Below are positions 1 through 64,000 of a stretch of DNA of 64,000 nucleotides, piece after piece (the first letter of the stretch is position 1; every line of letters begins with the position of its first letter). The notes beneath the pieces were generated by a model. The model worked only from the letters and a program-made list of their open reading frames with translations, searched no databases and had not been told where the DNA came from. The position numbers and the translations under genes were made by a program. Source of the stretch: a virus; the IMG/VR virus record IMGVR_UViG_3300005804_000111, positions 2,689-66,688 of that record; one strand, given 5' to 3'.

Positions 1-3000
1 CGTCCTGCTGGATAACGGCATTCAGATGCTCATCAATTCCGGCAATGGTAATGTCTTTAGAAGTTGCCAGCGTGCTGTAGTGGCCGGTAGTATCAATCGA
101 CTTGATCCAGTAGCGGAACGTGCCGTTCATCTCGGCCGGAATGGTGACAGTGTTTTCCTGCACGCCGGTGCGCACAATGCGCGCTGTCTCCCACGTCACG
201 CCGGTACGCAGCTCGTAGCCCCAGCGGTCTACTTCGGGAATGTGAGACCAGCTGAAGCGCAGGTCAGTGCCGGACTGCTGCACCAGGAAGTTTTGCACCT
301 GGCTCGGCGGCGCGGCAAGGCCCACGACGGTGATAGCGGTTTTCGGCGCATTGTCGAGCGGCTGCTGCACGTTGATGTGCGTTACCGTTACCACAGCAAA
401 CGAATAGGTAAGCCCTTCGAGCGCATCCTCGAAGGTATAGCCCTCGCCATGCACGTCGCCGAGGAATTGCCACGACCCGTTACCGACTCGCACCCACACC
501 TTGCCGTAGTTATAGTTGCTGTTTGCAGGCCTGCGCCACGAAAGATCGAGGGATGTACTGATCGTGCCGTCAGACTTGAGGCGCAACCGTTCAGACGCTG
601 ACAGGCTGGTGACGCTCGGCATGGAGTCCACAGCTGAATAGTTTGTCGTGTCGATCGGCGGGATCAGGTAGTCGCACCCATAGATGCTCTCGTTGTACTC
701 TGCCAGCCGCATCTGGAATTTCCAGTCGCTCAGCCGTTGCAAGCCAACAACGCGGAACGGCTTGGTGGTCTTGGTGCTCTCACCGAATGAGTAAACGCAA
801 TCGAGCGGCGAGGTGATCTCCTCCATGGGAGATGAGAGCACGAGCGTGTCGGTTGTGCCGACGCCGTTGGTCACTGTACGGGTGACCATGGAGCCGTCCT
901 CGCGGCGCAGCAGCACTGCATAGGCCTTGCCTGCCTCTATGGTCACTGGCTCGTCAAGCTGGATGGCCGTAGTGAATCCACCCGCAATGGTCGCACTGGC
1001 GAGCCTGCCACCCTGCATACCCCAGTGCGGCACGTCGTGCTGCACGGCAACTACGTCGCCGAGGGTTGAGGCAATAGCGTCCAGGTTCACGGTAATGGCA
1101 GCAGTGCGCTTGATATAGAGGTTATTGGCCAACTGATACATGCCGATGCGCCATGCTCCGCTGGGCCTCGTTTCGCCCTTCGGCTGCAGGCTGACGCGAT
1201 TGGTCCGCAGGTTCAGCTCTTCGTGCATGACGGTAATCTTCTGGCGTTCGTAATTTGAGGTCTGGTCGGTGAAGTCTATCTCGATCTCGGCAGCACGCTC
1301 CTCCATGGGGAGGAACACTTCCTCAAACGAATCCAGCTCAATATTGCCGACGGTGAAGAGCTGCGACACATCGGTCGGCTTGTCGATCGCCAGCGTCACC
1401 TTTGTGCCGAGGAAAAATGGAGTCGCCCGACACATGGTGCCCACTTCGAGCGCGGCTTCCCATGCGCTCTGCTCGCCGTCGAATACGCCGTTGAAAATAA
1501 AGCGCCGCTCAGTGCCGCCGTAGCCGTCGGGTACCAGTTCATCGCAGTACGCCGCAAGTTCTTCAAATTTGGGGATGTCGAACCGTCCGGCGTCGGTACT
1601 GTATCCGTCAAAGCGTACTATCTGGAGAGCGTTATTGATGACCGGTTGCGAGAGAACATCGAGCATGACCCATGCAGGATTGTCGCTCCACTCTATGCTG
1701 CGAACGCCGTTGCGATACACCTGCACCAGTTTGCCCTTGCACAGACAGCTAAACCGGAGGGAACCGTTCAGCTGATCGGTTGCAAGCGCATGGATCGCCA
1801 CGGTCGCCAGCCTCGGATAGGTGTGCACATCGTAGGAGACCTCGGTTATTGAGGACACATAGCGCCTGTCCATCTGGTCGGTTTTGTTTGCCGATGCAGG
1901 AGTGACCTGCATGCGCACTTCGTACTGGCCATGCGGCAGTCCGTCTATGCGCCACATGCAGCGCACCGGCTGGGTGACAGCACGGTTTACGGTGTAATAA
2001 TCGACCAGCTCAGTACCGTAAACGATCTCGACGCCCTCTTCGATCCAGTGCCATTTCCAGTAGCCGTAAATTTGAGTCCAGTACAACAATTCCCAGTACC
2101 TCGGGTGCGACGGCAGCAGAGTGTAGATTTCTCCTTCGATATGATCGTCCTGCACATCACTGCCGCGCTCGACCTCTTCCCAAACTTCCTTCGTTTCATA
2201 AATCGGCACGCCAATGCCGCTGGACATATCGATACCGACCTGCTCGGTAATGGTATTCCATCGCCCCGCCGACCAGTGACCATGATGCACTTCCGTGACC
2301 GTCTGATGCACCTCTCGGGTTACGGGTATCCAGATATTGGTTCCGAGCTTGCGTACGTGAACGCTGACGGTCTGTGCAACGAACTTAACAGACAATTCGC
2401 TGGCATATTGGGGGTAGTACTGCAACACTTCGCTGATCTGCTGCTGCTCTGCCGGAGTCGGCTGGCGGTAGAGTCCCTGCGGCCACTGAATCTCGATTTC
2501 CAGGGCGTCGAAATCGTCGTTAATGCTGGTCCAGAAGACCGGAGCGCCCTCGTTGAGCCCCAATGACATAGAGTGCTCGACCAGCGTGTGATAAAAAAAG
2601 CTCGTCGCGGGCTGGTCGATATGCCCGTAGCGGGCCTCAATGCTCACCCCGCGCATGTTGCTTACCGGTATATCATTGATCCAGAACTCGGAGAGACCGG
2701 CGATCGGACCCATACTGGTACCGACGAGCACATTGGCGAACTGATCATCCTTGTACCCATCGTTGACATAGCCACCGATGACGTTGCCGTACACCCGGTG
2801 AGTGCCGTATACGTGCGGTATCGGGATGCCCTGGGCCTGCAGTGTGGTTGGTCCCCATGTGTATGTTTGCGTGGAGTCCATGCTGGAGCCGACTGAGCTT
2901 GGGGTGTCATTGGGAGAGTAAGAGGGCTTCGGCGCGGGTATGAGCGCGTTGACGATCAGGCCGCCGACAACGGTGATGGCTCCGGCAACCAGAGCTGTTG

Positions 3001-3364
3001 ATGCCGCTGTACTGAGACCGAGAATGCTGCCGCTGGCGCCGATAATTGCCGGGGCCGCATACCATGCCACAACCATAACGATGATCATCGCGACCGCGCG
3101 GAGAATCATTTTCCCGGCGCCCTTGCCGCCCCCCTGCACCTCGGGCACGATCAGCACCTGATCTCCGTGGCGCGGGTACGTGAGCGCGAGCTGCTCTTTC
3201 GGCACGACCCGACCGTTGAGCGATACGACCACCGGGACATGACCCTCAAACTCCTGCAGCTGCAGATCGAGTAGCGAGGTGCCGCGACGATACGAAAGCG
3301 TGCTGATGTCGCGTGCGGAGCGGTCGAACGGGTTGTTTATGCGGATTATCGAGAGTGTTTCCAC
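1..3364 (-). CDS. Tail tip / host-specificity protein (lambda J-like with N-terminal I-like domain), runs off the left edge
   Basis: Not in the ORF track. The frame from GTG 3364 was open in every stretch I translated by hand (3364-2800, 2290-1450, 712-1): IPHVYGTHRVYGNVI, YPRLATVA, WSDNPAWVMLD, FN3-like C-terminal part. Confidence 0.85.
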   Translation of the reverse strand, partial: METLSIIRINNPFDRSARDISTLSYRRGTSLLDLQLQEFEGHVPVVVSLNGRVVPKEQLALTYPRHGDQVLIVPEVQGGGKGAGKMILRAVAMIIVMVVAWYAAPAIIGASGSILGLSTAASTALVAGAITVVGGLIVNALIPAPKPSYSPNDTPSSVGSSMDSTQTYTWGPTTLQAQGIPIPHVYGTHRVYGNVIGGYVNDGYKDDQFANVLVGTSMGPIAGLSEFWINDIPVSNMRGVSIEARYGHIDQPATSFFYHTLVEHSMSLGLNEGAPVFWTSINDDFDALEIEIQWPQGLYRQPTPAEQQQISEVLQYYPQYASELSVKFVAQTVSVHVRKLGTNIWIPVTREVHQTVTEVHHGHWSAGRWNTITEQVGIDMSSGIGVPIYETKEVWEEVERGSDVQDDHIEGEIYTLLPSHPRYWELLYWTQIYGYWKWHWIEEGVEIVYGTELVDYYTVNRAVTQPVRCMWRIDGLPHGQYEVRMQVTPASANKTDQMDRRYVSSITEVSYDVHTYPRLATVAIHALATDQLNGSLRFSCLCKGKLVQVYRNGVRSIEWSDNPAWVMLDVLSQPVINNALQIVRFDGYSTDAGRFDIPKFEELAAYCDELVPDGYGGTERRFIFNGVFDGEQSAWEAALEVGTMCRATPFFLGTKVTLAIDKPTDVSQLFTVGNIELDSFEEVFLPMEERAAEIEIDFTDQTSNYERQKITVMHEELNLRTNRVSLQPKGETRPSGAWRIGMYQLANNLYIKRTAAITVNLDAIASTLGDVVAVQHDVPHWGMQGGRLASATIAGGFTTAIQLDEPVTIEAGKAYAVLLRREDGSMVTRTVTNGVGTTDTLVLSSPMEEITSPLDCVYSFGESTKTTKPFRVVGLQRLSDWKFQMRLAEYNESIYGCDYLIPPIDTTNYSAVDSMPSVTSLSASERLRLKSDGTISTSLDLSWRRPANSNYNYGKVWVRVGNGSWQFLGDVHGEGYTFEDALEGLTYSFAVVTVTHINVQQPLDNAPKTAITVVGLAAPPSQVQNFLVQQSGTDLRFSWSHIPEVDRWGYELRTGVTWETARIVRTGVQENTVTIPAEMNGTFRYWIKSIDTTGHYSTLATSKDITIAGIDEHLNAVIQQD

Positions 3365-3759
3365 CGGTAGTACCCCCTGATGCGCCGGGCCCATGTGGGG
3401 CTGTCGAGGCGCTCGATCGTGACGTTGACGTTTTCCGTCGTGTGGATGAATCTGCGGCAGTCGGGCAGCACGGTGCCGATGTGGCTCACCGTGCCGGGAA
3501 AGATGCTGAAAAAGACGATACACCACGGCTCCGGAGCCTCAAGTTGTTCACCGAACTCGTCGGTGCCTCCTGCTATGAGATTTTGCAGAAACGTTGGGTC
3601 CGGCTCGTCGTTGCTGTATGCGTAGTCTGGCATGGAGAGTCCTCGCCGCTGCTGCAGCTCGCGGGCCAGAGTCCAGCAGTCGAAGCCCTCGGCAGGAGCA
3701 GTCCCCCGATACTTGAACGGTGCGCCTACGAGATCGCTGTATTTCGGCTCATCAGGCAA
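3346..3759 (-). CDS. NlpC/P60 tail assembly protein (K-like)
   Basis: FDCW catalytic Cys and SHIG His; probable TTG start overlapping the upstream stop (track ORF 3346-3834). Confidence 0.85.
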   Translation of the reverse strand: MPDEPKYSDLVGAPFKYRGTAPAEGFDCWTLARELQQRRGLSMPDYAYSNDEPDPTFLQNLIAGGTDEFGEQLEAPEPWCIVFFSIFPGTVSHIGTVLPDCRRFIHTTENVNVTIERLDSPTWARRIRGYYRWKHSR

Positions 3760-4369
3760 AGCGCAGCCCCCTTGCATCCAGCCCGGGGAACCCCCCGAAC
3801 CGGTGAGTGTTGCCGCGTGCTCGGCAGCTCTCAAGATCGCGTGGGCAAGGAGTGCTGGCGAGCGCTCCGTTGTAGCCGCACTCGACTCCCTTATACTCCC
3901 AGTTGCAGTGCCTTGCCATGTAGCGGTAAAGAGGGAAGCGCTGCAGCATAAGGTTTTTGTACCCGAGCTTGAACGTGATCCACTGCGATGTGCAGGAGCA
4001 CGCCATGCAGGTAAACAGCAGCGTCAGGTCGGCATAGTCGGCAGACAGGTGCGCGGAATTGACGATGATGATCTCTGCAGTAGCGCCCACGCCGCCGCTC
4101 TGCTCCTCAACATACGGCTGCAGCGCCTGCGTGATGTTGCAGACCTTGAGCGTCGCAAATGTCAGTTCGCCGCGGGCGGACTCGCCGCCGAAGTCGATCT
4201 CAAAGGGGAACGCTGTCCATACCTCGCCCTGGAACGTGAGATCCTCGGTATTGGCGACGAGACGGATGACCGTATTATCCAGCAGCGTGATCTTCAGCAA
4301 CACCAGGAACGGCGCGTCGCTGGCGATCTTGTTGGCTTCGATGCGAAGCTCGAGCGGGAGGTTCTTCAC
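3752..4369 (-). CDS. Tail tip protein (gpL/DUF1833-like)
   Basis: C-terminal CNWEYKGVECGY...C...C...RFGGFPG Cys cluster; position in the tail module. Confidence 0.85.
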   Translation of the reverse strand: MKNLPLELRIEANKIASDAPFLVLLKITLLDNTVIRLVANTEDLTFQGEVWTAFPFEIDFGGESARGELTFATLKVCNITQALQPYVEEQSGGVGATAEIIIVNSAHLSADYADLTLLFTCMACSCTSQWITFKLGYKNLMLQRFPLYRYMARHCNWEYKGVECGYNGALASTPCPRDLESCRARGNTHRFGGFPGLDARGLRFA

Positions 4370-4713
4370 ACAGTCTCCAGATCGAACTCAGTCCGCCAGA
4401 GATCCAGAGCAAACAGCTCCAGCTCCGGCGGCTTGGCAAAGCGCACATTATAGACGGTGCCGCTCTGCGGGTGTGTCCAGGTGAATATGTCGGCATCGCC
4501 CTTTACCGTGTCCACAAAGGTGTCGAGCGTGTTTTTGTCGGCCTGCGTGAGTACGTTATAGGTCACATGGAAGCGCTTGCGGACCCGTGTGAACCTCGGT
4601 CGTGTAATCACATAGCCCTTTTCCATATCGCTTTTGAGCGACTGGTCAACGCGCGTCTCCTTCAGCGGGTATTCAGCAGGGTGCGACAGTGTGGGAAATG
4701 CCGGATATGCCAT
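4366..4713 (-). CDS. Distal tail protein (gpM-like)
   Basis: SDMEKGYVITRPRFT, FTWTHP motifs; follows the tape measure gene. Confidence 0.8.
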   Translation of the reverse strand: MAYPAFPTLSHPAEYPLKETRVDQSLKSDMEKGYVITRPRFTRVRKRFHVTYNVLTQADKNTLDTFVDTVKGDADIFTWTHPQSGTVYNVRFAKPPELELFALDLWRTEFDLETV

Positions 4714-4719
4714 GTGCGA

Positions 4720-7053
4720 TCACCTCATCTTCTTAAAGTCAGGATCGGTGTGCATCAACTCGAAAAACAAGGTCTTGAATTTCGTTTTGTCGTCTATCTG
4801 CTGTCCGGTCTGTTTCAGATTGAACGGCAGACCGGTCTTGTTGTTGACAACGATGTTGACGTTCGTATCTCCGCTGCCGGCAGCGGCGCCCTGCATGGCT
4901 ACCGGAATACGTCTGCCATCGGGAAGCGGCACAAATGCCTCCGGTCGGGAGCCCTCGCCAAAGACCGCCAGCTGCGGCCGGTAAGCGACACCGCCGCTTG
5001 CATATTTGCGCAGCGGCAGCAGCCCCGAGCTTGTCATGACGCCGCCGTTGGCGAGACCGGCAACCTGGTCGCCACCACCGAAAATACCGCCGAGGCCCGA
5101 GCTGATGGCGCCCATGAGCGGCTTGATGATGAGGATCTTCATGATCTCTTTATAGATGGCGCTCAGCACGTTTTTTGCCATGTCACCGAAGCGCATGAAG
5201 TTGTCGCTCGTGAAGTCGAAAAAGCTGGCGAATGCGCCCTCCACTTCGCTCATCATGCCACGTGCGCCATCAAGGCCGTTGCGGAACGAGTCCTGCATCT
5301 CCTGCCCGACCTGTCGGAAGCCGCGCGCCATGCCTTCCCACACGGAAGCACCGGCCTGAAACTGCAAGTCGTCCAGCTCGGCGTTGAGCGCGGCCATGTT
5401 GTTCGTGAGCGCTTCGATCTCGGTATTCGTGGTCTGCACCTGAGCGTCGCTCAGTCCGCCGGCAGACAGTGCTTGTTGCAGGTTCGCTATGCGTTTTGCA
5501 ATAATGTCGACCTCGCCCTGTTTGGCTGCGATGTTCGCATTGGCACTCGACATCTCGCCACGCTGGACTTTCAGAGCATAGAGCTTCTGCTGCAGCGCCA
5601 GTTCAGCCTCAAGCACCCGCAACTCTCCGTCGCGCTTTGCCTGCGCCAGCTCACGGGTCAGCTGAATGTTCTTGATCTGGCCTTCGATGTTCTTTTGATC
5701 GATCTGCTCGCGCTTTTTTGCAATCTCGGCTTCAATGCGACCGGTCTCTGCCAGCACCTCGCGATGATCGCGATCGCGCTCTGCGCTTTCCCGATACATG
5801 ACCTTGCGCTTCTCCCATGCAGCGAGGACGCTGCTCTTCTCCTCTTCGGCATAGGCAATGGACTGTTCAAGGGCGTCGACTTCGAGCTTCTTTTTGTTGG
5901 CGTAGTATTCGGACTCTGTCATCTTCATCTGTTCGTAGCCGAGGTCGTTCACCTTTTGCAGGGTGTTCATCATTTCGGCTGCGATCGATTCCGACTCCTT
6001 CAGGAAATTGCGACGCTCCTGCAACTCCAGTTTGTTGGCCTCGATAGCATTTTTGAGGCCCTTCCCGCGGTCCTTAATCGGCGCGACTTTCGGCTTTACT
6101 TCCTCATGGTGCTGCGGATCTCCGGACGGGGCGCCCTCGCGACCGCTCTCGTCCCATCCTTTCAGGACTTCCATGGCCTGCATGGACAGACCCTTCAGCC
6201 CCGGGATGACCGCCACCGCCATGACTATGCTCTTTGTGAGTGTGCCGAACTTCCGGTTCAGATCGTCCAGCCAGCTGAAGTCCATAGCCTCGCGCTTGCC
6301 GAGCAGCATTTCGAGGAATTCGTTGAGGGTCGGAATGACTTCATTGCCGAGCATATACTTGAACGCCTGGCTGCGCTGCTCCATGCGCTTCAGGTTGTCT
6401 TCATATTCCTTTGCAGCGGCAGCGGTACCGTCGGTCCAGAGCGTGTCGACTTCTTCGAAGTTCTCGCGCAACTCGTTAAGCGTGGCGATCATCTGGGCGC
6501 CATTGCGGCCGAATATTTCGCGGGCAGCGGCAACCTTGTTGGTTCCGTCTTTAAACTTTGCAAATGCATCGGCGATTTTCAGGACCTGATCTTCGACATC
6601 GAGGCTTTGCAGGTCCTTTGCGTTGAGGCCGATCGCGTGCAGCGCATCGCCGAAGGATCCAAGATCTGCATCGGCCTTGCCGAGATTGGCCTGCATCTTC
6701 GTGACCGCGCCGACAAATTCTTCAAGGTTCGACTCGCCCAGCTCGGCGGCTTTTTTGAACTTCGCAAGGTTTTCGACACTGATGCCGGTGTTCTGGCTCA
6801 GCTTGGCAAGCTCAGTGCCGGCAGCAGCTGTACCCGAGACGATCGACCGGGCAGCGGCGGCAACTCCGGCCAGTGCTGCAATGGCTCCGGCCGTCTGCGC
6901 CTTGATGCCATTGAACATGTCGAGCAGGCTTTTCTGCCCTGTCTCGGCGCCCTTCTTCATGTCGGACAGCTGCTTCTGAAACTCCTTGAACGCAGGACTG
7001 AACTTGTCGAAGGCCTCGATAATGAGCTTTACTTGCTGGTCATTGGCCGCCAT
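4720..7053 (-). CDS. Tape measure protein
   Basis: 777 aa, Ala-rich and helical; C-terminal FANGG...GEGSRPEAFVPL motif. Confidence 0.9.
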   Translation of the reverse strand: MAANDQQVKLIIEAFDKFSPAFKEFQKQLSDMKKGAETGQKSLLDMFNGIKAQTAGAIAALAGVAAAARSIVSGTAAAGTELAKLSQNTGISVENLAKFKKAAELGESNLEEFVGAVTKMQANLGKADADLGSFGDALHAIGLNAKDLQSLDVEDQVLKIADAFAKFKDGTNKVAAAREIFGRNGAQMIATLNELRENFEEVDTLWTDGTAAAAKEYEDNLKRMEQRSQAFKYMLGNEVIPTLNEFLEMLLGKREAMDFSWLDDLNRKFGTLTKSIVMAVAVIPGLKGLSMQAMEVLKGWDESGREGAPSGDPQHHEEVKPKVAPIKDRGKGLKNAIEANKLELQERRNFLKESESIAAEMMNTLQKVNDLGYEQMKMTESEYYANKKKLEVDALEQSIAYAEEEKSSVLAAWEKRKVMYRESAERDRDHREVLAETGRIEAEIAKKREQIDQKNIEGQIKNIQLTRELAQAKRDGELRVLEAELALQQKLYALKVQRGEMSSANANIAAKQGEVDIIAKRIANLQQALSAGGLSDAQVQTTNTEIEALTNNMAALNAELDDLQFQAGASVWEGMARGFRQVGQEMQDSFRNGLDGARGMMSEVEGAFASFFDFTSDNFMRFGDMAKNVLSAIYKEIMKILIIKPLMGAISSGLGGIFGGGDQVAGLANGGVMTSSGLLPLRKYASGGVAYRPQLAVFGEGSRPEAFVPLPDGRRIPVAMQGAAAGSGDTNVNIVVNNKTGLPFNLKQTGQQIDDKTKFKTLFFELMHTDPDFKKMR

Positions 7054-7417
7054 TGTCGGTCACCTCGGTTATGTTCTTGTTGCAGGATGCGCAGTCGAGC
7101 GCTTTGCCGCTGCGCTTTGCCGCTGTTTTGCAGGTTTTGCAGTATGCATCCTCTGTCGTGCCTTTCTCGGGTCCGACAATGAATGCAATAACTGCCTCGC
7201 GAAATAATGCCTGACGCTCCCTGACGCGAAAGTACGGTTTACACTCGCGCACGGTGAAGCCCCAGAGCAGGCTGTCACGCTTCGTAATATCGCCATCACT
7301 GAGAAAAGCCACCAGTTCATCTATTGCGTCGCCTCCGGCTGCTGAGCGTTTCGCATCCCCTTCATGCCGGCTGCCAGGTTGTTCATAACTGAAGTGAAGG
7401 GGATGCAGACGAAAAAA
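7040..7417 (-). CDS. Chaperone T segment, reached by -1 frameshift at T TTT TTC (7417-7411)
   Basis: The -1 frame is open from the heptamer into track ORF 7040-7312 (IDELVAFLSDGDITKR...). Confidence 0.75.
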   Translation of the reverse strand, partial: FFRLHPLHFSYEQPGSRHEGDAKRSAAGGDAIDELVAFLSDGDITKRDSLLWGFTVRECKPYFRVRERQALFREAVIAFIVGPEKGTTEDAYCKTCKTAAKRSGKALDCASCNKNITEVTDNGGQ

Positions 7418-7704
7418 TCCTCCACCATCTGCGCCGCCTCGGAGCCGGAAAGTTCATCCTGAAGGAATTCCGCAACCTCGCTGACGTTTTTGCTACGGAG
7501 AGCAATGCCGTCTTCGGTGAGCACTATGGCAAGTAATTCATGGCGTTTGTCATACCACTCAATGGCTCCATTCACGTTGTCGACGGCACTCCCGTCAAGT
7601 ATCGGGGCAAACAGTCGGGCAAGCTGCTGCTCCTGTCCGAGTTTGAGTTCGCGGAGGGCGAACTTCCGCCCTCCGATTTCGTACGTTTTGAAAGGTTCCG
7701 GCAT
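7321..7704 (-). CDS. Tail assembly chaperone G
   Basis: Lies between tail tube and tape measure; contains EDFF slippery site. Confidence 0.8.
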   Translation of the reverse strand: MPEPFKTYEIGGRKFALRELKLGQEQQLARLFAPILDGSAVDNVNGAIEWYDKRHELLAIVLTEDGIALRSKNVSEVAEFLQDELSGSEAAQMVEDFFVCIPFTSVMNNLAAGMKGMRNAQQPEATQ

Positions 7705-7713
7705 CGGGCCCCC

Positions 7714-8901
7714 CTACAGCGTAGCCGTTGCGTTCAGCCAGGTGATCATGGCGGCTGATGCGTTGGCGTCGTTGTCGTAATAGGCCTCAAACGGGATCTC
7801 CATTACGAGTCCCTGCGGGCCGCTGACCTTCGGAGTGTCTTTACCCCATTTCAGCTCGGGAATGAGCAGGGTGAATTTTTCGTTGCCTGCGGTGCCTGCG
7901 CCGGTGCCGTGCTGTGCTTCGATCTTGAGCGACGATTCCTGGAAGCGGATTGCCTTATGGAAGAGCGCAAGGGCCTGAGCATCGAACAATGCAGTGATGC
8001 TACCGCTGACCTTTGCGCGGCCTTCAGGCAAGCTGTTGCGCACGCCACGCCCGCCGATCACGTATGCGCTCGTGTCGATGTCGCGCTCGATTTTCACGCT
8101 TGCCTTCTGCACGTTCAGGAGCTGGCCGCTGCCGCCTTCCTGCACCAGCGTGATCTCGAAGGCGTCCCACGGAGTATGTCCGGGGTCGGTATAGGATGCA
8201 TCGACAGGGGTGTAAGCAATGCCGTTCGGAATGTTTGCCACTGCCGCGCCGGTTCCTCCGTCGGTGAGGTTCTCGTCGTTCTGGAACGTGCCGCTGACGC
8301 CAGTAACCACCAGCGTGCCGGTGACACCGCCGTCAAGATCGCTGATAATGAGCGCAGTGGCTCCGGACGCGACGCCGACCACGACGTTGCCGACCGTGAA
8401 GTTGCCGGTCTGCGCGTCATAGGGCAGCACCATGCTCTCGGAACAGGCTGAACCCTCAAACGTGGCTGCAATGGGGCCCTCTGCCGCGAACTCAAGATCG
8501 AGGCTGCGGAACTTGCAGCCGTTATAAAGCAGGTACAGGTTCTGGTCGGTGATGCCCTTTTCAAAGCACCAGGAGCTGAGCGCGGCGATCTTGCCGACAT
8601 GCGTGTATGGGCTGCCTGCGCCGGTTGTAGTGTTGCCGCCCAGAATGCCATAGTTGATGAGCGTTGCGAGCTGTGGAGCCAGCGTGGTCTTGAACCCGAT
8701 AGTGCCGTCCTGATTGCCACGGCTCGGCATGACCGGGTTTGCACCCGGGCGGATGATGTTGGAGCTGATCAGGTTGAACGCTGCGCCGAGCGACTCGCTC
8801 TCGTAGTAGAGCTGTTTGAGCGCAGGCGAAGCTGGCACTGCCTTGAATGTGCCCTCCTTCTCGTAGCCGATAACACAGTTGATGCCCTGAGACTGTGACA
8901 T
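7714..8901 (-). CDS. Major tail tube protein with an internal beta-rich insertion
   Basis: Tube-family motifs YNGCK, KVSGSITALF, PKVSGPQGLVMEIPFEAY. Confidence 0.85.
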   Translation of the reverse strand: MSQSQGINCVIGYEKEGTFKAVPASPALKQLYYESESLGAAFNLISSNIIRPGANPVMPSRGNQDGTIGFKTTLAPQLATLINYGILGGNTTTGAGSPYTHVGKIAALSSWCFEKGITDQNLYLLYNGCKFRSLDLEFAAEGPIAATFEGSACSESMVLPYDAQTGNFTVGNVVVGVASGATALIISDLDGGVTGTLVVTGVSGTFQNDENLTDGGTGAAVANIPNGIAYTPVDASYTDPGHTPWDAFEITLVQEGGSGQLLNVQKASVKIERDIDTSAYVIGGRGVRNSLPEGRAKVSGSITALFDAQALALFHKAIRFQESSLKIEAQHGTGAGTAGNEKFTLLIPELKWGKDTPKVSGPQGLVMEIPFEAYYDNDANASAAMITWLNATATL

Positions 8902-8929
8902 GGTTTATGCCCTCCTTATTTGGTTTTGT

Positions 8930-9376
8930 CTATACGCTGCCGGTGGCTGTGATGAAGTTGATTACGCACCTTACCACGGCGCCTCCGATAACCTTGTCGT
9001 CCTTCTCAATCGTGATGTCTTCGATCTGCGGCTGCGATATGCTGAGCGCGCGGCCGCCGACGGTCTTGTCTGCCCATAGGGCCTTGATCACGTCCTGCGC
9101 CATGCTGCGGATCTCTGCTGCTGTCTGTGCTGCCTTTGCTGCTGCTATTTCGATGTCGAGCTGAAGGGCCCATGTGTACTGCTGGATAGTGCCCTGCGTT
9201 ACCTGGAGAGCGGTGTCTTTGATGTGTATGCACGGTAGGTCGTCGTATGGTGAGGCTGTGGCTTTCCACTCAAATACCTTGAGGCCGGCGTCGGTCTCGT
9301 AGCCGTTGGCCTTCCGGATGGTGCCGAGCTGTGTTTTTACGGCGGTGATGATGTTCTGCCAGTTGCTTGCTGCCAT
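8930..9376 (-). CDS. Tail terminator (gpU-like)
   Basis: GYETDAG and DLPCI motifs; directly upstream of the tube gene. Confidence 0.75.
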   Translation of the reverse strand: MAASNWQNIITAVKTQLGTIRKANGYETDAGLKVFEWKATASPYDDLPCIHIKDTALQVTQGTIQQYTWALQLDIEIAAAKAAQTAAEIRSMAQDVIKALWADKTVGGRALSISQPQIEDITIEKDDKVIGGAVVRCVINFITATGSV

Positions 9377-9397
9377 GGTTCGTCTGCTCCTCCTGCT

Positions 9398-9763
9398 CTA
9401 CATGCTCGCGCAGTACAGGGTAACTGCTGTGGTTGCGTCGCCGCCGCTGCGGCTGACGTAGTTACCGCGTATGAGCTTCACGTATTTGTCTACGATGTGG
9501 AACATGGTGCCGCTGCTGGTGACGGTGACTGCTTCCAGCGATGCCCATGTGCTGTTGTCGATACTGCCCTCAACCGCAACAACGGTATTGGTCGGGGTTG
9601 TGCCGCCCCATGTCACTACGCAGGTTATATGTGTGCTGTTGGACGATACTGCGGCTCCGGCTCCGGTTGCGGTTTGTATAGCGAGCAGCGTGTCAGTCTG
9701 CGCTGCTGGCGCAATGGAGCAGAGGGCGAAAATGAGCAGTGCCGCAAACAAGTATTTTTTCAT
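9398..9763 (-). CDS. Signal-peptide protein, beta-sandwich decoration-like
   Basis: GGAGG RBS; MKKYLFAALLIFALCSIAPAA signal peptide; VEGSIDNSTW motif. Confidence 0.75.
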   Translation of the reverse strand: MKKYLFAALLIFALCSIAPAAQTDTLLAIQTATGAGAAVSSNSTHITCVVTWGGTTPTNTVVAVEGSIDNSTWASLEAVTVTSSGTMFHIVDKYVKLIRGNYVSRSGGDATTAVTLYCASM

Positions 9764-9792
9764 GGTTCCTCCCGTTTTTGTGGCGCTATGGC

Positions 9793-10467
9793 CTACGCAT
9801 CCAGGCCCTGATTGATTGTTTTTATTGCAACGCCCTTGCCTTTGATGTAATCGATCAGATCGGCAAGTGGAGTCGTGAAAGCGGAGTCTTTCAGATGCGA
9901 GTGAGCGTAGAAAATCAACCACGAATTATTTGTTATGGCTTTGTCAACCTGAGCCTTGTGCGCGTTAAGGTTCACAGCAATATTGTCAATGGATATTGCA
10001 CCAAGCGCTCCCATATTGAGCGGCCAAGTGTTCGGGTGTTCGTCAATGCTTCTGCCGGACCTGTAATACAGCAACACGTTATTGATCGCGGCCTGATCAT
10101 ACGTCCCGTAGGGATATGCCATGTTGCTGATGGTCAATCCGAGCGCCTGCAATGTGGCTTTGGAGTCTGCCAGTGTGGTCTTTTGTGCGGCATCCGATAG
10201 CTGCATCAAATGTTCATGTGTGACAAGATGGCTACCGATTTCCCATCCTGCCGCCTGTAACGCGAGTAGCTGCGCCGTGGTCATGTAGCCAGACTGATCG
10301 ACCTTGGAAGAGAGTACCCATGACGTGCCGGCAATCCCCTTTGTGTCAAACACTGGCTTGATGACGGTGTAGTCTTCTGCCCATCCGTCGTCAAGGGTGA
10401 ACGTAACCATTGGCGCTCGCTGTCGCACAGGAGAGCTATTGCCGCGATATACCACGGTGCCTGGCAT
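9793..10467 (-). CDS. Polysaccharide deacetylase (NodB/CE4)
   Basis: TLDDG, GWEIGSHLVTH, MAYPYG and FYAH motifs. Confidence 0.9.
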   Translation of the reverse strand: MPGTVVYRGNSSPVRQRAPMVTFTLDDGWAEDYTVIKPVFDTKGIAGTSWVLSSKVDQSGYMTTAQLLALQAAGWEIGSHLVTHEHLMQLSDAAQKTTLADSKATLQALGLTISNMAYPYGTYDQAAINNVLLYYRSGRSIDEHPNTWPLNMGALGAISIDNIAVNLNAHKAQVDKAITNNSWLIFYAHSHLKDSAFTTPLADLIDYIKGKGVAIKTINQGLDA

Positions 10468-11252
10468 CAGCGCAGCACCTCTACCGTGTATGACTCCACG
10501 GATATTTCACTGTACGCCTCGATCGTTGCTTGCGTTCCAGCTTCTGTGCCGTTACAGGTGCAAGGATAAACAAAAGTGTTGGCATCGGTGATCGCCACGA
10601 CAACAGGGTCAGCGTTCGGACTGCCTGAAGTGCTGCAATTCGATGCCCCGGACGCCTTTATGTAACGCCCATTTGCAAGCCCATGCGAGGAAACCGTAGC
10701 AGTGCATTGCGCCCCATTGCCGGTTATCGCAGTGGTTGTTTTCGCGGCCTCTAACGTGGTTGTGCCGGTAATGCTGAAAGTGGTATCAAGCGCGGTGTTG
10801 ATGCTGTACGTCTGCTGCGCGGTCCCGTTCGTCGCAGAGAATGATGCACTCGCCGCGCTGTTTGTCAGTTCGACTTGGCTGCTTTCGCTGCCCCGGTTCA
10901 TCCATACGAGCTGCAGTGCATCGTTGATCTGCGACGCCCCGTTGCGCGTTTTGCTCATTAAGGTGCTACCGCCCCACTTTATCGCATACGTTTTATTATT
11001 GGTCAGCCCGGTATACGAGAGTCTGTATGTCAGCCTGAGCGCTCCATTGGGGCCGATCTTCCCGGCCGGGATTGTGCAAGTCGCTATCGTTGTTTCCGAG
11101 AGCGTACCACCGACGCCGGACTTCACGGCAGATTGACAAACAACGGGCGATTGCACTCCTCCATAAACAACCGTGCCAGCTCCAAATGCCGGGATGCTCA
11201 ATACCAGAGCCAACGCCGCGCCGGTGACAATACCGATCAGGATTCTGTGCAT
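10467..11252 (-). CDS. Signal-peptide protein, head fibre/decoration-like
   Basis: RBS GAGGAGGGG; MHRILIGIVTGAALALVLSIPAFG signal; Thr/Ser-rich beta protein. Confidence 0.75.
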   Translation of the reverse strand: MHRILIGIVTGAALALVLSIPAFGAGTVVYGGVQSPVVCQSAVKSGVGGTLSETTIATCTIPAGKIGPNGALRLTYRLSYTGLTNNKTYAIKWGGSTLMSKTRNGASQINDALQLVWMNRGSESSQVELTNSAASASFSATNGTAQQTYSINTALDTTFSITGTTTLEAAKTTTAITGNGAQCTATVSSHGLANGRYIKASGASNCSTSGSPNADPVVVAITDANTFVYPCTCNGTEAGTQATIEAYSEISVESYTVEVLR

Positions 11253-11263
11253 TATTCCCCTCC

Positions 11264-11476
11264 TCATTTCTGTGTGTCGATCGCCTGCTGAGGCGGTACA
11301 TCAGCATCAGCCTGAGCGATAACTTCAGTAGCTGGCCGTAAGCGAGCTTTTTCGAGGGCGTCAAGCTCTGCGGTTACATCCTGCGGCTCACCGGTTTTGA
11401 TGATGGTGTAGATCTTAATGCCGAGATCAAATACTTTTGGCAGCAGAGTGATTGCAAGTGGGAGATCGAGTTTCAT
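11264..11476 (-). CDS. Hypothetical protein (lysis cassette)
   Basis: 70-aa ORF with GGAGG RBS, tightly packed with neighbours. Confidence 0.6.
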   Translation of the reverse strand: MKLDLPLAITLLPKVFDLGIKIYTIIKTGEPQDVTAELDALEKARLRPATEVIAQADADVPPQQAIDTQK

Positions 11477-11477
11477 G

Positions 11478-12032
11478 TCAGTTACCTCCTGTGAGTGAAA
11501 AGCGGATGCCGAAGCCTGCGGCCAAGTCCATCAGGTCCTTGAGCAACGTCGGCAGATTGCGGAGAGCTACGTCGTACTGCAATTTCTGATCGGCATCGTA
11601 TGACTCAACAAGCGCATACCGCGTGTCGATGATGAAGTCCTGACTGAGCTTATAGCGTTCATAATATTGCTGGATTTTCGCGAAGTCTGCGGCGCTGAGT
11701 TTGCCGGTGTTCTGCGTCACCCTGGCTTCGTAGAGGATGCTTTCTGCGGTTGCCTTGCCGATCTCATATGGCTTCGTTGTCTGAGGACCGGCGCAGCCGA
11801 CCAGCAGAGTAAGTGCAAACACGCCAACGCAAAACAGGCCGAGCACTTGAGCGCCTTTCTTTACGCACTTGCTGAGGAATCCACTCAGAAGCTGGAATAC
11901 TGAATTGCTTTTGACACTCGGGATGAGTGCCAGCGCCTCACTGACAGCAAACAGGATGCCGAGGATTGCCGTAAGCCACGCCACTTGTTCCGGCGTGAGT
12001 CCTAATAACAGGATGATTGTGTTGATGTCCAT
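11478..12032 (-). CDS. Holin-like N-terminus fused to a lipoprotein
   Basis: RBS GGAGGA; TM segment plus SEALALIPSVKSNSVFQ, then an internal lipobox LLVGC. Confidence 0.65.
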   Translation of the reverse strand: MDINTIILLLGLTPEQVAWLTAILGILFAVSEALALIPSVKSNSVFQLLSGFLSKCVKKGAQVLGLFCVGVFALTLLVGCAGPQTTKPYEIGKATAESILYEARVTQNTGKLSAADFAKIQQYYERYKLSQDFIIDTRYALVESYDADQKLQYDVALRNLPTLLKDLMDLAAGFGIRFSLTGGN

Positions 12033-12225
12033 ATATTCCTCCTTGCGCCCTACTCGGGGCGTCCTTTGGTTGCGATGTTGTGCAGTGCCGCTACGGTGTA
12101 TGCCTCGTAGCAGGCTATGCATGCTGGGTCGTACGGGCTGCGCAAGCATGCAGCTCCGAATTTGCAGCGATGGCCGCGCGGTGTGGCGGCTTGCCATTCG
12201 TCGAAGGTCATTACTGTGCGGTCGT

Positions 12226-12438
12226 TCATTGCAGTACCCCCATGTGCCGGAGTTCGTCGGCGTCGGCTTCGCTGATGCAGGAAGGTGCGTGGCCAGTGAT
12301 GCCAAAGGCTTTGTAGCCACTTGCGCAGTCTGGCGCGGGTATGAACATACTTCGTGCGGCTTCCAAATCCTTCCGGTACTGTGCTGATACACAGCCGATA
12401 AGCATAAGGCAGATGATAAGCACTGTGAGCAGTTTCAT
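12226..12438 (-). CDS. Small lipoprotein (spanin-like)
   Basis: MKLLTVLIICLMLIGC lipobox; ATGA overlap with the endolysin stop. Confidence 0.65.
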   Translation of the reverse strand: MKLLTVLIICLMLIGCVSAQYRKDLEAARSMFIPAPDCASGYKAFGITGHAPSCISEADADELRHMGVLQ

Positions 12439-12980
12439 TGTGTCGACCTCCATGCCTCTATGCCGTCGAAAATAGCCTGGGCGATGAGTCGGGTGTCGCG
12501 CATGACTGCCAGATCCTCGTCGTTGGTAATGAAACCGATCTCGGTGAGGATGGCCGGTGTTTCGAGGTCTTTAAGGACCGCAAGGTTGCGGTTATATTCT
12601 TTGGTGCCGTCGCATTTGATGCCTCGGTTGTGCAGGCCGGTTGCTGCCACGAGCTCGGCCTGTACGCACATGGCGAGGTTGCGGTCGTAGTCGTCGCGGT
12701 ATATGGTCTCAATGCCGTGCGCTGCCGGATCGGCGGCGGCGTTGCAGTGTATGCTGATGAATGCCTTGGGCTGCCACTTGCGGATAAGCGTAAGGCGAGC
12801 CGACGGGCTGATGTATACGTCGCTGCTGCGGGTGTGGAGTACTGCGTGACCGGCGGCTTCGAGCAGCTCGCCGAGCGCGGTAGCGACTTCGAGGTTGATG
12901 TCTTCTTCTTCGATGCGTGTTTCCGGATCGATCGCGCCGGGATCCGTGCCGCCATGTCCGGGGTCGAGGAGTATTTTCAT
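12435..12980 (-). CDS. Endolysin, N-acetylmuramoyl-L-alanine amidase (Amidase_3)
   Basis: LDPGHGG, E, SIHCNA and ILTEIGFITN motifs. Confidence 0.95.
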   Translation of the reverse strand: MKILLDPGHGGTDPGAIDPETRIEEEDINLEVATALGELLEAAGHAVLHTRSSDVYISPSARLTLIRKWQPKAFISIHCNAAADPAAHGIETIYRDDYDRNLAMCVQAELVAATGLHNRGIKCDGTKEYNRNLAVLKDLETPAILTEIGFITNDEDLAVMRDTRLIAQAIFDGIEAWRSTQ

Positions 12981-13255
12981 CGGCGGCGCTCCTGAAGCAT
13001 AGACCTGATGTCGGCCTTGATTTCTTTCATGTCGGCTTTAAGCTCTGCAATTTCACTCTTTTCCACAAAGCGACGCTGCTCGTCAGAGGTGGTTTTGGTG
13101 TAGACAAAGCTGCCGGTGATGGCTGCATTCATGACGAGCACGATAGACCAGAAAACAAGCCACGTCGGGCGGCTGTTCACTTTTTCGTGGAGCGCGTCGA
13201 ACTTGCCCTCGCATTTTGTGCGTTGGTCGTCGCATTTGACGTGGATTTCTGCCAT
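12977..13255 (-). CDS. Holin-like membrane protein
   Basis: Single TM segment with charged flanks, directly upstream of the endolysin. Confidence 0.55.
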   Translation of the reverse strand: MAEIHVKCDDQRTKCEGKFDALHEKVNSRPTWLVFWSIVLVMNAAITGSFVYTKTTSDEQRRFVEKSEIAELKADMKEIKADIRSMLQERRR

Positions 13256-13273
13256 GCGCGCGAAGCTCCTTCC

Positions 13274-13567
13274 TTACTGATCTTTGCTCAGGGTTAATAC
13301 GGTGATGCCGGTGCCGTCTGGCTCTATGCCGGTGACGTAGTACGTGGTGTCGCGGATGACGATCTGGTCGCCATGCTGCACGCCTGCCATGTCGGTGTCT
13401 TTGCAGGTGGCCTGCGGGCCGCTGCTCTCTATGCCGCCGGTGAGGGCGTTGAGGAGTTTGTAACTGTCGTCAAAAATGACAGGGATGGAGGCCCCGTTGT
13501 ACGAGGCCTCCTCCGCAAAGTCGGCGGTGTCGAAGTAGGCGTCGAGATCGGCACCGAAGTTGATCAC
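13274..13567 (-). CDS. Head-tail joining protein (gpFII-like)
   Basis: GD.IVIRDTTYYV..IEPDGTGITVL motif. Confidence 0.8.
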   Translation of the reverse strand: MINFGADLDAYFDTADFAEEASYNGASIPVIFDDSYKLLNALTGGIESSGPQATCKDTDMAGVQHGDQIVIRDTTYYVTGIEPDGTGITVLTLSKDQ

Positions 13568-13741
13568 TTACTCATCGCCGCCTTTGCCTTTTTTCTTCGG
13601 CTTTTCCTCTTCTTCGACATATTCCTCGGCCTTTTTCATGCTAATCAGAATCTTTGCGTCAGCGTCTGATACTTCGTATGCTTCGCCAGCCTCCAGATGC
13701 TGACCACTTGCCAAGGTGTTTCTGAGTGCCTTGATTTTCAT
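13568..13741 (-). CDS. Small capsid-associated protein (57 aa, below the track cutoff)
   Basis: Hand translation MKIKALRNTLASGQHLEAGEAYEVSDADAKILISMKKAEE...; follows the capsid gene. Confidence 0.65.
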   Translation of the reverse strand: MKIKALRNTLASGQHLEAGEAYEVSDADAKILISMKKAEEYVEEEEKPKKKGKGGDE

Positions 13742-13765
13742 AAAGATATCCTTTCAGTAAAGTAT

Positions 13766-13787
13766 GGAGGGGCATTGATGCCCCTCC
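13766..13787 (-). terminator. Hairpin downstream of the capsid gene
   Basis: GGAGGGGCAT-TG-ATGCCCCTCC perfect inverted repeat. Confidence 0.6.
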
Positions 13788-13798
13788 AATACGATTGA

Positions 13799-15679
13799 CT
13801 ATGTGGTCAGTGCGTCGAGCATTGCTGCAAAGCTCTCAGCGTTGCGGACCCCGATGTCGGCATCCTGCAGACCAACAACGCGGACGGTGCCGGCAGTGCT
13901 GCCGGTATACGGATCGACAGTGATGTCGAGTCCGCCCCAGAGAGCAATGATCAGATCTGCCCAGTTGCCGAAGAAGATAGCGGAGCAGATGCCGGAGCTG
14001 GAGCCCTTGGTCAGCGTGCTGCTGACCTGGTTGGTAACGTGTGCCGGATATCCGTTCATGCCATTGGCATTGGGCTCCCAGATCATGTCATTGCCGTAGG
14101 TCGTTACGCGCTGGGTCTGTTTGAGCTTGCCGCGAACTTTTGCATTGGTGATGTATGCAAGTGCTCCGAGATCGGCGTTGTCAATCGCCACTTCAGTTTC
14201 AAGCCCAACGATGTGAGGCCATGCAGGGGCAAGTCCGTTGGTTCCGCCTGCTACCGAGCCTATGCCGCTGGTAGCTGCAATCCCGGTCGGCTGGTTGGAC
14301 GTGCCAGAGCCGTGCAACCCCGCGAGATCGAGAGCAATCGCCAATACCGTTGCAATATCGTTGCGGACCATGGCTTCGACACTGATGCTCGACTGCAGAA
14401 GCAGTCTGCGACTGATGTCGGTGTATGCGCCGACAGTCTTCGGCGTGAGTGCAACCTGTGCAAGCGTCTGCTGGCTTTCGGTCGGGGCTCCGTTTTCAGC
14501 AACCCAGTATGCAGTTGCGCCGCCGCTCTGTTTTGGAATGGCTACGTTGCCGACAAGTCCGTCAAGGACGGTTGCCCCGGCCTGCCGCAGAACCATCTTG
14601 TTGCGCAGCAGCTCGATAAATGACGCCGCCAGAAGGTCGGTTGCTACGGTGTAGCCGCCGGCATTGTTGGTACCTGCGACAAGGTCGCGCTGCATGACAT
14701 CAGTCGGGAAGAAGAATCCCTGCGCTGCCTTACCGACGCGCTTTGCCACTGCGTCTGAGCACTCCTTTTCGAACGGAGCGAGCGACCAGTTTTTCTCGGC
14801 TGCTGCGTGAATGGCGCGAAGCAGGCTGAACTTGCGGACTTCCTTGTCGCTCATGCCGATCTCTGCCGTGGTCTGCACCGGCTGCAGGTTGGTGCCCATG
14901 CGTTCAAGCACGATCTTGCGGAATTCGTCGGTTGCGGTGCCTTTGCCGATGTGCTCTTCTGCGAGCGATGCCATATTGACACGCTTGCCGATTGCAGTGA
15001 TCTCGTTGATACGGGCGAGCTCTGCGGAGCGTGCATCTGCCTTGATTGCTTCTACGTTGACCTGCGGAGCGGAGGCCGCAGGCGCCTGGGTCTGGACGGT
15101 GTCTTTGTCCATAGTCTTTTCCTCCTGGTTGTCCTCTGCCCCGGAGATCGGGACTTCGAACTCGGTTGTATCTATGCTCCTGCCAACACCAACGGTATTG
15201 TCTGCAGGTATAGTCACCATGCTGATTTCGTAGGCCGACCACTTGGTAACCCGATAGGTGTCGGGCTGGTCTTCGGCCTGTTTTTCGAGCTTCATTTCTT
15301 TGGGAAGATAGGCAAAGCTCACTTTTGTGAGGATGCCGTCCTGAACGTCCTGGAATTTTTCCTGCGCGGCTGGGGAGTTGCCGAACCTGACCACGGCGCG
15401 GCCGATACGGTCACCGTCAATCCATGCTTTTTCAACAACGCCGATGTGCTGATCGGTGTCGTGATTAAAAAGCAACGGGGCTCCGTCGTTGAGCCGTGCA
15501 AGGTCGGCTGATTTTTTAGCGTGGTCGAGCACTTCGCGCCCGAACCAACGGTCTACCGGCTCTTCGCTTGAAAACGCCAGTTCTACGGTGCGCTGCTCGG
15601 CATTGAGCGCGGCGCGGTCCAGCGCGAATGTCCGCCGCTCGGGGCCGCTAATTTTGATAGATTTTTTTGCCATTGCCAT
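13799..15679 (-). CDS. HK97-type prohead protease fused to major capsid protein
   Basis: N-terminal LLFNHD...VSFAY...EISMVTIPAD protease; C-terminal capsid (WVAENG, IFFGNWADL). Confidence 0.92.
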   Translation of the reverse strand: MAMAKKSIKISGPERRTFALDRAALNAEQRTVELAFSSEEPVDRWFGREVLDHAKKSADLARLNDGAPLLFNHDTDQHIGVVEKAWIDGDRIGRAVVRFGNSPAAQEKFQDVQDGILTKVSFAYLPKEMKLEKQAEDQPDTYRVTKWSAYEISMVTIPADNTVGVGRSIDTTEFEVPISGAEDNQEEKTMDKDTVQTQAPAASAPQVNVEAIKADARSAELARINEITAIGKRVNMASLAEEHIGKGTATDEFRKIVLERMGTNLQPVQTTAEIGMSDKEVRKFSLLRAIHAAAEKNWSLAPFEKECSDAVAKRVGKAAQGFFFPTDVMQRDLVAGTNNAGGYTVATDLLAASFIELLRNKMVLRQAGATVLDGLVGNVAIPKQSGGATAYWVAENGAPTESQQTLAQVALTPKTVGAYTDISRRLLLQSSISVEAMVRNDIATVLAIALDLAGLHGSGTSNQPTGIAATSGIGSVAGGTNGLAPAWPHIVGLETEVAIDNADLGALAYITNAKVRGKLKQTQRVTTYGNDMIWEPNANGMNGYPAHVTNQVSSTLTKGSSSGICSAIFFGNWADLIIALWGGLDITVDPYTGSTAGTVRVVGLQDADIGVRNAESFAAMLDALTT

Positions 15680-17186
15680 TACCTCCCTGAGCCCCGGCGG
15701 GCTCGTCTTCGAGATCTGGATCGTCCTGCGGCTCGGCCGCCGGGTCTTTGCCTGCCGATGCTTCCGGCAGCGTGATGCCGTGCTGCTTCATAAGCTCCTG
15801 CTCTTTGGCGAGCTGCTCGCAGAGGTCTTCAAAGTCAACTCCCTGCTCTGCACAGATTGCGGTGCGCGAAGTGAGGCCTGCGTTCAGTGCTTCGATACGG
15901 GCTTTTATGTCTTTGAGCGGGTCTACCCAGTCCCATGTGCGCGGGTGCCAGTTTGGTGCGTTGAGGCGGTTGATATCGGCCATCAAAAGCGGCACCTGCC
16001 CGCTGAGGATCGCCATGTCGAGCCAGTCGGTGTATACGGGTTCGAGCACGCTGGTGATAAGCCACTGTTGTGCTACTTTCCAGCCGTCGCGTTCGTCGAG
16101 CATGCCGCTGCGGATGCTTGAGAAGTTGACGCCTTCAAGATCGCCGGCAAGTGTGTTGTATGCCGCCCCGATGCCGCTGGCTATGCCGCGCAGCATGGCT
16201 TTGTGAAATGTGGGGAACTCGCCGTGCGGGTATTGGGGGTTCCACTCTTTGAAATCCCAGCCCTCGGGCAGAGTTTCAAATGCTCCGGGCTCGGCTTCGG
16301 TGATGGGGGTGCCCTGTGAGTCTTTGTCGTCGCCCTGGTATTCTTCGCCGGCGGGGGAGGTGTAGAATCCCATTTTGCTGGCACCGATGCGTGCTGCAAC
16401 CAGTGCGGCCTCTTCGTATGCGCCGAGCATGCGCAGGCGGATGATTGCTGTGTGCATCCATGGAACACCACGGTGCTGCGTGGGGCGCTCTTTGACAAAG
16501 ACATGGATGATGTCACCTGCGGGGATGCGCAGGCGTCTGTTTGCGGTTGTTTGGAGTGCTGAGCTTATGCCCGGGTGCTGCTCCCAGATGTGGTATGCCA
16601 CAGGCTTGCCCCATGTGTTCAGCTCTACGCCCATGATGACGGTGTTGCCGTTTGCCAGGCGCTCGTTGTCGCGATCGTCGAGGTGGTCGGCCTCGATAAG
16701 CTGAAGAGCAAAGCCGAACGGGTTGTCGTAGCCGCGCACTTTGCGAATGAGTACTTCGCCGTCTCTGGCAACACTTTCGGAGGCGATGCTGAGTATGGCG
16801 GTAAGAGACAATGTGCCGCAGACACTGGCATGTTGAGGCTTTGACCATGCGCGCCATGCAGCTTCGATGGCGGTGTTTGCCCGTGCGTCGAGCGAGCCGT
16901 TTTTGAGGCGGGCTTTGCTCTGCATGCCGATGCCGTTGGGGCCGACGATGTTGGTCTTGATCTTCCGGAAGAAGTTGCGGGCATAGTCGTTATTCTCTGC
17001 CAGATCGCGGCAGCGGGCTCTGAGCGTGGGCAACTGCCAGCGAAGGATTTCGTCGGCAGCTTGGTTTCCGGTGACCCAGTCTGCGGTGAGCCGGTCGCTT
17101 TTTGCGCCGTGATAGGTGCGGCGGCGCGCGGGCTGTGGAGGGTTGCTGTCGGCTGTGCGCTTTATTTCCCATCCGAAAAGTTTCAT
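15648..17186 (-). CDS. Portal protein, lambda family
   Basis: LRARCRDL..NN.YA, QLIEADHL, R..QHRGVPW, GDL.GVNFSSIR, WDWVDPLKD. Confidence 0.95.
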   Translation of the reverse strand: MKLFGWEIKRTADSNPPQPARRRTYHGAKSDRLTADWVTGNQAADEILRWQLPTLRARCRDLAENNDYARNFFRKIKTNIVGPNGIGMQSKARLKNGSLDARANTAIEAAWRAWSKPQHASVCGTLSLTAILSIASESVARDGEVLIRKVRGYDNPFGFALQLIEADHLDDRDNERLANGNTVIMGVELNTWGKPVAYHIWEQHPGISSALQTTANRRLRIPAGDIIHVFVKERPTQHRGVPWMHTAIIRLRMLGAYEEAALVAARIGASKMGFYTSPAGEEYQGDDKDSQGTPITEAEPGAFETLPEGWDFKEWNPQYPHGEFPTFHKAMLRGIASGIGAAYNTLAGDLEGVNFSSIRSGMLDERDGWKVAQQWLITSVLEPVYTDWLDMAILSGQVPLLMADINRLNAPNWHPRTWDWVDPLKDIKARIEALNAGLTSRTAICAEQGVDFEDLCEQLAKEQELMKQHGITLPEASAGKDPAAEPQDDPDLEDEPAGAQGGNGNGKKIYQN

Positions 17187-17728
17187 GCGCGGAACCTCGT
17201 GAGTATCTTCCGGCCGGTGCCGAGTCCTTGATTGACGCGCTCGGCCTGAAGCTCCTGCTGGTAGAGTTTTTTATAATGCGAGTGCCATCTGATGAGTTCT
17301 TCGGGGGTCATGTGCCGGATCGTGCGGCCTGCAATGGTCACTTCAAGATCAGTGCGGGTGGCGCGCTTCTCAATGGCTGCTTCAATGGAGTCAAGCACGG
17401 TCTTTACGTGGCTGCGGGTGTCGGCTCCGGCGGTGAGGTCGGCCATTGACGGCTTGACGGTTATGGTGCCTTCGGCGACGGTGTAGGTCTCACTGCCGTT
17501 GGTGACCTTGCCCTGATATGCATAGTCGCCAGCTGTCCAGCTGGTGGTGCTTGCGGAAACTGCGTGGTCGGTGCCTGATTGCGCTGCGGTGACGGTCTGC
17601 TTCGTGGGGCCTAAAAAAGTATAGGTGAGTATCCAGGTGCCGGCAGGATAGTCCGGCAGCGACTTGGTGAATTTGAGCGTGTCGCCTTTGATGATGCTCT
17701 GTGGTTCGATTGTTGGTATCTCTGCCAT
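17183..17728 (-). CDS. Head completion/adaptor protein (gpW-like C-terminus)
   Basis: EVTIAGRTIRHMTPEELI motif; directly before the portal gene. Confidence 0.75.
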   Translation of the reverse strand: MAEIPTIEPQSIIKGDTLKFTKSLPDYPAGTWILTYTFLGPTKQTVTAAQSGTDHAVSASTTSWTAGDYAYQGKVTNGSETYTVAEGTITVKPSMADLTAGADTRSHVKTVLDSIEAAIEKRATRTDLEVTIAGRTIRHMTPEELIRWHSHYKKLYQQELQAERVNQGLGTGRKILTRFRA

Positions 17729-17770
17729 GTTGCATTAATTTTCGCAGTTCCGAGCTAGAAACGCTTGTAA

Positions 17771-17798
17771 GCATTTGTGGGCATTTGTGGGCATTTGG
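17771..17798. repeat. Three tandem 10-bp units GCATTTGTGG upstream of the head operon
   Basis: gcatttgtgg gcatttgtgg gcatttgg, read directly from the sequence. Confidence 0.8.
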
Positions 17799-17836
17799 AC
17801 GGTTTTTTTTAGCTGACAAAAAAAATCGTGGGGAAA

Positions 17837-18139
17837 TTACCACTGACGGACCCATCCTGTGCTTTTTCTTACCGGCCTGATCGGCGCGGGCTTGTGCGAT
17901 GAAACGTGTTGAATCTGCTCGTCGAAGGTCTTTTCGTCAAACGAGTCTATAAGGAAAGCCTGCAAGTAAGACCGCACACTTTCTACCGTGATGCGCAGCC
18001 CTTTGGTGTTTCCATTTGGGTTATGCCCTTTCAGTTTACCCTCTGCCAGATAATTGCGAACTGTATTGGGATGCACCTGGATGATAATGCTGACCTGCTG
18101 AATAGTCAGTAAGTGCGGCTTGATTGGTATATCAACCAT
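17837..18139 (-). CDS. Winged-HTH (excisionase-like) protein, possible late regulator
   Basis: LLTIQQVSIIIQVHPNTVRNYLAEGKL. Confidence 0.8.
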   Translation of the reverse strand: MVDIPIKPHLLTIQQVSIIIQVHPNTVRNYLAEGKLKGHNPNGNTKGLRITVESVRSYLQAFLIDSFDEKTFDEQIQHVSSHKPAPIRPVRKSTGWVRQW

Positions 18140-18608
18140 TCTGGCCCCCGCGTGTCTTGAGCTTGTCGATATGTTCGAGTATCTCCGGATGATCTGAAAA
18201 CCATTCACCCTTGACGCGGTGCTGCTTAAACATTATATGGAGGGCTCTTTCCACTCTGGCATCATCTGTTGTGAACGAATGCAGCAACTTCGTGACTGTT
18301 GGGATTATGGTTGCATAGCCCTGTATCCGTGTCTTCAGATTCAAGGTGATCCCGATCTTTATGTATTTGGTGGTTTCTTCCTGGAGAAAGTAGATATGGT
18401 ATTTCATAATGTGCTCGAAATGCCTTTCTATATCTGGGATAGCACGTTCAGCAGCAAGGGCACGAATTGACTCGGCAGCAACCTGATTTCCGGACCATTT
18501 CAGCTTTCCGTTGTCGAGATATCGGCGCACGGTTTTGACTGACACCCCGAGTATTTCAGCCGTCTGTCTTATGTTTTTTCTCAGTATGGATTCTTTGAGG
18601 TTGATCAT
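18132..18608 (-). CDS. HTH plus GIY-YIG/T5orf172-like nuclease
   Basis: HIYFLQ...YIKIGIT...E..LH..FKQHRVKGEWF; AT-richer than its flanks. Confidence 0.8.
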   Translation of the reverse strand: MINLKESILRKNIRQTAEILGVSVKTVRRYLDNGKLKWSGNQVAAESIRALAAERAIPDIERHFEHIMKYHIYFLQEETTKYIKIGITLNLKTRIQGYATIIPTVTKLLHSFTTDDARVERALHIMFKQHRVKGEWFSDHPEILEHIDKLKTRGGQNG

Positions 18609-18623
18609 ATGCCTACCATATGC

Positions 18624-20726
18624 CTACCACCTGCCTACCCAGCCGCCGCGGCGGGGTTGCATGCCCTTGCGGACAAAGCTCTGCTTTGGTTTGGGTTCTG
18701 GTTTCGGGGTTTCTACTGGCGTTTCTTCCACTTCGCGGCGCGGGGGCTCAGTTTTGGTTACGATCACTGCGGGTGCCGGTTCGGCAGCGAGTTTCTTGAG
18801 CTTTTCGATCTGGCGTTTCCACCAGGCGAGGTTGCGGCTGTAGAGCAGGTGTTCTTTATGGGTGCCGCTCCAGTAGCTGCAGAATGGGTTGAGCACGCGG
18901 ATGGCGGCGAGGTTGAGGCAGTTGAGGTCGAGGGCTTCGTTGGCGCGGTTGCCGATCTGCTCGTAGACCTGGACGGTTTTGCCGGAGCGGCGTTTTTCGA
19001 CGAGGCGCTCGGCGACGATCTGCCGGAAGTACTCGGCGTCGCACGTTTGGTTGAAGTGCATATAGTTCGGGTTGACTATGATCTCTTCGCTGGTGAGTGG
19101 TGCAAAGAGGGCTGACTCCGGATATTCGGTAAGTGCACGCGCGGGGATCTGCAGACGGTTGAAGACGGTGCGTTTTGCGGTGTCGGGACCGATTATGTAG
19201 TCGAGCCGGGTGGTTTTGCCTGCTTTTTTCTGGCGGCTGGCTTTTTCGACCAACGGTTTGCCGGTGAATTGTGAGCCTTTACTGCTGAAGATGCGGAGCT
19301 TTCTGTGGGCGCGGCAGTAGTCGTAGACCTGCTGGGTGTAGTGACCACCGGAGTCAAACAGGGTGAGCTCTATGCCGAGGTGTGCGCCGGAGGCGTGCTG
19401 CCAGCGGCTGGTGCTGAGGTATGTGGTGAGGTCGTCTTGTGTTTGCTGTTCGTCAAACGCGCCGGGGATGATGCGGTAATCGACGGTCCAGGTTTCGTTG
19501 TGCAGGCCGTGGCCTTTGACTTCGACCTCGATGCGGTCTTTCTGGTTATCGACCGCTGCGGTGAGGACGAGGCATGGCATGGGCAGCGGGTTTTCTGCGC
19601 TGCCGGCGTATGCTTCACAGCGATCGACAAAGGCTGATTCGTCGATGTCGGGGCGGGCCTGTTCGTCCCATGTTTCGGCGGCGCGGGTGTTTTTCCATGT
19701 TTTCATCTGCTCCATGTCGCCGGAGCGTTTGGCATCGACATATTCCTGCCAGAGCTCGATCCAGCTGAGAAAGCCCATGGGGGAGTACCACGATGGCAAC
19801 TTGTAGCCGCGACGCCGATGGCCGGGATTGTGCGGCACCCAGAGGCCATCTGCAAACATGCGGGTCTTGTGGTGCTCTTCGATGGTGCCGGAGCAGGTGG
19901 TGCAGCGGTAATAGACGGCGATGACTTCGTGGGCCTCGGTCTCGATGACTTCGAAGCCGTCTTTGACGAGCGCCTGCCGGTGGCCGCAGTGTGGGCATGG
20001 TACGTGGTAGTGACGCTGATCGGAGTTGAGGAATTCGGTCTCGCTTTTGGAGGCGCCTTTGATGGTAGGGGTGGAGATCATCATGATCTTTTTTGTGTCG
20101 CCGAAGGCGTCGGTGCGCTTCATGGCGATGGAGCAGGTGTCGCCTTCTTTTTCGAGGTCGGCTTCATAGGCGTCTACTTCGTCGAGGATGAGTTTTTTGA
20201 CAGAGAGGTTGCGGAGCGATGCTGCGGAGTTTGCTCCGGCTATGACAAGGTAGCCCCCGGGAAATTCTTTCATGAGCATGGTGTTGCCGCTGTCGCGCTC
20301 GCGGGCTTCGGGCACTTTGGAGCGCAGGCGCGGGGTGTGGGCGATCATGCTTTTGACTTTGCTGCGGCTGTGGCGCTTGGCGACTTCTATGGTCGGCAGC
20401 AGGTACATCATGGGCGCGGGGTCTATGTCGATGCTGTGGCCGCAGACATTGAGCGCGGCCTGGGTAAAGCCGAGCTGGGTGCCTTTGACGATGACCTGAA
20501 AGGTTACGGGGCTGTGCGGGCTCATGTTGTCCATGGGTTCGCGCAGGTACGGAAAACGGCTGGTGCGGTACTGCCCCGGCTCCTTGGCGCCGCCTTCGCG
20601 CGGAAGTATTGCATAGGTGTCGGCCCACTCGCTGACGCTGAGCGCCTCGACCGGCCGCATGCCGCGCTGAAAGCCCTCCCAATAGGGGGCGCAGTAGGAT
20701 GATGGGGGTTCGAGGAGTGTGGTCAT
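18624..20726 (-). CDS. Terminase large subunit (lambda gpA family)
   Basis: KGTQLGFT Walker A, LILDEVD, ISTPT, CPHCG, AVDNQ, NEALD. Confidence 0.95.
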   Translation of the reverse strand: MTTLLEPPSSYCAPYWEGFQRGMRPVEALSVSEWADTYAILPREGGAKEPGQYRTSRFPYLREPMDNMSPHSPVTFQVIVKGTQLGFTQAALNVCGHSIDIDPAPMMYLLPTIEVAKRHSRSKVKSMIAHTPRLRSKVPEARERDSGNTMLMKEFPGGYLVIAGANSAASLRNLSVKKLILDEVDAYEADLEKEGDTCSIAMKRTDAFGDTKKIMMISTPTIKGASKSETEFLNSDQRHYHVPCPHCGHRQALVKDGFEVIETEAHEVIAVYYRCTTCSGTIEEHHKTRMFADGLWVPHNPGHRRRGYKLPSWYSPMGFLSWIELWQEYVDAKRSGDMEQMKTWKNTRAAETWDEQARPDIDESAFVDRCEAYAGSAENPLPMPCLVLTAAVDNQKDRIEVEVKGHGLHNETWTVDYRIIPGAFDEQQTQDDLTTYLSTSRWQHASGAHLGIELTLFDSGGHYTQQVYDYCRAHRKLRIFSSKGSQFTGKPLVEKASRQKKAGKTTRLDYIIGPDTAKRTVFNRLQIPARALTEYPESALFAPLTSEEIIVNPNYMHFNQTCDAEYFRQIVAERLVEKRRSGKTVQVYEQIGNRANEALDLNCLNLAAIRVLNPFCSYWSGTHKEHLLYSRNLAWWKRQIEKLKKLAAEPAPAVIVTKTEPPRREVEETPVETPKPEPKPKQSFVRKGMQPRRGGWVGRW

Positions 20727-21382
20727 ACTCTCCTGAACTCGATTACCCACACCCACGGGTTGCTTGACCACGGATGCTTTTTGGCGTTGATGGGATCCCA
20801 GAGCTGTTTGAAGTCATGCCTTCGATTCCAAGTGGCTTGTCGAGGTACATCTGCCATCGTAATCGCATCGACACCCTCCGCGATAGCGTCTGACTCACTG
20901 ATGTTATTCAACCGCTCGACGCGCACTCCGGTTATTTCAAGGGTGATTCTTGACGCCCATCGGGGCATATGTATTGAGGGAACAACCTGCCAGTATCCAG
21001 TCTTCCCTCCCGCTTTGAGAATCTTTCCATCAGCCATACATGCATCGTATTCAGGGTCATCCTGATAAGTAGGGCCATCGTCACTGTAAACCAAGTGACC
21101 TTCTTTGCTTTTCCATATGAGACACGTTTCCCGCACCCATAGACGGTCGCCGGGCTGGCCGTAGGGACATGGATAATCTTCAGAATCGTCGGATGCTCCG
21201 AATCGCTCAGCGCCGGGGAAAACTTCACCGTCTCTATCTATCAGCGTCGGGGCGTAAACCCCTACCCTCGGTAAAAATTCATCACTTGGCTGCGGTTTCA
21301 CCACTCTCCGCGTCTGGGTCTTCTGGCCTTGAAGTATCGCCCTCACCATCGGGGCGCTGAATAATATCGGGCGCTCTTTCAT
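20723..21382 (-). CDS. ASCH/PUA-like phage protein
   Basis: RPILFS..MVRAIL.G.KTQTRR, GDRLWVRET, PSIHMPRWASRI, NPWVWVIEF. Confidence 0.8.
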   Translation of the reverse strand: MKERPILFSAPMVRAILQGQKTQTRRVVKPQPSDEFLPRVGVYAPTLIDRDGEVFPGAERFGASDDSEDYPCPYGQPGDRLWVRETCLIWKSKEGHLVYSDDGPTYQDDPEYDACMADGKILKAGGKTGYWQVVPSIHMPRWASRITLEITGVRVERLNNISESDAIAEGVDAITMADVPRQATWNRRHDFKQLWDPINAKKHPWSSNPWVWVIEFRRV

Positions 21383-21885
21383 GCTGCTGTCCTTTCTTTC
21401 GTCAGGTTCTCCAGTATGTTTCTGATCTCGTCTTCGAGCCGGGTGCGAACGGTGAAGGCGTCTTTCTCTGCTGCCAGTTCGTCGGCCAGACGTGCCGGCA
21501 GGTTCATGAAGGCCTCGCTGGTAGCACGGGCCAGCTCATAGGCAGTGCGTTTAACGTCTGAGGCGGGGACAAGTTCGCCTTTGATGCGAGCGACTTCAAG
21601 CTCCAGCTTGACGGTTTTGGCAGTCTGTTCTCTGAGTTCGAGATCTTCGTATGCTTTGCCCTCGGGACCTTTCTTTTTATTGATGACGTCGAGCTGCCCC
21701 TGATACACGCCGCGCACGACGCTGGGCAGGTGCCAGCGGTCGCGCCGCTCGCTCTGTATCCAGCCTTTCTCTGATTCCCACAGCTGCACGGCCCGCTCGG
21801 TGACGCCGTACAGGGCTGCAATCTCACCGGTGGTCAGGTGTATGCTGTTGACGTCGGCGTCGGGGATGAGCGGGGCTTGAGTCAT
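21379..21885 (-). CDS. Terminase small subunit (Nu1-like)
   Basis: N-terminal wHTH; KLELEVARIKGELV...F.NLPARLA. Confidence 0.85.
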   Translation of the reverse strand: MTQAPLIPDADVNSIHLTTGEIAALYGVTERAVQLWESEKGWIQSERRDRWHLPSVVRGVYQGQLDVINKKKGPEGKAYEDLELREQTAKTVKLELEVARIKGELVPASDVKRTAYELARATSEAFMNLPARLADELAAEKDAFTVRTRLEDEIRNILENLTKERTAA

Positions 21886-22133
21886 GCGGCCACCCAGCCG
21901 TCGACATAACGAGACGGTTTGAGTTTTATTTCCGGATGTGCCGACATGAGCGCCCGTGCGACATCTTCCGGCATACAATGGATGCGCCAGTTGCCTCTCC
22001 ACTGCAGTGGGCAGCAGGTGCATTGTGCCAGCACTTCGCCGGAGTTGCTGACCTTTACGATCACATGGGTGCATTCGTCCAGGCCGCAGGGCTTGTGGTC
22101 GATTTTGGAGAGTGGGAGCTTGAGGGTTGTCAT
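21882..22133 (-). CDS. Hypothetical Cys-containing protein
   Basis: ATGA overlaps at both ends. Confidence 0.55.
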   Translation of the reverse strand: MTTLKLPLSKIDHKPCGLDECTHVIVKVSNSGEVLAQCTCCPLQWRGNWRIHCMPEDVARALMSAHPEIKLKPSRYVDGWVAA

Positions 22134-22624
22134 GCAATCCGCCTTACCACAGCGCCGAGATCGGCACACTGCATCAGTCTGAATTCTGCCTCTGGGCCGT
22201 AGGCTATAAGCACGCTGGGGCCGCCGCTGTTTGCGCCGTTGCGCGGGGCTGCCCCGTCCGGATAGTGAAAGGTGAGGCGACCACGAAGAAACAGCACGGA
22301 CGATGCAAACGGCCAGACGCTCTCAAAGAATGCTTTTGTTTCGGTGCGGGCAAATACGAGGGCTATGCCGTTGTTGTGCAGGGCCATGCGGTTGAGCCAT
22401 GCGGCGGTTGCGCTACCATACGGCGGGTTGCACCATACGAGGCCATGCCACGGTAGCAGGAGGCCGTTTTCGGTGTATTGCTCTGCAGCGCACGGCCAGG
22501 GCTGCGGACTGCACGCGCACGGATCAAGGTCGAACGGACCGAGTCGATCGATGAGCCACTTTGGCGTGATCCACGAGTCGGTGGTGATCTCGTTGCGGGT
22601 ATGGCATGGCGGGGCGATGCTCAT
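22130..22624 (-). CDS. Phage N6-adenine DNA methyltransferase
   Basis: W.TP, FDLDPC and WCNPPYG motifs. Confidence 0.9.
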   Translation of the reverse strand: MSIAPPCHTRNEITTDSWITPKWLIDRLGPFDLDPCACSPQPWPCAAEQYTENGLLLPWHGLVWCNPPYGSATAAWLNRMALHNNGIALVFARTETKAFFESVWPFASSVLFLRGRLTFHYPDGAAPRNGANSGGPSVLIAYGPEAEFRLMQCADLGAVVRRIA

Positions 22625-22748
22625 ATCAGCTTCGGCTCCTTATATTTCAGATATGCCTGGCACTTGTTGCGCGAGCTGCAGCACGCGCAGACGCTGAGCT
22701 TTACGAGCGCCATAACTTCCGGGCAGGAGATGCGGAGGATTGGGGTGG

Positions 22749-23645
22749 TCATGATTTCCTCCACGGCAGCTCGTTATACTCCCGGCCATCGAGCAAGCGG
22801 CCTGCGCGTTTGTGGCCGATGCGCTCAAGTCGATACGTTTCCTTCCATCCTACGAGGGGTCCAGAAGGTATGATTCTCCCGGTAAACGCCCGATAACATG
22901 CCTTCCCAACGGATTTGCGGTCGGTTGATGAAGAGCAAACCCATCGGCTAAAGTCGGGAGTATCGGGAGGAACCTCGTCTACACCTGTAACTCCCCACTC
23001 TCCATTGCTTTTGAAATAGAACATTACACCGGCAGCCGCGCACTGATCGCGGACAGATCGCGCATTGTCGGGATGCATCGGCCTTGCGTTCTTGCCCGTT
23101 TCGCCGCCGAGAATGACGAAACTTATATGTGGTTCCATGAAATTGACGATAGAAGATAAGCAAGGCTCGATCAGCAGCCCGACCTTGCCGGGAATGTTCA
23201 GCGCATGAGGAATCCGCTTGTCTGCCATTTTCTGATTCTCGACCGTGACGAGGTGGTAGACGTTTGGGAGAGGCAACGCAAATTTAACCGCACGTTCTGG
23301 ACGTTTCGTAATAACCAAAAACGTGTGCTGGCGGCACTCTTCAAAAACCGCACAGACCTGACCAAGCTGAAACGGTGTTACTGCTTCATGGTACAAATCG
23401 CTCCACACTGCAAACACAGTCGGCTTCTTCGTCCGCATGGGAAGGTCGAGACGATCAGAGCGAAAAATAACCGTTCCGTTAAATACTCCTGCTTCGTCTG
23501 TCAAAATACCGCTACTATGCCCAGGCTCCACTTCGCGTGCAAATCTATTCGCCAATGCCGCCAGCCAGCAGTTATCGCACCCGGCACTGACCGGGGTGCA
23601 GCCTTCAACCAAACTCCACGCCTTATCCCAAAATTTTCCGCTCAT
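22749..23645 (-). CDS. DUF5131 (Gp37/Gp68) family protein, copy A
   Basis: GCTPVSAGCDNC, SDLYHE, TKRPER, GGETG..ARPMHP, GRLLDG. Confidence 0.88.
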   Translation of the reverse strand: MSGKFWDKAWSLVEGCTPVSAGCDNCWLAALANRFAREVEPGHSSGILTDEAGVFNGTVIFRSDRLDLPMRTKKPTVFAVWSDLYHEAVTPFQLGQVCAVFEECRQHTFLVITKRPERAVKFALPLPNVYHLVTVENQKMADKRIPHALNIPGKVGLLIEPCLSSIVNFMEPHISFVILGGETGKNARPMHPDNARSVRDQCAAAGVMFYFKSNGEWGVTGVDEVPPDTPDFSRWVCSSSTDRKSVGKACYRAFTGRIIPSGPLVGWKETYRLERIGHKRAGRLLDGREYNELPWRKS

Positions 23646-23869
23646 GGCTTTTCGCTCCTGAACAGATGAACTTTCATGATGGCGTAGCTCGTTCCCTTTG
23701 CAGCGTCAACAACGAGGACTATCCGATCGATATTGTATGCCTGTTTTCCGTCTATCCGGATTCCGGTATGACAGGGTAATCCGTCAGGGCTGGTGATTTC
23801 GAGACTCCCGACTTTTATGTTGTAGCTGTCGGCTTCGATCTTGACTGTCTGTTTTTCAGGTTCTATCAT
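23642..23869 (-). CDS. Hypothetical protein
   Basis: RBS GAGGA; ATGA overlap with the DUF5131 gene. Confidence 0.6.
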   Translation of the reverse strand: MIEPEKQTVKIEADSYNIKVGSLEITSPDGLPCHTGIRIDGKQAYNIDRIVLVVDAAKGTSYAIMKVHLFRSEKP

Positions 23870-23912
23870 TCTATTCCTCTTTGTTTTTCAGGTTGTTATG
23901 ACGAAACGAACC

Positions 23913-23993
23913 CCTCGGAAATTTTTCTGAATCTAGCGCGTTTTTGCGCTCGGGGCTGACCCGCAAGGCGTACCCCCGCCGGAAGGACCCGCG
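23913..23993 (-). other. Lambda-like cos region (cosQ, cosN, start of cosB)
   Basis: Minus strand reads GGGTCCTTCCGGCG...GCGGGTCAGCCCCG...AAAAATTTCCG, paralleling lambda GGGTCCT..CCGGCG...cosN...GAAAATTTTCCGG; gpA-type terminase downstream. Confidence 0.65.
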
Positions 23994-24015
23994 AATATAA
24001 AAGGCAACAGATCCT

Positions 24016-24585
24016 CTAAGCATAGTCACCGCTCTGTGCAATGCTGCCCTTGCTCATTGCGAACTCGATACCGCGACGGAATTCCTCGTTTAACTTCGCC
24101 TCTATCTTTACTTCAAGAGGCTTCTGCAGCCGCTCCTTGATCGCGCCACCGAGCGATGGGCCCATGATAAACTTCGTCGGCACACGCTCCTTGCCCTGGC
24201 GTTTGACCGGCAGCTTCCGTCCGTTGACTGTCATAACAAACGCACCACCACCCACGACTTTATAGCCGCCAGACTTCAACGTCTGCACCTGCGCAGGAGC
24301 TCTGCGCTTGCCTCCGCCCTTCACCTTGAACCAACTCAAAGCGATCGGCGTGCGCGGTACAGTAATAGTGGCAGTCAGCTTATACATGCTTGCCTTATCG
24401 ATTCTGATATCCTCCCGCACCTTCCGCGCAGTCACGGAGTACTCATCGCGCATCATCTTCACCATCTGCGCCCTACCATGAGTGGCAGCTTTATTGCACG
24501 CCATGGCTGCAACCTTGGCCACAGCCCGAGGGTCGAAGCGCTTGATAGCATCGTCGAGTCCTTTGAGTGTTATCTTTATCTCCAT
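24016..24585 (-). CDS. Minor tail/neck protein Z-like, displaced upstream of cos
   Basis: Basic protein; KRQGKERVP.KFIMGPS motif typical of gpZ-like proteins. Confidence 0.6.
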   Translation of the reverse strand: MEIKITLKGLDDAIKRFDPRAVAKVAAMACNKAATHGRAQMVKMMRDEYSVTARKVREDIRIDKASMYKLTATITVPRTPIALSWFKVKGGGKRRAPAQVQTLKSGGYKVVGGGAFVMTVNGRKLPVKRQGKERVPTKFIMGPSLGGAIKERLQKPLEVKIEAKLNEEFRRGIEFAMSKGSIAQSGDYA

Positions 24586-24586
24586 A

Positions 24587-25057
24587 TCAACGCACCTCCG
24601 CAGGTTTATTCATGTCTGCCCCTCGTGACTGATAGAACTCTGCAGTCTGATGCATGTTCATACCGAGCGCTTCACCGGCGCAGATGAACTCCTTGCGCGT
24701 GATCGTGCCCGACAGCAGCGCGTTAATGTTCCGGATCGCCTTGCGGCCAAAGTCGTCCTTGCCTTCCTCAGAGAAAAACCTTCTGGTATCCTCCGCCTCC
24801 TGCCTCTTTTTCCTCGCCTCTTCTTCTTTGAACATATTGAACCTGATGCTTTCAGCCAGTGCCATGCACTTCTGAGTTGAGGGGAACTGATCGCCGGCGA
24901 CCGTGTACTCCTTCAGGTGCTTCCACATTGCCTCGATGACTGGCAGCTCGTACTTCTCCATTTCACCGTGCCACATGTGGTACATGCCAGCAGTTGGTGG
25001 TATCCTGGGAACATAAAAAGACAACATCTCATTCCAGATAGTTTTCAGTCTTCCCAT
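24587..25057 (-). CDS. Replication accessory protein (helicase loader/inhibitor-like)
   Basis: Directly follows the initiator; FPS motif. Confidence 0.45.
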   Translation of the reverse strand: MGRLKTIWNEMLSFYVPRIPPTAGMYHMWHGEMEKYELPVIEAMWKHLKEYTVAGDQFPSTQKCMALAESIRFNMFKEEEARKKRQEAEDTRRFFSEEGKDDFGRKAIRNINALLSGTITRKEFICAGEALGMNMHQTAEFYQSRGADMNKPAEVR

Positions 25058-26025
25058 GGCATTTTCTCCCCGCCCTTGTTCGGCGTGCGGCCATAGCCCT
25101 GCATGGCCTTCTTCACATAGTTGATATTTGCTACTCCCCGAGTGTTTGCCTCAGTGAGCCCATATTCAAAACGCTCCGTCCCGCTCTCTTGCTTCAGATC
25201 CAGAAGAGCCAGTAGCGTGCTCTGTATGCGTGAGTTCTTCACCACGCCTGTGCTGTTCTTCTCTGCCATATTAGTTATGAACAGGCGTACCTTGTCGGCA
25301 GTGCCGTTGAACTGCGAATACATCGCCTCTATCTGTTCCGTTGTTATAAGGGGCTTTTGCTGACGTGCAGAACTGCCCGACCCCGTGCGCGACGCTTCGC
25401 GTTCGCGTGAAGGTTTTTCATCTGCTGTTGCTGCTGCATCTGCTGTTGCTGCTGCTGTGGTCGATAGGGGTATCGAAAAAGCCTGAAAAACTTCCCTCAG
25501 CTGCTGTAAAAGACGTGGATCAGCGTCTTTGTTTTGTACCGTCCGGAGAAAGAATTCTCGGTAATAATGCAGGAACTCCTCAATCACCACAGATGGCTTG
25601 AACTGCCTGATGTGATTCAGCACGCCCTTGAGTTGCTTGCTGTTCAGTGGACGATCGCCGACTTGATACCTCAGCATAGACTTCACCCAGAGCAGGCAAT
25701 ACTCTGAGTCATAACGAATGAAAAAATGTTTTTTCTCACTCATTCCAACTCTGGATAGCGTATCAATACCCATTGCATACCCGTCCGATACCCTATTGAT
25801 ACCCCTATCAATGGGGATACCCTGCAACTCTTTCATGGCATCTTCATACGCTTCAGGCTCCCAGCTCAACTCATTCATAGGGACATAAGGCTGCATCCAG
25901 AACAGTCCCGTAAAATGGCTGTCAGGGCTCGTAATATAGAACAGCATCAGCAGCTTGCTCTCATTATCAAGCTCTCGCACATGCGGATCGCGCCAGAAAT
26001 TAGCCTCAATGGTCTTATAGGCCAT
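25045..26025 (-). CDS. Replication initiator protein
   Basis: FW.DP....L....KLL..FYITSP N-terminus; internal repeat linker; C-terminal NYVKK.M. Confidence 0.75.
   Translation of the reverse strand: MAYKTIEANFWRDPHVRELDNESKLLMLFYITSPDSHFTGLFWMQPYVPMNELSWEPEAYEDAMKELQGIPIDRGINRVSDGYAMGIDTLSRVGMSEKKHFFIRYDSEYCLLWVKSMLRYQVGDRPLNSKQLKGVLNHIRQFKPSVVIEEFLHYYREFFLRTVQNKDADPRLLQQLREVFQAFSIPLSTTAAATADAAATADEKPSREREASRTGSGSSARQQKPLITTEQIEAMYSQFNGTADKVRLFITNMAEKNSTGVVKNSRIQSTLLALLDLKQESGTERFEYGLTEANTRGVANINYVKKAMQGYGRTPNKGGEKMPWED
25754..25822. repeat. Iteron-like 11-bp array (GATACCCTAT-type) inside the initiator gene; related palindrome TCGATAGGGGTATCGA at 25461-25476
   Basis: GATAGCGTATC AATACCCATTG CATACCCGTCC GATACCCTATT GATACCCCTATC in tandem. 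Confidence 0.6.
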
Positions 26026-26432
26026 CAGAACGCCTTTCCGTGTTTCATCGGGCGGAGCCGGTTCTTTTCCATCTTCGCGCGGAGCGCTTCGAGAAACTGT
26101 TCGGTGAAGCCGTTGCCTCCGACGTATGAGCACAGGCGTATTTGAATGTCGGCGAGTTCTTCGAGGAATGCGGCATAGTCCGTAATCTTGCTGATATCTG
26201 CATGGGGTACTGTTTTGCACTGCCTGTAGAATTCATAGTCATCGCACGCGCCGCCGATCTCCCAGAGCAGATGATCAGTTTCAGCATCGCCGGTGTTGCT
26301 CACACACTCGGCAGCCTCGCCGATCTCGGTCACCATCAGCGCCAGCTGCGTGCCGTGCTGCGTCAAGTCAAAGCCCTTGGCCTTGGTAGTCTCCGCGCAC
26401 TGCTCGATAATGGTTCTGAGGTCTGTGGTCAT
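26025..26432 (-). CDS. MazG-like NTP pyrophosphohydrolase
   Basis: EIGEAAE...EELAD..IR; KMEKN..RP..HGK. Confidence 0.85.
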   Translation of the reverse strand: MTTDLRTIIEQCAETTKAKGFDLTQHGTQLALMVTEIGEAAECVSNTGDAETDHLLWEIGGACDDYEFYRQCKTVPHADISKITDYAAFLEELADIQIRLCSYVGGNGFTEQFLEALRAKMEKNRLRPMKHGKAF

Positions 26433-26968
26433 GCCTGTTCACTCCTTGCCGCGCCCAGCAGTCCGTATCCGGCAATGTCACGGTACGGACTTTCGCCCAG
26501 GGCGTTCTTGTCCGTGGCAATACGGAAGAGCTTATCGACGATGCGCACCACTGCCAGCGCATCGTGCATCTGATCGGGGCTAATCCCATGCGGGTAAAGA
26601 ATACTCATAACCTGTCCGCTGCGACCGAAGCTGTCCCCATAAGCCGCCTGCTTCCGGGCGACAAGCTCGCCTATTGATTTTCCGAGCGACTCGTAACGAT
26701 CGACACGATCGACACGCTCCCAAACTGACATTTCGGCGCCATCCGTCTGTACCGGCAGATCTGACACCCCATCTGGCTCGGCCTGCTGTTTGCCGGTGCG
26801 GATATCGTGCTGTGTACTTTTGCCTGTATCAGCTGGCATTTTGGCTCTTGCATCCTTCTTCTCCTTTACGGGCGTTGCAGCAGAAAAATCGTATTGGCAC
26901 GCATAACAACTGCGTGCTGCGTTGCCTCTTTGTTCAGTTCCGCACTTTGGACACGTTTTGTATGGCAT
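26429..26968 (-). CDS. Zn-ribbon plus DUF1599-like (nucleotide-modification-associated) domain
   Basis: CPKC/CYAC; KQAAYGDSF...DKLFRI...ESPYRDIAGYGLL. Confidence 0.6.
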   Translation of the reverse strand: MPYKTCPKCGTEQRGNAARSCYACQYDFSAATPVKEKKDARAKMPADTGKSTQHDIRTGKQQAEPDGVSDLPVQTDGAEMSVWERVDRVDRYESLGKSIGELVARKQAAYGDSFGRSGQVMSILYPHGISPDQMHDALAVVRIVDKLFRIATDKNALGESPYRDIAGYGLLGAARSEQA

Positions 26969-27248
26969 CTTGTCTCTTTCCTCCGCTGCTTCTGCGCGGG
27001 CCATTACCGCGCACATGGCGCAGATCCCGCTTTTGCTATTCGTTAATCCTGAGCACCCTGCGCACAGCCCGTACAGTCCAGGTAATACTGCACCTTCGCC
27101 ACCGCCTGCCGCTTTATGCAGGTCTCGTGCGAGAGCGTGCCGCAAAGGTTCGTGCAGAAAAAGGTGTCAGTCAGTTTCAATCGTTCGTCCTTTCGGCCAT
27201 CGTCAGTTGCCGCTTCACGGCAAGACGGGGATTGCTCCCCGTTTCGGC

Positions 27249-28034
27249 CTAATGCACCTGAATCACCATCCAGTTATCAGCAATGCCTTTTCTGAACTCT
27301 TCGATCTCGCGAATGAGCGCATCACGGCGAGTGCGAATATGTGTCGGGTTTATGAGTTTGAATGTCGCTTTCTCGTTCTCAGACTTCGGGATCTCGATTT
27401 CCATATCCAGCAGGAATTCCGTGGTCAGTTTTGAACCTTCGAAGTATGGTCCTCTGAACGTGATACGCTTCGGCAGTGTCGCCGTCTGGTTGCCTCCACG
27501 ACGCTCCTGATAGATGAAGGTATGGTTCAACGGATCGACATTGCTCTCAAAGTCCTTGATCGTTTGAACCTGAAGAAGCTCAATATAAGGAAGAAGAGTG
27601 CGCCCCTCGGCAATTACATCAGGGAAAGTTTCAATGGCTTTGACCAGGTTCTTTTGTGAAAACACGGCTCCGGGTCCATCTCCGCAGAATGCCTTCAGTT
27701 CGAGCGAAGGAACGAATGAGTACTGAACAAACTCAACGCGATTGTTGGCATCGAAATAGGCTTTGATGCTGCTATCATCAAACAGGATAATGCCACTGGT
27801 TGCGTCCATGTAACGGTTAATAAATGAGACCATGCTCTGCGTGTCTGCCAACTTATGCTCTCTGTTCTTGTGGATATAGATGGGTGTCGGAGTCGGCTTT
27901 GTAACTTCCTGATACGTAGTACCGTTACGGACAAAGAAGCGTTTGCCATAGACAGGATCCTCGATCTCAAAGTGATCTCCCATCTGATCAACAATTCCGC
28001 TCACCATCATCTTCATTTCAGTGTTCTCTGCCAT
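27249..28034 (-). CDS. DUF2303-like phage protein
   Basis: Typically paired with the upstream small gene; LPK.ITF..P.FEG. Confidence 0.5.
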   Translation of the reverse strand: MAENTEMKMMVSGIVDQMGDHFEIEDPVYGKRFFVRNGTTYQEVTKPTPTPIYIHKNREHKLADTQSMVSFINRYMDATSGIILFDDSSIKAYFDANNRVEFVQYSFVPSLELKAFCGDGPGAVFSQKNLVKAIETFPDVIAEGRTLLPYIELLQVQTIKDFESNVDPLNHTFIYQERRGGNQTATLPKRITFRGPYFEGSKLTTEFLLDMEIEIPKSENEKATFKLINPTHIRTRRDALIREIEEFRKGIADNWMVIQVH

Positions 28035-28035
28035 A

Positions 28036-28380
28036 CTATTTCTCTCCTCCCTGTGCTTTTTTCATCTGAATGACGTTCTCCGGCAGCTCCAGCATGTCGG
28101 GCTGAGTTGCGTCGTTGCTAAAGGTGTCGATCTGCAGCACACCTTCCTTCATGCTCGCAAAGGTTCTGATCTCGCGATTCGGCGTATTGCAGGTGCAGCT
28201 CATATCCACTTCCACATAGCCGCGTGTGTTCGGTTTGAACTTCATCTTCATGGTGATCGTCCGCTCTCCGGAAAGATCACTGTCCTTTTCCATTGAGGTT
28301 TCTACTGCAGCAAGCGCTTCGGAAAACATCGCCTGCATTTTCGTTTCACTCAGTGCTGCCAGCGTCAAATCTTTCAGCAT
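28036..28380 (-). CDS. Conserved phage early protein
   Basis: R.IT.K.KFKP motif; RBS GGAGG. Confidence 0.55.
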   Translation of the reverse strand: MLKDLTLAALSETKMQAMFSEALAAVETSMEKDSDLSGERTITMKMKFKPNTRGYVEVDMSCTCNTPNREIRTFASMKEGVLQIDTFSNDATQPDMLELPENVIQMKKAQGGEK

Positions 28381-28539
28381 GTAGCCTCCCGTGCTACGTT
28401 TATGATCGGAGCTATTATCCGGATATCTGCTCCGTGCTTCTTTTCGGTGGAATGATCTGGAGCAGGAATCACTGCTCTTTCACCCGCGCTTACAGCGCAT
28501 ACCTGGCACGATCCCGGACTCCTCGGGGTATCCCATTAA

Positions 28540-28941
28540 TCAAAACGGTTCCAGGTCCGTTATTTCATCGGGCGGGGTCTGGTCTGCACCGCCCGCCGAT
28601 CCGCTGCTGCTGCCTCCGGGCTTGCTGCCGAGGAAGCGCACATTGCTTGCCACAACTTCTTTTTTGTTGAACTTCTGCCCGTCCTTTTCCCAGCGGCGCT
28701 CGCGGAGGCGTCCCTCTACTAGCACAGGCCTGCCCTTCGTGAGATACTGCCCGCAGTTGTCCGCCTGCTTTCCGAAGACCACGCAATCAATAAAGAGCGT
28801 TTCTTCCTTCGTGTTTCCGTCCGCGCCTTTCGTTCGGCTATTTACTGCGAGGCCGAGCGTTGCCACTGGAGTACCGCCCGGCGTATAGCGCACTTCAGGG
28901 TCTTTCGTGAGATTGCCTATAAGGATGACGCGGTTAAACAT
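28540..28941 (-). CDS. ssb: Single-stranded DNA-binding protein
   Basis: MFNRVILIGNLTKDPEVRYT; acidic tail DEITDLEPF. Confidence 0.96.
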   Translation of the reverse strand: MFNRVILIGNLTKDPEVRYTPGGTPVATLGLAVNSRTKGADGNTKEETLFIDCVVFGKQADNCGQYLTKGRPVLVEGRLRERRWEKDGQKFNKKEVVASNVRFLGSKPGGSSSGSAGGADQTPPDEITDLEPF

Positions 28942-29749
28942 GCTGCTCCTTCTTAACATACGCCACAATCATTTTCTCCCCATCAAAATACACCAGATAC
29001 CCGGCCAGCCACAGGTCAACGACCGCCTCATACGGATTTTTCCGGAGCGACATTTTATCAGCGACAACGGCCCAAGCGGCGTCCAAAGCGGCGGCCCAAG
29101 CGGCGTCCCAAGCGGCGTCCAAAGCGGCGGCCCAAGCGGCGGCCAAAGCGGCGGCCCAAGCGGCGGCCCAAGCGGCGTCCAAAGCGGCGGCCCAAGCGGC
29201 GTCCCAAGCGGCGTCCCTAGCGGCGTCCCAAGCGGCGTCCCAAGCGGCGGCCCTAGCGGCGGCCCTAGCGGCGTCCCTAGCGGCGTCCCAACTGCCGAAC
29301 ACTTTCGTCTCTGCGAAAATTGCCGCCTTGGTAAACGGCTTGTGTCTCCTGATAACTTCATTCATGAGCCGTGCGGGGCAGGGCTTTGTTGCGGTAAAGT
29401 AAAGGCCGGGCTGTTTTAATCTCTCAATTTTTGCCAGCACCTTTTTATAGTTCGGGCCATATATTCTGTGCTTGTTCAGCTCCTTTACTACTACCAGTTC
29501 AGACACGCGCATCTTCGAATCATCGCGCCCGATAATGTTCTTCTTATCGATCTTCACCTCAAACAGCCGACCGGGTTTGTTATGCCCGGACGCATGCCAT
29601 GGTGTGGGCGATACATGGTACCCACGCCCGCAGGGTCCATTATGAGACCTGTCCGGATCAGGATGCACCATCGTCTTTCCAACCTCATATAAAACCGTTC
29701 CGGTGTAATAATCACAGCCCTGATCATTTACTATCTTATACGCCTTCAT
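28934..29749 (-). CDS. Phage protein with an N-terminal C..G.H domain and (W/R/L)(D/A)AA repeats
   Basis: CGRGYH motif followed by 18 tetrapeptide units. Confidence 0.85.
   Translation of the reverse strand: MKAYKIVNDQGCDYYTGTVLYEVGKTMVHPDPDRSHNGPCGRGYHVSPTPWHASGHNKPGRLFEVKIDKKNIIGRDDSKMRVSELVVVKELNKHRIYGPNYKKVLAKIERLKQPGLYFTATKPCPARLMNEVIRRHKPFTKAAIFAETKVFGSWDAARDAARAAARAAAWDAAWDAARDAAWDAAWAAALDAAWAAAWAAALAAAWAAALDAAWDAAWAAALDAAWAVVADKMSLRKNPYEAVVDLWLAGYLVYFDGEKMIVAYVKKEQHV
29063..29290 (-). repeat. Coding 12-bp tandem repeat (18-19 units)
   Basis: ccaagcggcgtc-type units. Confidence 0.9.
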
Positions 29750-29934
29750 AGTGTTGCCCTCTCCACTTCCAGCATCGGGTCAACTTTTTCGCGGAGAATG
29801 TGCGTTGCGCTGTCGGCAAAGCTTGCGACGCACTCGGTCAAGAATGTGTCCAAGTCGGCATAGTCGAGGTTCTGCCGAAGCCGGTCGAGCTTCTTCAGCG
29901 TCTTATAGTCAATGTTTATGGTCAGTATCGGCAT
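29746..29934 (-). CDS. Small ribbon-helix-helix-like protein
   Basis: LTINID..TLKKLDRL pattern. Confidence 0.5.
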   Translation of the reverse strand: MPILTINIDYKTLKKLDRLRQNLDYADLDTFLTECVASFADSATHILREKVDPMLEVERATL

Positions 29935-30094
29935 CAGAAGTTCTCCGAGTAAAATGCCTCTAGGTAATCCGCAAGCTCGGCTTTGTTGAAAACACCGCCG
30001 TCGCCGGTCTCGTCGTTGAAAATGATGATCTTCTGTTCATCGAAATCCTTGACCGTGAATTTCCCGATCCGGATCGTTGGAAGTGAAGGAGCGA

Positions 30095-30367
30095 TCACTT
30101 CCATACTTTCCTCATGCCTTCATCGCCGGCTCCCGCTATCTGCACGTTCATGTTTCCATCTTGGCGCGGAATCATTTTAATGTTGCTGTTCACCAAGTAG
30201 AACGGCCGACCCTCTGCTATCGCTATGCGCATGTCGAGCCGGAGCTCCTGCAGCATGTCATCCTTTGCAGAGTCGTATGCGCTGTCTATCACCATCATCA
30301 TGCCCGATGCAAAGCCGAGCACGGCTGAAGACACGGCAATCAATATGTATGTGCAGCATTTTTTCAT
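30095..30367 (-). CDS. Membrane-anchored hypothetical protein
   Basis: N-terminal TM segment; RBS GGAGG. Confidence 0.55.
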   Translation of the reverse strand: MKKCCTYILIAVSSAVLGFASGMMMVIDSAYDSAKDDMLQELRLDMRIAIAEGRPFYLVNSNIKMIPRQDGNMNVQIAGAGDEGMRKVWK

Positions 30368-30630
30368 AGGGCCTCCTTGTACTGGCATTTCGAGCATTTG
30401 CGCCAGCCGGTCGCCTGCCGCGCACGGCAGACTGGTGTATGGATACGGTGGCCGCGAACACACTCGCGGAAGCCGTTGTCGGAAAAGGTGACGGAGCTGG
30501 CCGGCAAGGCCTGCACCTTCTCCGTCGAGCTATCGGTTTTGAAACATAGCGTGGACACTGACGGTTTTTCGGGCCGTCTCCCGTATTTCCGCGCCAAGGG
30601 CGCGGTTGTGCTGAGTGCTATCGTGCTCAC
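30364..30630 (-). CDS. Hypothetical protein with a Cys-rich C-terminus
   Basis: ATGA overlaps within the early operon. Confidence 0.5.
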   Translation of the reverse strand: MSTIALSTTAPLARKYGRRPEKPSVSTLCFKTDSSTEKVQALPASSVTFSDNGFRECVRGHRIHTPVCRARQATGWRKCSKCQYKEAL

Positions 30631-30995
30631 TTTGATCGCGCTTTCTGCCGCGCAATCCTGTCGGCCGCAAGGCGCATATCAATAATCTGGTGGTACCGTT
30701 TCTTTGTCTCGATCTTCTCCATAGCACGGTCTGTTTTGCTCACACCGGCCCGTTCCATCGAAGCTGCTGCCAGCCCCTGCAGATGCTCATTCACATGCGT
30801 CAATATGAACCGGCGCGGTTTACCGAAGCCCCCCATGCGTCGGGAGTGTTGGTTCAGGAAGCTCTTCGTCAGGTGGTACTGCTGCATAAGGTATGCATCG
30901 TCCACCACAATGATGGTGGCAGGGGCCGCAGGGTCGACCCCTGCCGATGCAGAGGGGCAGGAGGTGCTGCTATGGTGGGGGGTATATCGTGGCAT
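30627..30995 (-). CDS. Hypothetical DNA-binding-like protein
   Basis: Operon overlaps. Confidence 0.5.
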   Translation of the reverse strand: MPRYTPHHSSTSCPSASAGVDPAAPATIIVVDDAYLMQQYHLTKSFLNQHSRRMGGFGKPRRFILTHVNEHLQGLAAASMERAGVSKTDRAMEKIETKKRYHQIIDMRLAADRIARQKARSK

Positions 30996-31228
30996 CAGAA
31001 CAGGCGCTCCAGCCGGTACTGATAAACACCTTTTTTAATGCATTTGCAGTCTATGTCGATGCCGTTGTCCCTGAGTTCCTCAACGATGGAATTGACCGCA
31101 CAGACTCCGGCTTCCTGCGCGATTTGCAGCGTTGTCTTTGGACCGCGCAACAGGCAGGTGTAAACCCGCTGCAGGCGGTCGCTCTTTTCAATCCGTGCAC
31201 TGTGCATTTTCCCGGTGCGTGTGCTCAT
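30995..31228 (-). CDS. Small winged-HTH protein
   Basis: TTLQIAQEAGVCAVNSIVEELRDNGIDI. Confidence 0.65.
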   Translation of the reverse strand: MSTRTGKMHSARIEKSDRLQRVYTCLLRGPKTTLQIAQEAGVCAVNSIVEELRDNGIDIDCKCIKKGVYQYRLERLF

Positions 31229-31419
31229 GGCAGCAGCTCCCCTATGCCTTCGATCTCCCCAAGTCCGCACTGCACGCGAAGCGAGTTGACCGCGATCATC
31301 TCTGCGGGCGTCATAGCATCAATGTGAATACCACCGTCGAGGATCCGGCACAGCACATCGTGCTGCGTCTCGTCCAGATAGACGAGCCTCTGCCAGCTTC
31401 GTGCGATAGGCTGCATCAT
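31225..31419 (-). CDS. Hypothetical protein
   Basis: ATGA overlaps at both ends. Confidence 0.5.
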   Translation of the reverse strand: MMQPIARSWQRLVYLDETQHDVLCRILDGGIHIDAMTPAEMIAVNSLRVQCGLGEIEGIGELLP

Positions 31420-31883
31420 TCCCGAACCTCGGCAGATTTCTCGGCATCGTGGATAAGCGTAAGAATCGCCCGTACCGCATGCATACCCTCCTTGCGGATG
31501 CGCTTTGCTTCCTCGCGGTCCACATTACCATCGCCGATTGCTTTGGTTACCTCCTGTGCTATGTCTCCGAATTCCTTCACAGCAAGGATCATATCAGTCG
31601 TGATATTTGTGCAGTCACATCTCGGGATAGGCAGCGCGAGGATGCCGAATTGCTCGGCAAGGTAATGTAGTGGGGCAAGCGCTTCTGGGTTCTTCAGATC
31701 CTGAGCGGTGCTGATGATCGTCTCAATCCTGTCGACTGGGTTATATGCACCGCTGTCGGTGAAATCGGTGTGCGGCTCCTGCCACTTACTCACAAGCGAA
31801 GTGCTCACACCCAAACGCTTTGCGTGTTCGATCGTTTTTCCGGCTATTGCCGCCTGAATGGATTCGTATGATTTCATGCCCAT
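31416..31883 (-). CDS. CII-like phage regulatory protein
   Basis: AKRLGVSTSLVSKW..P HTH; KEFGD...A..DG.VD..E...I.KE. Confidence 0.75.
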   Translation of the reverse strand: MGMKSYESIQAAIAGKTIEHAKRLGVSTSLVSKWQEPHTDFTDSGAYNPVDRIETIISTAQDLKNPEALAPLHYLAEQFGILALPIPRCDCTNITTDMILAVKEFGDIAQEVTKAIGDGNVDREEAKRIRKEGMHAVRAILTLIHDAEKSAEVRE

Positions 31884-32111
31884 ACCCTGCGGTTACGAAT
31901 GCTGCTGAAGGTTGTAATTGCGAGGGGAAAAAGGAAATGCGAAACTGAATCAAGATGATATATAATGTTGACAAAATATTTTTCATATCCGGCAGCCAAG
32001 GTGGCCCGTACCGTGACGGGAGAGGACCACCATGACTGCCTCTGCGAAACAGGCCTGAAGCGTTGGGGACGGTTCGGCCCGGTTGCATGTGAACGATGAA
32101 AGGATGAGCAT

Positions 32112-32294
32112 ATGGACTTAAAAGCACAAATCGAATGCCCCAACTGTAAAAAGGAAATCAGCATCATAATGAAGACAGGCGGCTCGATCAGTCCCAAAGC
32201 CTGCCGACACTGCAAGGCAGAAATTGTCTTGTCGGAAAAGAGCATGAAGTCTCTCAAGAACATTGACGCCTCTTTGAAGAAGCTTTCCGGATGA
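32112..32294 (+). CDS. Small Zn-ribbon protein, antisense to the lytic operon
   Basis: CPNC...CRHC; AAGGA RBS. Confidence 0.55.
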   Translation: MDLKAQIECPNCKKEISIIMKTGGSISPKACRHCKAEIVLSEKSMKSLKNIDASLKKLSG

Positions 32295-32460
32295 GCTTAG
32301 TGCGGTCTTTGACCTCCAAAACGGTGATTGCTTCTGATACTGCCTTCGCCGCAGCGTCAACCTGCGAGCGGAGATTTTTGAGAGTTCTCACCAGTTCCTT
32401 TAGTGAGGTAGCTCCCCGCTGCTCAATCGCTACCTTGATGGTGACCGTTTTTTCTGTCAT
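32254..32460 (-). CDS. First lytic-side gene (cro position), no obvious HTH
   Basis: ATG at 32460 with GGGGGA RBS, downstream of a strong promoter. Confidence 0.55.
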   Translation of the reverse strand: MTEKTVTIKVAIEQRGATSLKELVRTLKNLRSQVDAAAKAVSEAITVLEVKDRTKLIRKASSKRRQCS

Positions 32461-32491
32461 TTTTCCCGTCCCCCGTGGTGTTCTTGGTTCA

Positions 32492-32520
32492 ATATTATAC
32501 CCGTCACGGGTAATTGTCAA
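32492..32520 (-). promoter_or_regulatory. Lytic promoter with operator palindrome TACCCGT-C-ACGGGTA (32498-32512)
   Basis: TTGACA-17 bp-TAATAT; perfect 7-bp inverted repeat in the spacer; variant near 32009-32021. Confidence 0.7.
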
Positions 32521-32547
32521 GGGTATTTTTGCATTAAATTTTCTTAT

Positions 32548-33012
32548 ATGCGTATAAAAGAATTTGCAAACAGAATAAGAAATGAACGCTGGGCCAGAAA
32601 GCTCAACCAGACGAAATTCGCGTCTCTGGTCGGCGTTACTCAGTCTACGATTTCGGCCTGGGAGCGAGCTGAGTTTGTGCCTGACATACCGCAATTAATC
32701 GTGACCGCTAACAGACTCGGGCTCAATCCGGCATGGCTCGCACATGGCGAGGGTGATAAATTTGCATCTCACGCAGCCGAAGATCAGTCGCCCTACACTG
32801 CAGATCCGCTCGCCGCTGAACTTCTCGACGTTATTTCCGAGCTCGACCCCGATGACCGCGCACGCATATTGGCCGAAGCAAAAGACCGGCTACTATTAAA
32901 GAAGCTGAAGGAGCAGATAGACCGTGCTCAACCCGGCGGCGGCAGCGAGGAGCGACACGCTCCTACCCTTCCGCCGCAGCAAGCGAAGAAAGGTAGACGA
33001 GAGACAGCTTAG
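32548..33012 (+). CDS. Prophage A repressor (Xre HTH, no S24 domain)
   Basis: LNQTKFASLVGVTQSTISAWER, NPAWLAHGEG; divergent from the lytic operon. Confidence 0.88.
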   Translation: MRIKEFANRIRNERWARKLNQTKFASLVGVTQSTISAWERAEFVPDIPQLIVTANRLGLNPAWLAHGEGDKFASHAAEDQSPYTADPLAAELLDVISELDPDDRARILAEAKDRLLLKKLKEQIDRAQPGGGSEERHAPTLPPQQAKKGRRETA

Positions 33013-33171
33013 CCTTCGGCTCTGGCCATGCCCGGCAGCAGCTGAAACGGCAGACCTACTTGCGCGTCTGCTGAATGTCATCTATAATGGTGAGTGCATC
33101 CACTGCGGCGGCTGCCGCAGATCGCGTATAAAACACCACGTAACCGTCATTGTGCGTGACTACTACGGAGG

Positions 33172-33642
33172 ATGAGAATGATAAGACTTGTTGCACTGCT
33201 CTTAGCGATATTAATGATCTGCGGGTGCGCCACGTTTGGCCCTGCGCCGTCTGAGCCTGAGTATTCCAAGGCAATCGAAAAACTGCCCGCTGCAAAAACT
33301 GCGGTTTATATAATGGAGGCAGCTTGGTATCCGAATATCGTCCTCGGGGACATGTCCTCTTTCCATGCGCAGAGCAATGCCGGATCTCTATTTGTTACGC
33401 CTGAGCAGCTGGTATTTGCAGCATACGACAGCGCCACTGATCGATTCCTGCAGTCATTTTCAGCGTCCTATGCCGATATGGGATGGCTCACAACAAAACA
33501 GCACGGTTTGTCGCGGATTATCCGCGTACAGATCAATAACAGTGTCCACAGCTTCCTTTTTGCCAGGGGGCAGAAAAGCAACGGTGAGGATGCCGACAAG
33601 GACGAGGTTATGCAGTTTGTTCTGAACAAGGGGAAAAAATAG
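33172..33642 (+). CDS. Lipoprotein with a PH-like domain (lysogenic conversion/exclusion candidate)
   Basis: Lipobox MICGC; GSLFVTPEQLVF. Confidence 0.7.
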   Translation: MRMIRLVALLLAILMICGCATFGPAPSEPEYSKAIEKLPAAKTAVYIMEAAWYPNIVLGDMSSFHAQSNAGSLFVTPEQLVFAAYDSATDRFLQSFSASYADMGWLTTKQHGLSRIIRVQINNSVHSFLFARGQKSNGEDADKDEVMQFVLNKGKK

Positions 33643-33649
33643 AGAAGCC

Positions 33650-34291
33650 ATGGAGCAGGCCCTTGTCATAATCATTGTGCTCATCGGGGTCGGTTTCTGG
33701 ATCAAAACCATCAGAAAAAACGAAAAAGAGTCCCGCGCCCGACAACTCTCAGCTCCGCGTATGGAAGCTATCCATCATACAAAGGCTTATTTTGCAGATA
33801 TCAATACCACACACCGCATCCCCGAAGTGTCCACCGATATACTGCTGGACCCCGGAGAAAAGGCTTACCTCTATGACGATCACGTTTCCTTACTCGAAAT
33901 GCGGGCAGCGAGGAAAACAGAGACCGTTGGAGCTGGTGTCCGAGTGCTCAAAGGAGTTTATGTCGGCGGCGCGAGCGGAACGTCCAGGGCTTACGACGAA
34001 CTATGCGAGATCGGCAGCGGTACACTCACGCTTACCAACAAAAGAATAATTTTCAACGGTGCATCCAATCCGCGCAATATACCCCTGCAAAATATCATAG
34101 CGGTCAACGAGAGCAGTGAGATAATAGAAATCTCATTAAAAAACCGAATCAAAAGCATGTATTTCACCGGGGTGGACAATGCTATCCTTTGGAAATCGCT
34201 CGTACAGTTCATTCGAGCTCTGCCACCCGATGGATCAATCCCCCATGTGGATATAGAAATCCAGTACTGGAAGGATAATGTCAGTTTATAA
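33650..34291 (+). CDS. Membrane-anchored PH-like protein
   Basis: N-terminal TM segment; GTLTLTNKRIIFNG. Confidence 0.7.
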   Translation: MEQALVIIIVLIGVGFWIKTIRKNEKESRARQLSAPRMEAIHHTKAYFADINTTHRIPEVSTDILLDPGEKAYLYDDHVSLLEMRAARKTETVGAGVRVLKGVYVGGASGTSRAYDELCEIGSGTLTLTNKRIIFNGASNPRNIPLQNIIAVNESSEIIEISLKNRIKSMYFTGVDNAILWKSLVQFIRALPPDGSIPHVDIEIQYWKDNVSL

Positions 34292-35426
34292 GCGCGGAAA
34301 ACACTGGTATATAAACGTCATCGTTGGCGGGGTGCGCATCCATCGCAAGGGCGGCCGCACAAAGGCTGCTGCCGAGCAGATTGTTGAGGAGTTACGCACG
34401 GACGCCCGACGCAAGAAACTCTCGTTGCCTCGCATTATCGACGACGCCGAGACGCCGTTCATTTACCTGGCTGAAGAATATTTTCTCCGCGCTGCAGCGG
34501 TCAAGGCATTAAGTACGTACAAAGTAGAACGCAATTTTTACGATAATCATATCCGCCCGTTTTTTGAGGACACCATGGCGTCCGACATTAGCGACCCTCT
34601 GCTGCTCGATTTCCAGACCTATCTGTGCTCAAAACAGGTCGTACGCGGCTATCAGCCCAAAGATCCAGCTATAGTGCGCCCTACGGCCCCTATGGGGCCC
34701 AGAACGGTCAATATTTGCGTCGGTATCGTGCGAAAGATCATCAACCACGCCGTGCAAAAGACACTCATGCACGCAACCACATTCAAGTACCCGCACCTCA
34801 AAGAGCCGAAGCGGTTGCACTCCTTTTTCACCTTTGAGGAGTGGGATGCTTTACTCGATGCAGCGCGTGAAATACACCCGGAGATTGTCGACCGCATCGA
34901 GATTGCCCGCGACGCAGGACTGCGCCCCGCAGAGCATGCGTACCTGGCATGGGCAAGCGACATAGACCTGCACAACCGTATCATCCGCATTACCGGCAAG
35001 CCCGGCCTGTGGGAGCCGAAAACGTGGGAAGAGCGTGTCATACCTATGACCGCCAATGCCTACGCCATCTTGAAGCGCCGGCGGAAGGTGCGCCAGGGGC
35101 CGTGGGTGTTCAGCGATGGTCCTGCGCCAGTTATTGATATCGGGAAATCACTCTCCGCATGCGCGGAGCATGCCGGTATTGAAAAGAAGGTCGGGCCGAA
35201 CATGCTGCGCCACACGTTTGCAACTCACGGGCTCATGGGCGGCATCAAGAGCAAGTCGATCTCCGAGCTTATGGGACACAAAGATGAGCGCACCACGGCG
35301 CGTTATATACACGCAATTCAGGATGGACTCGCTCAGGAAATCGCATTGCTGGACCGGAAAAAACAACCCCGCCGAGGTAAAACGGTCGCCACAAAGTCGC
35401 CACACCAAAAAAAGAAGGCCTCCTGA
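34278..35426 (+). CDS. int: Tyrosine integrase of prophage A
   Basis: N-terminal arm-binding beta sheet; GLRPAE, PKT, NMLRH, MGH, ARY. Confidence 0.93.
   Translation: MSVYKRGKHWYINVIVGGVRIHRKGGRTKAAAEQIVEELRTDARRKKLSLPRIIDDAETPFIYLAEEYFLRAAAVKALSTYKVERNFYDNHIRPFFEDTMASDISDPLLLDFQTYLCSKQVVRGYQPKDPAIVRPTAPMGPRTVNICVGIVRKIINHAVQKTLMHATTFKYPHLKEPKRLHSFFTFEEWDALLDAAREIHPEIVDRIEIARDAGLRPAEHAYLAWASDIDLHNRIIRITGKPGLWEPKTWEERVIPMTANAYAILKRRRKVRQGPWVFSDGPAPVIDIGKSLSACAEHAGIEKKVGPNMLRHTFATHGLMGGIKSKSISELMGHKDERTTARYIHAIQDGLAQEIALLDRKKQPRRGKTVATKSPHQKKKAS
35385..35404 (+). repeat. Arm-type repeats GTCGCCACA x2 (11-bp pitch)
   Basis: gtcgccacaaagtcgccaca inside the 3' end of int. Confidence 0.7.
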
Positions 35427-35436
35427 TTGGAGGCCT
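35407..35436 (-). terminator. Intrinsic terminator downstream of the tRNA 3' end
   Basis: AGGCCTCC-N5-GGAGGCCT followed by a T-run on the minus strand. Confidence 0.75.
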
Positions 35437-35454
35437 AAGTCATTGTTTTTAAAA

Positions 35455-35500
35455 GAGCGGGCGACGAGATTCGAACTCGCGACCTTCAGCTTGGGAAGCT
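35455..35500 (-). pseudogene. 3' half of tRNA-Gly(CCC), att core
   Basis: AGC-TTCCCAA-GCTGA-AGGTC-GCGAG-TTCGAAT-CTCGT-CGCCCGC-TC; D arm and 5' acceptor strand absent. Confidence 0.92.
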
Positions 35501-35566
35501 ATTTTACATCCCCTAACTTCATTTATTTTCAACGACTTATCAGGTGCAAAAACGGTCAAAAAAGGG

Positions 35567-35779
35567 TTATTTCTGTGAAAAGTCCCGACATTTTCCCGAC
35601 ATCAGATATTTTGCCACGCTCTGCAATTTCCCCGGATCAAGGACGCCTCTCGCAATCGCCTTTCTGACAGCATGAGTCGTAACCTTTTTTGCAGAGGCAA
35701 TTTCCGGGATCGTATAATGATACTTTCGATGCCCTTTACCGCCACGCCATTGAGTGCCTTTGAATGCACTCTCGCTCAT
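35567..35779 (-). CDS. Excisionase-like small HTH protein
   Basis: YTIPEIASAKKVTTHAVRKAIARGVLDP; points at the att core. Confidence 0.6.
   Translation of the reverse strand: MSESAFKGTQWRGGKGHRKYHYTIPEIASAKKVTTHAVRKAIARGVLDPGKLQSVAKYLMSGKCRDFSQK
35583..35601 (+). repeat. Arm-type repeats TCCCGACA x2 (11-bp pitch)
   Basis: gtcccgacattttcccgaca to the right of the core. Confidence 0.65.
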
Positions 35780-36084
35780 TCACCCTCCAACATTTCGTTG
35801 AGCTTGTCAGCGCATGTTCCGTAATAGCAATCATTACTCACATCGCAGTTAATGTTTCTCAGCCCCAGTTCATACTCAGCTTTCCATATCAAAAATTGCT
35901 TCATCATCTCGTTGGTGATCTTCGGCACAGTGCGGGTGTTCCATCTTCGGAAAACATCGCAATAGACTTTGCTCACTCCGGTAATGTAACAGTCTTTTTT
36001 ATGTCGTACCATTAAATACAGTTCCCCTTTTGTTCTAGGAGATGCAATGGTTCCACAAAACGGGCATGGTTTCAGTTCACTCAC
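35776..36084 (-). CDS. Lar-like restriction alleviation protein
   Basis: ELKPCPFCG...RRWNTR. Confidence 0.65.
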   Translation of the reverse strand: MSELKPCPFCGTIASPRTKGELYLMVRHKKDCYITGVSKVYCDVFRRWNTRTVPKITNEMMKQFLIWKAEYELGLRNINCDVSNDCYYGTCADKLNEMLEGE

Positions 36085-36443
36085 TCTTGACCTCCTATCG
36101 CTCTTTTCAGTTCTATCAATGTGCAGTCCTCGCCATCTGCAAGATACAGATTGTCGTTAATTGTTTTTGCAATGGCAGAGCGTAACTTCTCGTTCTCATC
36201 TTCGATTAGAGCGCACCGCTGAATCAGTCCGCCAACATGCGCTTCTGATGCGAATAGTGCGGCTTTCTGGACGGCGATTTCACCATCCAATTGCGCCAAC
36301 ATCTTGATATAATCAAACTTGATACGCGCATTCTCAGCCCTGACGGTTGCAAGTTCTTGTTCTAAATAATACAGCTCTTCACATCTTATCGAACAAAAGC
36401 CGTGGATTCTGTCTTCTTCAGCACTGCACCTTTTACAGTTCAT
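36081..36443 (-). CDS. Hypothetical Zn-finger/coiled-coil protein
   Basis: CKRC..C...C followed by heptads; RBS GGAG. Confidence 0.6.
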   Translation of the reverse strand: MNCKRCSAEEDRIHGFCSIRCEELYYLEQELATVRAENARIKFDYIKMLAQLDGEIAVQKAALFASEAHVGGLIQRCALIEDENEKLRSAIAKTINDNLYLADGEDCTLIELKRAIGGQE

Positions 36444-36555
36444 CACTTCTCCTTTCTCTTCTCTGCCCTTCAAATAGGCCCAGACCCCCAACCTCCGCAC
36501 CTGTAAAATACTTCTCTCTCATTACTGTAGCCTTCCTGTCGTTTTTGCGTTCATA

Positions 36556-37392
36556 CTAGCTTCTTCTCCACGGCAGATCATTATGCTCCCGGCCATCAAG
36601 CAGGCGGCCTGATTGACGCATCCAGTCGTAATCAGTCAGCACTGCGTCATTCATGAGTATTTGGTGCATAGACCCCGTATGCTCTTTTGAATCTGGATAC
36701 CATCGTCCCCACGATTTGAAAAAGAACGGAACTCCCGCTGCTTCACACTGATTACGGACAGATCGCGCCCAATCGGGATGCATCGGCCTTGCGTTCGGGC
36801 CGGTCTCGCCGCCGAGAAGGACACCATTACTTCTTCCCCCTATAGCCCTCAAATCCACCGGCCCCAACATCGGCTCAATCAGCAATCCGACCTTGCCGGG
36901 AATCTGCAATGCATACGGTATGCGCTTGTCTGCCATCTCCTGATTTTCGACGGTGACGAGGTGGTAGACGTTCAAAGTATGCGAGCATGGATTTCCCTCT
37001 TCGTTCACCATATAATCGGAATCGCCAAATGCAGCGGCTCTCTTTGCGCGTTTAGTGACAATTAGAAATGTGTGCTGACGCGCTCTCCACATTACCCTGA
37101 ATGCGCTGGCGATCTGCTCATCAGTCACCGCCTCATGGTACAAGTCCGACCACACTGCAAACACAGTCGGCTTCTTCGTCCGCATGGGAAGGTCGAGACG
37201 ATCAGAGCGAAAAATAACCGTTCCGTTAAATACTCCTGCTTCGTCTGTCAAAATACCGCTACTATGCCCCGGCTCCACTTCGCGTGCAAATCTATTCGCC
37301 AATGCCGCCAGCCAGCAGTTATCGCACCCGGCACTGACCGGAGTGCAGCCCTCAACGAGTGACCATGCCTTATCCCAAAATTTTCCGCTCAT
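36556..37392 (-). CDS. DUF5131 family protein, copy B
   Basis: First 90 aa identical to copy A; same downstream motifs. Confidence 0.88.
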   Translation of the reverse strand: MSGKFWDKAWSLVEGCTPVSAGCDNCWLAALANRFAREVEPGHSSGILTDEAGVFNGTVIFRSDRLDLPMRTKKPTVFAVWSDLYHEAVTDEQIASAFRVMWRARQHTFLIVTKRAKRAAAFGDSDYMVNEEGNPCSHTLNVYHLVTVENQEMADKRIPYALQIPGKVGLLIEPMLGPVDLRAIGGRSNGVLLGGETGPNARPMHPDWARSVRNQCEAAGVPFFFKSWGRWYPDSKEHTGSMHQILMNDAVLTDYDWMRQSGRLLDGREHNDLPWRRS

Positions 37393-37648
37393 TTCTTCGG
37401 CACCCCCTTCTCGGTTTCCAATCCCGACAACCGAATTTTGTAGGTTCATACTCAAATCCGTGTCTGAGTACGCATGTCAGTTCGTGTGCAAATGGTTTTA
37501 ATTCTTCTTGGCAGGTGCTGCACGGCCCGATCACCTTCATACCCTTCTGAAGTTCGATAGTGACAGTGTTGCCATAATTAGCCATGCCGAGAGAATGGGC
37601 AGCATAGCTATCTTCGTTTTTCTTTAATTTCCCCTTTGCTGTTGCCAT
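37370..37648 (-). CDS. Hypothetical protein
   Basis: Operon packing. Confidence 0.55.
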   Translation of the reverse strand: MATAKGKLKKNEDSYAAHSLGMANYGNTVTIELQKGMKVIGPCSTCQEELKPFAHELTCVLRHGFEYEPTKFGCRDWKPRRGCRRNERKILG

Positions 37649-37830
37649 TATTTATCCCTTTTCTTTTCGGCTCTTTCAACAGCATCAGCAGCTTTCCGCA
37701 GGCATGTTGCAAGCCCCTCCTCCCGAATATGGGAGAATTTACAGATGAGTTCATAGTTTATTCTCAACTCGTACTTCTGACGACCTGTTGGTGCTACGTT
37801 ATTTGAGACATTACGGATAATTATTGCCAT
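37648..37830 (-). CDS. Conserved small phage protein
   Basis: RBS GGAGG; H.REEGLA.CLRKAA. Confidence 0.6.
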   Translation of the reverse strand: MAIIIRNVSNNVAPTGRQKYELRINYELICKFSHIREEGLATCLRKAADAVERAEKKRDK

Positions 37831-37967
37831 CAAGCCTCCTTCATCTTCGCATGTTAGTAACCGGACGTGCCGCTTACCTTGGCGTTGTGCGTCAAAATTT
37901 GCCATGCCCGCCAAATTGTCGCGCTCCAATTGACATGGAGCCAGTGTGATGTTGTTCGCGTCCGGCG

Positions 37968-38561
37968 TTATGTGTCGCCCCACTGTTGTGCCATTGCCTC
38001 GGCAATGCCAATGTAGGTGCGGCTTCGGTCTTTCCACCTGTCAGGTCTTGGTGAGATGTAATACAGCCGTTCCCGCTCCCGCTTTGGCAGCTTCATCATT
38101 TCCAACTTAACTACGTTTGTTGGCTTTAGCGGAGGCAACTCCTCAAGCCAAAGACACGTTGCCTTCTGCTCCATGTGACCGAACATCCAAGGCTGTATTA
38201 CTTGCGTCTTGTCTCTCCCCACCCGCTCCCTTGCGTACTTGTGCATGATCGGGTTCTCGATGCATTTGCGCCCAATAGGTGCGTTCAGCAGCTTTCTAAA
38301 AAAAGCCGCCCCCTCATCTAGTTTTGCCCATCGTTCAGGATCACGATGTAGCCATACAACACCGCTATTTGTCAGATATGTGCATGATGGAAAAGCAATC
38401 ATCATATCCCATCCATCATTAAGAACTTCCAAAACATCCCCCTGGATGTGCGGCCCTGGCTTCTCAGACGGAAGAATATCGCACGACACCGCATCATGTC
38501 CGCGCTGAATGAAAGCATCCCGCACGGTTCCACTAAATTCGCAAGCGATCAGGATTTTCAT
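37968..38561 (-). CDS. Phage DNA cytosine methyltransferase-like protein
   Basis: ILIACEFSG.VRDAF, SCD, FPSCT, IENP, RSRTY.GIAEAMA.QW. Confidence 0.8.
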   Translation of the reverse strand: MKILIACEFSGTVRDAFIQRGHDAVSCDILPSEKPGPHIQGDVLEVLNDGWDMMIAFPSCTYLTNSGVVWLHRDPERWAKLDEGAAFFRKLLNAPIGRKCIENPIMHKYARERVGRDKTQVIQPWMFGHMEQKATCLWLEELPPLKPTNVVKLEMMKLPKRERERLYYISPRPDRWKDRSRTYIGIAEAMAQQWGDT

Positions 38562-39603
38562 TATCTACCCTCTTCCCAAACCTGTCGCACTCATACAACA
38601 CCTTTCCTTTTCTGAATGCTATTTTATGCGGATATGAAGGGTTTTCCCATTCATGCAAATCTTTAATATTGACTTTTATAGCTACATACCTGTCTCCTGC
38701 AGTAGACCGAAACTCGTTACAGAAATATGGTCGGTGGCATGCATGAAACTTCCCCGATCCGCATTCTTGTTTAGTAGGATTCCATGCGTGATGCGTGAGA
38801 GTAGAGCCAATCGTCCATAGTGTTTCATGTTCTGTGTTTTCCATTGTTTTAAAATCTTTCGACACGCGCTTATAGAGAATTACATGACCGTTTTTTACGA
38901 CAACCCCATTACGCTCAAGATATGGCAACGGCTTTATTTTTTGTATTGCTACTGTCTTAGCTGCCGTGTATTTCAACTCATCACATTCTGATGAGATGAT
39001 TAGGACACAAAAACAATGTAATACAATATTTGGGCGACCTGAAATTGCTCTCACTACTGCGCTGTCCCAAGCCTCTACCGAACTGTTGTCCCAAGCTACG
39101 ACCGAACTGTTGTCCCTAGCTACGACCGAACTGTTTCCCCTAGCTACGACCGAACTGTTTTTCTTAGCTATGACCGAACTGTTTCCCCAAGCCTCTACCG
39201 AACTGTTGTCCCAAGCTACGACCGAACTGTTGTCCCTAGCTACGACCGAACTGCTTTCCCAAGCTACGACCGAACTGTTGTCCCAAGCTACGACCGAACT
39301 GTTTCCCCTAGCTACGACCGAACTGCTTTCCCAAGCTACGACCGAACTGTTTCCCCAAGCCTCTACCGAACTGTTGTCCCTAGCTACGACCGAACTGTTT
39401 CCCCTAGCTACGACCGAACTGTTTTTCTTAGCTATGATTTTACTTGAGCATGTGAGAGGTGTTGCAACCTCCAAAGTCCCAAATACCGTCAACTCTGCAT
39501 TGAGAGTAAGCGACGACTCTGCGCGGATATACACAGCCTCGTCTTTTTTTACGCACAATATTCCATCAAGCTGTTCTTGTGTTGAGATAACTCTTTTTTT
39601 CAT
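38533..39603 (-). CDS. Octapeptide-repeat (NSSVVARG) protein with a C-terminal C..G..H domain
   Basis: 15 repeats, then ECGSGKFHAC. Confidence 0.85.
   Translation of the reverse strand: MKKRVISTQEQLDGILCVKKDEAVYIRAESSLTLNAELTVFGTLEVATPLTCSSKIIAKKNSSVVARGNSSVVARDNSSVEAWGNSSVVAWESSSVVARGNSSVVAWDNSSVVAWESSSVVARDNSSVVAWDNSSVEAWGNSSVIAKKNSSVVARGNSSVVARDNSSVVAWDNSSVEAWDSAVVRAISGRPNIVLHCFCVLIISSECDELKYTAAKTVAIQKIKPLPYLERNGVVVKNGHVILYKRVSKDFKTMENTEHETLWTIGSTLTHHAWNPTKQECGSGKFHACHRPYFCNEFRSTAGDRYVAIKVNIKDLHEWENPSYPHKIAFRKGKVLYECDRFGKRVDNENPDRLRI
39064..39423 (-). repeat. Coding 24-bp tandem repeat (15 units)
   Basis: ctacgaccgaactgtt-type units with no spacers. Confidence 0.92.
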
Positions 39604-39912
39604 TTTCTATCTCCCGTCATATTTTCATGGCGTGTCATGTTTCCTCCCTACCCGGCGCTCAAGCGGGACGCCTATCGGCGCCCCTTAGCTATGCGTTAAT
39701 CTTTCTTCACCGTCTTTTGATTCCTGCAATATTTACAGTACATAATCGTTTTACCATTTGTAAGGATCTGTCGCATAAAACCTTTCTTATTGCATCGTGG
39801 ACACACCTCATAAACAGGCTTCATGTTTCCCTTTCCGAATGACCGGATTTAACCAGTCATTCGACCGCACAAGGACGGTCAATTCATCGTTATCAATCTT
39901 TTCCGCGCAAAG

Positions 39913-40764
39913 TCAGAACAAGCACCCTTGCGCCCGTTTCAGTTCGTCTTGCGGCTTATACTCGTCAAATGGTACATGCCCCAAGAAATTCAGTTTGCTG
40001 TAATACCTCTGGACTCGCTTAATATCCAGTTCAGTCCAATTTGCTCCGATATGTGAATCTTTGTGCAACGAATCAAGAGGTTGATACCTCATAGGGTTAG
40101 GTAGTACCCCCTTGCTTCTCAACAGTTCCAACCTATACAGCGTGTCCTCTGGGGTGTCCCTGTGATTGAACAGCACATAGCAACCGATATTTTTTAACCC
40201 TGCCTTGTACGCCCTGTCGATTGCGTCCATGACCTTTGACTCTTCGTTCACATGGTCAAAAGCGAACCTCAACATTGGTTGCTTTAACTCAGCCATCCTG
40301 CGTGCATGGTGATCGGTGAACAGGTCAGCTTCAAGCCCTTGATTAAAATCCACAAAAGGCAGGGATTTCAGCCGGTCAATCACTGTGTCAAAATGCTTTT
40401 TGCTTGTGCCAAGCAAATTGTTGTCACAGATAATCGGGCGTACAGGCCAATCAGTCAGCTCCCTTAAACTTCCCTCCATCTTTGGCACAGCGCAAAAGTC
40501 GCACTTATTGTCGCATCCCCTGCTTGTGAATGTTGCCATCGGATTGTGCATTTCCAGTGCAGCAAAAACCGTTGATTCCTCCACTTTGGCAACATCCGCT
40601 AGATAGTCAGGCATCAGTTTTACAGCAGGGCCGCCAACAATCACCTTTTTCTTACTCATTATGGCAATATTCCTTGCTTCTGGAAGGTGCCAAGTGAATA
40701 CAACAGACAAATACAACCTGTCTTTCACTGTCCATCGTGCTATGCCTTTTCGCCAAGAGTACAT
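39913..40764 (-). CDS. Radical SAM protein
   Basis: TSRGCDNKCDFCAVP CxxxCxxC; DNNLL, DFNQGL, RFAFD. Confidence 0.88.
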   Translation of the reverse strand: MYSWRKGIARWTVKDRLYLSVVFTWHLPEARNIAIMSKKKVIVGGPAVKLMPDYLADVAKVEESTVFAALEMHNPMATFTSRGCDNKCDFCAVPKMEGSLRELTDWPVRPIICDNNLLGTSKKHFDTVIDRLKSLPFVDFNQGLEADLFTDHHARRMAELKQPMLRFAFDHVNEESKVMDAIDRAYKAGLKNIGCYVLFNHRDTPEDTLYRLELLRSKGVLPNPMRYQPLDSLHKDSHIGANWTELDIKRVQRYYSKLNFLGHVPFDEYKPQDELKRAQGCLF

Positions 40765-40821
40765 AATCAAAACCTTTATGGCTCTACGAGCCAGCGCGGA
40801 AAAAATTTCTAATCGGTGGTG

Positions 40822-40986
40822 TCATGGCTTTATTTTCATTATTTCCCTCGCCGCTTCACACGCCTCACAAGGGCAACCCGTTGGATATTCCTCTACCGGG
40901 TATATTTCACGATTTGCGGCCTCTCCATCCTCAAGCCAGTGCTTCGCTACGAGTTTGGCTTTTCGCAACAGTTCAGCATTATTCAT
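40822..40986 (-). CDS. Hypothetical protein
   Basis: Operon packing; CPCEAC. Confidence 0.5.
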   Translation of the reverse strand: MNNAELLRKAKLVAKHWLEDGEAANREIYPVEEYPTGCPCEACEAAREIMKIKP

Positions 40987-41284
40987 TTTTGATACCTTCG
41001 GCTTCAGGAAACAGCGGGGCATCAGCAACAACAGTGGCGCTTTCCTCTTCAGGCGCTACGACCCGCAATATCCCGCGAAGCTCGTTCATGACAAACGCCA
41101 GCTTGCTTGTCGCATGAATGTCGACACTGACAGGATCAGCCGCCCCTATCCGCAATTCGCACTCCCCCGGCTCTGCATCCTCATACGCCACAATCTCTGA
41201 CCGCTTCACTCCCGCAGGGATCGTGAACGTCCCTGTATAACTCCCATCCTTCAGCTTCCGCACCGCAATGTCATAGACCTTCAT
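40979..41284 (-). CDS. Hypothetical protein, first gene of the accessory operon
   Basis: RBS GGAGG; downstream of a promoter. Confidence 0.6.
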   Translation of the reverse strand: MKVYDIAVRKLKDGSYTGTFTIPAGVKRSEIVAYEDAEPGECELRIGAADPVSVDIHATSKLAFVMNELRGILRVVAPEEESATVVADAPLFPEAEGIKNE

Positions 41285-41319
41285 CCCGTTTCCCTCCATC
41301 CTCAATATCACGATTCCAT

Positions 41320-41335
41320 TGTTCCACGTGGAACG
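41320..41335. promoter_or_regulatory. parS-like palindrome TGTTCCACGTGGAACG
   Basis: 14-bp perfect palindrome; 15/16 match to TGTTCCACGTGGAACA. Confidence 0.7.
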
Positions 41336-41345
41336 ATATTATCGT

Positions 41346-41373
41346 ACTATACCACGCAATTTTACACTTGTCA
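41346..41373 (-). promoter_or_regulatory. Sigma70-type promoter
   Basis: TTGACA-16 bp-TATAGT. Confidence 0.65.
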
Positions 41374-41838
41374 AGGGCAATGTCTATCTAAGCTACCTTG
41401 CAAATTAGTACATTCCCCCTTTCACAGCCAGCCACATTTCCCCATTATCATCCGGCTTCAGCCGGGGCCGTACCCATCCCGTCAGGGCATGGGACGATCC
41501 TCTAATAATTACGAAAACTGACCGAATCTTTCATCAATTTAAGGTAATTAATCATATGATTTCAACAGGTTACATGATGCTTAGGGGCTGAGAAAATATG
41601 GGGTTCAGAGAGGGATACTGCGGCCATGGGTGGGGGATGGCCCGGAAAACCTACTAATCACTAGCCTAACCCGCTGATTTTTTTACATTATATCATGTAA
41701 TGTAAAGTTTTACAGTCAAAAAAAAGAGCACTGTACATGCTCTATAATGCTCTACAGGGCATATAATAGGCTCAATAATCAATCACTTAGCTTCTGTACA
41801 GCTAGTGGCCGTATTCATGCGCGTGACTGATTGTAATC

Positions 41839-42138
41839 TCAATCATTTAGAATCCGATCCAGAACAGGAATACGTTTCTGCTTTGGCCCTGTCCTTCTCT
41901 CTAGGCTCTTGACATCGGCCACATCAAGCGTCCCTGCAGCATACGCATTAATCACGAGCTTGACCCCGTACCTATACAATGCCACTCGATCCAATCCAGT
42001 AGCATCAACAATCATCTCCACCTGTTTGCTCATAGCTTCATTAATATCTACAGCACGCCTCACTATAACACCATCACGACCACAGCCATGCTTTCTTTTA
42101 GGCTTTACTTCTTTTTTTACTTTCTTTGGTCTTCCCAT
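41839..42138 (-). CDS. Basic small regulator (RHH-like)
   Basis: MGRPKK...AVDINEAMSKQVEMIV. Confidence 0.55.
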   Translation of the reverse strand: MGRPKKVKKEVKPKRKHGCGRDGVIVRRAVDINEAMSKQVEMIVDATGLDRVALYRYGVKLVINAYAAGTLDVADVKSLERRTGPKQKRIPVLDRILND

Positions 42139-42219
42139 ACTACCACCGTCCCTTTCTTTAATTACTCTATACTGTTCTTTCTGTTCTTACTCTTCTTTCC
42201 CTTGCCGGACGTGCAAGAA

Positions 42220-42317
42220 TGTTTCGATTTGGAAACATTGGGAGAGTGCAAAATTTGCATGGCATAGTACATCATAATGTTTCCTTTTGGAAACGTGCGC
42301 GTTTCTCTTTGGAAACA
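42220..42317. promoter_or_regulatory. Three operator-like palindromes TGTTTC-N6-GAAACA
   Basis: Copies at 42220-42237, 42278-42295 and 42300-42317, all ending in TTTGGAAAC. Confidence 0.7.
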
Positions 42318-42341
42318 TCTATAATTTCTTGGCTGTTTTGG

Positions 42342-42548
42342 CTATTTTTTAAGCATCTGCTTTTTACGCTCTTCTACCATCATTTGCGCTCGCCCCTCAC
42401 CCCAATAATACGCACTACCTCGATCATCCGCGCTGACATACTCCGGCACGATCGCCCCTGATGAGACGAGCTGATGCACTCGCGCCCTACTCACTCCCAA
42501 CAACCGAGCAAGCCCCGAAACAGTTATTATCGTTTTCGATCTCCTCAT
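42342..42548 (-). CDS. HTH protein, probably from a leaderless mRNA
   Basis: VSGLARLLGVSRARVHQL; TTGACA-18-TATAAT (42583-42554) ends 5 nt before the ATG. Confidence 0.75.
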   Translation of the reverse strand: MRRSKTIITVSGLARLLGVSRARVHQLVSSGAIVPEYVSADDRGSAYYWGEGRAQMMVEERKKQMLKK

Positions 42549-43092
42549 GCCTCATTATATCGCCCGAAGTGTAACCTTGTCAATTGTCAAGGGCAATTTT
42601 TGCGTCGATTCATTGACATGCTTGATGCGATTTTATCGCGCTTTGTCAATTGATTGATTTTTGCATGGTCATTTCCGGCCTATTTTTGTCAAGAATATAA
42701 CATTGGCACTGATTTTATTAGGTTTTTTAGCGTCAAAAAATATGTGTCAATAAACTGTCGCACAGACCGTGTAAATTGCGACGTTAATTTGACACTTTTC
42801 TGATGCTCTTTTTTATTCGCACGTTTAATTTGTAACTTATTGATTTTATTATGATAATAATTGTTTTTTGTGCTGTTATTTTGGCACACTTGGCACGCGC
42901 ATTGCATATATATAATGTAAAGTTTACAAAATAATCTGGAGGGATAAAAAATGATACTGACAGCGACAAACGACAACAGCCGGAACCTGGCAATCTACAC
43001 CGCGCATCTCTTTGACAATTACGGACTGCATGCCCTAGCATCGGAGATTGCAGCACTTAATAACGACCAGGCAACGGGAAAGGCGGCATAAC

Positions 43093-43347
43093 ATGAAAAC
43101 AACAGGCACCATTGAAATGGTAGCGATAGACAAATACAATCGGGTTCGAGCATGGTGCAAATGGACGTGGAGACGCCGAAAAAATCCGTATACCGGCACA
43201 ATTGAACAATGGTATACATTGACAGACAGTTTTGGCGCTGATTTCGGATCAATTGCAAACGGTTGCCGGTTTCTTCCTGTTGGGCGTGCTGATGGGATCG
43301 TAAATTACGAATGGCCGATGCACTGGACTGAATCGACAATCAATTAA
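43093..43347 (+). CDS. Hypothetical early protein
   Basis: RBS AAGG; first long ORF after the divergent promoter near 42890-42918. Confidence 0.6.
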   Translation: MKTTGTIEMVAIDKYNRVRAWCKWTWRRRKNPYTGTIEQWYTLTDSFGADFGSIANGCRFLPVGRADGIVNYEWPMHWTESTIN

Positions 43348-43364
43348 ACGGAAAGGAACTCACA

Positions 43365-43640
43365 ATGCAAAAAGGCGACAAAAAGAAACTGCGGAAAATC
43401 CTTGATGAATTGCATGATTGCGGTCAAGAACTTGAACAGCTCCGGGATCGTATGCAAGAGCGTGTTGATAAACTCCGGGAACGCTACGATAACATGAGCG
43501 AAAGAGCGCAAGAATCGGACAAGGGCCAATCACTCGAACAAGAGATTTCGGACGACGACGATACAATAAGCAGTATCGAAGAAATTATGAATAATCTGGC
43601 ATACGCCGAAGATGCAAGGCCAAGCGAAAATGAGGAATAA
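43365..43640 (+). CDS. Small acidic helical protein
   Basis: RBS AAGGA; YDNMSE..QESDKGQ..E motif. Confidence 0.7.
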   Translation: MQKGDKKKLRKILDELHDCGQELEQLRDRMQERVDKLRERYDNMSERAQESDKGQSLEQEISDDDDTISSIEEIMNNLAYAEDARPSENEE

Positions 43641-43776
43641 AAATGAATAAAACAAAGAGTAACCCGGTAACTTTTCCAGAGCGTGCCGGGTTACTCAATA
43701 CGCCAAACATAACGGACATACCCGCTATGCTCTTTTAGAGTATCGGGTATGCCGGGAAAAATCAAGAGGTTGCTAT

Positions 43777-45192
43777 ATGTTTACCATTACCGATACCAAA
43801 AAATTTAAAGCCGCGCATAAAATCGCCCTTGCTGCAATCGACAAAAAAAGCGCCATGCCGATATTGCAGCACATTCGATTTTTCAGCAATGAACGGGGCG
43901 CGTTTATCGGCTCTACTGATTTAGAGACAGCGGTAACAATCGATATTGCAGACACAATCGAGTATTCAGCACCGTTTGATTTCCTTGTCCCGTATAAACC
44001 TCTGTCCGAAGCACTCAAGACACAAAAGAGCGGGTTCTCTGTATCGGGAGTGCAGAATGAAGACGGAAACCCATATGAAAAAATCGGCGCTCTGACTGTT
44101 CAGACGTTGCCGGTCGATGAATTCCCTATCGTCCCGGATGTAAATGCTATTCCGGCCAGTATCGGCAATTTGTCAGAGACGATCAAACAGGTACTTTATG
44201 CTGCTGGCGAAAACGATGTCAGATATACACTTAACGGGGCATTGTTCGACATTTCGGAAAAGCGGTGCGTTTGTACAGACGGACACCGTATGGCAATTGT
44301 CCCGCTCGACATCTGTAATTGGTTTACCAAAAACAAGGTAATTATTGCCCGGAAAACCTGCGAACTGCTTGCCATGATTCCCGGAAATCCCATGGCGAAA
44401 ATCGAAAAAGGGAAGGCTATTTTTATCTTTGACAAGCAAACAGGTTCACCGGTTAATGCCGAAATTTATACACGTTTGAGTGATGGCAGATATCCCGATT
44501 ACAAACAGGTCGAGACACATGCTATAAAATCAAATAAAACGCGCATGACCGTTAATCGCGCCGATTTTCTGGCAGCTCTTGATATTGTATCGGGAGTATT
44601 GGAGCGAAAATGGCATAATCTCGCAAATCTCTATTTTTACGAAGGAAACGCCGTGCTTTATGCCAACCATCCCAATAACGGAACGGCACGCGCAACAGTA
44701 CAGGCCGAATATACCGGAAATGAAACTGATCCGGCAATCACTATCAATGTGCGCTTCCTGAAAGAATACTGCAATGCAATGTCAGGCGATACGGTAACGC
44801 TCGTTATAAATGAGCCGCTTTCTCCCATCTTACTATATGATGGCACCGAATCAGTATCAATCATTATGCCGGAACCAGGAAATGGCGCACGCGCCGAACA
44901 AGACCGTCTCTATATGGAATTTCCGGCACATATCAAAGCGGAAATGCAGGAACGTATCAGTCACAACCGCATTACCCGGAAACTGGCAGAGCGGAAACAG
45001 AAACAGGCACGCGCTGACATGCTGAAAAATCGCGCTGACGCTCTGGTATATGCCGGGGCATTTCTCAAGGCGCTAAAAATTTATCAAGGTATTGGTGCAA
45101 TCATGCAGTATCATGAGCTTTTGACATGTTTGCCAGATTTGGTAAAAATGGCAGCTCCAGATGGCCGGGAAAGCCTGCGGAATGCAGCATAG
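43777..45192 (+). CDS. DNA sliding clamp (DnaN-like) with a ~100-aa C-terminal extension
   Basis: MPILQH, STDLE, DEFP, DVRYTLNG, TDGHRMA, GRYPDY, NVRFL, SPILL...IIMP. Confidence 0.88.
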   Translation: MFTITDTKKFKAAHKIALAAIDKKSAMPILQHIRFFSNERGAFIGSTDLETAVTIDIADTIEYSAPFDFLVPYKPLSEALKTQKSGFSVSGVQNEDGNPYEKIGALTVQTLPVDEFPIVPDVNAIPASIGNLSETIKQVLYAAGENDVRYTLNGALFDISEKRCVCTDGHRMAIVPLDICNWFTKNKVIIARKTCELLAMIPGNPMAKIEKGKAIFIFDKQTGSPVNAEIYTRLSDGRYPDYKQVETHAIKSNKTRMTVNRADFLAALDIVSGVLERKWHNLANLYFYEGNAVLYANHPNNGTARATVQAEYTGNETDPAITINVRFLKEYCNAMSGDTVTLVINEPLSPILLYDGTESVSIIMPEPGNGARAEQDRLYMEFPAHIKAEMQERISHNRITRKLAERKQKQARADMLKNRADALVYAGAFLKALKIYQGIGAIMQYHELLTCLPDLVKMAAPDGRESLRNAA

Positions 45193-45203
45193 CGGGGGGC
45201 GAT

Positions 45204-45401
45204 ATGAAAAAGCGCGTCAATAAATGGCTGTACGGATGGCGATTTTATGTTAATTACGGGGCCGGATGGGAGTATGAAACATTCGAGACAACATGGAAAG
45301 GCATGATAGAAAATCGTCGGGCCTATCGGGAAAATTGCCCGTATCCGCTCAAAATATCGCGGGGCCGGGAAAAGAATAATCAGTATCAGGGGGCGCTATG
45401 A
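45204..45401 (+). CDS. Small aromatic-rich early protein
   Basis: NYGAGWEYE motif; GGGGG RBS. Confidence 0.6.
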   Translation: MKKRVNKWLYGWRFYVNYGAGWEYETFETTWKGMIENRRAYRENCPYPLKISRGREKNNQYQGAL

Positions 45402-45609
45402 TATACCTCGACCTCGTTTTAATCATTGCCCTTGTCTCGTTCGCGGTCTGGTATGAATGGGGACGCTTATGATTCCGGCATTGCTGCAATATCAGGCTGA
45501 ATTTATGGCCGGAACGATAACGCTTGACGCTCTGAACGAGCACGCGAAAAATGCCCCGGTATCAGAGCGCCAAGAATTAACTGAAATAGAAAATTGAAAG
45601 GAATAAACC

Positions 45610-45882
45610 ATGACAACATATACAGCAACATACAGCCCGGAAGATAACAAACTCAGACTTTCAGCAAGCACGCGCCTTGATGCAGAGACATATGCGCGGG
45701 TAAAAGAAGCCGGTTTTATTTGGGCGCCAAAGCAAGGAATTTTTGTTACCCTGTGCGCCAACGGGCCAAGACAGCGCGAAGCATTCCGGGATCAGGCCGT
45801 ATATTGGGAAGATTTGCCGCCCGGCAGCTTCAAAGAGCAGGGAACGGGCGTCAATGTTGCCCTGATGGTATTGGAGGGATAG
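45610..45882 (+). pseudogene. In-frame deletion relic of a DUF3560 + methyltransferase gene
   Basis: N-terminus ATYSPEDNKLRL...GFIWAPKQ joined to C-terminus CANGPRQ...DLPPGSFKEQGTGVN. Confidence 0.75.
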
Positions 45883-45885
45883 GCT

Positions 45886-46116
45886 ATGAAATTTTTGCGC
45901 CAAATATTAAATGATGATACAATGGGGCTTGACCGGAACGCATGGGAGAGAATCGAAGCCCCGACACGAAGCGCGGCAATTGCTCAGGGTTTGACGTGCA
46001 TTCCGGCTGAAAGGTTTTTCGTATGGATTGCAGACGACAAGCCGGGTAATAAATGGCCCGATGGTTCGCCCTTTTGCGCGTATAAATTTGAACTTGCGGT
46101 CATGAAGGAACGATAA
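45886..46116 (+). CDS. Hypothetical protein
   Basis: RBS GGAGG; operon packing. Confidence 0.55.
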   Translation: MKFLRQILNDDTMGLDRNAWERIEAPTRSAAIAQGLTCIPAERFFVWIADDKPGNKWPDGSPFCAYKFELAVMKER

Positions 46117-46935
46117 ATGCTGATCCGGGACATCATAAGCGATACTCTTGAGAGTATCAAAAAGCCAAATACTTTGGCTTCGTATCGGGATACGCTTGAA
46201 CCCTTCGGCCAGATATTCGGCAACCGGGATACTGGGGAAATTCTACCGGCTGAAATTCGGGCATACCTCGAAGGATTGCCCGTATCAAATAGCACCAGGT
46301 ATCTGCGGTATGCACATATCAAAGTACTGTTTAATTCCGCTTTATCCTCATTGAAAGAAGCCCGTATCGCGGCAACATGGGAAAACCCATGCCATGCCAT
46401 CTCGGAGCACTTCGGCAAGCCGAAAAAAAACAGCGTGCCGCTATCTGATACGATTCATGCCGATATGCAGTGCGTAGAATCGCGCCTGAGATTCAAGCAC
46501 AGGCTCATTTATGCGCTTGGTACAAGGGGCGCACTGAGAGTATCGGAAATCCTCAAAATAACGCCTCTTGACCTTCTGAGGCACGGAAACACATGCTGTA
46601 TTCTGTTGGACGCGCCGAAATCGGGCGCGGATCGGGAAATTGCGGTAATTCCGGCTGATTTGTTCGACGTGCTGGCCGGATATGTCGATCAGGCCGGTAT
46701 CGGGCCAGATCAGCGTATTTTCCCTATGACACGTCAGGCAGTATGGCAGGTTTTCCGGGGTAAAGGGATCGCGCCCCACGATTTGCGCCGGTATGCTGCA
46801 TTCCGGGCTATGGAAATGGGGAAAAACCTTAAAACAATTCAGCAAATGTTGAGACATTCTGCAATATCGACGACTGAGCAATATATTAAAAACATGAGCG
46901 TATCGGCACTGGCCGAACAATTGGAGGGCATGTAA
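46117..46935 (+). CDS. Tyrosine recombinase (XerC-like, no arm-binding domain)
   Basis: ALRVSE, PKSG, HDLRR, LRH, EQY: full catalytic set. Confidence 0.9.
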   Translation: MLIRDIISDTLESIKKPNTLASYRDTLEPFGQIFGNRDTGEILPAEIRAYLEGLPVSNSTRYLRYAHIKVLFNSALSSLKEARIAATWENPCHAISEHFGKPKKNSVPLSDTIHADMQCVESRLRFKHRLIYALGTRGALRVSEILKITPLDLLRHGNTCCILLDAPKSGADREIAVIPADLFDVLAGYVDQAGIGPDQRIFPMTRQAVWQVFRGKGIAPHDLRRYAAFRAMEMGKNLKTIQQMLRHSAISTTEQYIKNMSVSALAEQLEGM

Positions 46936-47124
46936 ATGAAAAACTACGCAAATGCTCAATGTGCGCTCTGGTCAATTACGGGCGCGACTGCAACAACAAT
47001 CCGGCAAGGGAGGAATAAAGCAATATGTTGAGCGTAATGATATTTCTTGCAGTCTTGGTATGTATCATGAATCTTTTTGCCAAAAGCCGAACATAGGGCC
47101 ACTGCATGAGTGGCCCCGCCCGGC

Positions 47125-47523
47125 CTATACCCGGATCAGGTATATCGTCCCAATGAGCAACAGTTTATTCGTATCGAACGCTACAAGGTCAATCGGGACA
47201 TCTTTTGTAACGTCGAACATAACGAGGATGTTTTGCACCCCGTCAAAGAAGTATATCGGCGTCCCGGCATCGCAATACGCTTGCAGCACGGCTTTATTGG
47301 CCGGAGTTATTGCACCGGGATCGCCGGTCAGTTTCAGAACGATAGGTTGCCCGGTTAGCGATTTCGGGAACGACTGAATAACCGCGCTGCCGTCAATCAT
47401 GCGATGTATCGAGCCGGTACGCTGACTGCTTTTGTATTCATCGTCCCATATAGGATCAGAGGCGAAATACACGCCTCCAAGCGTCATGACACCATGCGCG
47501 GAACTGTCAAAAATATATTGCAT
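47125..47523 (-). CDS. Tail-associated protein
   Basis: Last gene of tail module B. Confidence 0.55.
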   Translation of the reverse strand: MQYIFDSSAHGVMTLGGVYFASDPIWDDEYKSSQRTGSIHRMIDGSAVIQSFPKSLTGQPIVLKLTGDPGAITPANKAVLQAYCDAGTPIYFFDGVQNILVMFDVTKDVPIDLVAFDTNKLLLIGTIYLIRV

Positions 47524-47534
47524 TGATCCCCCTG

Positions 47535-49601
47535 TCAGTCCATAGGATCGAGCATTACAAGCCCGTTTATTCTCGGTATGTGGCCCCCGCCCTGTTTCTG
47601 CGGCGGTATCAATTCATCTTGCAGCACCCCGGCGATGTCGAACAGCATCCATTTCCGATCAGCAACGTCTGGGTAATCATCATCAAGGGACGGCGGGAAC
47701 GTAACGCTTGCCGTATCGACAAACTGCGGAACGAGCGCCTTTTTCGGTGCCGTGCCTTGCTCCTGTATCTGATGCCGGAACTTGACCGGGAACACGTCGA
47801 AACTCAGGAGTAACCGCTTGCTTGTGGCCGTTGTGAATATCCGGGATACCTCGCCGTTTTCTTCTCCTGTATCAGCTCCATCGCGGTCATACCCTACATC
47901 AACCCACGGAAAAGAATGCACCCGTTCTACAACATCGCTCTGATTGCCTGACGTGCCAGGATCGATCCAAGTGTTCAGCATGTATTCTCGGCATATGCAT
48001 TCCGGGGAGAGTTTGCGCTTTATGCCGTTGACCGCCACCCAAAATGTTGCCTTGCTTACTACCTGAAGCCTGTCATATCGGGCCAGCAAATCCTCATATA
48101 TCGGCCCGTCGATTTCATGCGACACATAATCAACCCGCTTGTATACCACAACATCGAAATTCTCGTCATGATGCGTATGCAGGATGTTGTAATTCGTTCT
48201 CAGTATCGGGAAGAACGGCGGGGAACAGAAAGACATATCAATTTTTACCGTTTCGATTTCGCCCGTTTCTTCAATAAGATTATCAGCACAATATACTCCT
48301 ATGTTTAAAGTATCGAGTTTGCGATAGACGTTATCTGTAAACCCCTCACCTGTTGGCCCGTAGTGTTGCGATGGCCCGTTGTTCGTTACCCGAATATATG
48401 ACAGTTTCCCCTTTTCCCGAAAATCGGAAATCAGGGATGCGTCGCTCGTCAGATTGAAGTCATGCCGGGCAGTCGGGTAATAATCAACGCTCGGATACGA
48501 GTAGGTATACAGAAAACCCTCGATGATTTCCGAAAGCACATAACTTTCGCCTGTCCCGGACAAATCCCGGCAATACTGCGCCAGTACCGTCACGTTTTCG
48601 CTTTCCAGATCGTATTCCTCAATCTTGCAGATCGCCAGATTATATGCCCCGGTCACTTCCGGGAAAAAATCGGGATTGATGATCGGGACAAGCGGAATCT
48701 CAACCCGGAGCACGCGCTGTTTCGTCCCGGTCTGATCCTTGGCACTGGCGAGTATGTATGAATTCTCGGCCCCGGATTTCCCGAAATTCTTTGCAATCTT
48801 GCTGCCGTCGAACCCGAACCGAAAGAGCTTATTGATAACCTGTACCGAATCGCGGTGCATCATCCGGTATGGTTCAAAGTCCGCATATTCTACTGATCCG
48901 GTATCGTCGTACCTGTCAAACATGCACACAACGCCATCCTCGATGTACCGGCAAAGGGATGCCCGGCTGAAATGGTGCCGGTAATGGAGCCAAAGCAGGG
49001 AACAGGTCAACCCTACGGCATTGACAATGACAGTGCCGCCTACGGTCTGATATTCGCTGTTGTGCTCAATGAGGCCGCTATCTGTCTCAACCCCGGAGAG
49101 GATATACCGCGCCATTCTCCCGGCCTGTTTCTTGGCCGCTATGCCGTTTCGCACTGCCGGGATGCCAAGCCCGTTACCGCTTGCCGCATACTCGTAAACA
49201 GTGGGATCGTCCTGATAATAGAGGCTGTTGAATATCGGCCCGTATTTCCCATCGTCCGTCAGGTTCCATCCGATACCGTCCTGCAATGCAATGAGGGTGT
49301 TACCAATGAGATTGTAAAATTGCTTTTCGTAGGTATCGCTATCAGCCCCGGTATGGCAGATAATAAGCGGTATCGTCACATTCAACGGAGTGGCTGGCCG
49401 GGCATCTTCCCATTTGAACGAAAGCACTTGACCATTCAGTACCGGCACACGATCCCCGGCCTGAAGCCGGGCCGAACTCAATGCCTTGCCTGTTGTGCCA
49501 TCATCGAAAATTACAACACCTGACTTCCTGACTTCGTGAATTACCTTTATCACTGCACCTTTCGGCATGTTGCGCTTATTGTACTCTCCCGTTATGCTCA
49601 T
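47535..49601 (-). CDS. Large tail/receptor-binding-like protein
   Basis: 688 aa, beta-rich, in the tail operon. Confidence 0.55.
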   Translation of the reverse strand: MSITGEYNKRNMPKGAVIKVIHEVRKSGVVIFDDGTTGKALSSARLQAGDRVPVLNGQVLSFKWEDARPATPLNVTIPLIICHTGADSDTYEKQFYNLIGNTLIALQDGIGWNLTDDGKYGPIFNSLYYQDDPTVYEYAASGNGLGIPAVRNGIAAKKQAGRMARYILSGVETDSGLIEHNSEYQTVGGTVIVNAVGLTCSLLWLHYRHHFSRASLCRYIEDGVVCMFDRYDDTGSVEYADFEPYRMMHRDSVQVINKLFRFGFDGSKIAKNFGKSGAENSYILASAKDQTGTKQRVLRVEIPLVPIINPDFFPEVTGAYNLAICKIEEYDLESENVTVLAQYCRDLSGTGESYVLSEIIEGFLYTYSYPSVDYYPTARHDFNLTSDASLISDFREKGKLSYIRVTNNGPSQHYGPTGEGFTDNVYRKLDTLNIGVYCADNLIEETGEIETVKIDMSFCSPPFFPILRTNYNILHTHHDENFDVVVYKRVDYVSHEIDGPIYEDLLARYDRLQVVSKATFWVAVNGIKRKLSPECICREYMLNTWIDPGTSGNQSDVVERVHSFPWVDVGYDRDGADTGEENGEVSRIFTTATSKRLLLSFDVFPVKFRHQIQEQGTAPKKALVPQFVDTASVTFPPSLDDDYPDVADRKWMLFDIAGVLQDELIPPQKQGGGHIPRINGLVMLDPMD

Positions 49602-49604
49602 GCG

Positions 49605-49811
49605 TTACTTTGCCCCGCCGATGATATAGAGTTTGCCCTGTTCTCCGAATACGATCAACACCCTGTCGCCCTGAAGCAACCGCTCATCAGTGACAACCGT
49701 TGCCGTCCGGCCAGATTCCAGAATATGCGTCCCGGATTTGTTCAAGTGCATGATCGTATCCTCTTCAATTACGCTTTCGCGCTTTTTCCCGAACGCTCCT
49801 GTTATCGCCAT
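49605..49811 (-). CDS. Small OB-fold-like tail protein
   Basis: LLQGDRVLIV motif, echoed at the N-terminus of the next gene (LQAGDRVPV). Confidence 0.5.
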   Translation of the reverse strand: MAITGAFGKKRESVIEEDTIMHLNKSGTHILESGRTATVVTDERLLQGDRVLIVFGEQGKLYIIGGAK

Positions 49812-51436
49812 GCCACACCCTCTAACTGGCCGACATGCTGCTTTTCGCTCATGGTTGACGATGCCCGCGTGACCAGAAAAACAAGCTCTGACATATCGAA
49901 CGTGTTGCCGAGTCCATCATTCAACAACCCGGCGATGCGTATTTTCATACCCTTCCTGATCCATGGCATAGGGATAATCGAGAGATTAAGCGTGTAACGA
50001 TCATGCTGCTTTTCGGTCTTGATTTCCTGAGCCATCTGCAACAACTGACCCCGCGTCATACGATCATCTGAAAGCTCAATGTCGCGCCCGTATTGCGATA
50101 CCGTCACTTTGTCATACCACGGAACAATCGTGTCGCGCCGGTTAATGTTGCGGTTCTTCCCTACCATCTTCGGCCCCGGCAACTGGCCTGACTGAATAAT
50201 CACTTTTTTGTCAACGAATGTCCCGTTGACGTATTGCGTCTGTGTCGTCTCGATCAGGTCTTTATTGATCGCCCGGTATGATACCGTGTTCTGTTCGATC
50301 ATGTTCTGCGGCTTGCCGGTTGTGGTATCGACCTTGTATGTCCCGTTGGTATTGAACATTTTGGTCATGGTAATGGTATCTTCCATCAGGATTTCATCGA
50401 GCGGAGAATATTTGTAACTCACCGATGTTTTCAAATCCTTCGACTTGTACCGCTTCTTTTCACTTCCGGGGGGCGATGGATCGTAAACAATTGATACAGT
50501 GTCTTTCGTGTAAATTTTGTTGTAGTCACTGGACATCGTGCCGCCGTAATCATAAGAAACAATATCCTCTGATGCAAGCGTGACATCCTTATCATCGACC
50601 AACCGGGTATAGACAAGTTTTTCCTCTTTGATAACAACCCCAATAAAGTAATACACCGTCGAGATTTCCCGCGTCAGTACCTTGCCGTCAATGTCGAGTG
50701 TTTCAATAACCGTGCTCTTGGTCGCCGGTTCAGTATCCCATCCGGTACGTTCATTCCGCTCATCCCGGTACACATAAATATTGCGGATCGGAACCTTGTC
50801 GTCACCAACCCGCGTCACTTTGAAATCCATGATCCTGATGTCAGACAGGGAAATGGTATAGTCCGGGGCATACGGCCACTGGCGCTTTTTTGCAATGACG
50901 GTTGAGCCGGATACCAACAGATCAATCTTGAACATTTCGGTCTTGTTCAGCGGCTCAATCAGGGCGACAAGAACGTTTGCTACGGTATCATTGAATCCGG
51001 CTGATTCAGTCGCCTCTGAAACAATCGGATAGTCAGGACATTGCCAGATCATTTTCAGCCCGGCTTGTGCTGCCGCGTTTGCTGCAACCGATGAAGCCAT
51101 AGTATTGCCAACCGAATACGATACCGATTCCCCGTAACGGTTCTTCACGTCCTGAGTCGGCTTTGTGAAGAAATACGAGTGCTGAAAATGCGTGGTCATT
51201 GCCAGCTTCAACCCGTCGCGCCCGGTCACACTGACCGTGCATCCCTTTTCCGTCCTCGATACGCTCCATTCATCAGCATACCCGTAGATCGCGGCAATGT
51301 TGGTGCCGTCAAATCCGGCCTTGAGCACATAGCTTTCTTTGCCAACAAGAAAGTCCTGCAACGATGGCCGGACTGCGGAAAACTCATCAGAAAGCAGCGT
51401 AATGTCCTGTTCGACTGAATACTGTTCTACGCTCAT
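49802..51436 (-). CDS. Baseplate hub/tail tip protein
   Basis: GYADEWSV..T....TVSVTGRD; C-terminal PWIRKGMKI. Confidence 0.65.
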   Translation of the reverse strand: MSVEQYSVEQDITLLSDEFSAVRPSLQDFLVGKESYVLKAGFDGTNIAAIYGYADEWSVSRTEKGCTVSVTGRDGLKLAMTTHFQHSYFFTKPTQDVKNRYGESVSYSVGNTMASSVAANAAAQAGLKMIWQCPDYPIVSEATESAGFNDTVANVLVALIEPLNKTEMFKIDLLVSGSTVIAKKRQWPYAPDYTISLSDIRIMDFKVTRVGDDKVPIRNIYVYRDERNERTGWDTEPATKSTVIETLDIDGKVLTREISTVYYFIGVVIKEEKLVYTRLVDDKDVTLASEDIVSYDYGGTMSSDYNKIYTKDTVSIVYDPSPPGSEKKRYKSKDLKTSVSYKYSPLDEILMEDTITMTKMFNTNGTYKVDTTTGKPQNMIEQNTVSYRAINKDLIETTQTQYVNGTFVDKKVIIQSGQLPGPKMVGKNRNINRRDTIVPWYDKVTVSQYGRDIELSDDRMTRGQLLQMAQEIKTEKQHDRYTLNLSIIPMPWIRKGMKIRIAGLLNDGLGNTFDMSELVFLVTRASSTMSEKQHVGQLEGVAWR

Positions 51437-51615
51437 GTCACGGCCCCCGTTGGTTTCTGAATGGTCGCTTTATACGGCGTGCTCAGATCAGGGATGATCC
51501 GGGCCGATTCCGTAAAGATCGCAAAGCCCCGGAGTATCTGCACCTGTTCCGGCAAAAATCCAAGCTGCTTTGCCGTGCTCGTAATATGTGCCGTTTCGAC
51601 CAATAATCTCAGCAT
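51433..51615 (-). CDS. Hypothetical protein
   Basis: Operon packing. Confidence 0.45.
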   Translation of the reverse strand: MLRLLVETAHITSTAKQLGFLPEQVQILRGFAIFTESARIIPDLSTPYKATIQKPTGAVT

Positions 51616-51617
51616 GG

Positions 51618-53882
51618 TTATACTCCGTGAAGGTCTTTCAGTAGCGTCAATGCCTGATCGAGCGCATACGGCGTCCCGACACTCGTATCAATCGGGATCG
51701 AGACAATGCGCGTCCCGGCTTGGTCAATGACTTCCAAAAACGGGCCATTCACCCGAACGTCTGTCGGTTGCAGAAAATCATGCACCCCATAGCCAACATA
51801 CCCGATAAGCTCGTTGCTGCTTGGCAGAAATGTTGGCACGCGGTCTTTGCCGTTATCGACAACATAGATATAGTTTGATTCAACCCAAATCCCTGCCGGT
51901 GCCGAAAGCTCTCCCTCTCCGAACGAATACAGGTATGATCCTCCCATTGAGTAAACCTTGACCGTATTGGTTTCCAGATCGGTGATATACAGGTATACGC
52001 CATTGGTGCCGATCCCGTAAGGATCGCCCGGCACGCTGAATTGTCCCTGATACGTTCCGGCCCCGTTGAATTTCTGCACCCGGTCATTCTCCCGGTCGAC
52101 CACATAGAGGTACGTTCCGTCCCATGCCAGATATGACGGCCCGTTGAATTGACCATTGCCGCTGCCGGTGCCGCCGAAATACGCCTGATAATTGAGGTTC
52201 AGATCATAAATCAGGATACGGTCATGCAGAGCGTCGATGATGTAATAATTGGTATCTGTTCTGATCCAGTATCCCATTGTGCCGCCATCAGGAATAGTGA
52301 TATCAGTGAACCGATACGCTGATATGCTCCGGGAGTACGAAACAGAAGCATAGAACGTGCTGACGGTCAGCGTGATTGTATACAGCCCCCCGTTAATATA
52401 GGTATGTGTCGGGTTTTCCGATGTCGATGTATTGCCATCCCCGAAATCCCAAAGGAAGGTTGCCGGAAATCCCGCGTCCTGATACCCGGTTGACGTGTTC
52501 GTGAAGGTAACGGTAAACGGGATCATGCCACGCTCGGAACTGACAAGGAACGAACTTCGCAAGGTTGAGATATTCTGCGGAACTCCATAACCCGCCATGA
52601 ACGTATCATAGGCAACAGCCGGATCGGTTGAGTACGTTTCGATATTCAAAATGCACTGATCGGCCAACCATGCCTGAACCGGGGCGATGCGCCGAACTCC
52701 GTTTACATAGACCATAAAGCAGTTAAAATACCGCTCAATCCTCAACGTATACGGGTCTGTTTGGCTTACAGTAAAAGGATCAGAGGTAGAGGAAAAATTC
52801 TCACCCTGCCCATTGCTCCCGTAAAGCGTGACCTGCATCGTGGTAGCGTCAAGATATGTCGCAGTAGCGTAATACTTGTTCACCGCAATCGCATCTTCCG
52901 AATCACCAGAATAACGCCAGTTAAAATTCAATAATCCTGACTGCCCGGCTGAAAACTGCATCTGAACATAATTGTAATCGTCAGCAAGAGGATGCTGCTT
53001 ATACAATGGAGGTTCATACCACTCTTCAATGTTTGTGCAGTAGAGCTTATCCCCGGAAATATTGAACCCTTCACGCGGGTATACTCCCCATGATGTCGGT
53101 ATCTTATGCCATGCCGTTCCGATGTCGGGAGTGTGGTTTTCGAGCAGGGTGCCATCCGTGTCAGTGAACGTATCAAGGCACACCAGACCGTCAACGTCAA
53201 GCGTAAAGATTTTGCTGGCAACATACGCCCCGCCGTTGACACTGAGCGTCACGGTATAGACACCTTCGGTTGCATAAGTATGAACCGGATTCTGCGCGGT
53301 TGAGGTTGTGCCGTCGCCAAAGTTCCAATGAAAGCTAGTGCCGACCACTGTAGATACTTCAGAGAAAACCATCGTCATACCAAAGCGGAACATATCGAAT
53401 GCTGCCTGTTCCGGCAAGTCAGTCACCATGAATTGCGGGATCGAATACTCCCGGTAATTGTCGCCGTTCCATGCCCGTAGCCCGATATTTGCAACACCGT
53501 CTGCTGCAAACTGGAAAGAAGGATTTTCAAGCGTCGATTCCCCTACCAAAGAGCCATCGAGATTGAACAGCCAATGCCAAGCATCAGTAACCGTCTGCGT
53601 TCTGTTCCAGACTTTTACCACTCGATGCGCGTAAAGCCGATATGCTGCCGATGCGGTAACGGGGATTGTCTCATCAGGATTATCATTGAAGTAATCAATA
53701 ATGGCCGTTGTTGGCAGTCCCTCATCAGGAGGTTTACTGCCGCCACCTTTTGATCCTCCATAGTTCCAGTTTTGACTTCCAGTGCCAGAGGGATTCACAG
53801 GATTCCACCATGCGCTATTCCCATACGGCCCTGATGACGACATAGAGCCGATAATGTCTTTCTGAAAATTACCTAATCCCAT
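51618..53882 (-). CDS. Tail protein with PKD domains, a lectin-like domain and an NHL beta-propeller
   Basis: WNFGDGTTS..QNP.HTY (two clear copies); GSGNGQFNGP..., DRENDRVQKF. Confidence 0.85.
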   Translation of the reverse strand: MGLGNFQKDIIGSMSSSGPYGNSAWWNPVNPSGTGSQNWNYGGSKGGGSKPPDEGLPTTAIIDYFNDNPDETIPVTASAAYRLYAHRVVKVWNRTQTVTDAWHWLFNLDGSLVGESTLENPSFQFAADGVANIGLRAWNGDNYREYSIPQFMVTDLPEQAAFDMFRFGMTMVFSEVSTVVGTSFHWNFGDGTTSTAQNPVHTYATEGVYTVTLSVNGGAYVASKIFTLDVDGLVCLDTFTDTDGTLLENHTPDIGTAWHKIPTSWGVYPREGFNISGDKLYCTNIEEWYEPPLYKQHPLADDYNYVQMQFSAGQSGLLNFNWRYSGDSEDAIAVNKYYATATYLDATTMQVTLYGSNGQGENFSSTSDPFTVSQTDPYTLRIERYFNCFMVYVNGVRRIAPVQAWLADQCILNIETYSTDPAVAYDTFMAGYGVPQNISTLRSSFLVSSERGMIPFTVTFTNTSTGYQDAGFPATFLWDFGDGNTSTSENPTHTYINGGLYTITLTVSTFYASVSYSRSISAYRFTDITIPDGGTMGYWIRTDTNYYIIDALHDRILIYDLNLNYQAYFGGTGSGNGQFNGPSYLAWDGTYLYVVDRENDRVQKFNGAGTYQGQFSVPGDPYGIGTNGVYLYITDLETNTVKVYSMGGSYLYSFGEGELSAPAGIWVESNYIYVVDNGKDRVPTFLPSSNELIGYVGYGVHDFLQPTDVRVNGPFLEVIDQAGTRIVSIPIDTSVGTPYALDQALTLLKDLHGV

Positions 53883-53890
53883 ATTGCCCC

Positions 53891-54502
53891 TTAAAAGAAC
53901 ACCCGGAGGATGTCAGTATCATTTCGTTGAAACCCGGTAAATGCCGGGATGATGTCTTTTACCCACACTGCATTTTTGCCGATCATGCCGCGCTCTACGC
54001 ATGAGCACACAGCCGCCCCGGTTGCATAATCGTATGTCAGGACAAATCCGGGGAGCAACGTAATAGTGGCATCGCATCCGTTCCAAACAATCGACTTGAT
54101 CCGCACAAATTCCTCAACCGTTGCATTGTCAGAAATGCGAATTAGATCAAGCGGATTGAACCCGGCACCGGCATGTTGCGCCCGAACTGATAGTATTGTG
54201 ACTTCCCCATGATAAACCGGCGCTGACAATGCCCCTGAACCCTTCCACGCGGTATATGCAGACGGGTCAGTATCAACCTCTGTCCCGGCGTGTAAAAGCA
54301 TCCTTGACGGCTCAAATGCAGCGATACGGAGTGTTGGAACGGTCTGTTCCGGGAAGATGAAAAACTTACTGTATTTCACCCCGCCAAGCCTGGCATCATC
54401 AAACGATATGTCCGGGGCAAGGGAGTTTTTCACACTGTCCTGAACAGGGAGTGTCTGCACGCGCCCGGTGTCTATGTCATGCCTGAAAAAAAACGCTTTC
54501 AT
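53891..54502 (-). CDS. Tail protein
   Basis: Downstream of the tape measure gene. Confidence 0.55.
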   Translation of the reverse strand: MKAFFFRHDIDTGRVQTLPVQDSVKNSLAPDISFDDARLGGVKYSKFFIFPEQTVPTLRIAAFEPSRMLLHAGTEVDTDPSAYTAWKGSGALSAPVYHGEVTILSVRAQHAGAGFNPLDLIRISDNATVEEFVRIKSIVWNGCDATITLLPGFVLTYDYATGAAVCSCVERGMIGKNAVWVKDIIPAFTGFQRNDTDILRVFF

Positions 54503-55234
54503 TTACGCCTCGGAGAAACTGAGCATGTAATTCTCAAGGGTTTCCGGCATTGAAGCATCTGTCACCAGACCGCGCCAGATCGCCACCTGTTGCCCGATTT
54601 GCAGCACGCCGATACTGAGTGTGCCGGAACTGAGCGCCGGAGCCGTCCCGTAATCCGGCGTTTCACCCGCTGTTGTGTTTTCGCTTGGCAAATCGAAATC
54701 AGCATTGATGCCGGGCCATCCATAGGCGCTTGAAACGTCTGCGGCCTGTCCGGTGTCAGTCCATGAAAGAATCATGGGATTTTCGATAATAGTACGCCGG
54801 GCATTGATGTAAAGCTGATTGGTCGAACGATAGACGATATACCCGGATGCGCCCGGTACGGCGCTCCATGACAGAGTAACGGCACGGTTGCTGGAATCAG
54901 TCGCTGCGCTGACTTCCAAGCTCCCGCCCGTTTCTCCGTTCTCATTGTACGCCGTCACCCGGTAATAATACTCTTCCCCGGCATCGAGCGCCCCGCCGCT
55001 GATAAGCGTTGCCGTCACGTTAAAGGGACAGGAAAGCGTATCAGGACAGATCGCCCATCTGACGCGGCTATACAGTTCATCTGTGCCAAATTGCAGGACT
55101 GTCCCGGTTATGGCCCCGGATACCCGGCCAAGATCGTTTTGCAGAAAAAACTTTTTGGCGAATGCACTTCCGGCAATCACGTCGCCCAAGTCTTTTGCAA
55201 AAATCTCCGTTACGCCATCGCTGTCAAGGAACAT
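54503..55234 (-). CDS. Tail protein with an FN3-like domain
   Basis: YYYRVTAYNENGET; LSWSAVPGASGYIVYR. Confidence 0.7.
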   Translation of the reverse strand: MFLDSDGVTEIFAKDLGDVIAGSAFAKKFFLQNDLGRVSGAITGTVLQFGTDELYSRVRWAICPDTLSCPFNVTATLISGGALDAGEEYYYRVTAYNENGETGGSLEVSAATDSSNRAVTLSWSAVPGASGYIVYRSTNQLYINARRTIIENPMILSWTDTGQAADVSSAYGWPGINADFDLPSENTTAGETPDYGTAPALSSGTLSIGVLQIGQQVAIWRGLVTDASMPETLENYMLSFSEA

Positions 55235-55248
55235 GATAATGCCTCCCG

Positions 55249-58200
55249 TTAATAGGTTGCTTCAGGTACGGTGCCACGCTTATTCTCACGCCTGATATAC
55301 TGCTCAATCTGACGCGGATCGAACGAGCCGCCTTTCTGCTGTCCGGCCAACTGCTGCAAACTTGCTACGGTCTGTTGCACAAGGTTTCGTGTTTCGCGCA
55401 ACCCTTCATTCAGACCACCTTTGCCACTAATAGACGACGCCGCCCGTTCAATAGCATCAGGCCAAGATTCAAGCGCGGCCTGAATGTTCTTGCTCGTCAT
55501 AAGGGCATCAGTCGATGCGCCAAGATAGCCCTTTGCCTCTTCAGCCTGTTTGATATGCTTGTTTGCAATCTCTTCCTCAAACTTCTGCTGCTGCTTGAGC
55601 AATTCAATTTTCTTGTCGTCAAGATTGAACCCAAAGCTGAAGCCACTCTGCTTTAACGAATCGAGCACCTTTTCCATTTCCTGAGTAGACTTGATAATCT
55701 GTTCAGGAGTCCGGGCCAGTGTCGATTCTCGTTGCGCCATATCCCATGCACGCTGAAATTCCCTCTGAGCCTCATACGTTTTACCTTGTGCAAGCAAAGC
55801 CTGACCGAGTTTGATACTTGTGCTGTTCAGCGCCGTCACTGACGTATGAGCCTTGTCAATTGCTGCATTGACAACTTTCCAGTGTCCGGCTACTTTTGCC
55901 GCTGCATCGCCTACCTGATCGAGCGCGTGTTTCCAGAGCTTCGTATCGTTGCCCGACTGAATAAGCAGGTTGTTCGCAACCTGAAGGGAACGAACGTGAT
56001 TCTGCATTTCCTGAAAAGGCGTCAAGTCCTGATCCTTTATTGACATCATCTTCTGACGTACCTTTTCAACAGAATCAACCACGTCAAGCAAGACAGTACG
56101 CTGCGCCTCTTCGTCCTGTCTGATTTTTTCCTCATGCTGTTTCTGACGTTCGAGCAACGTCACTAATTGCTGACGAGATTGCAAGGCTTTCTCTGCCAGC
56201 TTATCAGCTTCTTTGGAATCCTTATTTTGATTATTTGCGTGCAATGCGTTCTCTTCATCAATTCTCACACGCTCTTTCATCTTTGCAATCTGTTCATCAA
56301 GCGTCTTGTTGTTCAGGAGCAATTCATAACGATATGCCTTTTCGCTATCAAGCACTCCAAGCATAGATTTGAAGTCTTTTGCTTCCGGGGGAATGTATTT
56401 TTTGGATTCAGCAAGTTTCATTGCTGCATCAACATTGCCCGATTTCGCGGCCTTGGCATACCCTTGCTGCTCAAGCTGTTTGGCCTTTTTCAGAACCTCA
56501 TCCATATCCTTGCTTTGCGCCTTGAGATTCTGCATCTGATCCGCAGTGATCGCACGCGCCATAATCCAACTGTGACCAAGCGCCTGATTTGCTGCCGTAA
56601 GGCGTCTGATCGCTTCATCCTCATCATTGGTATACTTGAGCAATTTTCCAAGCCAAGAAACAGCTTCGCTCTGTTCGGTATTTGAGGCCCAAGCCTGTTT
56701 CATGCGTTTCCACTGATTCTCGAAAGAGGCAAGACGCCGATCGGATATTTCCTTGAGGCGATCCTCCATCGAACCCTCAGTGAGTCCCTTCAGGATCGCG
56801 TCATACTCCTTGAGGGCATCAACCTGAGCCAGCAACGCCCGGAGCGCCCGGACATTGAATACCTCGGAAACATCAGCCATTGCATCAAGCCGCTTGGTTA
56901 CAAGGTCAGACTGTTCTGCCATCTTATGCAGAAATTCCGTAAACTGCAACGGCTTTGTTGGATCAAGCGCAATTCCAAGCTCAGAAGCAATTTTTTTGTA
57001 ATTCTTCGCAACCTCCAGAAGCTCTTGAGCAAGACCAGTTCCCGCAGTAGAACCAAAAAGCATTGCGTTATTTGCTACAGCAATAGCCGCCGTCAATTCA
57101 TTGAACGAAACGCCGGTTGCTTTCGCAACACCAGCCGCATATTTATATGACTGCATGAGCGTGTCAATCGTAGCCTGAGACTTGATATTCGCATAAGCAA
57201 TCGTACCGGCAATACCAGCAAACTTTTCCTGCTCTGTAGTCGCTCCCTTGATTTCGTTTCCGAACTGTTTATACAGCCCGGCCAGAAGCCGCGTTGACTG
57301 ATTGATATTCTCTGCTCCGGCCAAAACAAGCTGCATGGCTGGATCCATTGCCGCATACGTCTCAGTAACCGAAAGACCGGCTGATTTCAGTTCCCACATG
57401 ACTTCCGAAACTTCTTTGAACGACTTGCCAAAGGCTACGGAACTGATCGCAATTCTCTTCTGGATTTCTCCATAGTTTATCGCCGCGTTGCTTTCGTCAA
57501 CAAATGCAGAGGCTACGCGGTGAATAGCGGAATCCATTTCAATAGATGCATCGGCAACGGCCTTGAACCCTGCCGCAATCCCAGCAAGGATCGAACCCCA
57601 AATCAGGATCGTACCAAAGCGCGATGCCGCGATAAACGCAAGCTGCTCCTTGAAATACTGCGATGCTATCGCCGCTTTTTCTGTCGATGCGGTGAACGCC
57701 TTGAGCGTCTGGATCGGATGCGTGACAAGCTGTTGACTGAACAACTGAGACTGCCTGGATGCTTCATAGGCACCAGCCTCAAACTGCTTGAGCTTTTCGA
57801 CACTCCCGGCCATCTGCACTGAAAACCGGCCAAGTGCAGAGGCGTCAAGCTGCGCGGTTGCCCGTTGCAATGCCGCAACGCCCTGTGTCGCTTTCCGGGC
57901 CTCGGTGTCCATTTGCCTGAATGAGTCCTTGAATGCCTTTGCTGATTCAGCCGCGCTTTTGTTGCTTGTCTGCCCGGTCAACCAATCGAAGCCCCCGGAC
58001 TTGGTAATGTTTGCATTGGATATTTGCTGTTGTGCAAGAGCGATATTCCGATATGACTGAGCAAGTTTCTCTGCCGATTCTTTCGCCTTGAGCATTTCGG
58101 CATCCTGCCGCGACATTTCCCTGTTCGATTCTTCAATTTCCTTTTGAATCATTGACTGATACTGGTTGAATATCTTTGTCGCATTGGTCAGGCCGAATAT

Positions 58201-58368
58201 TTTTGTAATGACTTGCTCAATCTCTTTTTCTTCTTTTGCAAACGCTTCGCCAAGTCCGATTGCAACCCGTTCGGCCTGTAACATTTGCGCCTGAATGTAG
58301 CGCACGGCATTACCGAATCGTTCCTCACCCTCGGATTGCCACTGTGCAAGAATGGTATTATCAGCCAT
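55249..58368 (-). CDS. Tape measure protein (TP901-type core)
   Basis: 1039 aa; SFKEVSE.MWEL..AG, GSTAGTGL. Confidence 0.9.
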   Translation of the reverse strand: MADNTILAQWQSEGEERFGNAVRYIQAQMLQAERVAIGLGEAFAKEEKEIEQVITKIFGLTNATKIFNQYQSMIQKEIEESNREMSRQDAEMLKAKESAEKLAQSYRNIALAQQQISNANITKSGGFDWLTGQTSNKSAAESAKAFKDSFRQMDTEARKATQGVAALQRATAQLDASALGRFSVQMAGSVEKLKQFEAGAYEASRQSQLFSQQLVTHPIQTLKAFTASTEKAAIASQYFKEQLAFIAASRFGTILIWGSILAGIAAGFKAVADASIEMDSAIHRVASAFVDESNAAINYGEIQKRIAISSVAFGKSFKEVSEVMWELKSAGLSVTETYAAMDPAMQLVLAGAENINQSTRLLAGLYKQFGNEIKGATTEQEKFAGIAGTIAYANIKSQATIDTLMQSYKYAAGVAKATGVSFNELTAAIAVANNAMLFGSTAGTGLAQELLEVAKNYKKIASELGIALDPTKPLQFTEFLHKMAEQSDLVTKRLDAMADVSEVFNVRALRALLAQVDALKEYDAILKGLTEGSMEDRLKEISDRRLASFENQWKRMKQAWASNTEQSEAVSWLGKLLKYTNDEDEAIRRLTAANQALGHSWIMARAITADQMQNLKAQSKDMDEVLKKAKQLEQQGYAKAAKSGNVDAAMKLAESKKYIPPEAKDFKSMLGVLDSEKAYRYELLLNNKTLDEQIAKMKERVRIDEENALHANNQNKDSKEADKLAEKALQSRQQLVTLLERQKQHEEKIRQDEEAQRTVLLDVVDSVEKVRQKMMSIKDQDLTPFQEMQNHVRSLQVANNLLIQSGNDTKLWKHALDQVGDAAAKVAGHWKVVNAAIDKAHTSVTALNSTSIKLGQALLAQGKTYEAQREFQRAWDMAQRESTLARTPEQIIKSTQEMEKVLDSLKQSGFSFGFNLDDKKIELLKQQQKFEEEIANKHIKQAEEAKGYLGASTDALMTSKNIQAALESWPDAIERAASSISGKGGLNEGLRETRNLVQQTVASLQQLAGQQKGGSFDPRQIEQYIRRENKRGTVPEATY

Positions 58369-58642
58369 TATCTAGTTCCTCGCTCTTGTCCCATGAATAC
58401 CGGAAAGCATCATTTTTGCCCTGAATAATAAAGAGCTTTCCCCCTGCTTTCGGTTTCCGTTCATTCTCCTGTGCCTTGTGTTCGTAGTGATAACCGAGTA
58501 TGCGGAGCTTCTGCATCGTCCATCCCGTATTGCGTCGGTTATCTCCGAACCAGATGTCTTCGAGAATGTCGAACGGATTGCCGCCGAACTCCGATGCTAC
58601 ATTGACAGCGGCCCCCAACAGTGGAAAGCGTGCTAATTTTTT
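58361..58642 (-). CDS. Chaperone T segment, reached by -1 frameshift at A AAA AAT (58642-58636)
   Basis: The -1 frame is open (KKLARFPLLG...) to the tape measure start. Confidence 0.78.
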   Translation of the reverse strand, partial: KKLARFPLLGAAVNVASEFGGNPFDILEDIWFGDNRRNTGWTMQKLRILGYHYEHKAQENERKPKAGGKLFIIQGKNDAFRYSWDKSEELDNG

Positions 58643-58989
58643 GCTGCAAACTCCGAAACAGTAAATCCAAATACATGCTGATTTATTGCCCCCTGAAGCT
58701 CCATTCGCACATAGCCCTGTACCGTAATATCTTCCGGCTTGGCCCATACCTTGTTCCCGTTGCCGTCACGGATACAGTGACACATGAGATAATTCATTCC
58801 GGCCCGGAGTGATGTCTTGTCATTCGGGTCAATCATCTCTGTGTAGGATCGCAGTTCTTCGTCTGTCGCCGGATGCACGAACAGGTCGAACTTTTCCGTA
58901 CCAACACGCACGGTAATCGGGACAGGCTGCGCGGAAAGCTGATTGATGACATCGCCAATACTGCGGTTATGCTTCTTATCTTTTTTCAT
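58633..58989 (-). CDS. Tail assembly chaperone G
   Basis: CIRDGNGNKVW; ends in A AAA AAT TAG. Confidence 0.8.
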   Translation of the reverse strand: MKKDKKHNRSIGDVINQLSAQPVPITVRVGTEKFDLFVHPATDEELRSYTEMIDPNDKTSLRAGMNYLMCHCIRDGNGNKVWAKPEDITVQGYVRMELQGAINQHVFGFTVSEFAAKN

Positions 58990-59030
58990 GGTCAATCTCC
59001 CGTTGTCGTTTTTTCCCGTTGCGAAATAAA

Positions 59031-59110
59031 GGCGTCAGGCACGGGATAACACCTGACGCCCCCATGTGCCGGACAAAGCCCGACACGATTGCCCAGGAGG
59101 GTCAGGGCAA
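59031..59110 (-). terminator. Three-hairpin element ending in a terminator-like stem
   Basis: TTGCCC/GGGCAA, GTGTCGG/CCGGCAC, GGCGTCAGG/CCTGACGCC plus TTTATTT. Confidence 0.55.
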
Positions 59111-59112
59111 CC

Positions 59113-59922
59113 TTACGCCAGTGTTTTTACGCGATAGACATAAATAGCCGTCGCGTCGATTTCGTATGATGCTTCCTTGTCCGTACCTTCAGGCTTTGGG
59201 AATACTGCCTTGTTGAGCGTGCATTTGTAAAAAATCAGCTTTTCCATGATAAGCTCACCGGTTGTTGCATCGGGATACCACCAGATGATCGCCACGAAAA
59301 ACGGATTGCTGTTGCGGCCAATCTGATTTGCTACGCCGCTGTTCGCATTCCACTGAGCGCCGAAAATCGACTTTTCAATGTCAGACGGGCCGTATTTACG
59401 CCGGAGCAGTTTGCGGTCATATGCGCCCTTGATATTGACGGTGTACTTATCATCATCGTTGCTCGTTGTGCGATAGACATACGCATTGCTGCCGAATGCC
59501 TTGACATCGGCAACCTTCACCGGCAAGTCAGCAACCGGCTCAACCGTCTGAACGCCCGGAACAAACTTGGCGAATGTTACGGTCACAACGTCTGATCCGG
59601 TCAGGGGCGTGGTAAAGGCAGAAAATACGCCAGTTCCCGGCGTTGCTGTGTATTCCGTGGTCGCTAAAAGCGTACCGTTTTTGTAGACCATCGGAACAAG
59701 CTCAGTGCTGTATGCGCCACCAGAGGCCGTTGCGGTGTTTGCCGACGCATTGACCGCACAGTTTTCCTTGAAGCGCCCCGGAAAGAGTGCTGCAAGGACA
59801 GCATCAGCCGCCGCTTTGTCCGTGGTCAGATCGCCATTGCCGGTATAGCTGCCGATAACTACTACACAATCTTCCTGCTTCAACGTCACAATGTCATTTT
59901 CATGCTGATCGAAGAGAGCCAT
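59113..59922 (-). CDS. Major tail tube protein
   Basis: Upstream of the chaperone; P...GTDKEASYEIDATA C-terminus. Confidence 0.75.
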   Translation of the reverse strand: MALFDQHENDIVTLKQEDCVVVIGSYTGNGDLTTDKAAADAVLAALFPGRFKENCAVNASANTATASGGAYSTELVPMVYKNGTLLATTEYTATPGTGVFSAFTTPLTGSDVVTVTFAKFVPGVQTVEPVADLPVKVADVKAFGSNAYVYRTTSNDDDKYTVNIKGAYDRKLLRRKYGPSDIEKSIFGAQWNANSGVANQIGRNSNPFFVAIIWWYPDATTGELIMEKLIFYKCTLNKAVFPKPEGTDKEASYEIDATAIYVYRVKTLA

Positions 59923-59944
59923 TTTTTTATTACCTCCATGAAAT

Positions 59945-59975
59945 AAAAAAGGCCCGTAAGCAATGCTTACGAGCC
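59945..59975 (-). terminator. Intrinsic terminator
   Basis: GGCTCGTAAGCA-T-TGCTTACGGGCC followed by TTTTTT. Confidence 0.7.
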
Positions 59976-60000
59976 TTGATGTCTGTTTTTACTATTCAGC

Positions 60001-60429
60001 TTAGAAGGTGATTATCAATTCTCCCTTCGCCCTGTTTCCCTGACTGTCTTTTCGGCTTTCAGAAAAATCGAACCGGCTTACCGTCATTTCCCCCTCGGCA
60101 AGCGTCTTTGTCGTTCCGCTCCATAGCCAGAACGTCAACCGTTCGCCCTCAGTGAATGCCCCTGCAATAAGCCGGAATTTTTCCTGACTGTCTGTTTCAG
60201 TATTTGTCGGGGGCCGGTTCAATGTATCCTTAACCTCTACAACAAAGTCGAATACATAGTCATGCAGCACGCCGCCGAACTGTTGGTCTTTCGACCTTAC
60301 CCGTTCCCGGAAATCGAGATAATGACAGGGAACGTCATGCTCACCGGGGGGGATGTCTGAATACCCGGTACTGTCCGGCAACCGCGCCCGGATATTTTCG
60401 ATAATTGATTTCCTGATGTCGTCAATCAT
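60001..60429 (-). CDS. Tail terminator-like protein
   Basis: Position upstream of the tube gene; size. Confidence 0.55.
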   Translation of the reverse strand: MIDDIRKSIIENIRARLPDSTGYSDIPPGEHDVPCHYLDFRERVRSKDQQFGGVLHDYVFDFVVEVKDTLNRPPTNTETDSQEKFRLIAGAFTEGERLTFWLWSGTTKTLAEGEMTVSRFDFSESRKDSQGNRAKGELIITF

Positions 60430-60432
60430 GTC

Positions 60433-60879
60433 TTACCTCATGAACCCGATTATTCTTTTCTTCGCCCCCGGCCCGACCTTTGCCGTGATCCGCACGCCCG
60501 GAGCTTCACGGCTTGAAATCGGTATCGGTTGCCCCGGAGCCGGAGAAATGTCGATATAGCCTTCTTCTGCAAGCACGTCCTGAAACGGTTGTCTCTGTCC
60601 GGCAATGTTGAATCGTTTGGATGCCGGATTGTGGTAATCCTTCGCCGTGGTAATCGGCTTGCCTTTCGGCGTGGTGCCAATCAGGTATTTGAGCGAAATC
60701 GTATCTTTCTGCAAATCAATCTGCACATATTGACCGAGACGGCCAAGCCGCATTTTGATTTTTGCGCCAAGGTATTCAATTTCACGGTCAAGCGCCTTTT
60801 GAATGTTCCCGGAGAAATGCGCCCGTTGCAATGCTATCGCCCGATTGAACTCCCGCAAGCCCTTCAGTGCGAAGCTCAT
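60433..60879 (-). CDS. Neck/tail completion-like protein
   Basis: Basic; LKGLREF.RA N-terminus; position. Confidence 0.5.
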   Translation of the reverse strand: MSFALKGLREFNRAIALQRAHFSGNIQKALDREIEYLGAKIKMRLGRLGQYVQIDLQKDTISLKYLIGTTPKGKPITTAKDYHNPASKRFNIAGQRQPFQDVLAEEGYIDISPAPGQPIPISSREAPGVRITAKVGPGAKKRIIGFMR

Positions 60880-60880
60880 G

Positions 60881-61840
60881 TCATACCCGCCGAAGCTGCC
60901 CGGTACTCGTCACGCCGATAATGCGCCGGTCTGTCAAAAAGTCGCCGCCTGATTGCGTGAATCCGAATACTTTACCCTCTTCTCTCGTTGCCGGGTAACA
61001 CTGAACCGCCCCGCCCTGAGACATTGGCTTTGTATCGCCACTGTTCTTATGCAGGCCGTATTTCTTTCTGATTTCGGTTGCCTGATACTGCATACCCGAA
61101 ATGACAACGGGATCAGTGTTGCCGTTTGCAATGGCCCGGTCAATGCGAATTTCCAAAAGCCGGAGCTTGACCAATTCGATAATGTCAGCCCCATAATGCC
61201 GGAGCCGGTCACGCGGAATATAGAGCCGCCAGAATGTCGTGTTGCGAACCAGAGCGGTATCGCCGGTCAACTGCCACTTGAGCGCCACGAAACTTGACGG
61301 GATGCGTGATACATCGACATAGCCGGTTGTACCGTTCTCGATAGTCAATTCTGCACCATGATCCGCAACCAACCATGATTCACGATTATCAAGCGACACA
61401 TCAAGTACAACCGTCCCGGTAACGTCAGCATCGATTTTGATGAACGCAACGTCAGGCTCTTCAAGAGTGATACCGTAATCATCAACAAAGTCCGCGCTCT
61501 GGATTCTCCCGGTTGCCTTGCCGGTTGCAACCCGCAAGCCCTTGTTGACGAAAATATCAACCGGACTGTTCGCCACGTCTGCCTCATTGTTAAGGAAGAT
61601 CGACGCGTCAATTTGAGGCGTCACGCCGTCATCTTCATACAGAATGCTTTTACTCACCTGATCGCGCATAGGGAGAAACTGAAATGAATCCTCCCGGATC
61701 GACAAGCGCCCCATGTGCGATTCAAGATCGCCAATAGCCGCGATAATCAATGATGTGTAGTAGGCATCCTTGCGGAGCTTTGTCGTCCCGTCATCGTTCG
61801 CCTCGATACGGATTCTCTGGATGATCTCTGATATTGTCAT
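60881..61840 (-). CDS. Head-tail adaptor-like protein
   Basis: MTISEIIQRIR..A.D N-terminus. Confidence 0.55.
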   Translation of the reverse strand: MTISEIIQRIRIEANDDGTTKLRKDAYYTSLIIAAIGDLESHMGRLSIREDSFQFLPMRDQVSKSILYEDDGVTPQIDASIFLNNEADVANSPVDIFVNKGLRVATGKATGRIQSADFVDDYGITLEEPDVAFIKIDADVTGTVVLDVSLDNRESWLVADHGAELTIENGTTGYVDVSRIPSSFVALKWQLTGDTALVRNTTFWRLYIPRDRLRHYGADIIELVKLRLLEIRIDRAIANGNTDPVVISGMQYQATEIRKKYGLHKNSGDTKPMSQGGAVQCYPATREEGKVFGFTQSGGDFLTDRRIIGVTSTGQLRRV

Positions 61841-62205
61841 GGCACCCCCCTGAACTTGATTCCGAAATTGCCGCGCTCCCGCCAGCCGATATACGCCATG
61901 ATCCTTTCGCCATAATATGAGACAAACGGATACCCGATACTGACGCGCTTCCGCACTCCGTCTGTTATCTCAATCTTGTATACCCGGTGCCACTTCCAAC
62001 CACCATTAGGATTGAACACGTCACGAGGATACATGCCGATAACCTCACGCGGCTTGTGAGCAAACCCGATAACGTACCATGTGAAATTGTGCATAAAGTT
62101 TCGGAGTCGCCAACGTAACTGTCGATACCATTCCGGCTTGCCGATATACAGATCAGCCGGGCAATTCGGTTCATCGTCATTCTGAAACAGCCATGCAATT
62201 TTCAC
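61837..62205 (-). CDS. Conserved aromatic-rich phage protein
   Basis: RN..HNFTWYVIG, YIGWR..GNFGIK. Confidence 0.6.
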   Translation of the reverse strand: MKIAWLFQNDDEPNCPADLYIGKPEWYRQLRWRLRNFMHNFTWYVIGFAHKPREVIGMYPRDVFNPNGGWKWHRVYKIEITDGVRKRVSIGYPFVSYYGERIMAYIGWRERGNFGIKFRGVP

Positions 62206-62633
62206 AGTTTCGCCCTCAATTCTTTTTTCTTCGCAACCTTATCTTTCAGTGATTTCTTGATATGGGTTTCTTTCAAGGCTTTGCTGGTCAGGAGCGCATC
62301 ATACAATTCTTCCAGAGCGTCCGAAAGATCAACCTGCAAAGCGTCATATTCTGCCTTTGCTTTCTTCTTTTCCGCATCAGGATCAACCGGACGCGGTGTA
62401 TTGATCCATGTGCGCGTTGCTCCATTCAGTTCAGCAAAAACCATGTACTTTTCCAAATCCTGTTCCGGTTCATTCGTGTCTGTAACCTTTTGCAATCCGA
62501 GTGCCGATATGCCTGCATTTGAAAGCCCTGTCTCCCATCCAACAAGATATTGCACGCCGTCCTTGTCCGACCATGCAGCACCAAGAGGGACATATTTGTT
62601 CAGCGGCGCATAATAATACAGATACGTTTCCAT
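62202..62633 (-). CDS. Fibre assembly chaperone-like protein
   Basis: Directly downstream of the fibre gene; helical C-terminus. Confidence 0.5.
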   Translation of the reverse strand: METYLYYYAPLNKYVPLGAAWSDKDGVQYLVGWETGLSNAGISALGLQKVTDTNEPEQDLEKYMVFAELNGATRTWINTPRPVDPDAEKKKAKAEYDALQVDLSDALEELYDALLTSKALKETHIKKSLKDKVAKKKELRAKL

Positions 62634-62635
62634 CG

Positions 62636-64000
62636 TTACCTCGCATTCCCGTATTTCATCGGTCTGTCAGCAATAGCCCACCAGATATATTTCCCGCGTC
62701 CATATCCGTAGGCGCCATCGTAATTATCAAAATCAGTATTACTGGTTTCATAAATATCAAAGCCTGTGGATGTGATGTATACGCCGCCATTCGGCAATAT
62801 ACCCTCAACCCCGGCTGAATTGAAATACAGCACTGATTCCGCGCCCGGAATAGCGTCACGCAAGGTATCAATCCATACCCAATTACCGGCATAATATCCG
62901 TATACGCTCTTAATCATGATGAAACGGGGCGTGAACCCGCAGTGCTGAAAATTATGTTGTCCTTTCCCGTAATATGAACCCATCGCCATAAAGCCTGGGA
63001 TTTCCGCAAAGCAGTAGGCAATATGGTTTACTCCATTCGCATTTACCGCATCATTCGTTCCGAGAGTGACAACATTTGCTGTTGGGGCTGTGTTATTCCA
63101 AATCTCTGATGCTGTTGTGAAATTGATCGTATTATCCCAATCGAGACAACCTGTTGCCGGGGAAACTGCCATGTCTTTGTGATAATTAACCCATGAATAA
63201 TTCGCCCGGTTCTTGACTAAAATCAACGCCGGAGCTTTCCCCAATCCATGCCCGATTGTAGCCCCTGCCGAATCATTCCCGACATACGAGACAATGCTAT
63301 ATCCACGAACAGGATCAGCCGAGACTTGAGAAACAATGGAACCATCATTATTCGTTACTGCCGTGCCAGCATCTCGGAATAACCATGACACATAGTTATA
63401 GCCGTTTGCATTCATGGTCGCACATGCGCCGAGCGAATACCCATCAGCGTTAAATGCAGTAACACCGGTTGCGTCAGTTCCTTCAGCCCCGGCGTAACTT
63501 GGATACAGAATTTTATCAACCCCGCGCACTCGGTCAACAATTCCGGGATGCACGCCATTGTAATTCCGGGCCTTGAATCCTACAAATCCCGGCTGAAACT
63601 TGAATCCGGTTCTGTTCCGCGCCGCGCCATTTCCGGCATAAATATCCATATCAAAATACAGACGCGGGTTCATGACTTTCGGTTGCGGTAGATTCTGAAC
63701 ACAGAGCGTTTTGAATCCAACTGGCTTTGATCCTTGAAATGGTTGTGCTCCAAAGTTCAGAGCGGCTTGACCGTAATTGGTGTCAGATCGCTTACATGTC
63801 ATTGCTCCAAAGCGATACTCAACCCCTGTTGCAATTGTAAATGCCGGATTTGCGCCAGTCTCAGGATTGCCGGAACCCCACCATCCGTTTGCTACATCGC
63901 CAAACCAAAGTTTACCGTTGTCCAGATCAACAGCAACACGAACAAGGCCGCTACTATCCGCACCATAAGTAACGCCCCAAGCTGTAGCTGATGCATTGAG
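62636..64000 (-). CDS. SPRY-domain virion fibre/spike protein (5' end outside window)
   Basis: Frame open to 64000 (VAVDLDNGKLWFG...GNPETGANPAF); LNFGAQPF, GFKTLC, HGLGKAP, CGFTPRFIMIK. Confidence 0.85.
   Translation of the reverse strand, partial: LNASATAWGVTYGADSSGLVRVAVDLDNGKLWFGDVANGWWGSGNPETGANPAFTIATGVEYRFGAMTCKRSDTNYGQAALNFGAQPFQGSKPVGFKTLCVQNLPQPKVMNPRLYFDMDIYAGNGAARNRTGFKFQPGFVGFKARNYNGVHPGIVDRVRGVDKILYPSYAGAEGTDATGVTAFNADGYSLGACATMNANGYNYVSWLFRDAGTAVTNNDGSIVSQVSADPVRGYSIVSYVGNDSAGATIGHGLGKAPALILVKNRANYSWVNYHKDMAVSPATGCLDWDNTINFTTASEIWNNTAPTANVVTLGTNDAVNANGVNHIAYCFAEIPGFMAMGSYYGKGQHNFQHCGFTPRFIMIKSVYGYYAGNWVWIDTLRDAIPGAESVLYFNSAGVEGILPNGGVYITSTGFDIYETSNTDFDNYDGAYGYGRGKYIWWAIADRPMKYGNAR

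What the first reader, a model, noticed from the sequence alone, without database searches (positions are those of the whole stretch)
23376..23645. Recent gene-segment exchange between the two neighbouring prophages
Seen: the DUF5131 genes share 90 identical N-terminal residues. By eye, 23403-23594 matches 37150-37341 at 191/192 nt, while the flanks carry many synonymous changes and the 3' halves are clearly diverged. I noticed no other shared sequence of this kind. Inference: recent conversion between co-resident phages. The direct repeat is also a substrate for a deletion of about 13.7 kb that would remove int, the att junction and A's immunity and replication genes, fusing A and B.
Basis: partly seen in the sequence, partly recalled or inferred. 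Interest (0 to 1): 0.55.

Follow-up and report, generated by a model that had tools for sequence, protein, structure and literature searches.

The report
Recent DNA patch shared by neighbouring prophages
Two otherwise well-diverged copies of a phage gene in neighbouring prophages share a 192-base stretch that is almost letter-for-letter identical, which is the ordinary footprint of a recent recombination between phages.

Summary
Window 23403-23594 equals 37150-37341 at 191 of 192 nt. The stretch lies inside two minus-strand DUF5131 (PF07505) genes, 22749-23645 and 36556-37392. Their first 90 residues are identical.

- **Not protein constraint.** The 78 flanking nt that also encode identical residues carry 16 differences. 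Fisher p is 9e-9, and dS is 0.02 in the tract against about 0.9 or more elsewhere.
- **Supported by an independent assembly.** In k=31 contigs of the one public run holding this DNA, contigs break exactly 30 nt inside each tract end. The tract contig is deeper than copy B's flanks. This argues against assembler homogenisation.
- **Only long shared DNA.** Nothing else of this kind joins the two prophages. Nothing similar was found elsewhere.
- **Kind of feature.** It is a typical recently exchanged mosaic with homology on both sides, as described for temperate phages (PMC3945230).
- **Direction.** A B-like donor into A is suggested but not proven.
- **Open points.** The prophages differ 2-3 fold in depth, so how often they share a cell is unknown. 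The 13.7-kb deletion is geometrically possible but untested.

Low interest.

The parts
23403..23594 (-). Tract, copy in prophage A. It covers codons 18-81 of the DUF5131 gene. The longest perfect runs are 120 nt (23403-22) and 71 nt (23524-94).
   Evidence: 191 of 192 nt identical to 37150-37341. dS is 0.022. Logan contigs end at 23432 and restart at 23565, which is 30 nt inside each tract end.
37150..37341 (-).
   Evidence: One 192-nt Logan contig covers exactly 37150-37341 with no differing letter. Its depth is 85.2, against 69.7 and 69.8 in the flanks.
22749..23645 (-). DUF5131 (PF07505, radical-SAM superfamily subgroup) gene of prophage A, 298 aa.
   Evidence: Pfam 185 bits against a cut-off of 28.9. 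PHROG 2045. Residues 91 to the end are nearest to P0002 (62%) and P0003 (54%), against 44% for B.
36556..37392 (-). DUF5131 gene of prophage 2, 278 aa, with its ATG at 37392.
   Evidence: Pfam 201 bits against a cut-off of 28.9. Overall 75.07% nt identity to copy A over 686 aligned columns.
23595..23645 (-). 5' flank of the tract (codons 1-17). The residues are identical. There are 8 nt differences in 23595-23619, then 26 identical nt at 23620-23645.
23376..23402 (-). 3' flank of the tract (codons 82-90). The residues are identical, with 8 nt differences in 27 nt.
23595..37149 (.). Interval between the two direct repeats. A crossover between the repeats would remove one repeat unit of 13,747 nt. 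The interval holds:
- A's early genes, including a DnaD-like loader (25045-26220), SSB (28540-28968) and an HTH repressor-like gene (32548-33012);
- integrase A;
- the att junction;
- three small ORFs and the 3' part of B's DUF5131 gene.
34278..35426 (+). Tyrosine integrase of prophage A.
   Evidence: PF00589 at 81 bits. PHROG 1. 46% aa identity to the integrase at the right end of the record.
35456..35513 (-). tRNA-like remnant with no D arm. The 46-nt core at 35456-35501 is the junction between the two prophages.
   Evidence: Rfam tRNA at 24.7 bits, below the gathering score of 29, E = 0.0058. Logan contigs branch at 35456 and 35501. The first 18 nt recur, with 2 mismatches, directly after the second integrase at the end of the record. 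There is no other copy in the record.

Best explanation
The 192-nt tract is a patch of recent homologous recombination. It arose by gene conversion or a double crossover between two diverged DUF5131 genes.

**The two prophages.** They lie in tandem, in the same orientation, at a tRNA-like attachment site.
- Prophage A runs from the left end of the record to about 35.5 kb.
- Prophage 2 runs from about 35.5 kb to the right end of the record.

**How the exchange worked.** The two genes were already about 60-80% alike in DNA. The exchange started and ended in the stretches that encode the most conserved protein motifs: EGCTPVSAGC on one side and VWSDLYHE on the other. It replaced the segment in between, leaving identical DNA flanked by old, diverged homology.

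**Likely recipient and catalyst.** The recipient was probably copy A. A's closest relatives over the rest of the protein lack a roughly 21-residue insert that the tract carries. The nearest relative of the tract itself has that insert. A plausible catalyst is the RecT-family annealing protein encoded with an SSB by prophage 2, or the host's RecA.

**Shown:** the tract, its statistical excess, its direct-repeat geometry, and its support in an independent assembly.

**Inferred:** the mechanism, the direction, the enzyme, and that the exchange took place between these two elements in one cell.
For: - **The match.** 191 of 192 nt are identical.
- **Excess over background.**
  - The tract has 1 difference in 192 nt.
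  - The flanks encoding identical residues have 16 in 78 nt.
  - Identical-residue codons in the rest of the gene have 43 in 291 nt.
  - Fisher p is 9e-9 and 1.4e-10 respectively, and the permutation test gives 0 of 200,000.
  - dS is 0.022 in the tract, against 0.89 to saturated elsewhere.
- **Only long shared DNA.** This gene is the only long DNA shared by the two prophages.
- **Independent k=31 contigs of run X1.**
  - Contigs from the A flanks end at 23432 and restart at 23565.
  - Contigs from the B flanks end at 37179 and restart at 37312.
  - Each break is exactly 30 nt inside a tract end, as expected when reads join all four flanks to the same tract words.
  - The tract contig has depth 85.2, against 69.7 and 69.8 for B's flanks.
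- **A difference survived assembly.** The assembly kept one difference inside the tract (23523), so it could tell the copies apart there.
- **No third source found.**
  - The best non-self proteins among 5.8 billion are 61% identical to A and 54% to B.
  - Short protein fragments reach at most 55% (5 proteins).
  - IMG/VR loci reach at most 49%.
  - GTDB genomes reach at most 42%.
  - An exact 27-mer of the tract had 0 hits in metagenome and viral contigs.
- **Direction.**
  - A's residues 91 to the end are nearest to P0002 (62%) and P0003 (54%), against 44% for B.
  - The tract's nearest non-self relative is P0005 at 72%.
  - P0002 and P0003 lack the insert and P0005 has it.
- **Recombination genes.** Prophage 2 encodes RecT (PF03837, 101.5 bits) and an SSB.
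- **Tandem layout.** A tRNA-like core follows each integrase.
- **Known pattern.** Recently exchanged fragments flanked by lower-identity homology, mostly small gene fragments, are described for temperate phages (PMC3945230, abstract and section 12 read).
Against: - **Unequal depth.** Depth is 23.9-34.1 for A and 65.9-69.8 for prophage 2. The two are not at 1:1. The A/B join runs through a 46-nt repeat that the k=31 contigs cannot bridge, so tandem co-residence rests on the original assembly alone.
- **The tract interior in the A context is not confirmed.**
  - No Logan contig lies on 23433-23564. I derive this from the bin depth of 19.5.
  - The mismatch at 23523 is therefore unconfirmed.
  - Further A-specific variants popped as bubbles cannot be excluded.
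- **The tract contig is slightly shallow.** My arithmetic for one mismatch predicts a depth of about 89-96, and 85.2 was observed.
- **Direction is weak.** In a tree of 34 of the 179 proteins held, A groups with P0002 and P0003 at only 88/73 support. The AU test does not reject an A+B clade (p = 0.358). GC3 gives no information.
- **No pre-exchange relative.** No near relative of either phage exists in any collection searched, so the state before the exchange cannot be seen.
Confidence: 0.8

Rival explanations
1. The tract reached one or both genes from a third, unsampled phage, or was exchanged during an earlier infection. On this reading the present side-by-side position is incidental and is not the setting of the exchange.
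For: [quoted passage not shown]
- The phages here have no sampled relatives, so donors could easily be missing from the collections.
- Unequal depth shows that A and prophage 2 do not always travel together.
Against: - No other carrier of the tract was found. The best non-self match to the tract is 72% aa. The exact 27-mer had 0 hits. Short fragments reach at most 55%.
- The two carriers are 13.7 kb apart on one contig, and near-identity (1 difference in 192) points to a very recent event.
Confidence: 0.12
2. The tract is an assembly artefact. Either the assembler replaced A's own diverged sequence by the more abundant B version through bubble merging, or A and prophage 2 come from different genomes and were joined at the 46-nt tRNA-like repeat.
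For: - B is 2-3 times deeper than A.
- Logan's contigs keep only the B version of the tract, and nothing lies on 23433-23564.
- The att core is shorter than a read but longer than k=31 (all).
Against: - A-flank contigs run exactly 30 nt into the tract at both ends.
- The tract contig is 15 deeper than B's flanks.
- The assembly kept a difference at 23523.
- The flanks differ by about 20%, far more than bubble merging normally bridges (recalled behaviour of assemblers, not tested).
- A chimeric join would not by itself create an identical tract.
Confidence: 0.05
3. The identity is kept by selection on the DNA or RNA itself. The tract would then hold an embedded cis element or small RNA shared by both phages, and would not reflect recent exchange.
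For: None was found. The only point in favour is that a 26-nt identical run also sits at the very 5' end of both genes.
Against: - The tract folds no better than shuffled sequence on either strand, with z +1.97 and +1.46.
- There is no Rfam match at E of 1 or below in 23200-23900.
- The tract ends coincide with protein motifs.
- A 192-nt element conserved at every wobble position would be unusual.
Confidence: 0.02

Closest known systems
Recently exchanged 'mosaics' with homologous-recombination traces between temperate phages and prophages (De Paepe et al. 2014, PMC3945230; abstract and section 12 read)
   Same: - A short high-identity fragment (99.5%) between two temperate phage genomes, flanked on both sides by lower but above-background identity.
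- A fragment of a gene rather than a whole module.
- A Rad52-like (RecT) recombinase is encoded by one partner.
   Different: - At 192 nt it is shorter than their median of 404 nt.
- Both flanks show traces, which held for only 34 of their 635 temperate-temperate mosaics.
- The partners here are unrelated to any sampled phage.
- No experiment links RecT to this event.
Gene conversion between dispersed paralogues in one bacterial chromosome, for example the duplicated tuf genes of Salmonella (recalled, no call)
   Same: A non-reciprocal patch homogenises part of two diverged direct-repeat genes on one replicon.
   Different: Here the partners are on two mobile elements, the conversion covers only 64 codons, and the rest of the genes remains saturated at silent sites.
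Deletions and rearrangements by recombination between homologous stretches of co-resident prophages in polylysogens (recalled, general knowledge; the review PMC13492144 was seen only in a search listing)
   Same: Direct repeats in two neighbouring prophages could delete the DNA between them.
   Different: No deletion product was seen or could be tested here. The repeat is short, with perfect runs of 120 and 71 nt.

Membership tests
Phage mosaic with HR traces (definition in PMC3945230, section 12) | A BLAST match of more than 90% identity between two temperate or defective phage genomes. | tested here: met
   95.0% over 260 nt in the BLAST. The core is 191 of 192.
Phage mosaic with HR traces (definition in PMC3945230, section 12) | Flanking regions less identical than the mosaic but at least 10% above the background identity. 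| tested here: met
   Both sides meet this. 62 of 78 nt are identical in the immediate flanks. The gene shows 75.07% over 686 columns, while the surrounding DNA gives no BLAST match at all. The paper's own realignment procedure was not run.
DUF5131 / Gp37-Gp68 family (PF07505) | A score above Pfam's gathering cut-off across the domain. | tested here: met
   185 and 201 bits against 28.9, covering profile positions 6-243 of 243. The family is listed as a radical-SAM superfamily subgroup in PMC9477430 (one passage read). The Cys motif C16, C23, C26 is invariant in 10 of 10 aligned sequences.
Tandem prophages at one tRNA attachment site | An integrase next to a tRNA 3'-part copy at the junction, with a second copy at the outer end. 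| tested here: inconclusive
   A tRNA-like remnant lies at 35456-35513, below the Rfam cut-off (24.7 against 29 bits). Only the first 18 nt of a second copy, with 2 mismatches, are visible at the end of the record. The left end of A lies outside the record.
Diversity-generating retroelement template/variable repeat pair | A reverse transcriptase nearby, a variable repeat at the 3' end of the target gene, and differences at template adenines. | tested here: not met
   No reverse-transcriptase family appeared among the ORFs scanned: 63 in PHROGs, and 38 and 31 in Pfam. Both repeats lie in the 5' third of homologous genes. There is only one difference.

The most novel reading that the evidence does not exclude
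The sample catches prophage-prophage exchange in progress. Prophage A sits in only a third to a half of the cells that carry prophage 2, or prophage 2 is replicating. Its RecT is repeatedly copying the N-terminal module of the radical-SAM enzyme, which holds two of the three cluster cysteines and a lineage-specific insert, into the incoming phage's gene. On this reading the two enzymes are kept identical in the module that would contact a shared partner or substrate. That would be concerted evolution under selection and not a neutral one-off patch.
Probability: 0.08. Interest if true: 0.4.

Novelty: new member of a known kind. Interest (0 to 1): 0.2.

Why it matters
This is a clean natural example of how temperate phages become mosaics. 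It is a single short patch with both homology 'traces' intact, inside one protein domain, between two elements on the same contig, one of which encodes a RecT-type recombinase. It adds no new principle. Its practical use is modest:
- It flags a 192-nt direct repeat that could cause mis-assembly or a 13.7-kb deletion.
- It shows that the two DUF5131 proteins are chimeric relative to their relatives, which matters for any phylogeny of that uncharacterised radical-SAM subgroup.

Tried and rejected
- **Close relatives that would show the state before the exchange.** None were found.
  - GenBank phages gave 20 records, each covering only 8-13% of the gene at 72-79% identity.
  - Megablast of 23.7 kb of A gave no match. 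Megablast of 24.6 kb of prophage 2 gave two matches of about 115 nt.
  - IMG/VR gave 2 loci at 39% or below for A, and the best 80 of at least 600 at 49% or below for B.
  - GTDB genomes gave the best 80 of 226, at 42% or below.
- **The tract elsewhere.** An exact 27-mer of the tract had 0 hits in metagenome and viral contigs. The window's own record may be left out of these collections.
- **Direction from base composition.** GC3 is 0.53 in the tract, against 0.565 and 0.566 in the two gene remainders, so it gives no information.
- **Direction from a tree.** The test was inconclusive.
- **An RNA element in the tract.** There is no fold signal and no Rfam match.
- **A diversity-generating retroelement.** Rejected; see the membership test.
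- **A solved structure for the protein.** None at E of 1 or below. NCBIfam gave only a far sub-threshold radical-SAM 'mobile pair protein A' match, 30 bits against a cut-off of 355.
- **The deletion junction and a tract crossover.** Contigs at k=31 cannot phase across the tract. The flank depths (A-left 23.9, A-right 32.6-34.1, B-left 69.7, B-right 69.8) do not fit a simple crossover model, so nothing can be said either way.
- **Earlier notes of this scan.** None exist for this genome.

Full report
**Observation.**
- Both regions were read and compared base by base. Window 23403-23594 equals 37150-37341 at 191 of 192 positions, at a constant offset of 13,747.
- The stretch lies in two minus-strand genes. 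A is 22749-23645 (298 aa). B is 36556-37392 (278 aa, with its ATG at 37392; the longer TTG-started ORF listed is not needed).
- Both genes are full-length members of PF07505/DUF5131, at 185 and 201 bits against a cut-off of 28.9.
- Residues 1-90 are identical.
- The one mismatch, at 23523, is a silent Pro41 change. It splits the tract into perfect runs of 120 and 71 nt.

**Is it more than chance or protein constraint?**
- A protein-guided codon alignment gives these difference counts:
  - 1 in 192 nt in the tract (dS 0.022);
  - 16 in the 78 flanking nt that still encode identical residues (codons 1-17 and 82-90);
  - 43 in 291 nt at the 97 identical-residue codons further downstream (dS 0.89).
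- From codon 91 on, dN is 0.43 and dS is 1.2.
- Fisher's exact test gives p = 9e-9 for the tract against the flanks. It gives 1.4e-10 for the tract against all other identical-residue codons.
- In 200,000 permutations of the 187 identical-residue codons, none produced 64 consecutive codons with one or fewer changed codons.
- Silent sites are therefore saturated everywhere except in the tract, and purifying selection on the protein cannot explain it.
- The 5' flank is patchy. It has 26 identical nt at the very start of the gene (23620-23645), then 8 differences in 25 nt. By my estimate the 26-nt run is not significant on its own.

**Is anything else shared?**
- In a self-BLAST of the window, 2 of 11 non-self rows link the two prophage areas. 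Both lie in this gene: 75.07% over 686 columns, and 89% over 46 nt at the 3' ends. The other 9 rows are tandem repeats inside two ORFs.
- In the whole 91,251-nt record, which is an IMG/VR provirus with the window at 2689-66688, the only addition is a 34-nt perfect run and a 40-nt run at 90% in the two integrase genes. Four further matches of 17-21 nt have E of 0.007 or higher.
- The integrases are 46% identical in protein. By my estimate the 11-codon identical run over PNMLRHTFATH is only marginally unexpected.

**Context.** PHROG, Pfam and NCBIfam scans give two prophages in the same orientation.
- **Prophage A** runs from the left end of the record to about 35.5 kb. Its genes, in order of rising coordinate, are:
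  - tail genes;
  - a fused protease-capsid gene (13799-15679);
  - portal;
  - large terminase (18624-20771) and small terminase;
  - a Dam-like methylase (22130-22624);
  - DUF5131;
  - a DnaD-like loader (25045-26220);
  - SSB (28540-28968);
  - an HTH repressor-like gene (32548-33012);
  - integrase (34278-35426).
- **The junction.** Directly after the integrase lies a tRNA-like remnant without a D arm (35456-35513, minus strand; 24.7 bits, below Rfam's 29).
- **Prophage 2** starts there.
  - *Integrase-distal arm.* It holds three small ORFs, DUF5131, a methylase (PHROG 757), a radical-SAM protein, a DnaN-like clamp (43777-45192) and a small XerA-like recombinase (46117-46935).
  - *Structural genes.* They run from 47.5 kb and include a tape measure gene at 55249-58368.
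  - *Beyond the window.* It has terminase-region genes, an IstB-like loader, RecT (PF03837), SSB, an S24 CI-like repressor and a second integrase that runs to the end of the record.
- **The second att copy.** The record ends with the first 18 nt of the same tRNA-like core, with 2 mismatches. No other copy of the core exists in the record. For this reason I read the 'B arm' and the structural genes as one prophage of at least 53 kb.

**Reads.**
- Only one public run holds this DNA. It is X1, a freshwater sediment metagenome that may be the source sample, and it is kept only as Logan k=31 contigs.
- Laid on 22000-38500, its contigs break as follows:

| Contig | Span | Depth |
|---|---|---|
| A-left | ends at 23432 | 23.9 |
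| A-right | starts at 23565 | 32.6 |
| B-left | ends at 37179 | 69.7 |
| Tract | exactly 37150-37341, no differing letter | 85.2 |
| B-right | starts at 37312 | 69.8 |

- Breaks exactly 30 nt inside each tract end are what a k=31 graph gives when all four flanks lead into the same words. The extra depth of the tract contig says that A's copy contributes to it. This is independent support that the shared tract is in the reads.
- This evidence has limits.
  - No contig lies on the middle of the A copy. I derive this from the bin depth of 19.5.
  - A's letter at 23523 is therefore unconfirmed, and other low-depth A variants could have been dropped.
  - For a single mismatch I would expect a depth of about 89-96, not 85.2.
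- The fact that the original assembly kept a difference within the tract argues against wholesale homogenisation.

**An unexpected result.**
- A (23.9-34.1) is 2-3 times shallower than prophage 2. For prophage 2 the depths are 69.7 and 69.8, and 65.9 for the contig that I identified as its integrase from the letters before 87488.
- There are three possible readings:
  - A is present in only part of the cells that carry prophage 2.
  - Prophage 2 is replicating.
  - Least likely, the two were joined wrongly at the 46-nt core, which k=31 contigs cannot bridge.
- The host-flank depth that would decide between these is outside the record.
- A-left is also shallower than A-right while B-left equals B-right. 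A crossover in the tract cannot explain this, and it remains unexplained (note 2).

**Where did the tract come from?**
- No other carrier exists in anything searched.
  - Among 5.8 billion proteins, A and B are each other's near-best hits at 60%.
  - The best others are P0002 (61% to A) and P0005 (54% to B).
  - Short protein fragments reach at most 55% (5 proteins).
  - Other collections reach at most 49%.
  - An exact 27-mer had 0 hits.
- Segment comparisons show two patterns.
  - A's residues 91 to the end are closest to P0002 (62%) and P0003 (54%), and only 44% to B.
  - The tract's closest non-self relative is P0005, at 72%.
- In the alignment, P0002 and P0003 lack a roughly 21-residue insert that the tract carries, and P0005 has it. 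This points to a B-like donor and A as recipient.
- The support is thin.
  - In a tree of residues 91 to the end, built from 34 proteins that I picked as the best of both hit lists out of the 179 held, A groups with P0002 and P0003 at 88/73.
  - The AU test does not reject an A+B clade (p = 0.358).
  - GC3 does not discriminate.

**Mechanism.**
- The pattern is a near-identical fragment bounded on both sides by older homology of about 60-80%, with boundaries in the DNA that encodes the most conserved motifs. This is the signature of homology-driven exchange.
- De Paepe et al. (PMC3945230; abstract and section 12 read) report that:
  - such mosaics are common among temperate and defective phages, at 0.8-2.4 per genome pair;
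  - they have a median length of 404-494 nt;
  - they are mostly gene fragments;
  - about a third have flanking homology traces;
  - Rad52-like recombinases such as RecT drive them on diverged substrates, independently of RecA.
- Prophage 2 encodes RecT and an SSB. That RecT made this patch is inference.
- Whether the event was a conversion or a double crossover cannot be told from the product.

**The deletion.**
- The two copies are direct repeats. Perfect runs of 120 and 71 nt exceed the minimal lengths usually quoted for RecA- or RecT-type recombination. Those lengths are recalled, not from a call.
- Because residues 1-90 are identical, the fused gene would encode A's protein unchanged.
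- No evidence for or against such a product could be obtained.

**Rivals rejected.**
- An embedded RNA or DNA element. There is no fold signal (z +1.97 and +1.46) and no Rfam match.
- A retroelement repeat pair. No reverse transcriptase appeared among the scanned ORFs, and the repeats are in the wrong place in the gene.

**Function of the gene.** This remains unknown.
- PMC9477430 lists DUF5131 as a radical-SAM superfamily subgroup (one passage read).
- No solved structure matches.

**Verdict.** This is a real and statistically unambiguous feature, and it is ordinary. It is a new instance, in otherwise unsampled phages, of well-described temperate-phage mosaicism.

Noticed in passing
window 22000-38500 (run X1 contigs): The two prophages differ 2-3 fold in contig depth: A 23.9-34.1 against prophage 2 65.9-69.8. 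A's late-gene contig (23.9) is also shallower than its early-gene contigs (32.6 and 34.1). The causes could be a polymorphic prophage A, a replicating prophage 2 or strain mixtures. This is not resolved.
   Followed up: partly
window 35456-35513 (minus strand); record right end (window-equivalent 88545-88562): A tRNA-like remnant lacking the D arm sits right after integrase A. The loop letters read by eye suggest a Gly-CCC type. It serves as the junction between the two prophages. In the metagenome the same 46-nt core continues into several different tRNA 5' halves, seen as loose ends.
   Followed up: partly
window 35196-35229 against record position window-equivalent 88300-88333: There is a 34-nt perfect identity (11 codons, PNMLRHTFATH) between two integrase genes that are only 46% identical in protein. 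It could be a second micro-patch or chance at a conserved motif.
   Followed up: partly
window 35567-47377: The integrase-distal arm of prophage 2 carries an unusual set of accessory genes:
- DUF5131;
- a methylase (PHROG 757);
- a radical-SAM protein (39913-40770);
- a DnaN-like sliding clamp with a C-terminal extension (43777-45192, 471 aa);
- a small XerA-like tyrosine recombinase (46117-46935);
- a weak, sub-threshold Lar-like match (35776-36084).
   Followed up: no
window 39061-39437 and 29068-29291: Two ORFs contain in-frame tandem repeats. Self-matches occur at offsets that are multiples of 24 nt in ORF 38533-39603. They occur at multiples of 60 nt in ORF 28934-29749, which carries an N-terminal DUF7666.
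   Followed up: no
window 18132-18608 (minus strand): An ORF with HTH plus T5orf172/MUG113 domains, which looks like a homing endonuclease, lies between the large terminase and the head-tail joining gene of prophage A.
   Followed up: no
window 13799-15679 (minus strand): A 626-aa protein matches both head maturation protease and major head protein families. It appears to be a fused protease-capsid gene (PHROG 617, 4523).
   Followed up: no
window 23620-23645 = 37367-37392: The first 26 nt of both DUF5131 genes are identical, followed by 8 differences in 25 nt before the tract starts. This could be a discontinuous conversion tract or chance at the conserved MSGKFWDKA start.
   Followed up: partly

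Follow-up and report, generated by a model that had tools for sequence, protein, structure and literature searches.

Two different temperate phages very probably share an internal att junction in tandem at one tRNA-Gly(CCC) gene

The att systems of lambda-type tyrosine integrases comprise arm-type sites and depend on a directionality factor. Tandem prophages at one tRNA gene, together with composite circles, are already published for M. abscessus and B. petrii. In M. abscessus T36, T38 and T48, the prophages prophiT36-2a and 2b lie in tandem at attB-2, a tRNA-Thr; by PCR, each phage's own attP was detected both in cultures and in supernatants, whereas the composite attP was detected in cultures and was weak or absent in supernatants (PMC9934374). 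The islands GI1-GI3 of Bordetella petrii are located at a tRNA-Gly and yielded single and composite circles by PCR, one element being thought to have inserted into the repeat of its neighbour (PMC2717098). Islander lists 125 tandems among 3,919 islands, and crossover in the anticodon loop forms the larger class (PMC4383910).

We analysed a window of 64,000 nucleotides which belongs to a virus record of 91,251 bp, both ends of which fall on gene boundaries. Near its middle lies a site at which two different temperate phages in tandem at tRNA-Gly(CCC), here called A and B, very probably meet in a common internal att junction. The main features of the window are as follows.

1-35454, prophage A, continuing 2.8 kb to the left of the window
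4720-7053, tape measure of A
13799-15679, protease-capsid of A
15648-17186, portal of A
18624-20771, lambda-gpA-type terminase of A
32548-33012, repressor of A
34278-35426, plus strand, intA, tyrosine integrase of A, 382 aa (PHROG_1, E 1.5e-46; PF00589)
35385-35404, plus strand, putative integrase-side arm repeats of A, GTCGCCACA twice, a pair which recurs at A's far end
35407-35436, minus strand, terminator-like hairpin (35416-35436) and T-run, supplied by A and facing the tRNA; predicted function
35455-35500, minus strand, att core, a tRNA-Gly(CCC) 3' fragment from the anticodon stem to the acceptor end
35491-35497, minus strand, anticodon loop, putative 7-bp crossover region placed by where tRNA identity ends
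35501-64000, prophage B, continuing 24.6 kb to the right of the window
35567-35779, minus strand, small HTH-like protein of B, 70 aa, candidate excisionase (HTH_17/MerR/Cox-like leads)
about 35582-35601, plus strand, distal arm repeats of B, TCCCGACA twice, pitch 11; the same pair lies in the intB tail 53 kb rightward
55249-58368, tape measure of B
from 62636, tail fibre of B

The closest counterpart is found in M. abscessus, where two different complete prophages with tyrosine integrases also occupy one tRNA with three non-identical cores, the central site is an attR/attL hybrid, DNA segments are shared and the order of arrival is undecided (PMC9934374). In the M. abscessus phages, however, attP lies in the repressor gene, whereas here the arms are placed within the tail of the integrase gene and within a small HTH gene; the regenerated tRNA is impaired there (PMC9934374), while both tRNA versions fold normally here, and the bacterium belongs to a different phylum from the Nitrospirota host of this array. 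The B. petrii islands are likewise tandem elements at a tRNA-Gly, but of the ICEclc-type conjugative kind, with highly related integrases and an 18-bp repeat of the 3' end (PMC2717098); the present elements are tailed phages whose integrases are 42% identical and whose core is of the anticodon-loop kind. Compared with the tandem tDNA arrays of Islander there is no difference in kind, resolved arm repeats and a Nitrospirota host being what is added (PMC4383910): an intact tRNA at one end, fragments in the same orientation and separate integrases are all found. As in the KplE1 module, a lambda-type att system, paired direct repeats surround the core while the integrase and a small HTH gene converge on attP (PMC3509656). 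The elements share with lambda-type att a tyrosine recombinase catalytic domain and arm repeats on both sides of each attP, but only two repeats per side are recognised, in a single orientation, and their binding and the excisionase role are putative.

At the junction itself, the two copies of GTCGCCACA start at 35385 and 35396 (pitch 11) within the last codons of intA, and those of TCCCGACA at about 35583 and 35594 (pitch 11) within the 3'-terminal part of the minus-strand ORF 35567-35779. Even when up to two mismatches are allowed, neither pair has another match in the window, against shuffle expectations of 0.00 and 0.03, respectively, and the arm pairs are not due to chance. Between them lies a 46-bp fragment of the 3' part of tRNA-Gly(CCC) (35455-35500, minus strand); with the A at 35501 included, identity to the host-type tRNA spans 47 bp. 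The 46-mer exactly matches intact tRNA-Gly(CCC) genes at four Nitrospirota loci and one Desulfocurvus locus; within the 64-kb window no intact tRNA was found. The original prediction had placed arm pairs and a tRNA-Gly(CCC) fragment here, and the uniqueness and shuffle tests together with the exact tRNA matches bear it out. Its description of different arm repeats on each side needs refinement: the motifs do differ, but as 7/9-identical variants of a single motif of the family. We first considered a plain attP with inverted arms and rejected it, as the arms are direct and come from different elements.

Both genes which flank the core fit an att module. In IntA, the catalytic residues R216, R311 and H334 are invariant and Y343 is nearly invariant in alignment A1, and no arm-binding family was hit. 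IntB has 372 aa, belongs to PHROG_1 and is 42% identical to IntA. The 70-aa protein gave no Pfam or PHROG hit; language-model scores of 0.86-0.90 and a TM of about 0.6 to HTH_17/MerR/Cox clusters are leads. Its gene lies next to att, as would fit a recombination directionality factor, and a gene 91% identical to it converges on attP in a relative of B (L119, see below). The label Xis-like given to this gene is a lead and lacks a family hit.

From core to core, prophage A measures 38,303 bp and prophage B 53,089 bp. In addition to the genes listed above, A carries minor tail, tail tube, tail L and GpJ-like matches. The terminase, a capsid-like gene, the amidase, the repressor and intB of B all lie beyond the right end of the window; the large terminase of B differs from that of A, the putative capsid protein was recognised by language-model features only, and the portal and several tail genes gave no family hit. 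A complete tail module, which had been proposed for each side, is therefore well supported by matches in A and only probable in B. A helper-satellite pair of the PICI or P4 type was ruled out, as the elements measure 38 kb and 53 kb and each has a large terminase, a capsid or capsid-like gene and a tape measure. Only three proteins are common to the two halves, namely DUF5131, SSB and the integrase. In the DUF5131 gene, 191/192 bases are identical between B (37150-37341) and A (23403-23594) while the remainder of the gene is 75% identical; judged from these sequences, the 192-bp identity is apparently a recent exchange between the A and B phage lineages.

Several other features of the two phages deserve mention. 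A plus-strand block of B (43365-47377) contains a beta-clamp homologue (43777-45192, PHROG_947) and a third tyrosine recombinase of 272 aa without the long N-terminus (46117-46935, PHROG_1). Between its capsid region and amidase, B has a glycosyltransferase of family 9 and two methyltransferase genes (L125:16553-19054; about 71500-74000 of the record). Tandem repeats inside genes occur in B as units of ~24 bp (39061-39437, in the ORF 38533-39603) and in A as 12-bp units (29074-29280, in the ORF 28934-29749). Direct repeats with a pitch of 11-12 bp are also present at the end of the A terminase gene (window 18606-18631), and a short set of the same pitch upstream of the replication genes of B (record 83835-83905) may represent iterons.

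The outer ends of the two phages carry most weight. The last 170 bp of the record comprise the tail of intB with TCCCGACA twice (pitch 11), together with a terminator-like hairpin and the first bases of a further core, so that the integrase of B does lie to the right with its own arms, as predicted. The flank beyond was reached via the gene order of related hosts, in which this tRNA adjoins ilvD and a transglutaminase-like gene; the homologue was located on a contig of 252,517 bp. A 21-kb Logan contig (L135) shares 260 bp with the right end of the record at 100% identity and continues without a break from the intB tail through the arms and an intact tRNA-Gly(CCC), called by ARAGORN, into ilvD; the intact tRNA expected beyond the B integrase is thereby found, followed by host DNA. 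The encoded IlvD is 95% identical to that of genome G313 and 91% to that of the Dissulfurispiraceae MAG G001, and the host is a Dissulfurispiraceae-like member of the Nitrospirota, an uncultured sediment bacterium. At the opposite side, a Logan contig identical to A continues 144 bp past the left end of the record into a third core and then GTCGCCACA and GTCGCCACG, which provides the further core with A-type arms that had been anticipated at the left end of A. The arms are alike at 8-9/9 positions within each phage and at 5-7/9 between the phages, and the far arm pairs of A and B are 109 and 110 bp away from one and the same core base. No excisionase candidate lies beside the far arm of A, where a tail-fibre-assembly gene is found 24 bp away (L124:4928-5071); a directionality factor of A, if any, is located elsewhere.

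These Logan contigs of the outer ends derive from run SRR2895163, probably the source run, and represent a second assembly of the same DNA, not a replicate. In a protein collection, the A, B and host proteins found were all listed with the same longest contig, 252,517 bp, and the 91-kb record therefore is a provirus cut from a host contig. The intB gene (L003:12134-13252; record 90133-91251) extends across the arms and the terminator and ends in the antisense strand of the T-loop of the tRNA. We do not regard this stop as special, since it reflects an A-run one base shorter than in L119, where the integrase ends sooner.

Along the tRNA strand, the layout consequently reads ilvD, intact tRNA, intB and the rest of B, junction core, intA and the rest of A, and the third core; the host flank was found on the tRNA side, and host DNA presumably follows beyond A. 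The array has three cores, two related integrases and two sets of morphogenesis genes, and all four phage ends bear an arm pair. The outer cores, their matching arms and the two integrases uphold the proposed hybrid, at one tRNA-Gly, of an A arm, a core and a B arm from two prophages.

Relatives of the two phages clarify how diagnostic the unlike arms are. The relative of B from another sample (L119) is present as attP; in it, the integrase gene is followed by TTGCGACA twice, a near-identical hairpin and the core, and the core by a second pair of TTGCGACA and the small gene of 91% identity. Its integrase is 68% identical to IntB. It follows from L119 that the right half of the junction belongs to the same attP as the right end of the record, each supplying one half. 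Moreover, the motif of L119 has changed together on both sides, which argues that the arm repeats are probably functional. In the MAG G001, an element of the A clade has an integrase 69-82% identical to IntA and CCCAC-type arms at both ends. The same tRNA-Gly in this MAG also holds a 2.3-kb relic (L111; G001:C108:2149-4479), in which nothing but a frameshifted intA-like gene separates two cores whose arms are intact. Both sides also share one motif in five loci in attP form (L013, L017, L018, L024 and L046) and in a 57-kb prophage of G184.

The statement that one attP uses one arm motif nevertheless holds as a tendency only. In an 86-kb island of G172, which has two cores and one integrase of the family, the arms read TTGCGCCA at one end and TTCCGACA at the opposite end; its attP-form relative L048 joins the same two unlike flanks. 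The arms of G172 and L048 differ by 2-3 bases, those of G094 by 1-2 bases. Since such single elements carry unlike arms, we rejected the mismatch as a stand-alone diagnostic, and the proof of a tandem is provided by the matching arms at the outer ends. The G172 island (G172:C19:405952-492098) is not a phage and is located at a tRNA-Pro. More generally, the targets of the integrase family (loci L013-L083) comprise tRNA-Gly(CCC), tRNA-Pro, tRNA-Arg and tRNA-Asp; in these loci the core may lie in either orientation relative to the gene, and the orientation of the arms follows the core.

In the integrase tree, the A clade is supported at 100/100 and has CCACA-type arms, and intB is placed weakly beside it (88/90). 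As TCCCGACA occurs in several separate branches and the tree is poorly resolved at depth, we make no claim about the ancestral state of the arms. Single-protein scans of viral contigs recovered no relatives of IntA or IntB, and the junction 24-mer found none either. The terminase of B had no match at E 1e-40 in 390 genomes of the class, in a search run without a positive control.

Three other explanations of the site have to be weighed. If the site were an ordinary attP with unlike arms, from a single large phage or circle, this would account for the layout of integrase, arms, core, arms and small HTH gene, which is that of an attP, and G172 and L048 illustrate unlike arms within one element. 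Yet each arm type has an exact partner at a separate outer end next to its own core, which refutes this explanation; A and B also each have an integrase, a terminase, a tape measure and a repressor of their own, the right half is linked through L119 to intB and not to intA, and the left flank of the site belongs to A while the right flank belongs to B. We consider a single attP hardly conceivable. Scarcely more credible is a route in which a superinfecting phage recombined homologously with a resident prophage, or in which A and B integrated as a pre-formed cointegrate, even though A and B share the 191/192-bp segment and such a route has been discussed for tandem prophages (PMC9934374). A crossover in DUF5131 would give hybrid phages flanked by the arms of one element with an attP of a single type inside, whereas each phage is here bounded by its own arms around a hybrid inner site, and a later integrase-mediated rearrangement would be needed in addition.

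A mis-join of the assembly, in which a B-only lysogen and A as a free circle or virion DNA were threaded together via the repeated core, is improbable to a lesser degree. The 47-bp core at the junction is bridged by none of the short-word contigs of SRR2895163, which end at 35485 and start at 35472; the short-word graph permits both pairings of two entries (intA tail and host) with two exits (B arm and A arm), and the depth of A is unlike that of host and B. However, a 47-bp repeat is shorter than the reads and the larger word sizes of usual metagenome assemblers. The source assembly paired intA with B and crossed the junction in one 252-kb contig, and a depth of A below that of the host fits equally well with loss of A from some chromosomes.

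The contig depths in SRR2895163 are 32.6-34.1 for A, 22.8 for the intA tail, 65.9-69.8 for B and 44.3 for the host flank L135; the 44.3x contig which joins the intB tail to the core was identified as L135 by a 38-base match. These depths suggest that all cells carry B and most carry A. As the depth is uneven, not every chromosome has the tandem layout, and the depth of A, about 0.75 of that of the host, is what would be expected if most chromosomes carried the tandem and a minority carried B alone. The GC content of A and the host flank (0.53 vs 0.55) does not explain the lower depth of A; that of B (0.47-0.48) may contribute to its excess. For this excess (window 35472-39095, 66-70x, compared with 44x for the host and 33-34x for A at 27000-35225), GC bias, replication in place and a second B-carrying strain are candidates. 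The contigs on the far arms of B and A start at the same core base without further split. We infer from the branching of the graph, in which minor forms would be missed, that neither empty sites nor A-only lysogens nor B circles are abundant.

The original prediction also specified the order, with A integrating first and B later into the regenerated tRNA. The sequence fits the reverse equally well, since integration of B followed by that of A at the distal att of B yields the same three junctions. The latter order is plausible, falling a little short of probable. The resident-tRNA contig is unbroken through the core, which implies that empty and A-only chromosomes are not abundant, A stands at about 0.75 of host depth, and the distal site of B keeps the anticodon loop with the adjacent TAGC. 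Both orders have been entertained for the M. abscessus tandem (PMC9934374), and insertion into the repeat of a neighbour was proposed in B. petrii (PMC2717098). On the other hand, a sweep of the tandem with A now being lost gives the same picture, and the usual target is an intact tRNA gene, which favours A first.

How the tandem might have formed and may come apart can be outlined from its parts. Both distal sites, and the relatives too, lose identity to the tRNA 3-4 bases 5' of the anticodon loop, from which we infer a crossover in the loop. By analogy with lambda-type integrases, each integrase would cross over there, and each phage would supply a new tRNA 3' half and a terminator. The junction would then serve as attR for B and as attL for A. 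The resident tRNA carries the T-arm of B and the junction that of A, with four differing positions between them which include one compensatory pair; this pair and a loop base at which they differ are both natural in this class. The distal arm of B is linked within 31-mers to a T-loop base which is not that of B, as expected for attR. A counterpart of the hairpin of A lies before the resident tRNA at the end of B, and the terminator of A would end the tRNA transcript whenever A is the element proximal to the tRNA.

For excision, A could leave through the junction and the left core with A arms only. B could leave through the resident tRNA and the junction with B arms only, and a normal tRNA with the T-arm of A would be left behind; the tRNA computed for this product folds as a cloverleaf and is called by ARAGORN. 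Joint exit would require the integrase-side arms of B and the far arms of A to be bridged by one integrase or a mixed complex, which the 7/9 identity of the arms may allow, probably with lower efficiency. The resulting 91-kb composite circle would exceed either unit genome and so would not be packaged whole. It would hold an attL/attR pair for each integrase, and either of them could resolve it into A and B. By comparison with the published tandems, single and composite excision is plausible. A more far-reaching proposal, that IntA and IntB read each other's 7/9-identical arms and the tandem behaves as one recombination unit while B is amplified in place without excising, appears unlikely. Such a unit would entail composite excision, resolution of the composite and control of one phage by the excisionase of the other; the hint of amplification in place is the 1.55-fold excess of B over the host flank with no attP path.

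The arrangement is already known and changes no general picture; its value is local. A virus record of 91 kb splits into exact phage units of 38,303 bp and 53,089 bp. Both phages are assigned to a host of the Nitrospirota, a phylum with few described phages, and a literature search for papers on Nitrospirota phages found no dedicated study. Two related integrases which share one target and have arms differing at two bases offer a ready test of cross-talk between arm sites, and they may provide an integration tool for Thermodesulfovibrionia. If the integrases do read each other's arms, the short, fast-drifting arm motif would constitute a natural series for the evolution of arm specificity.
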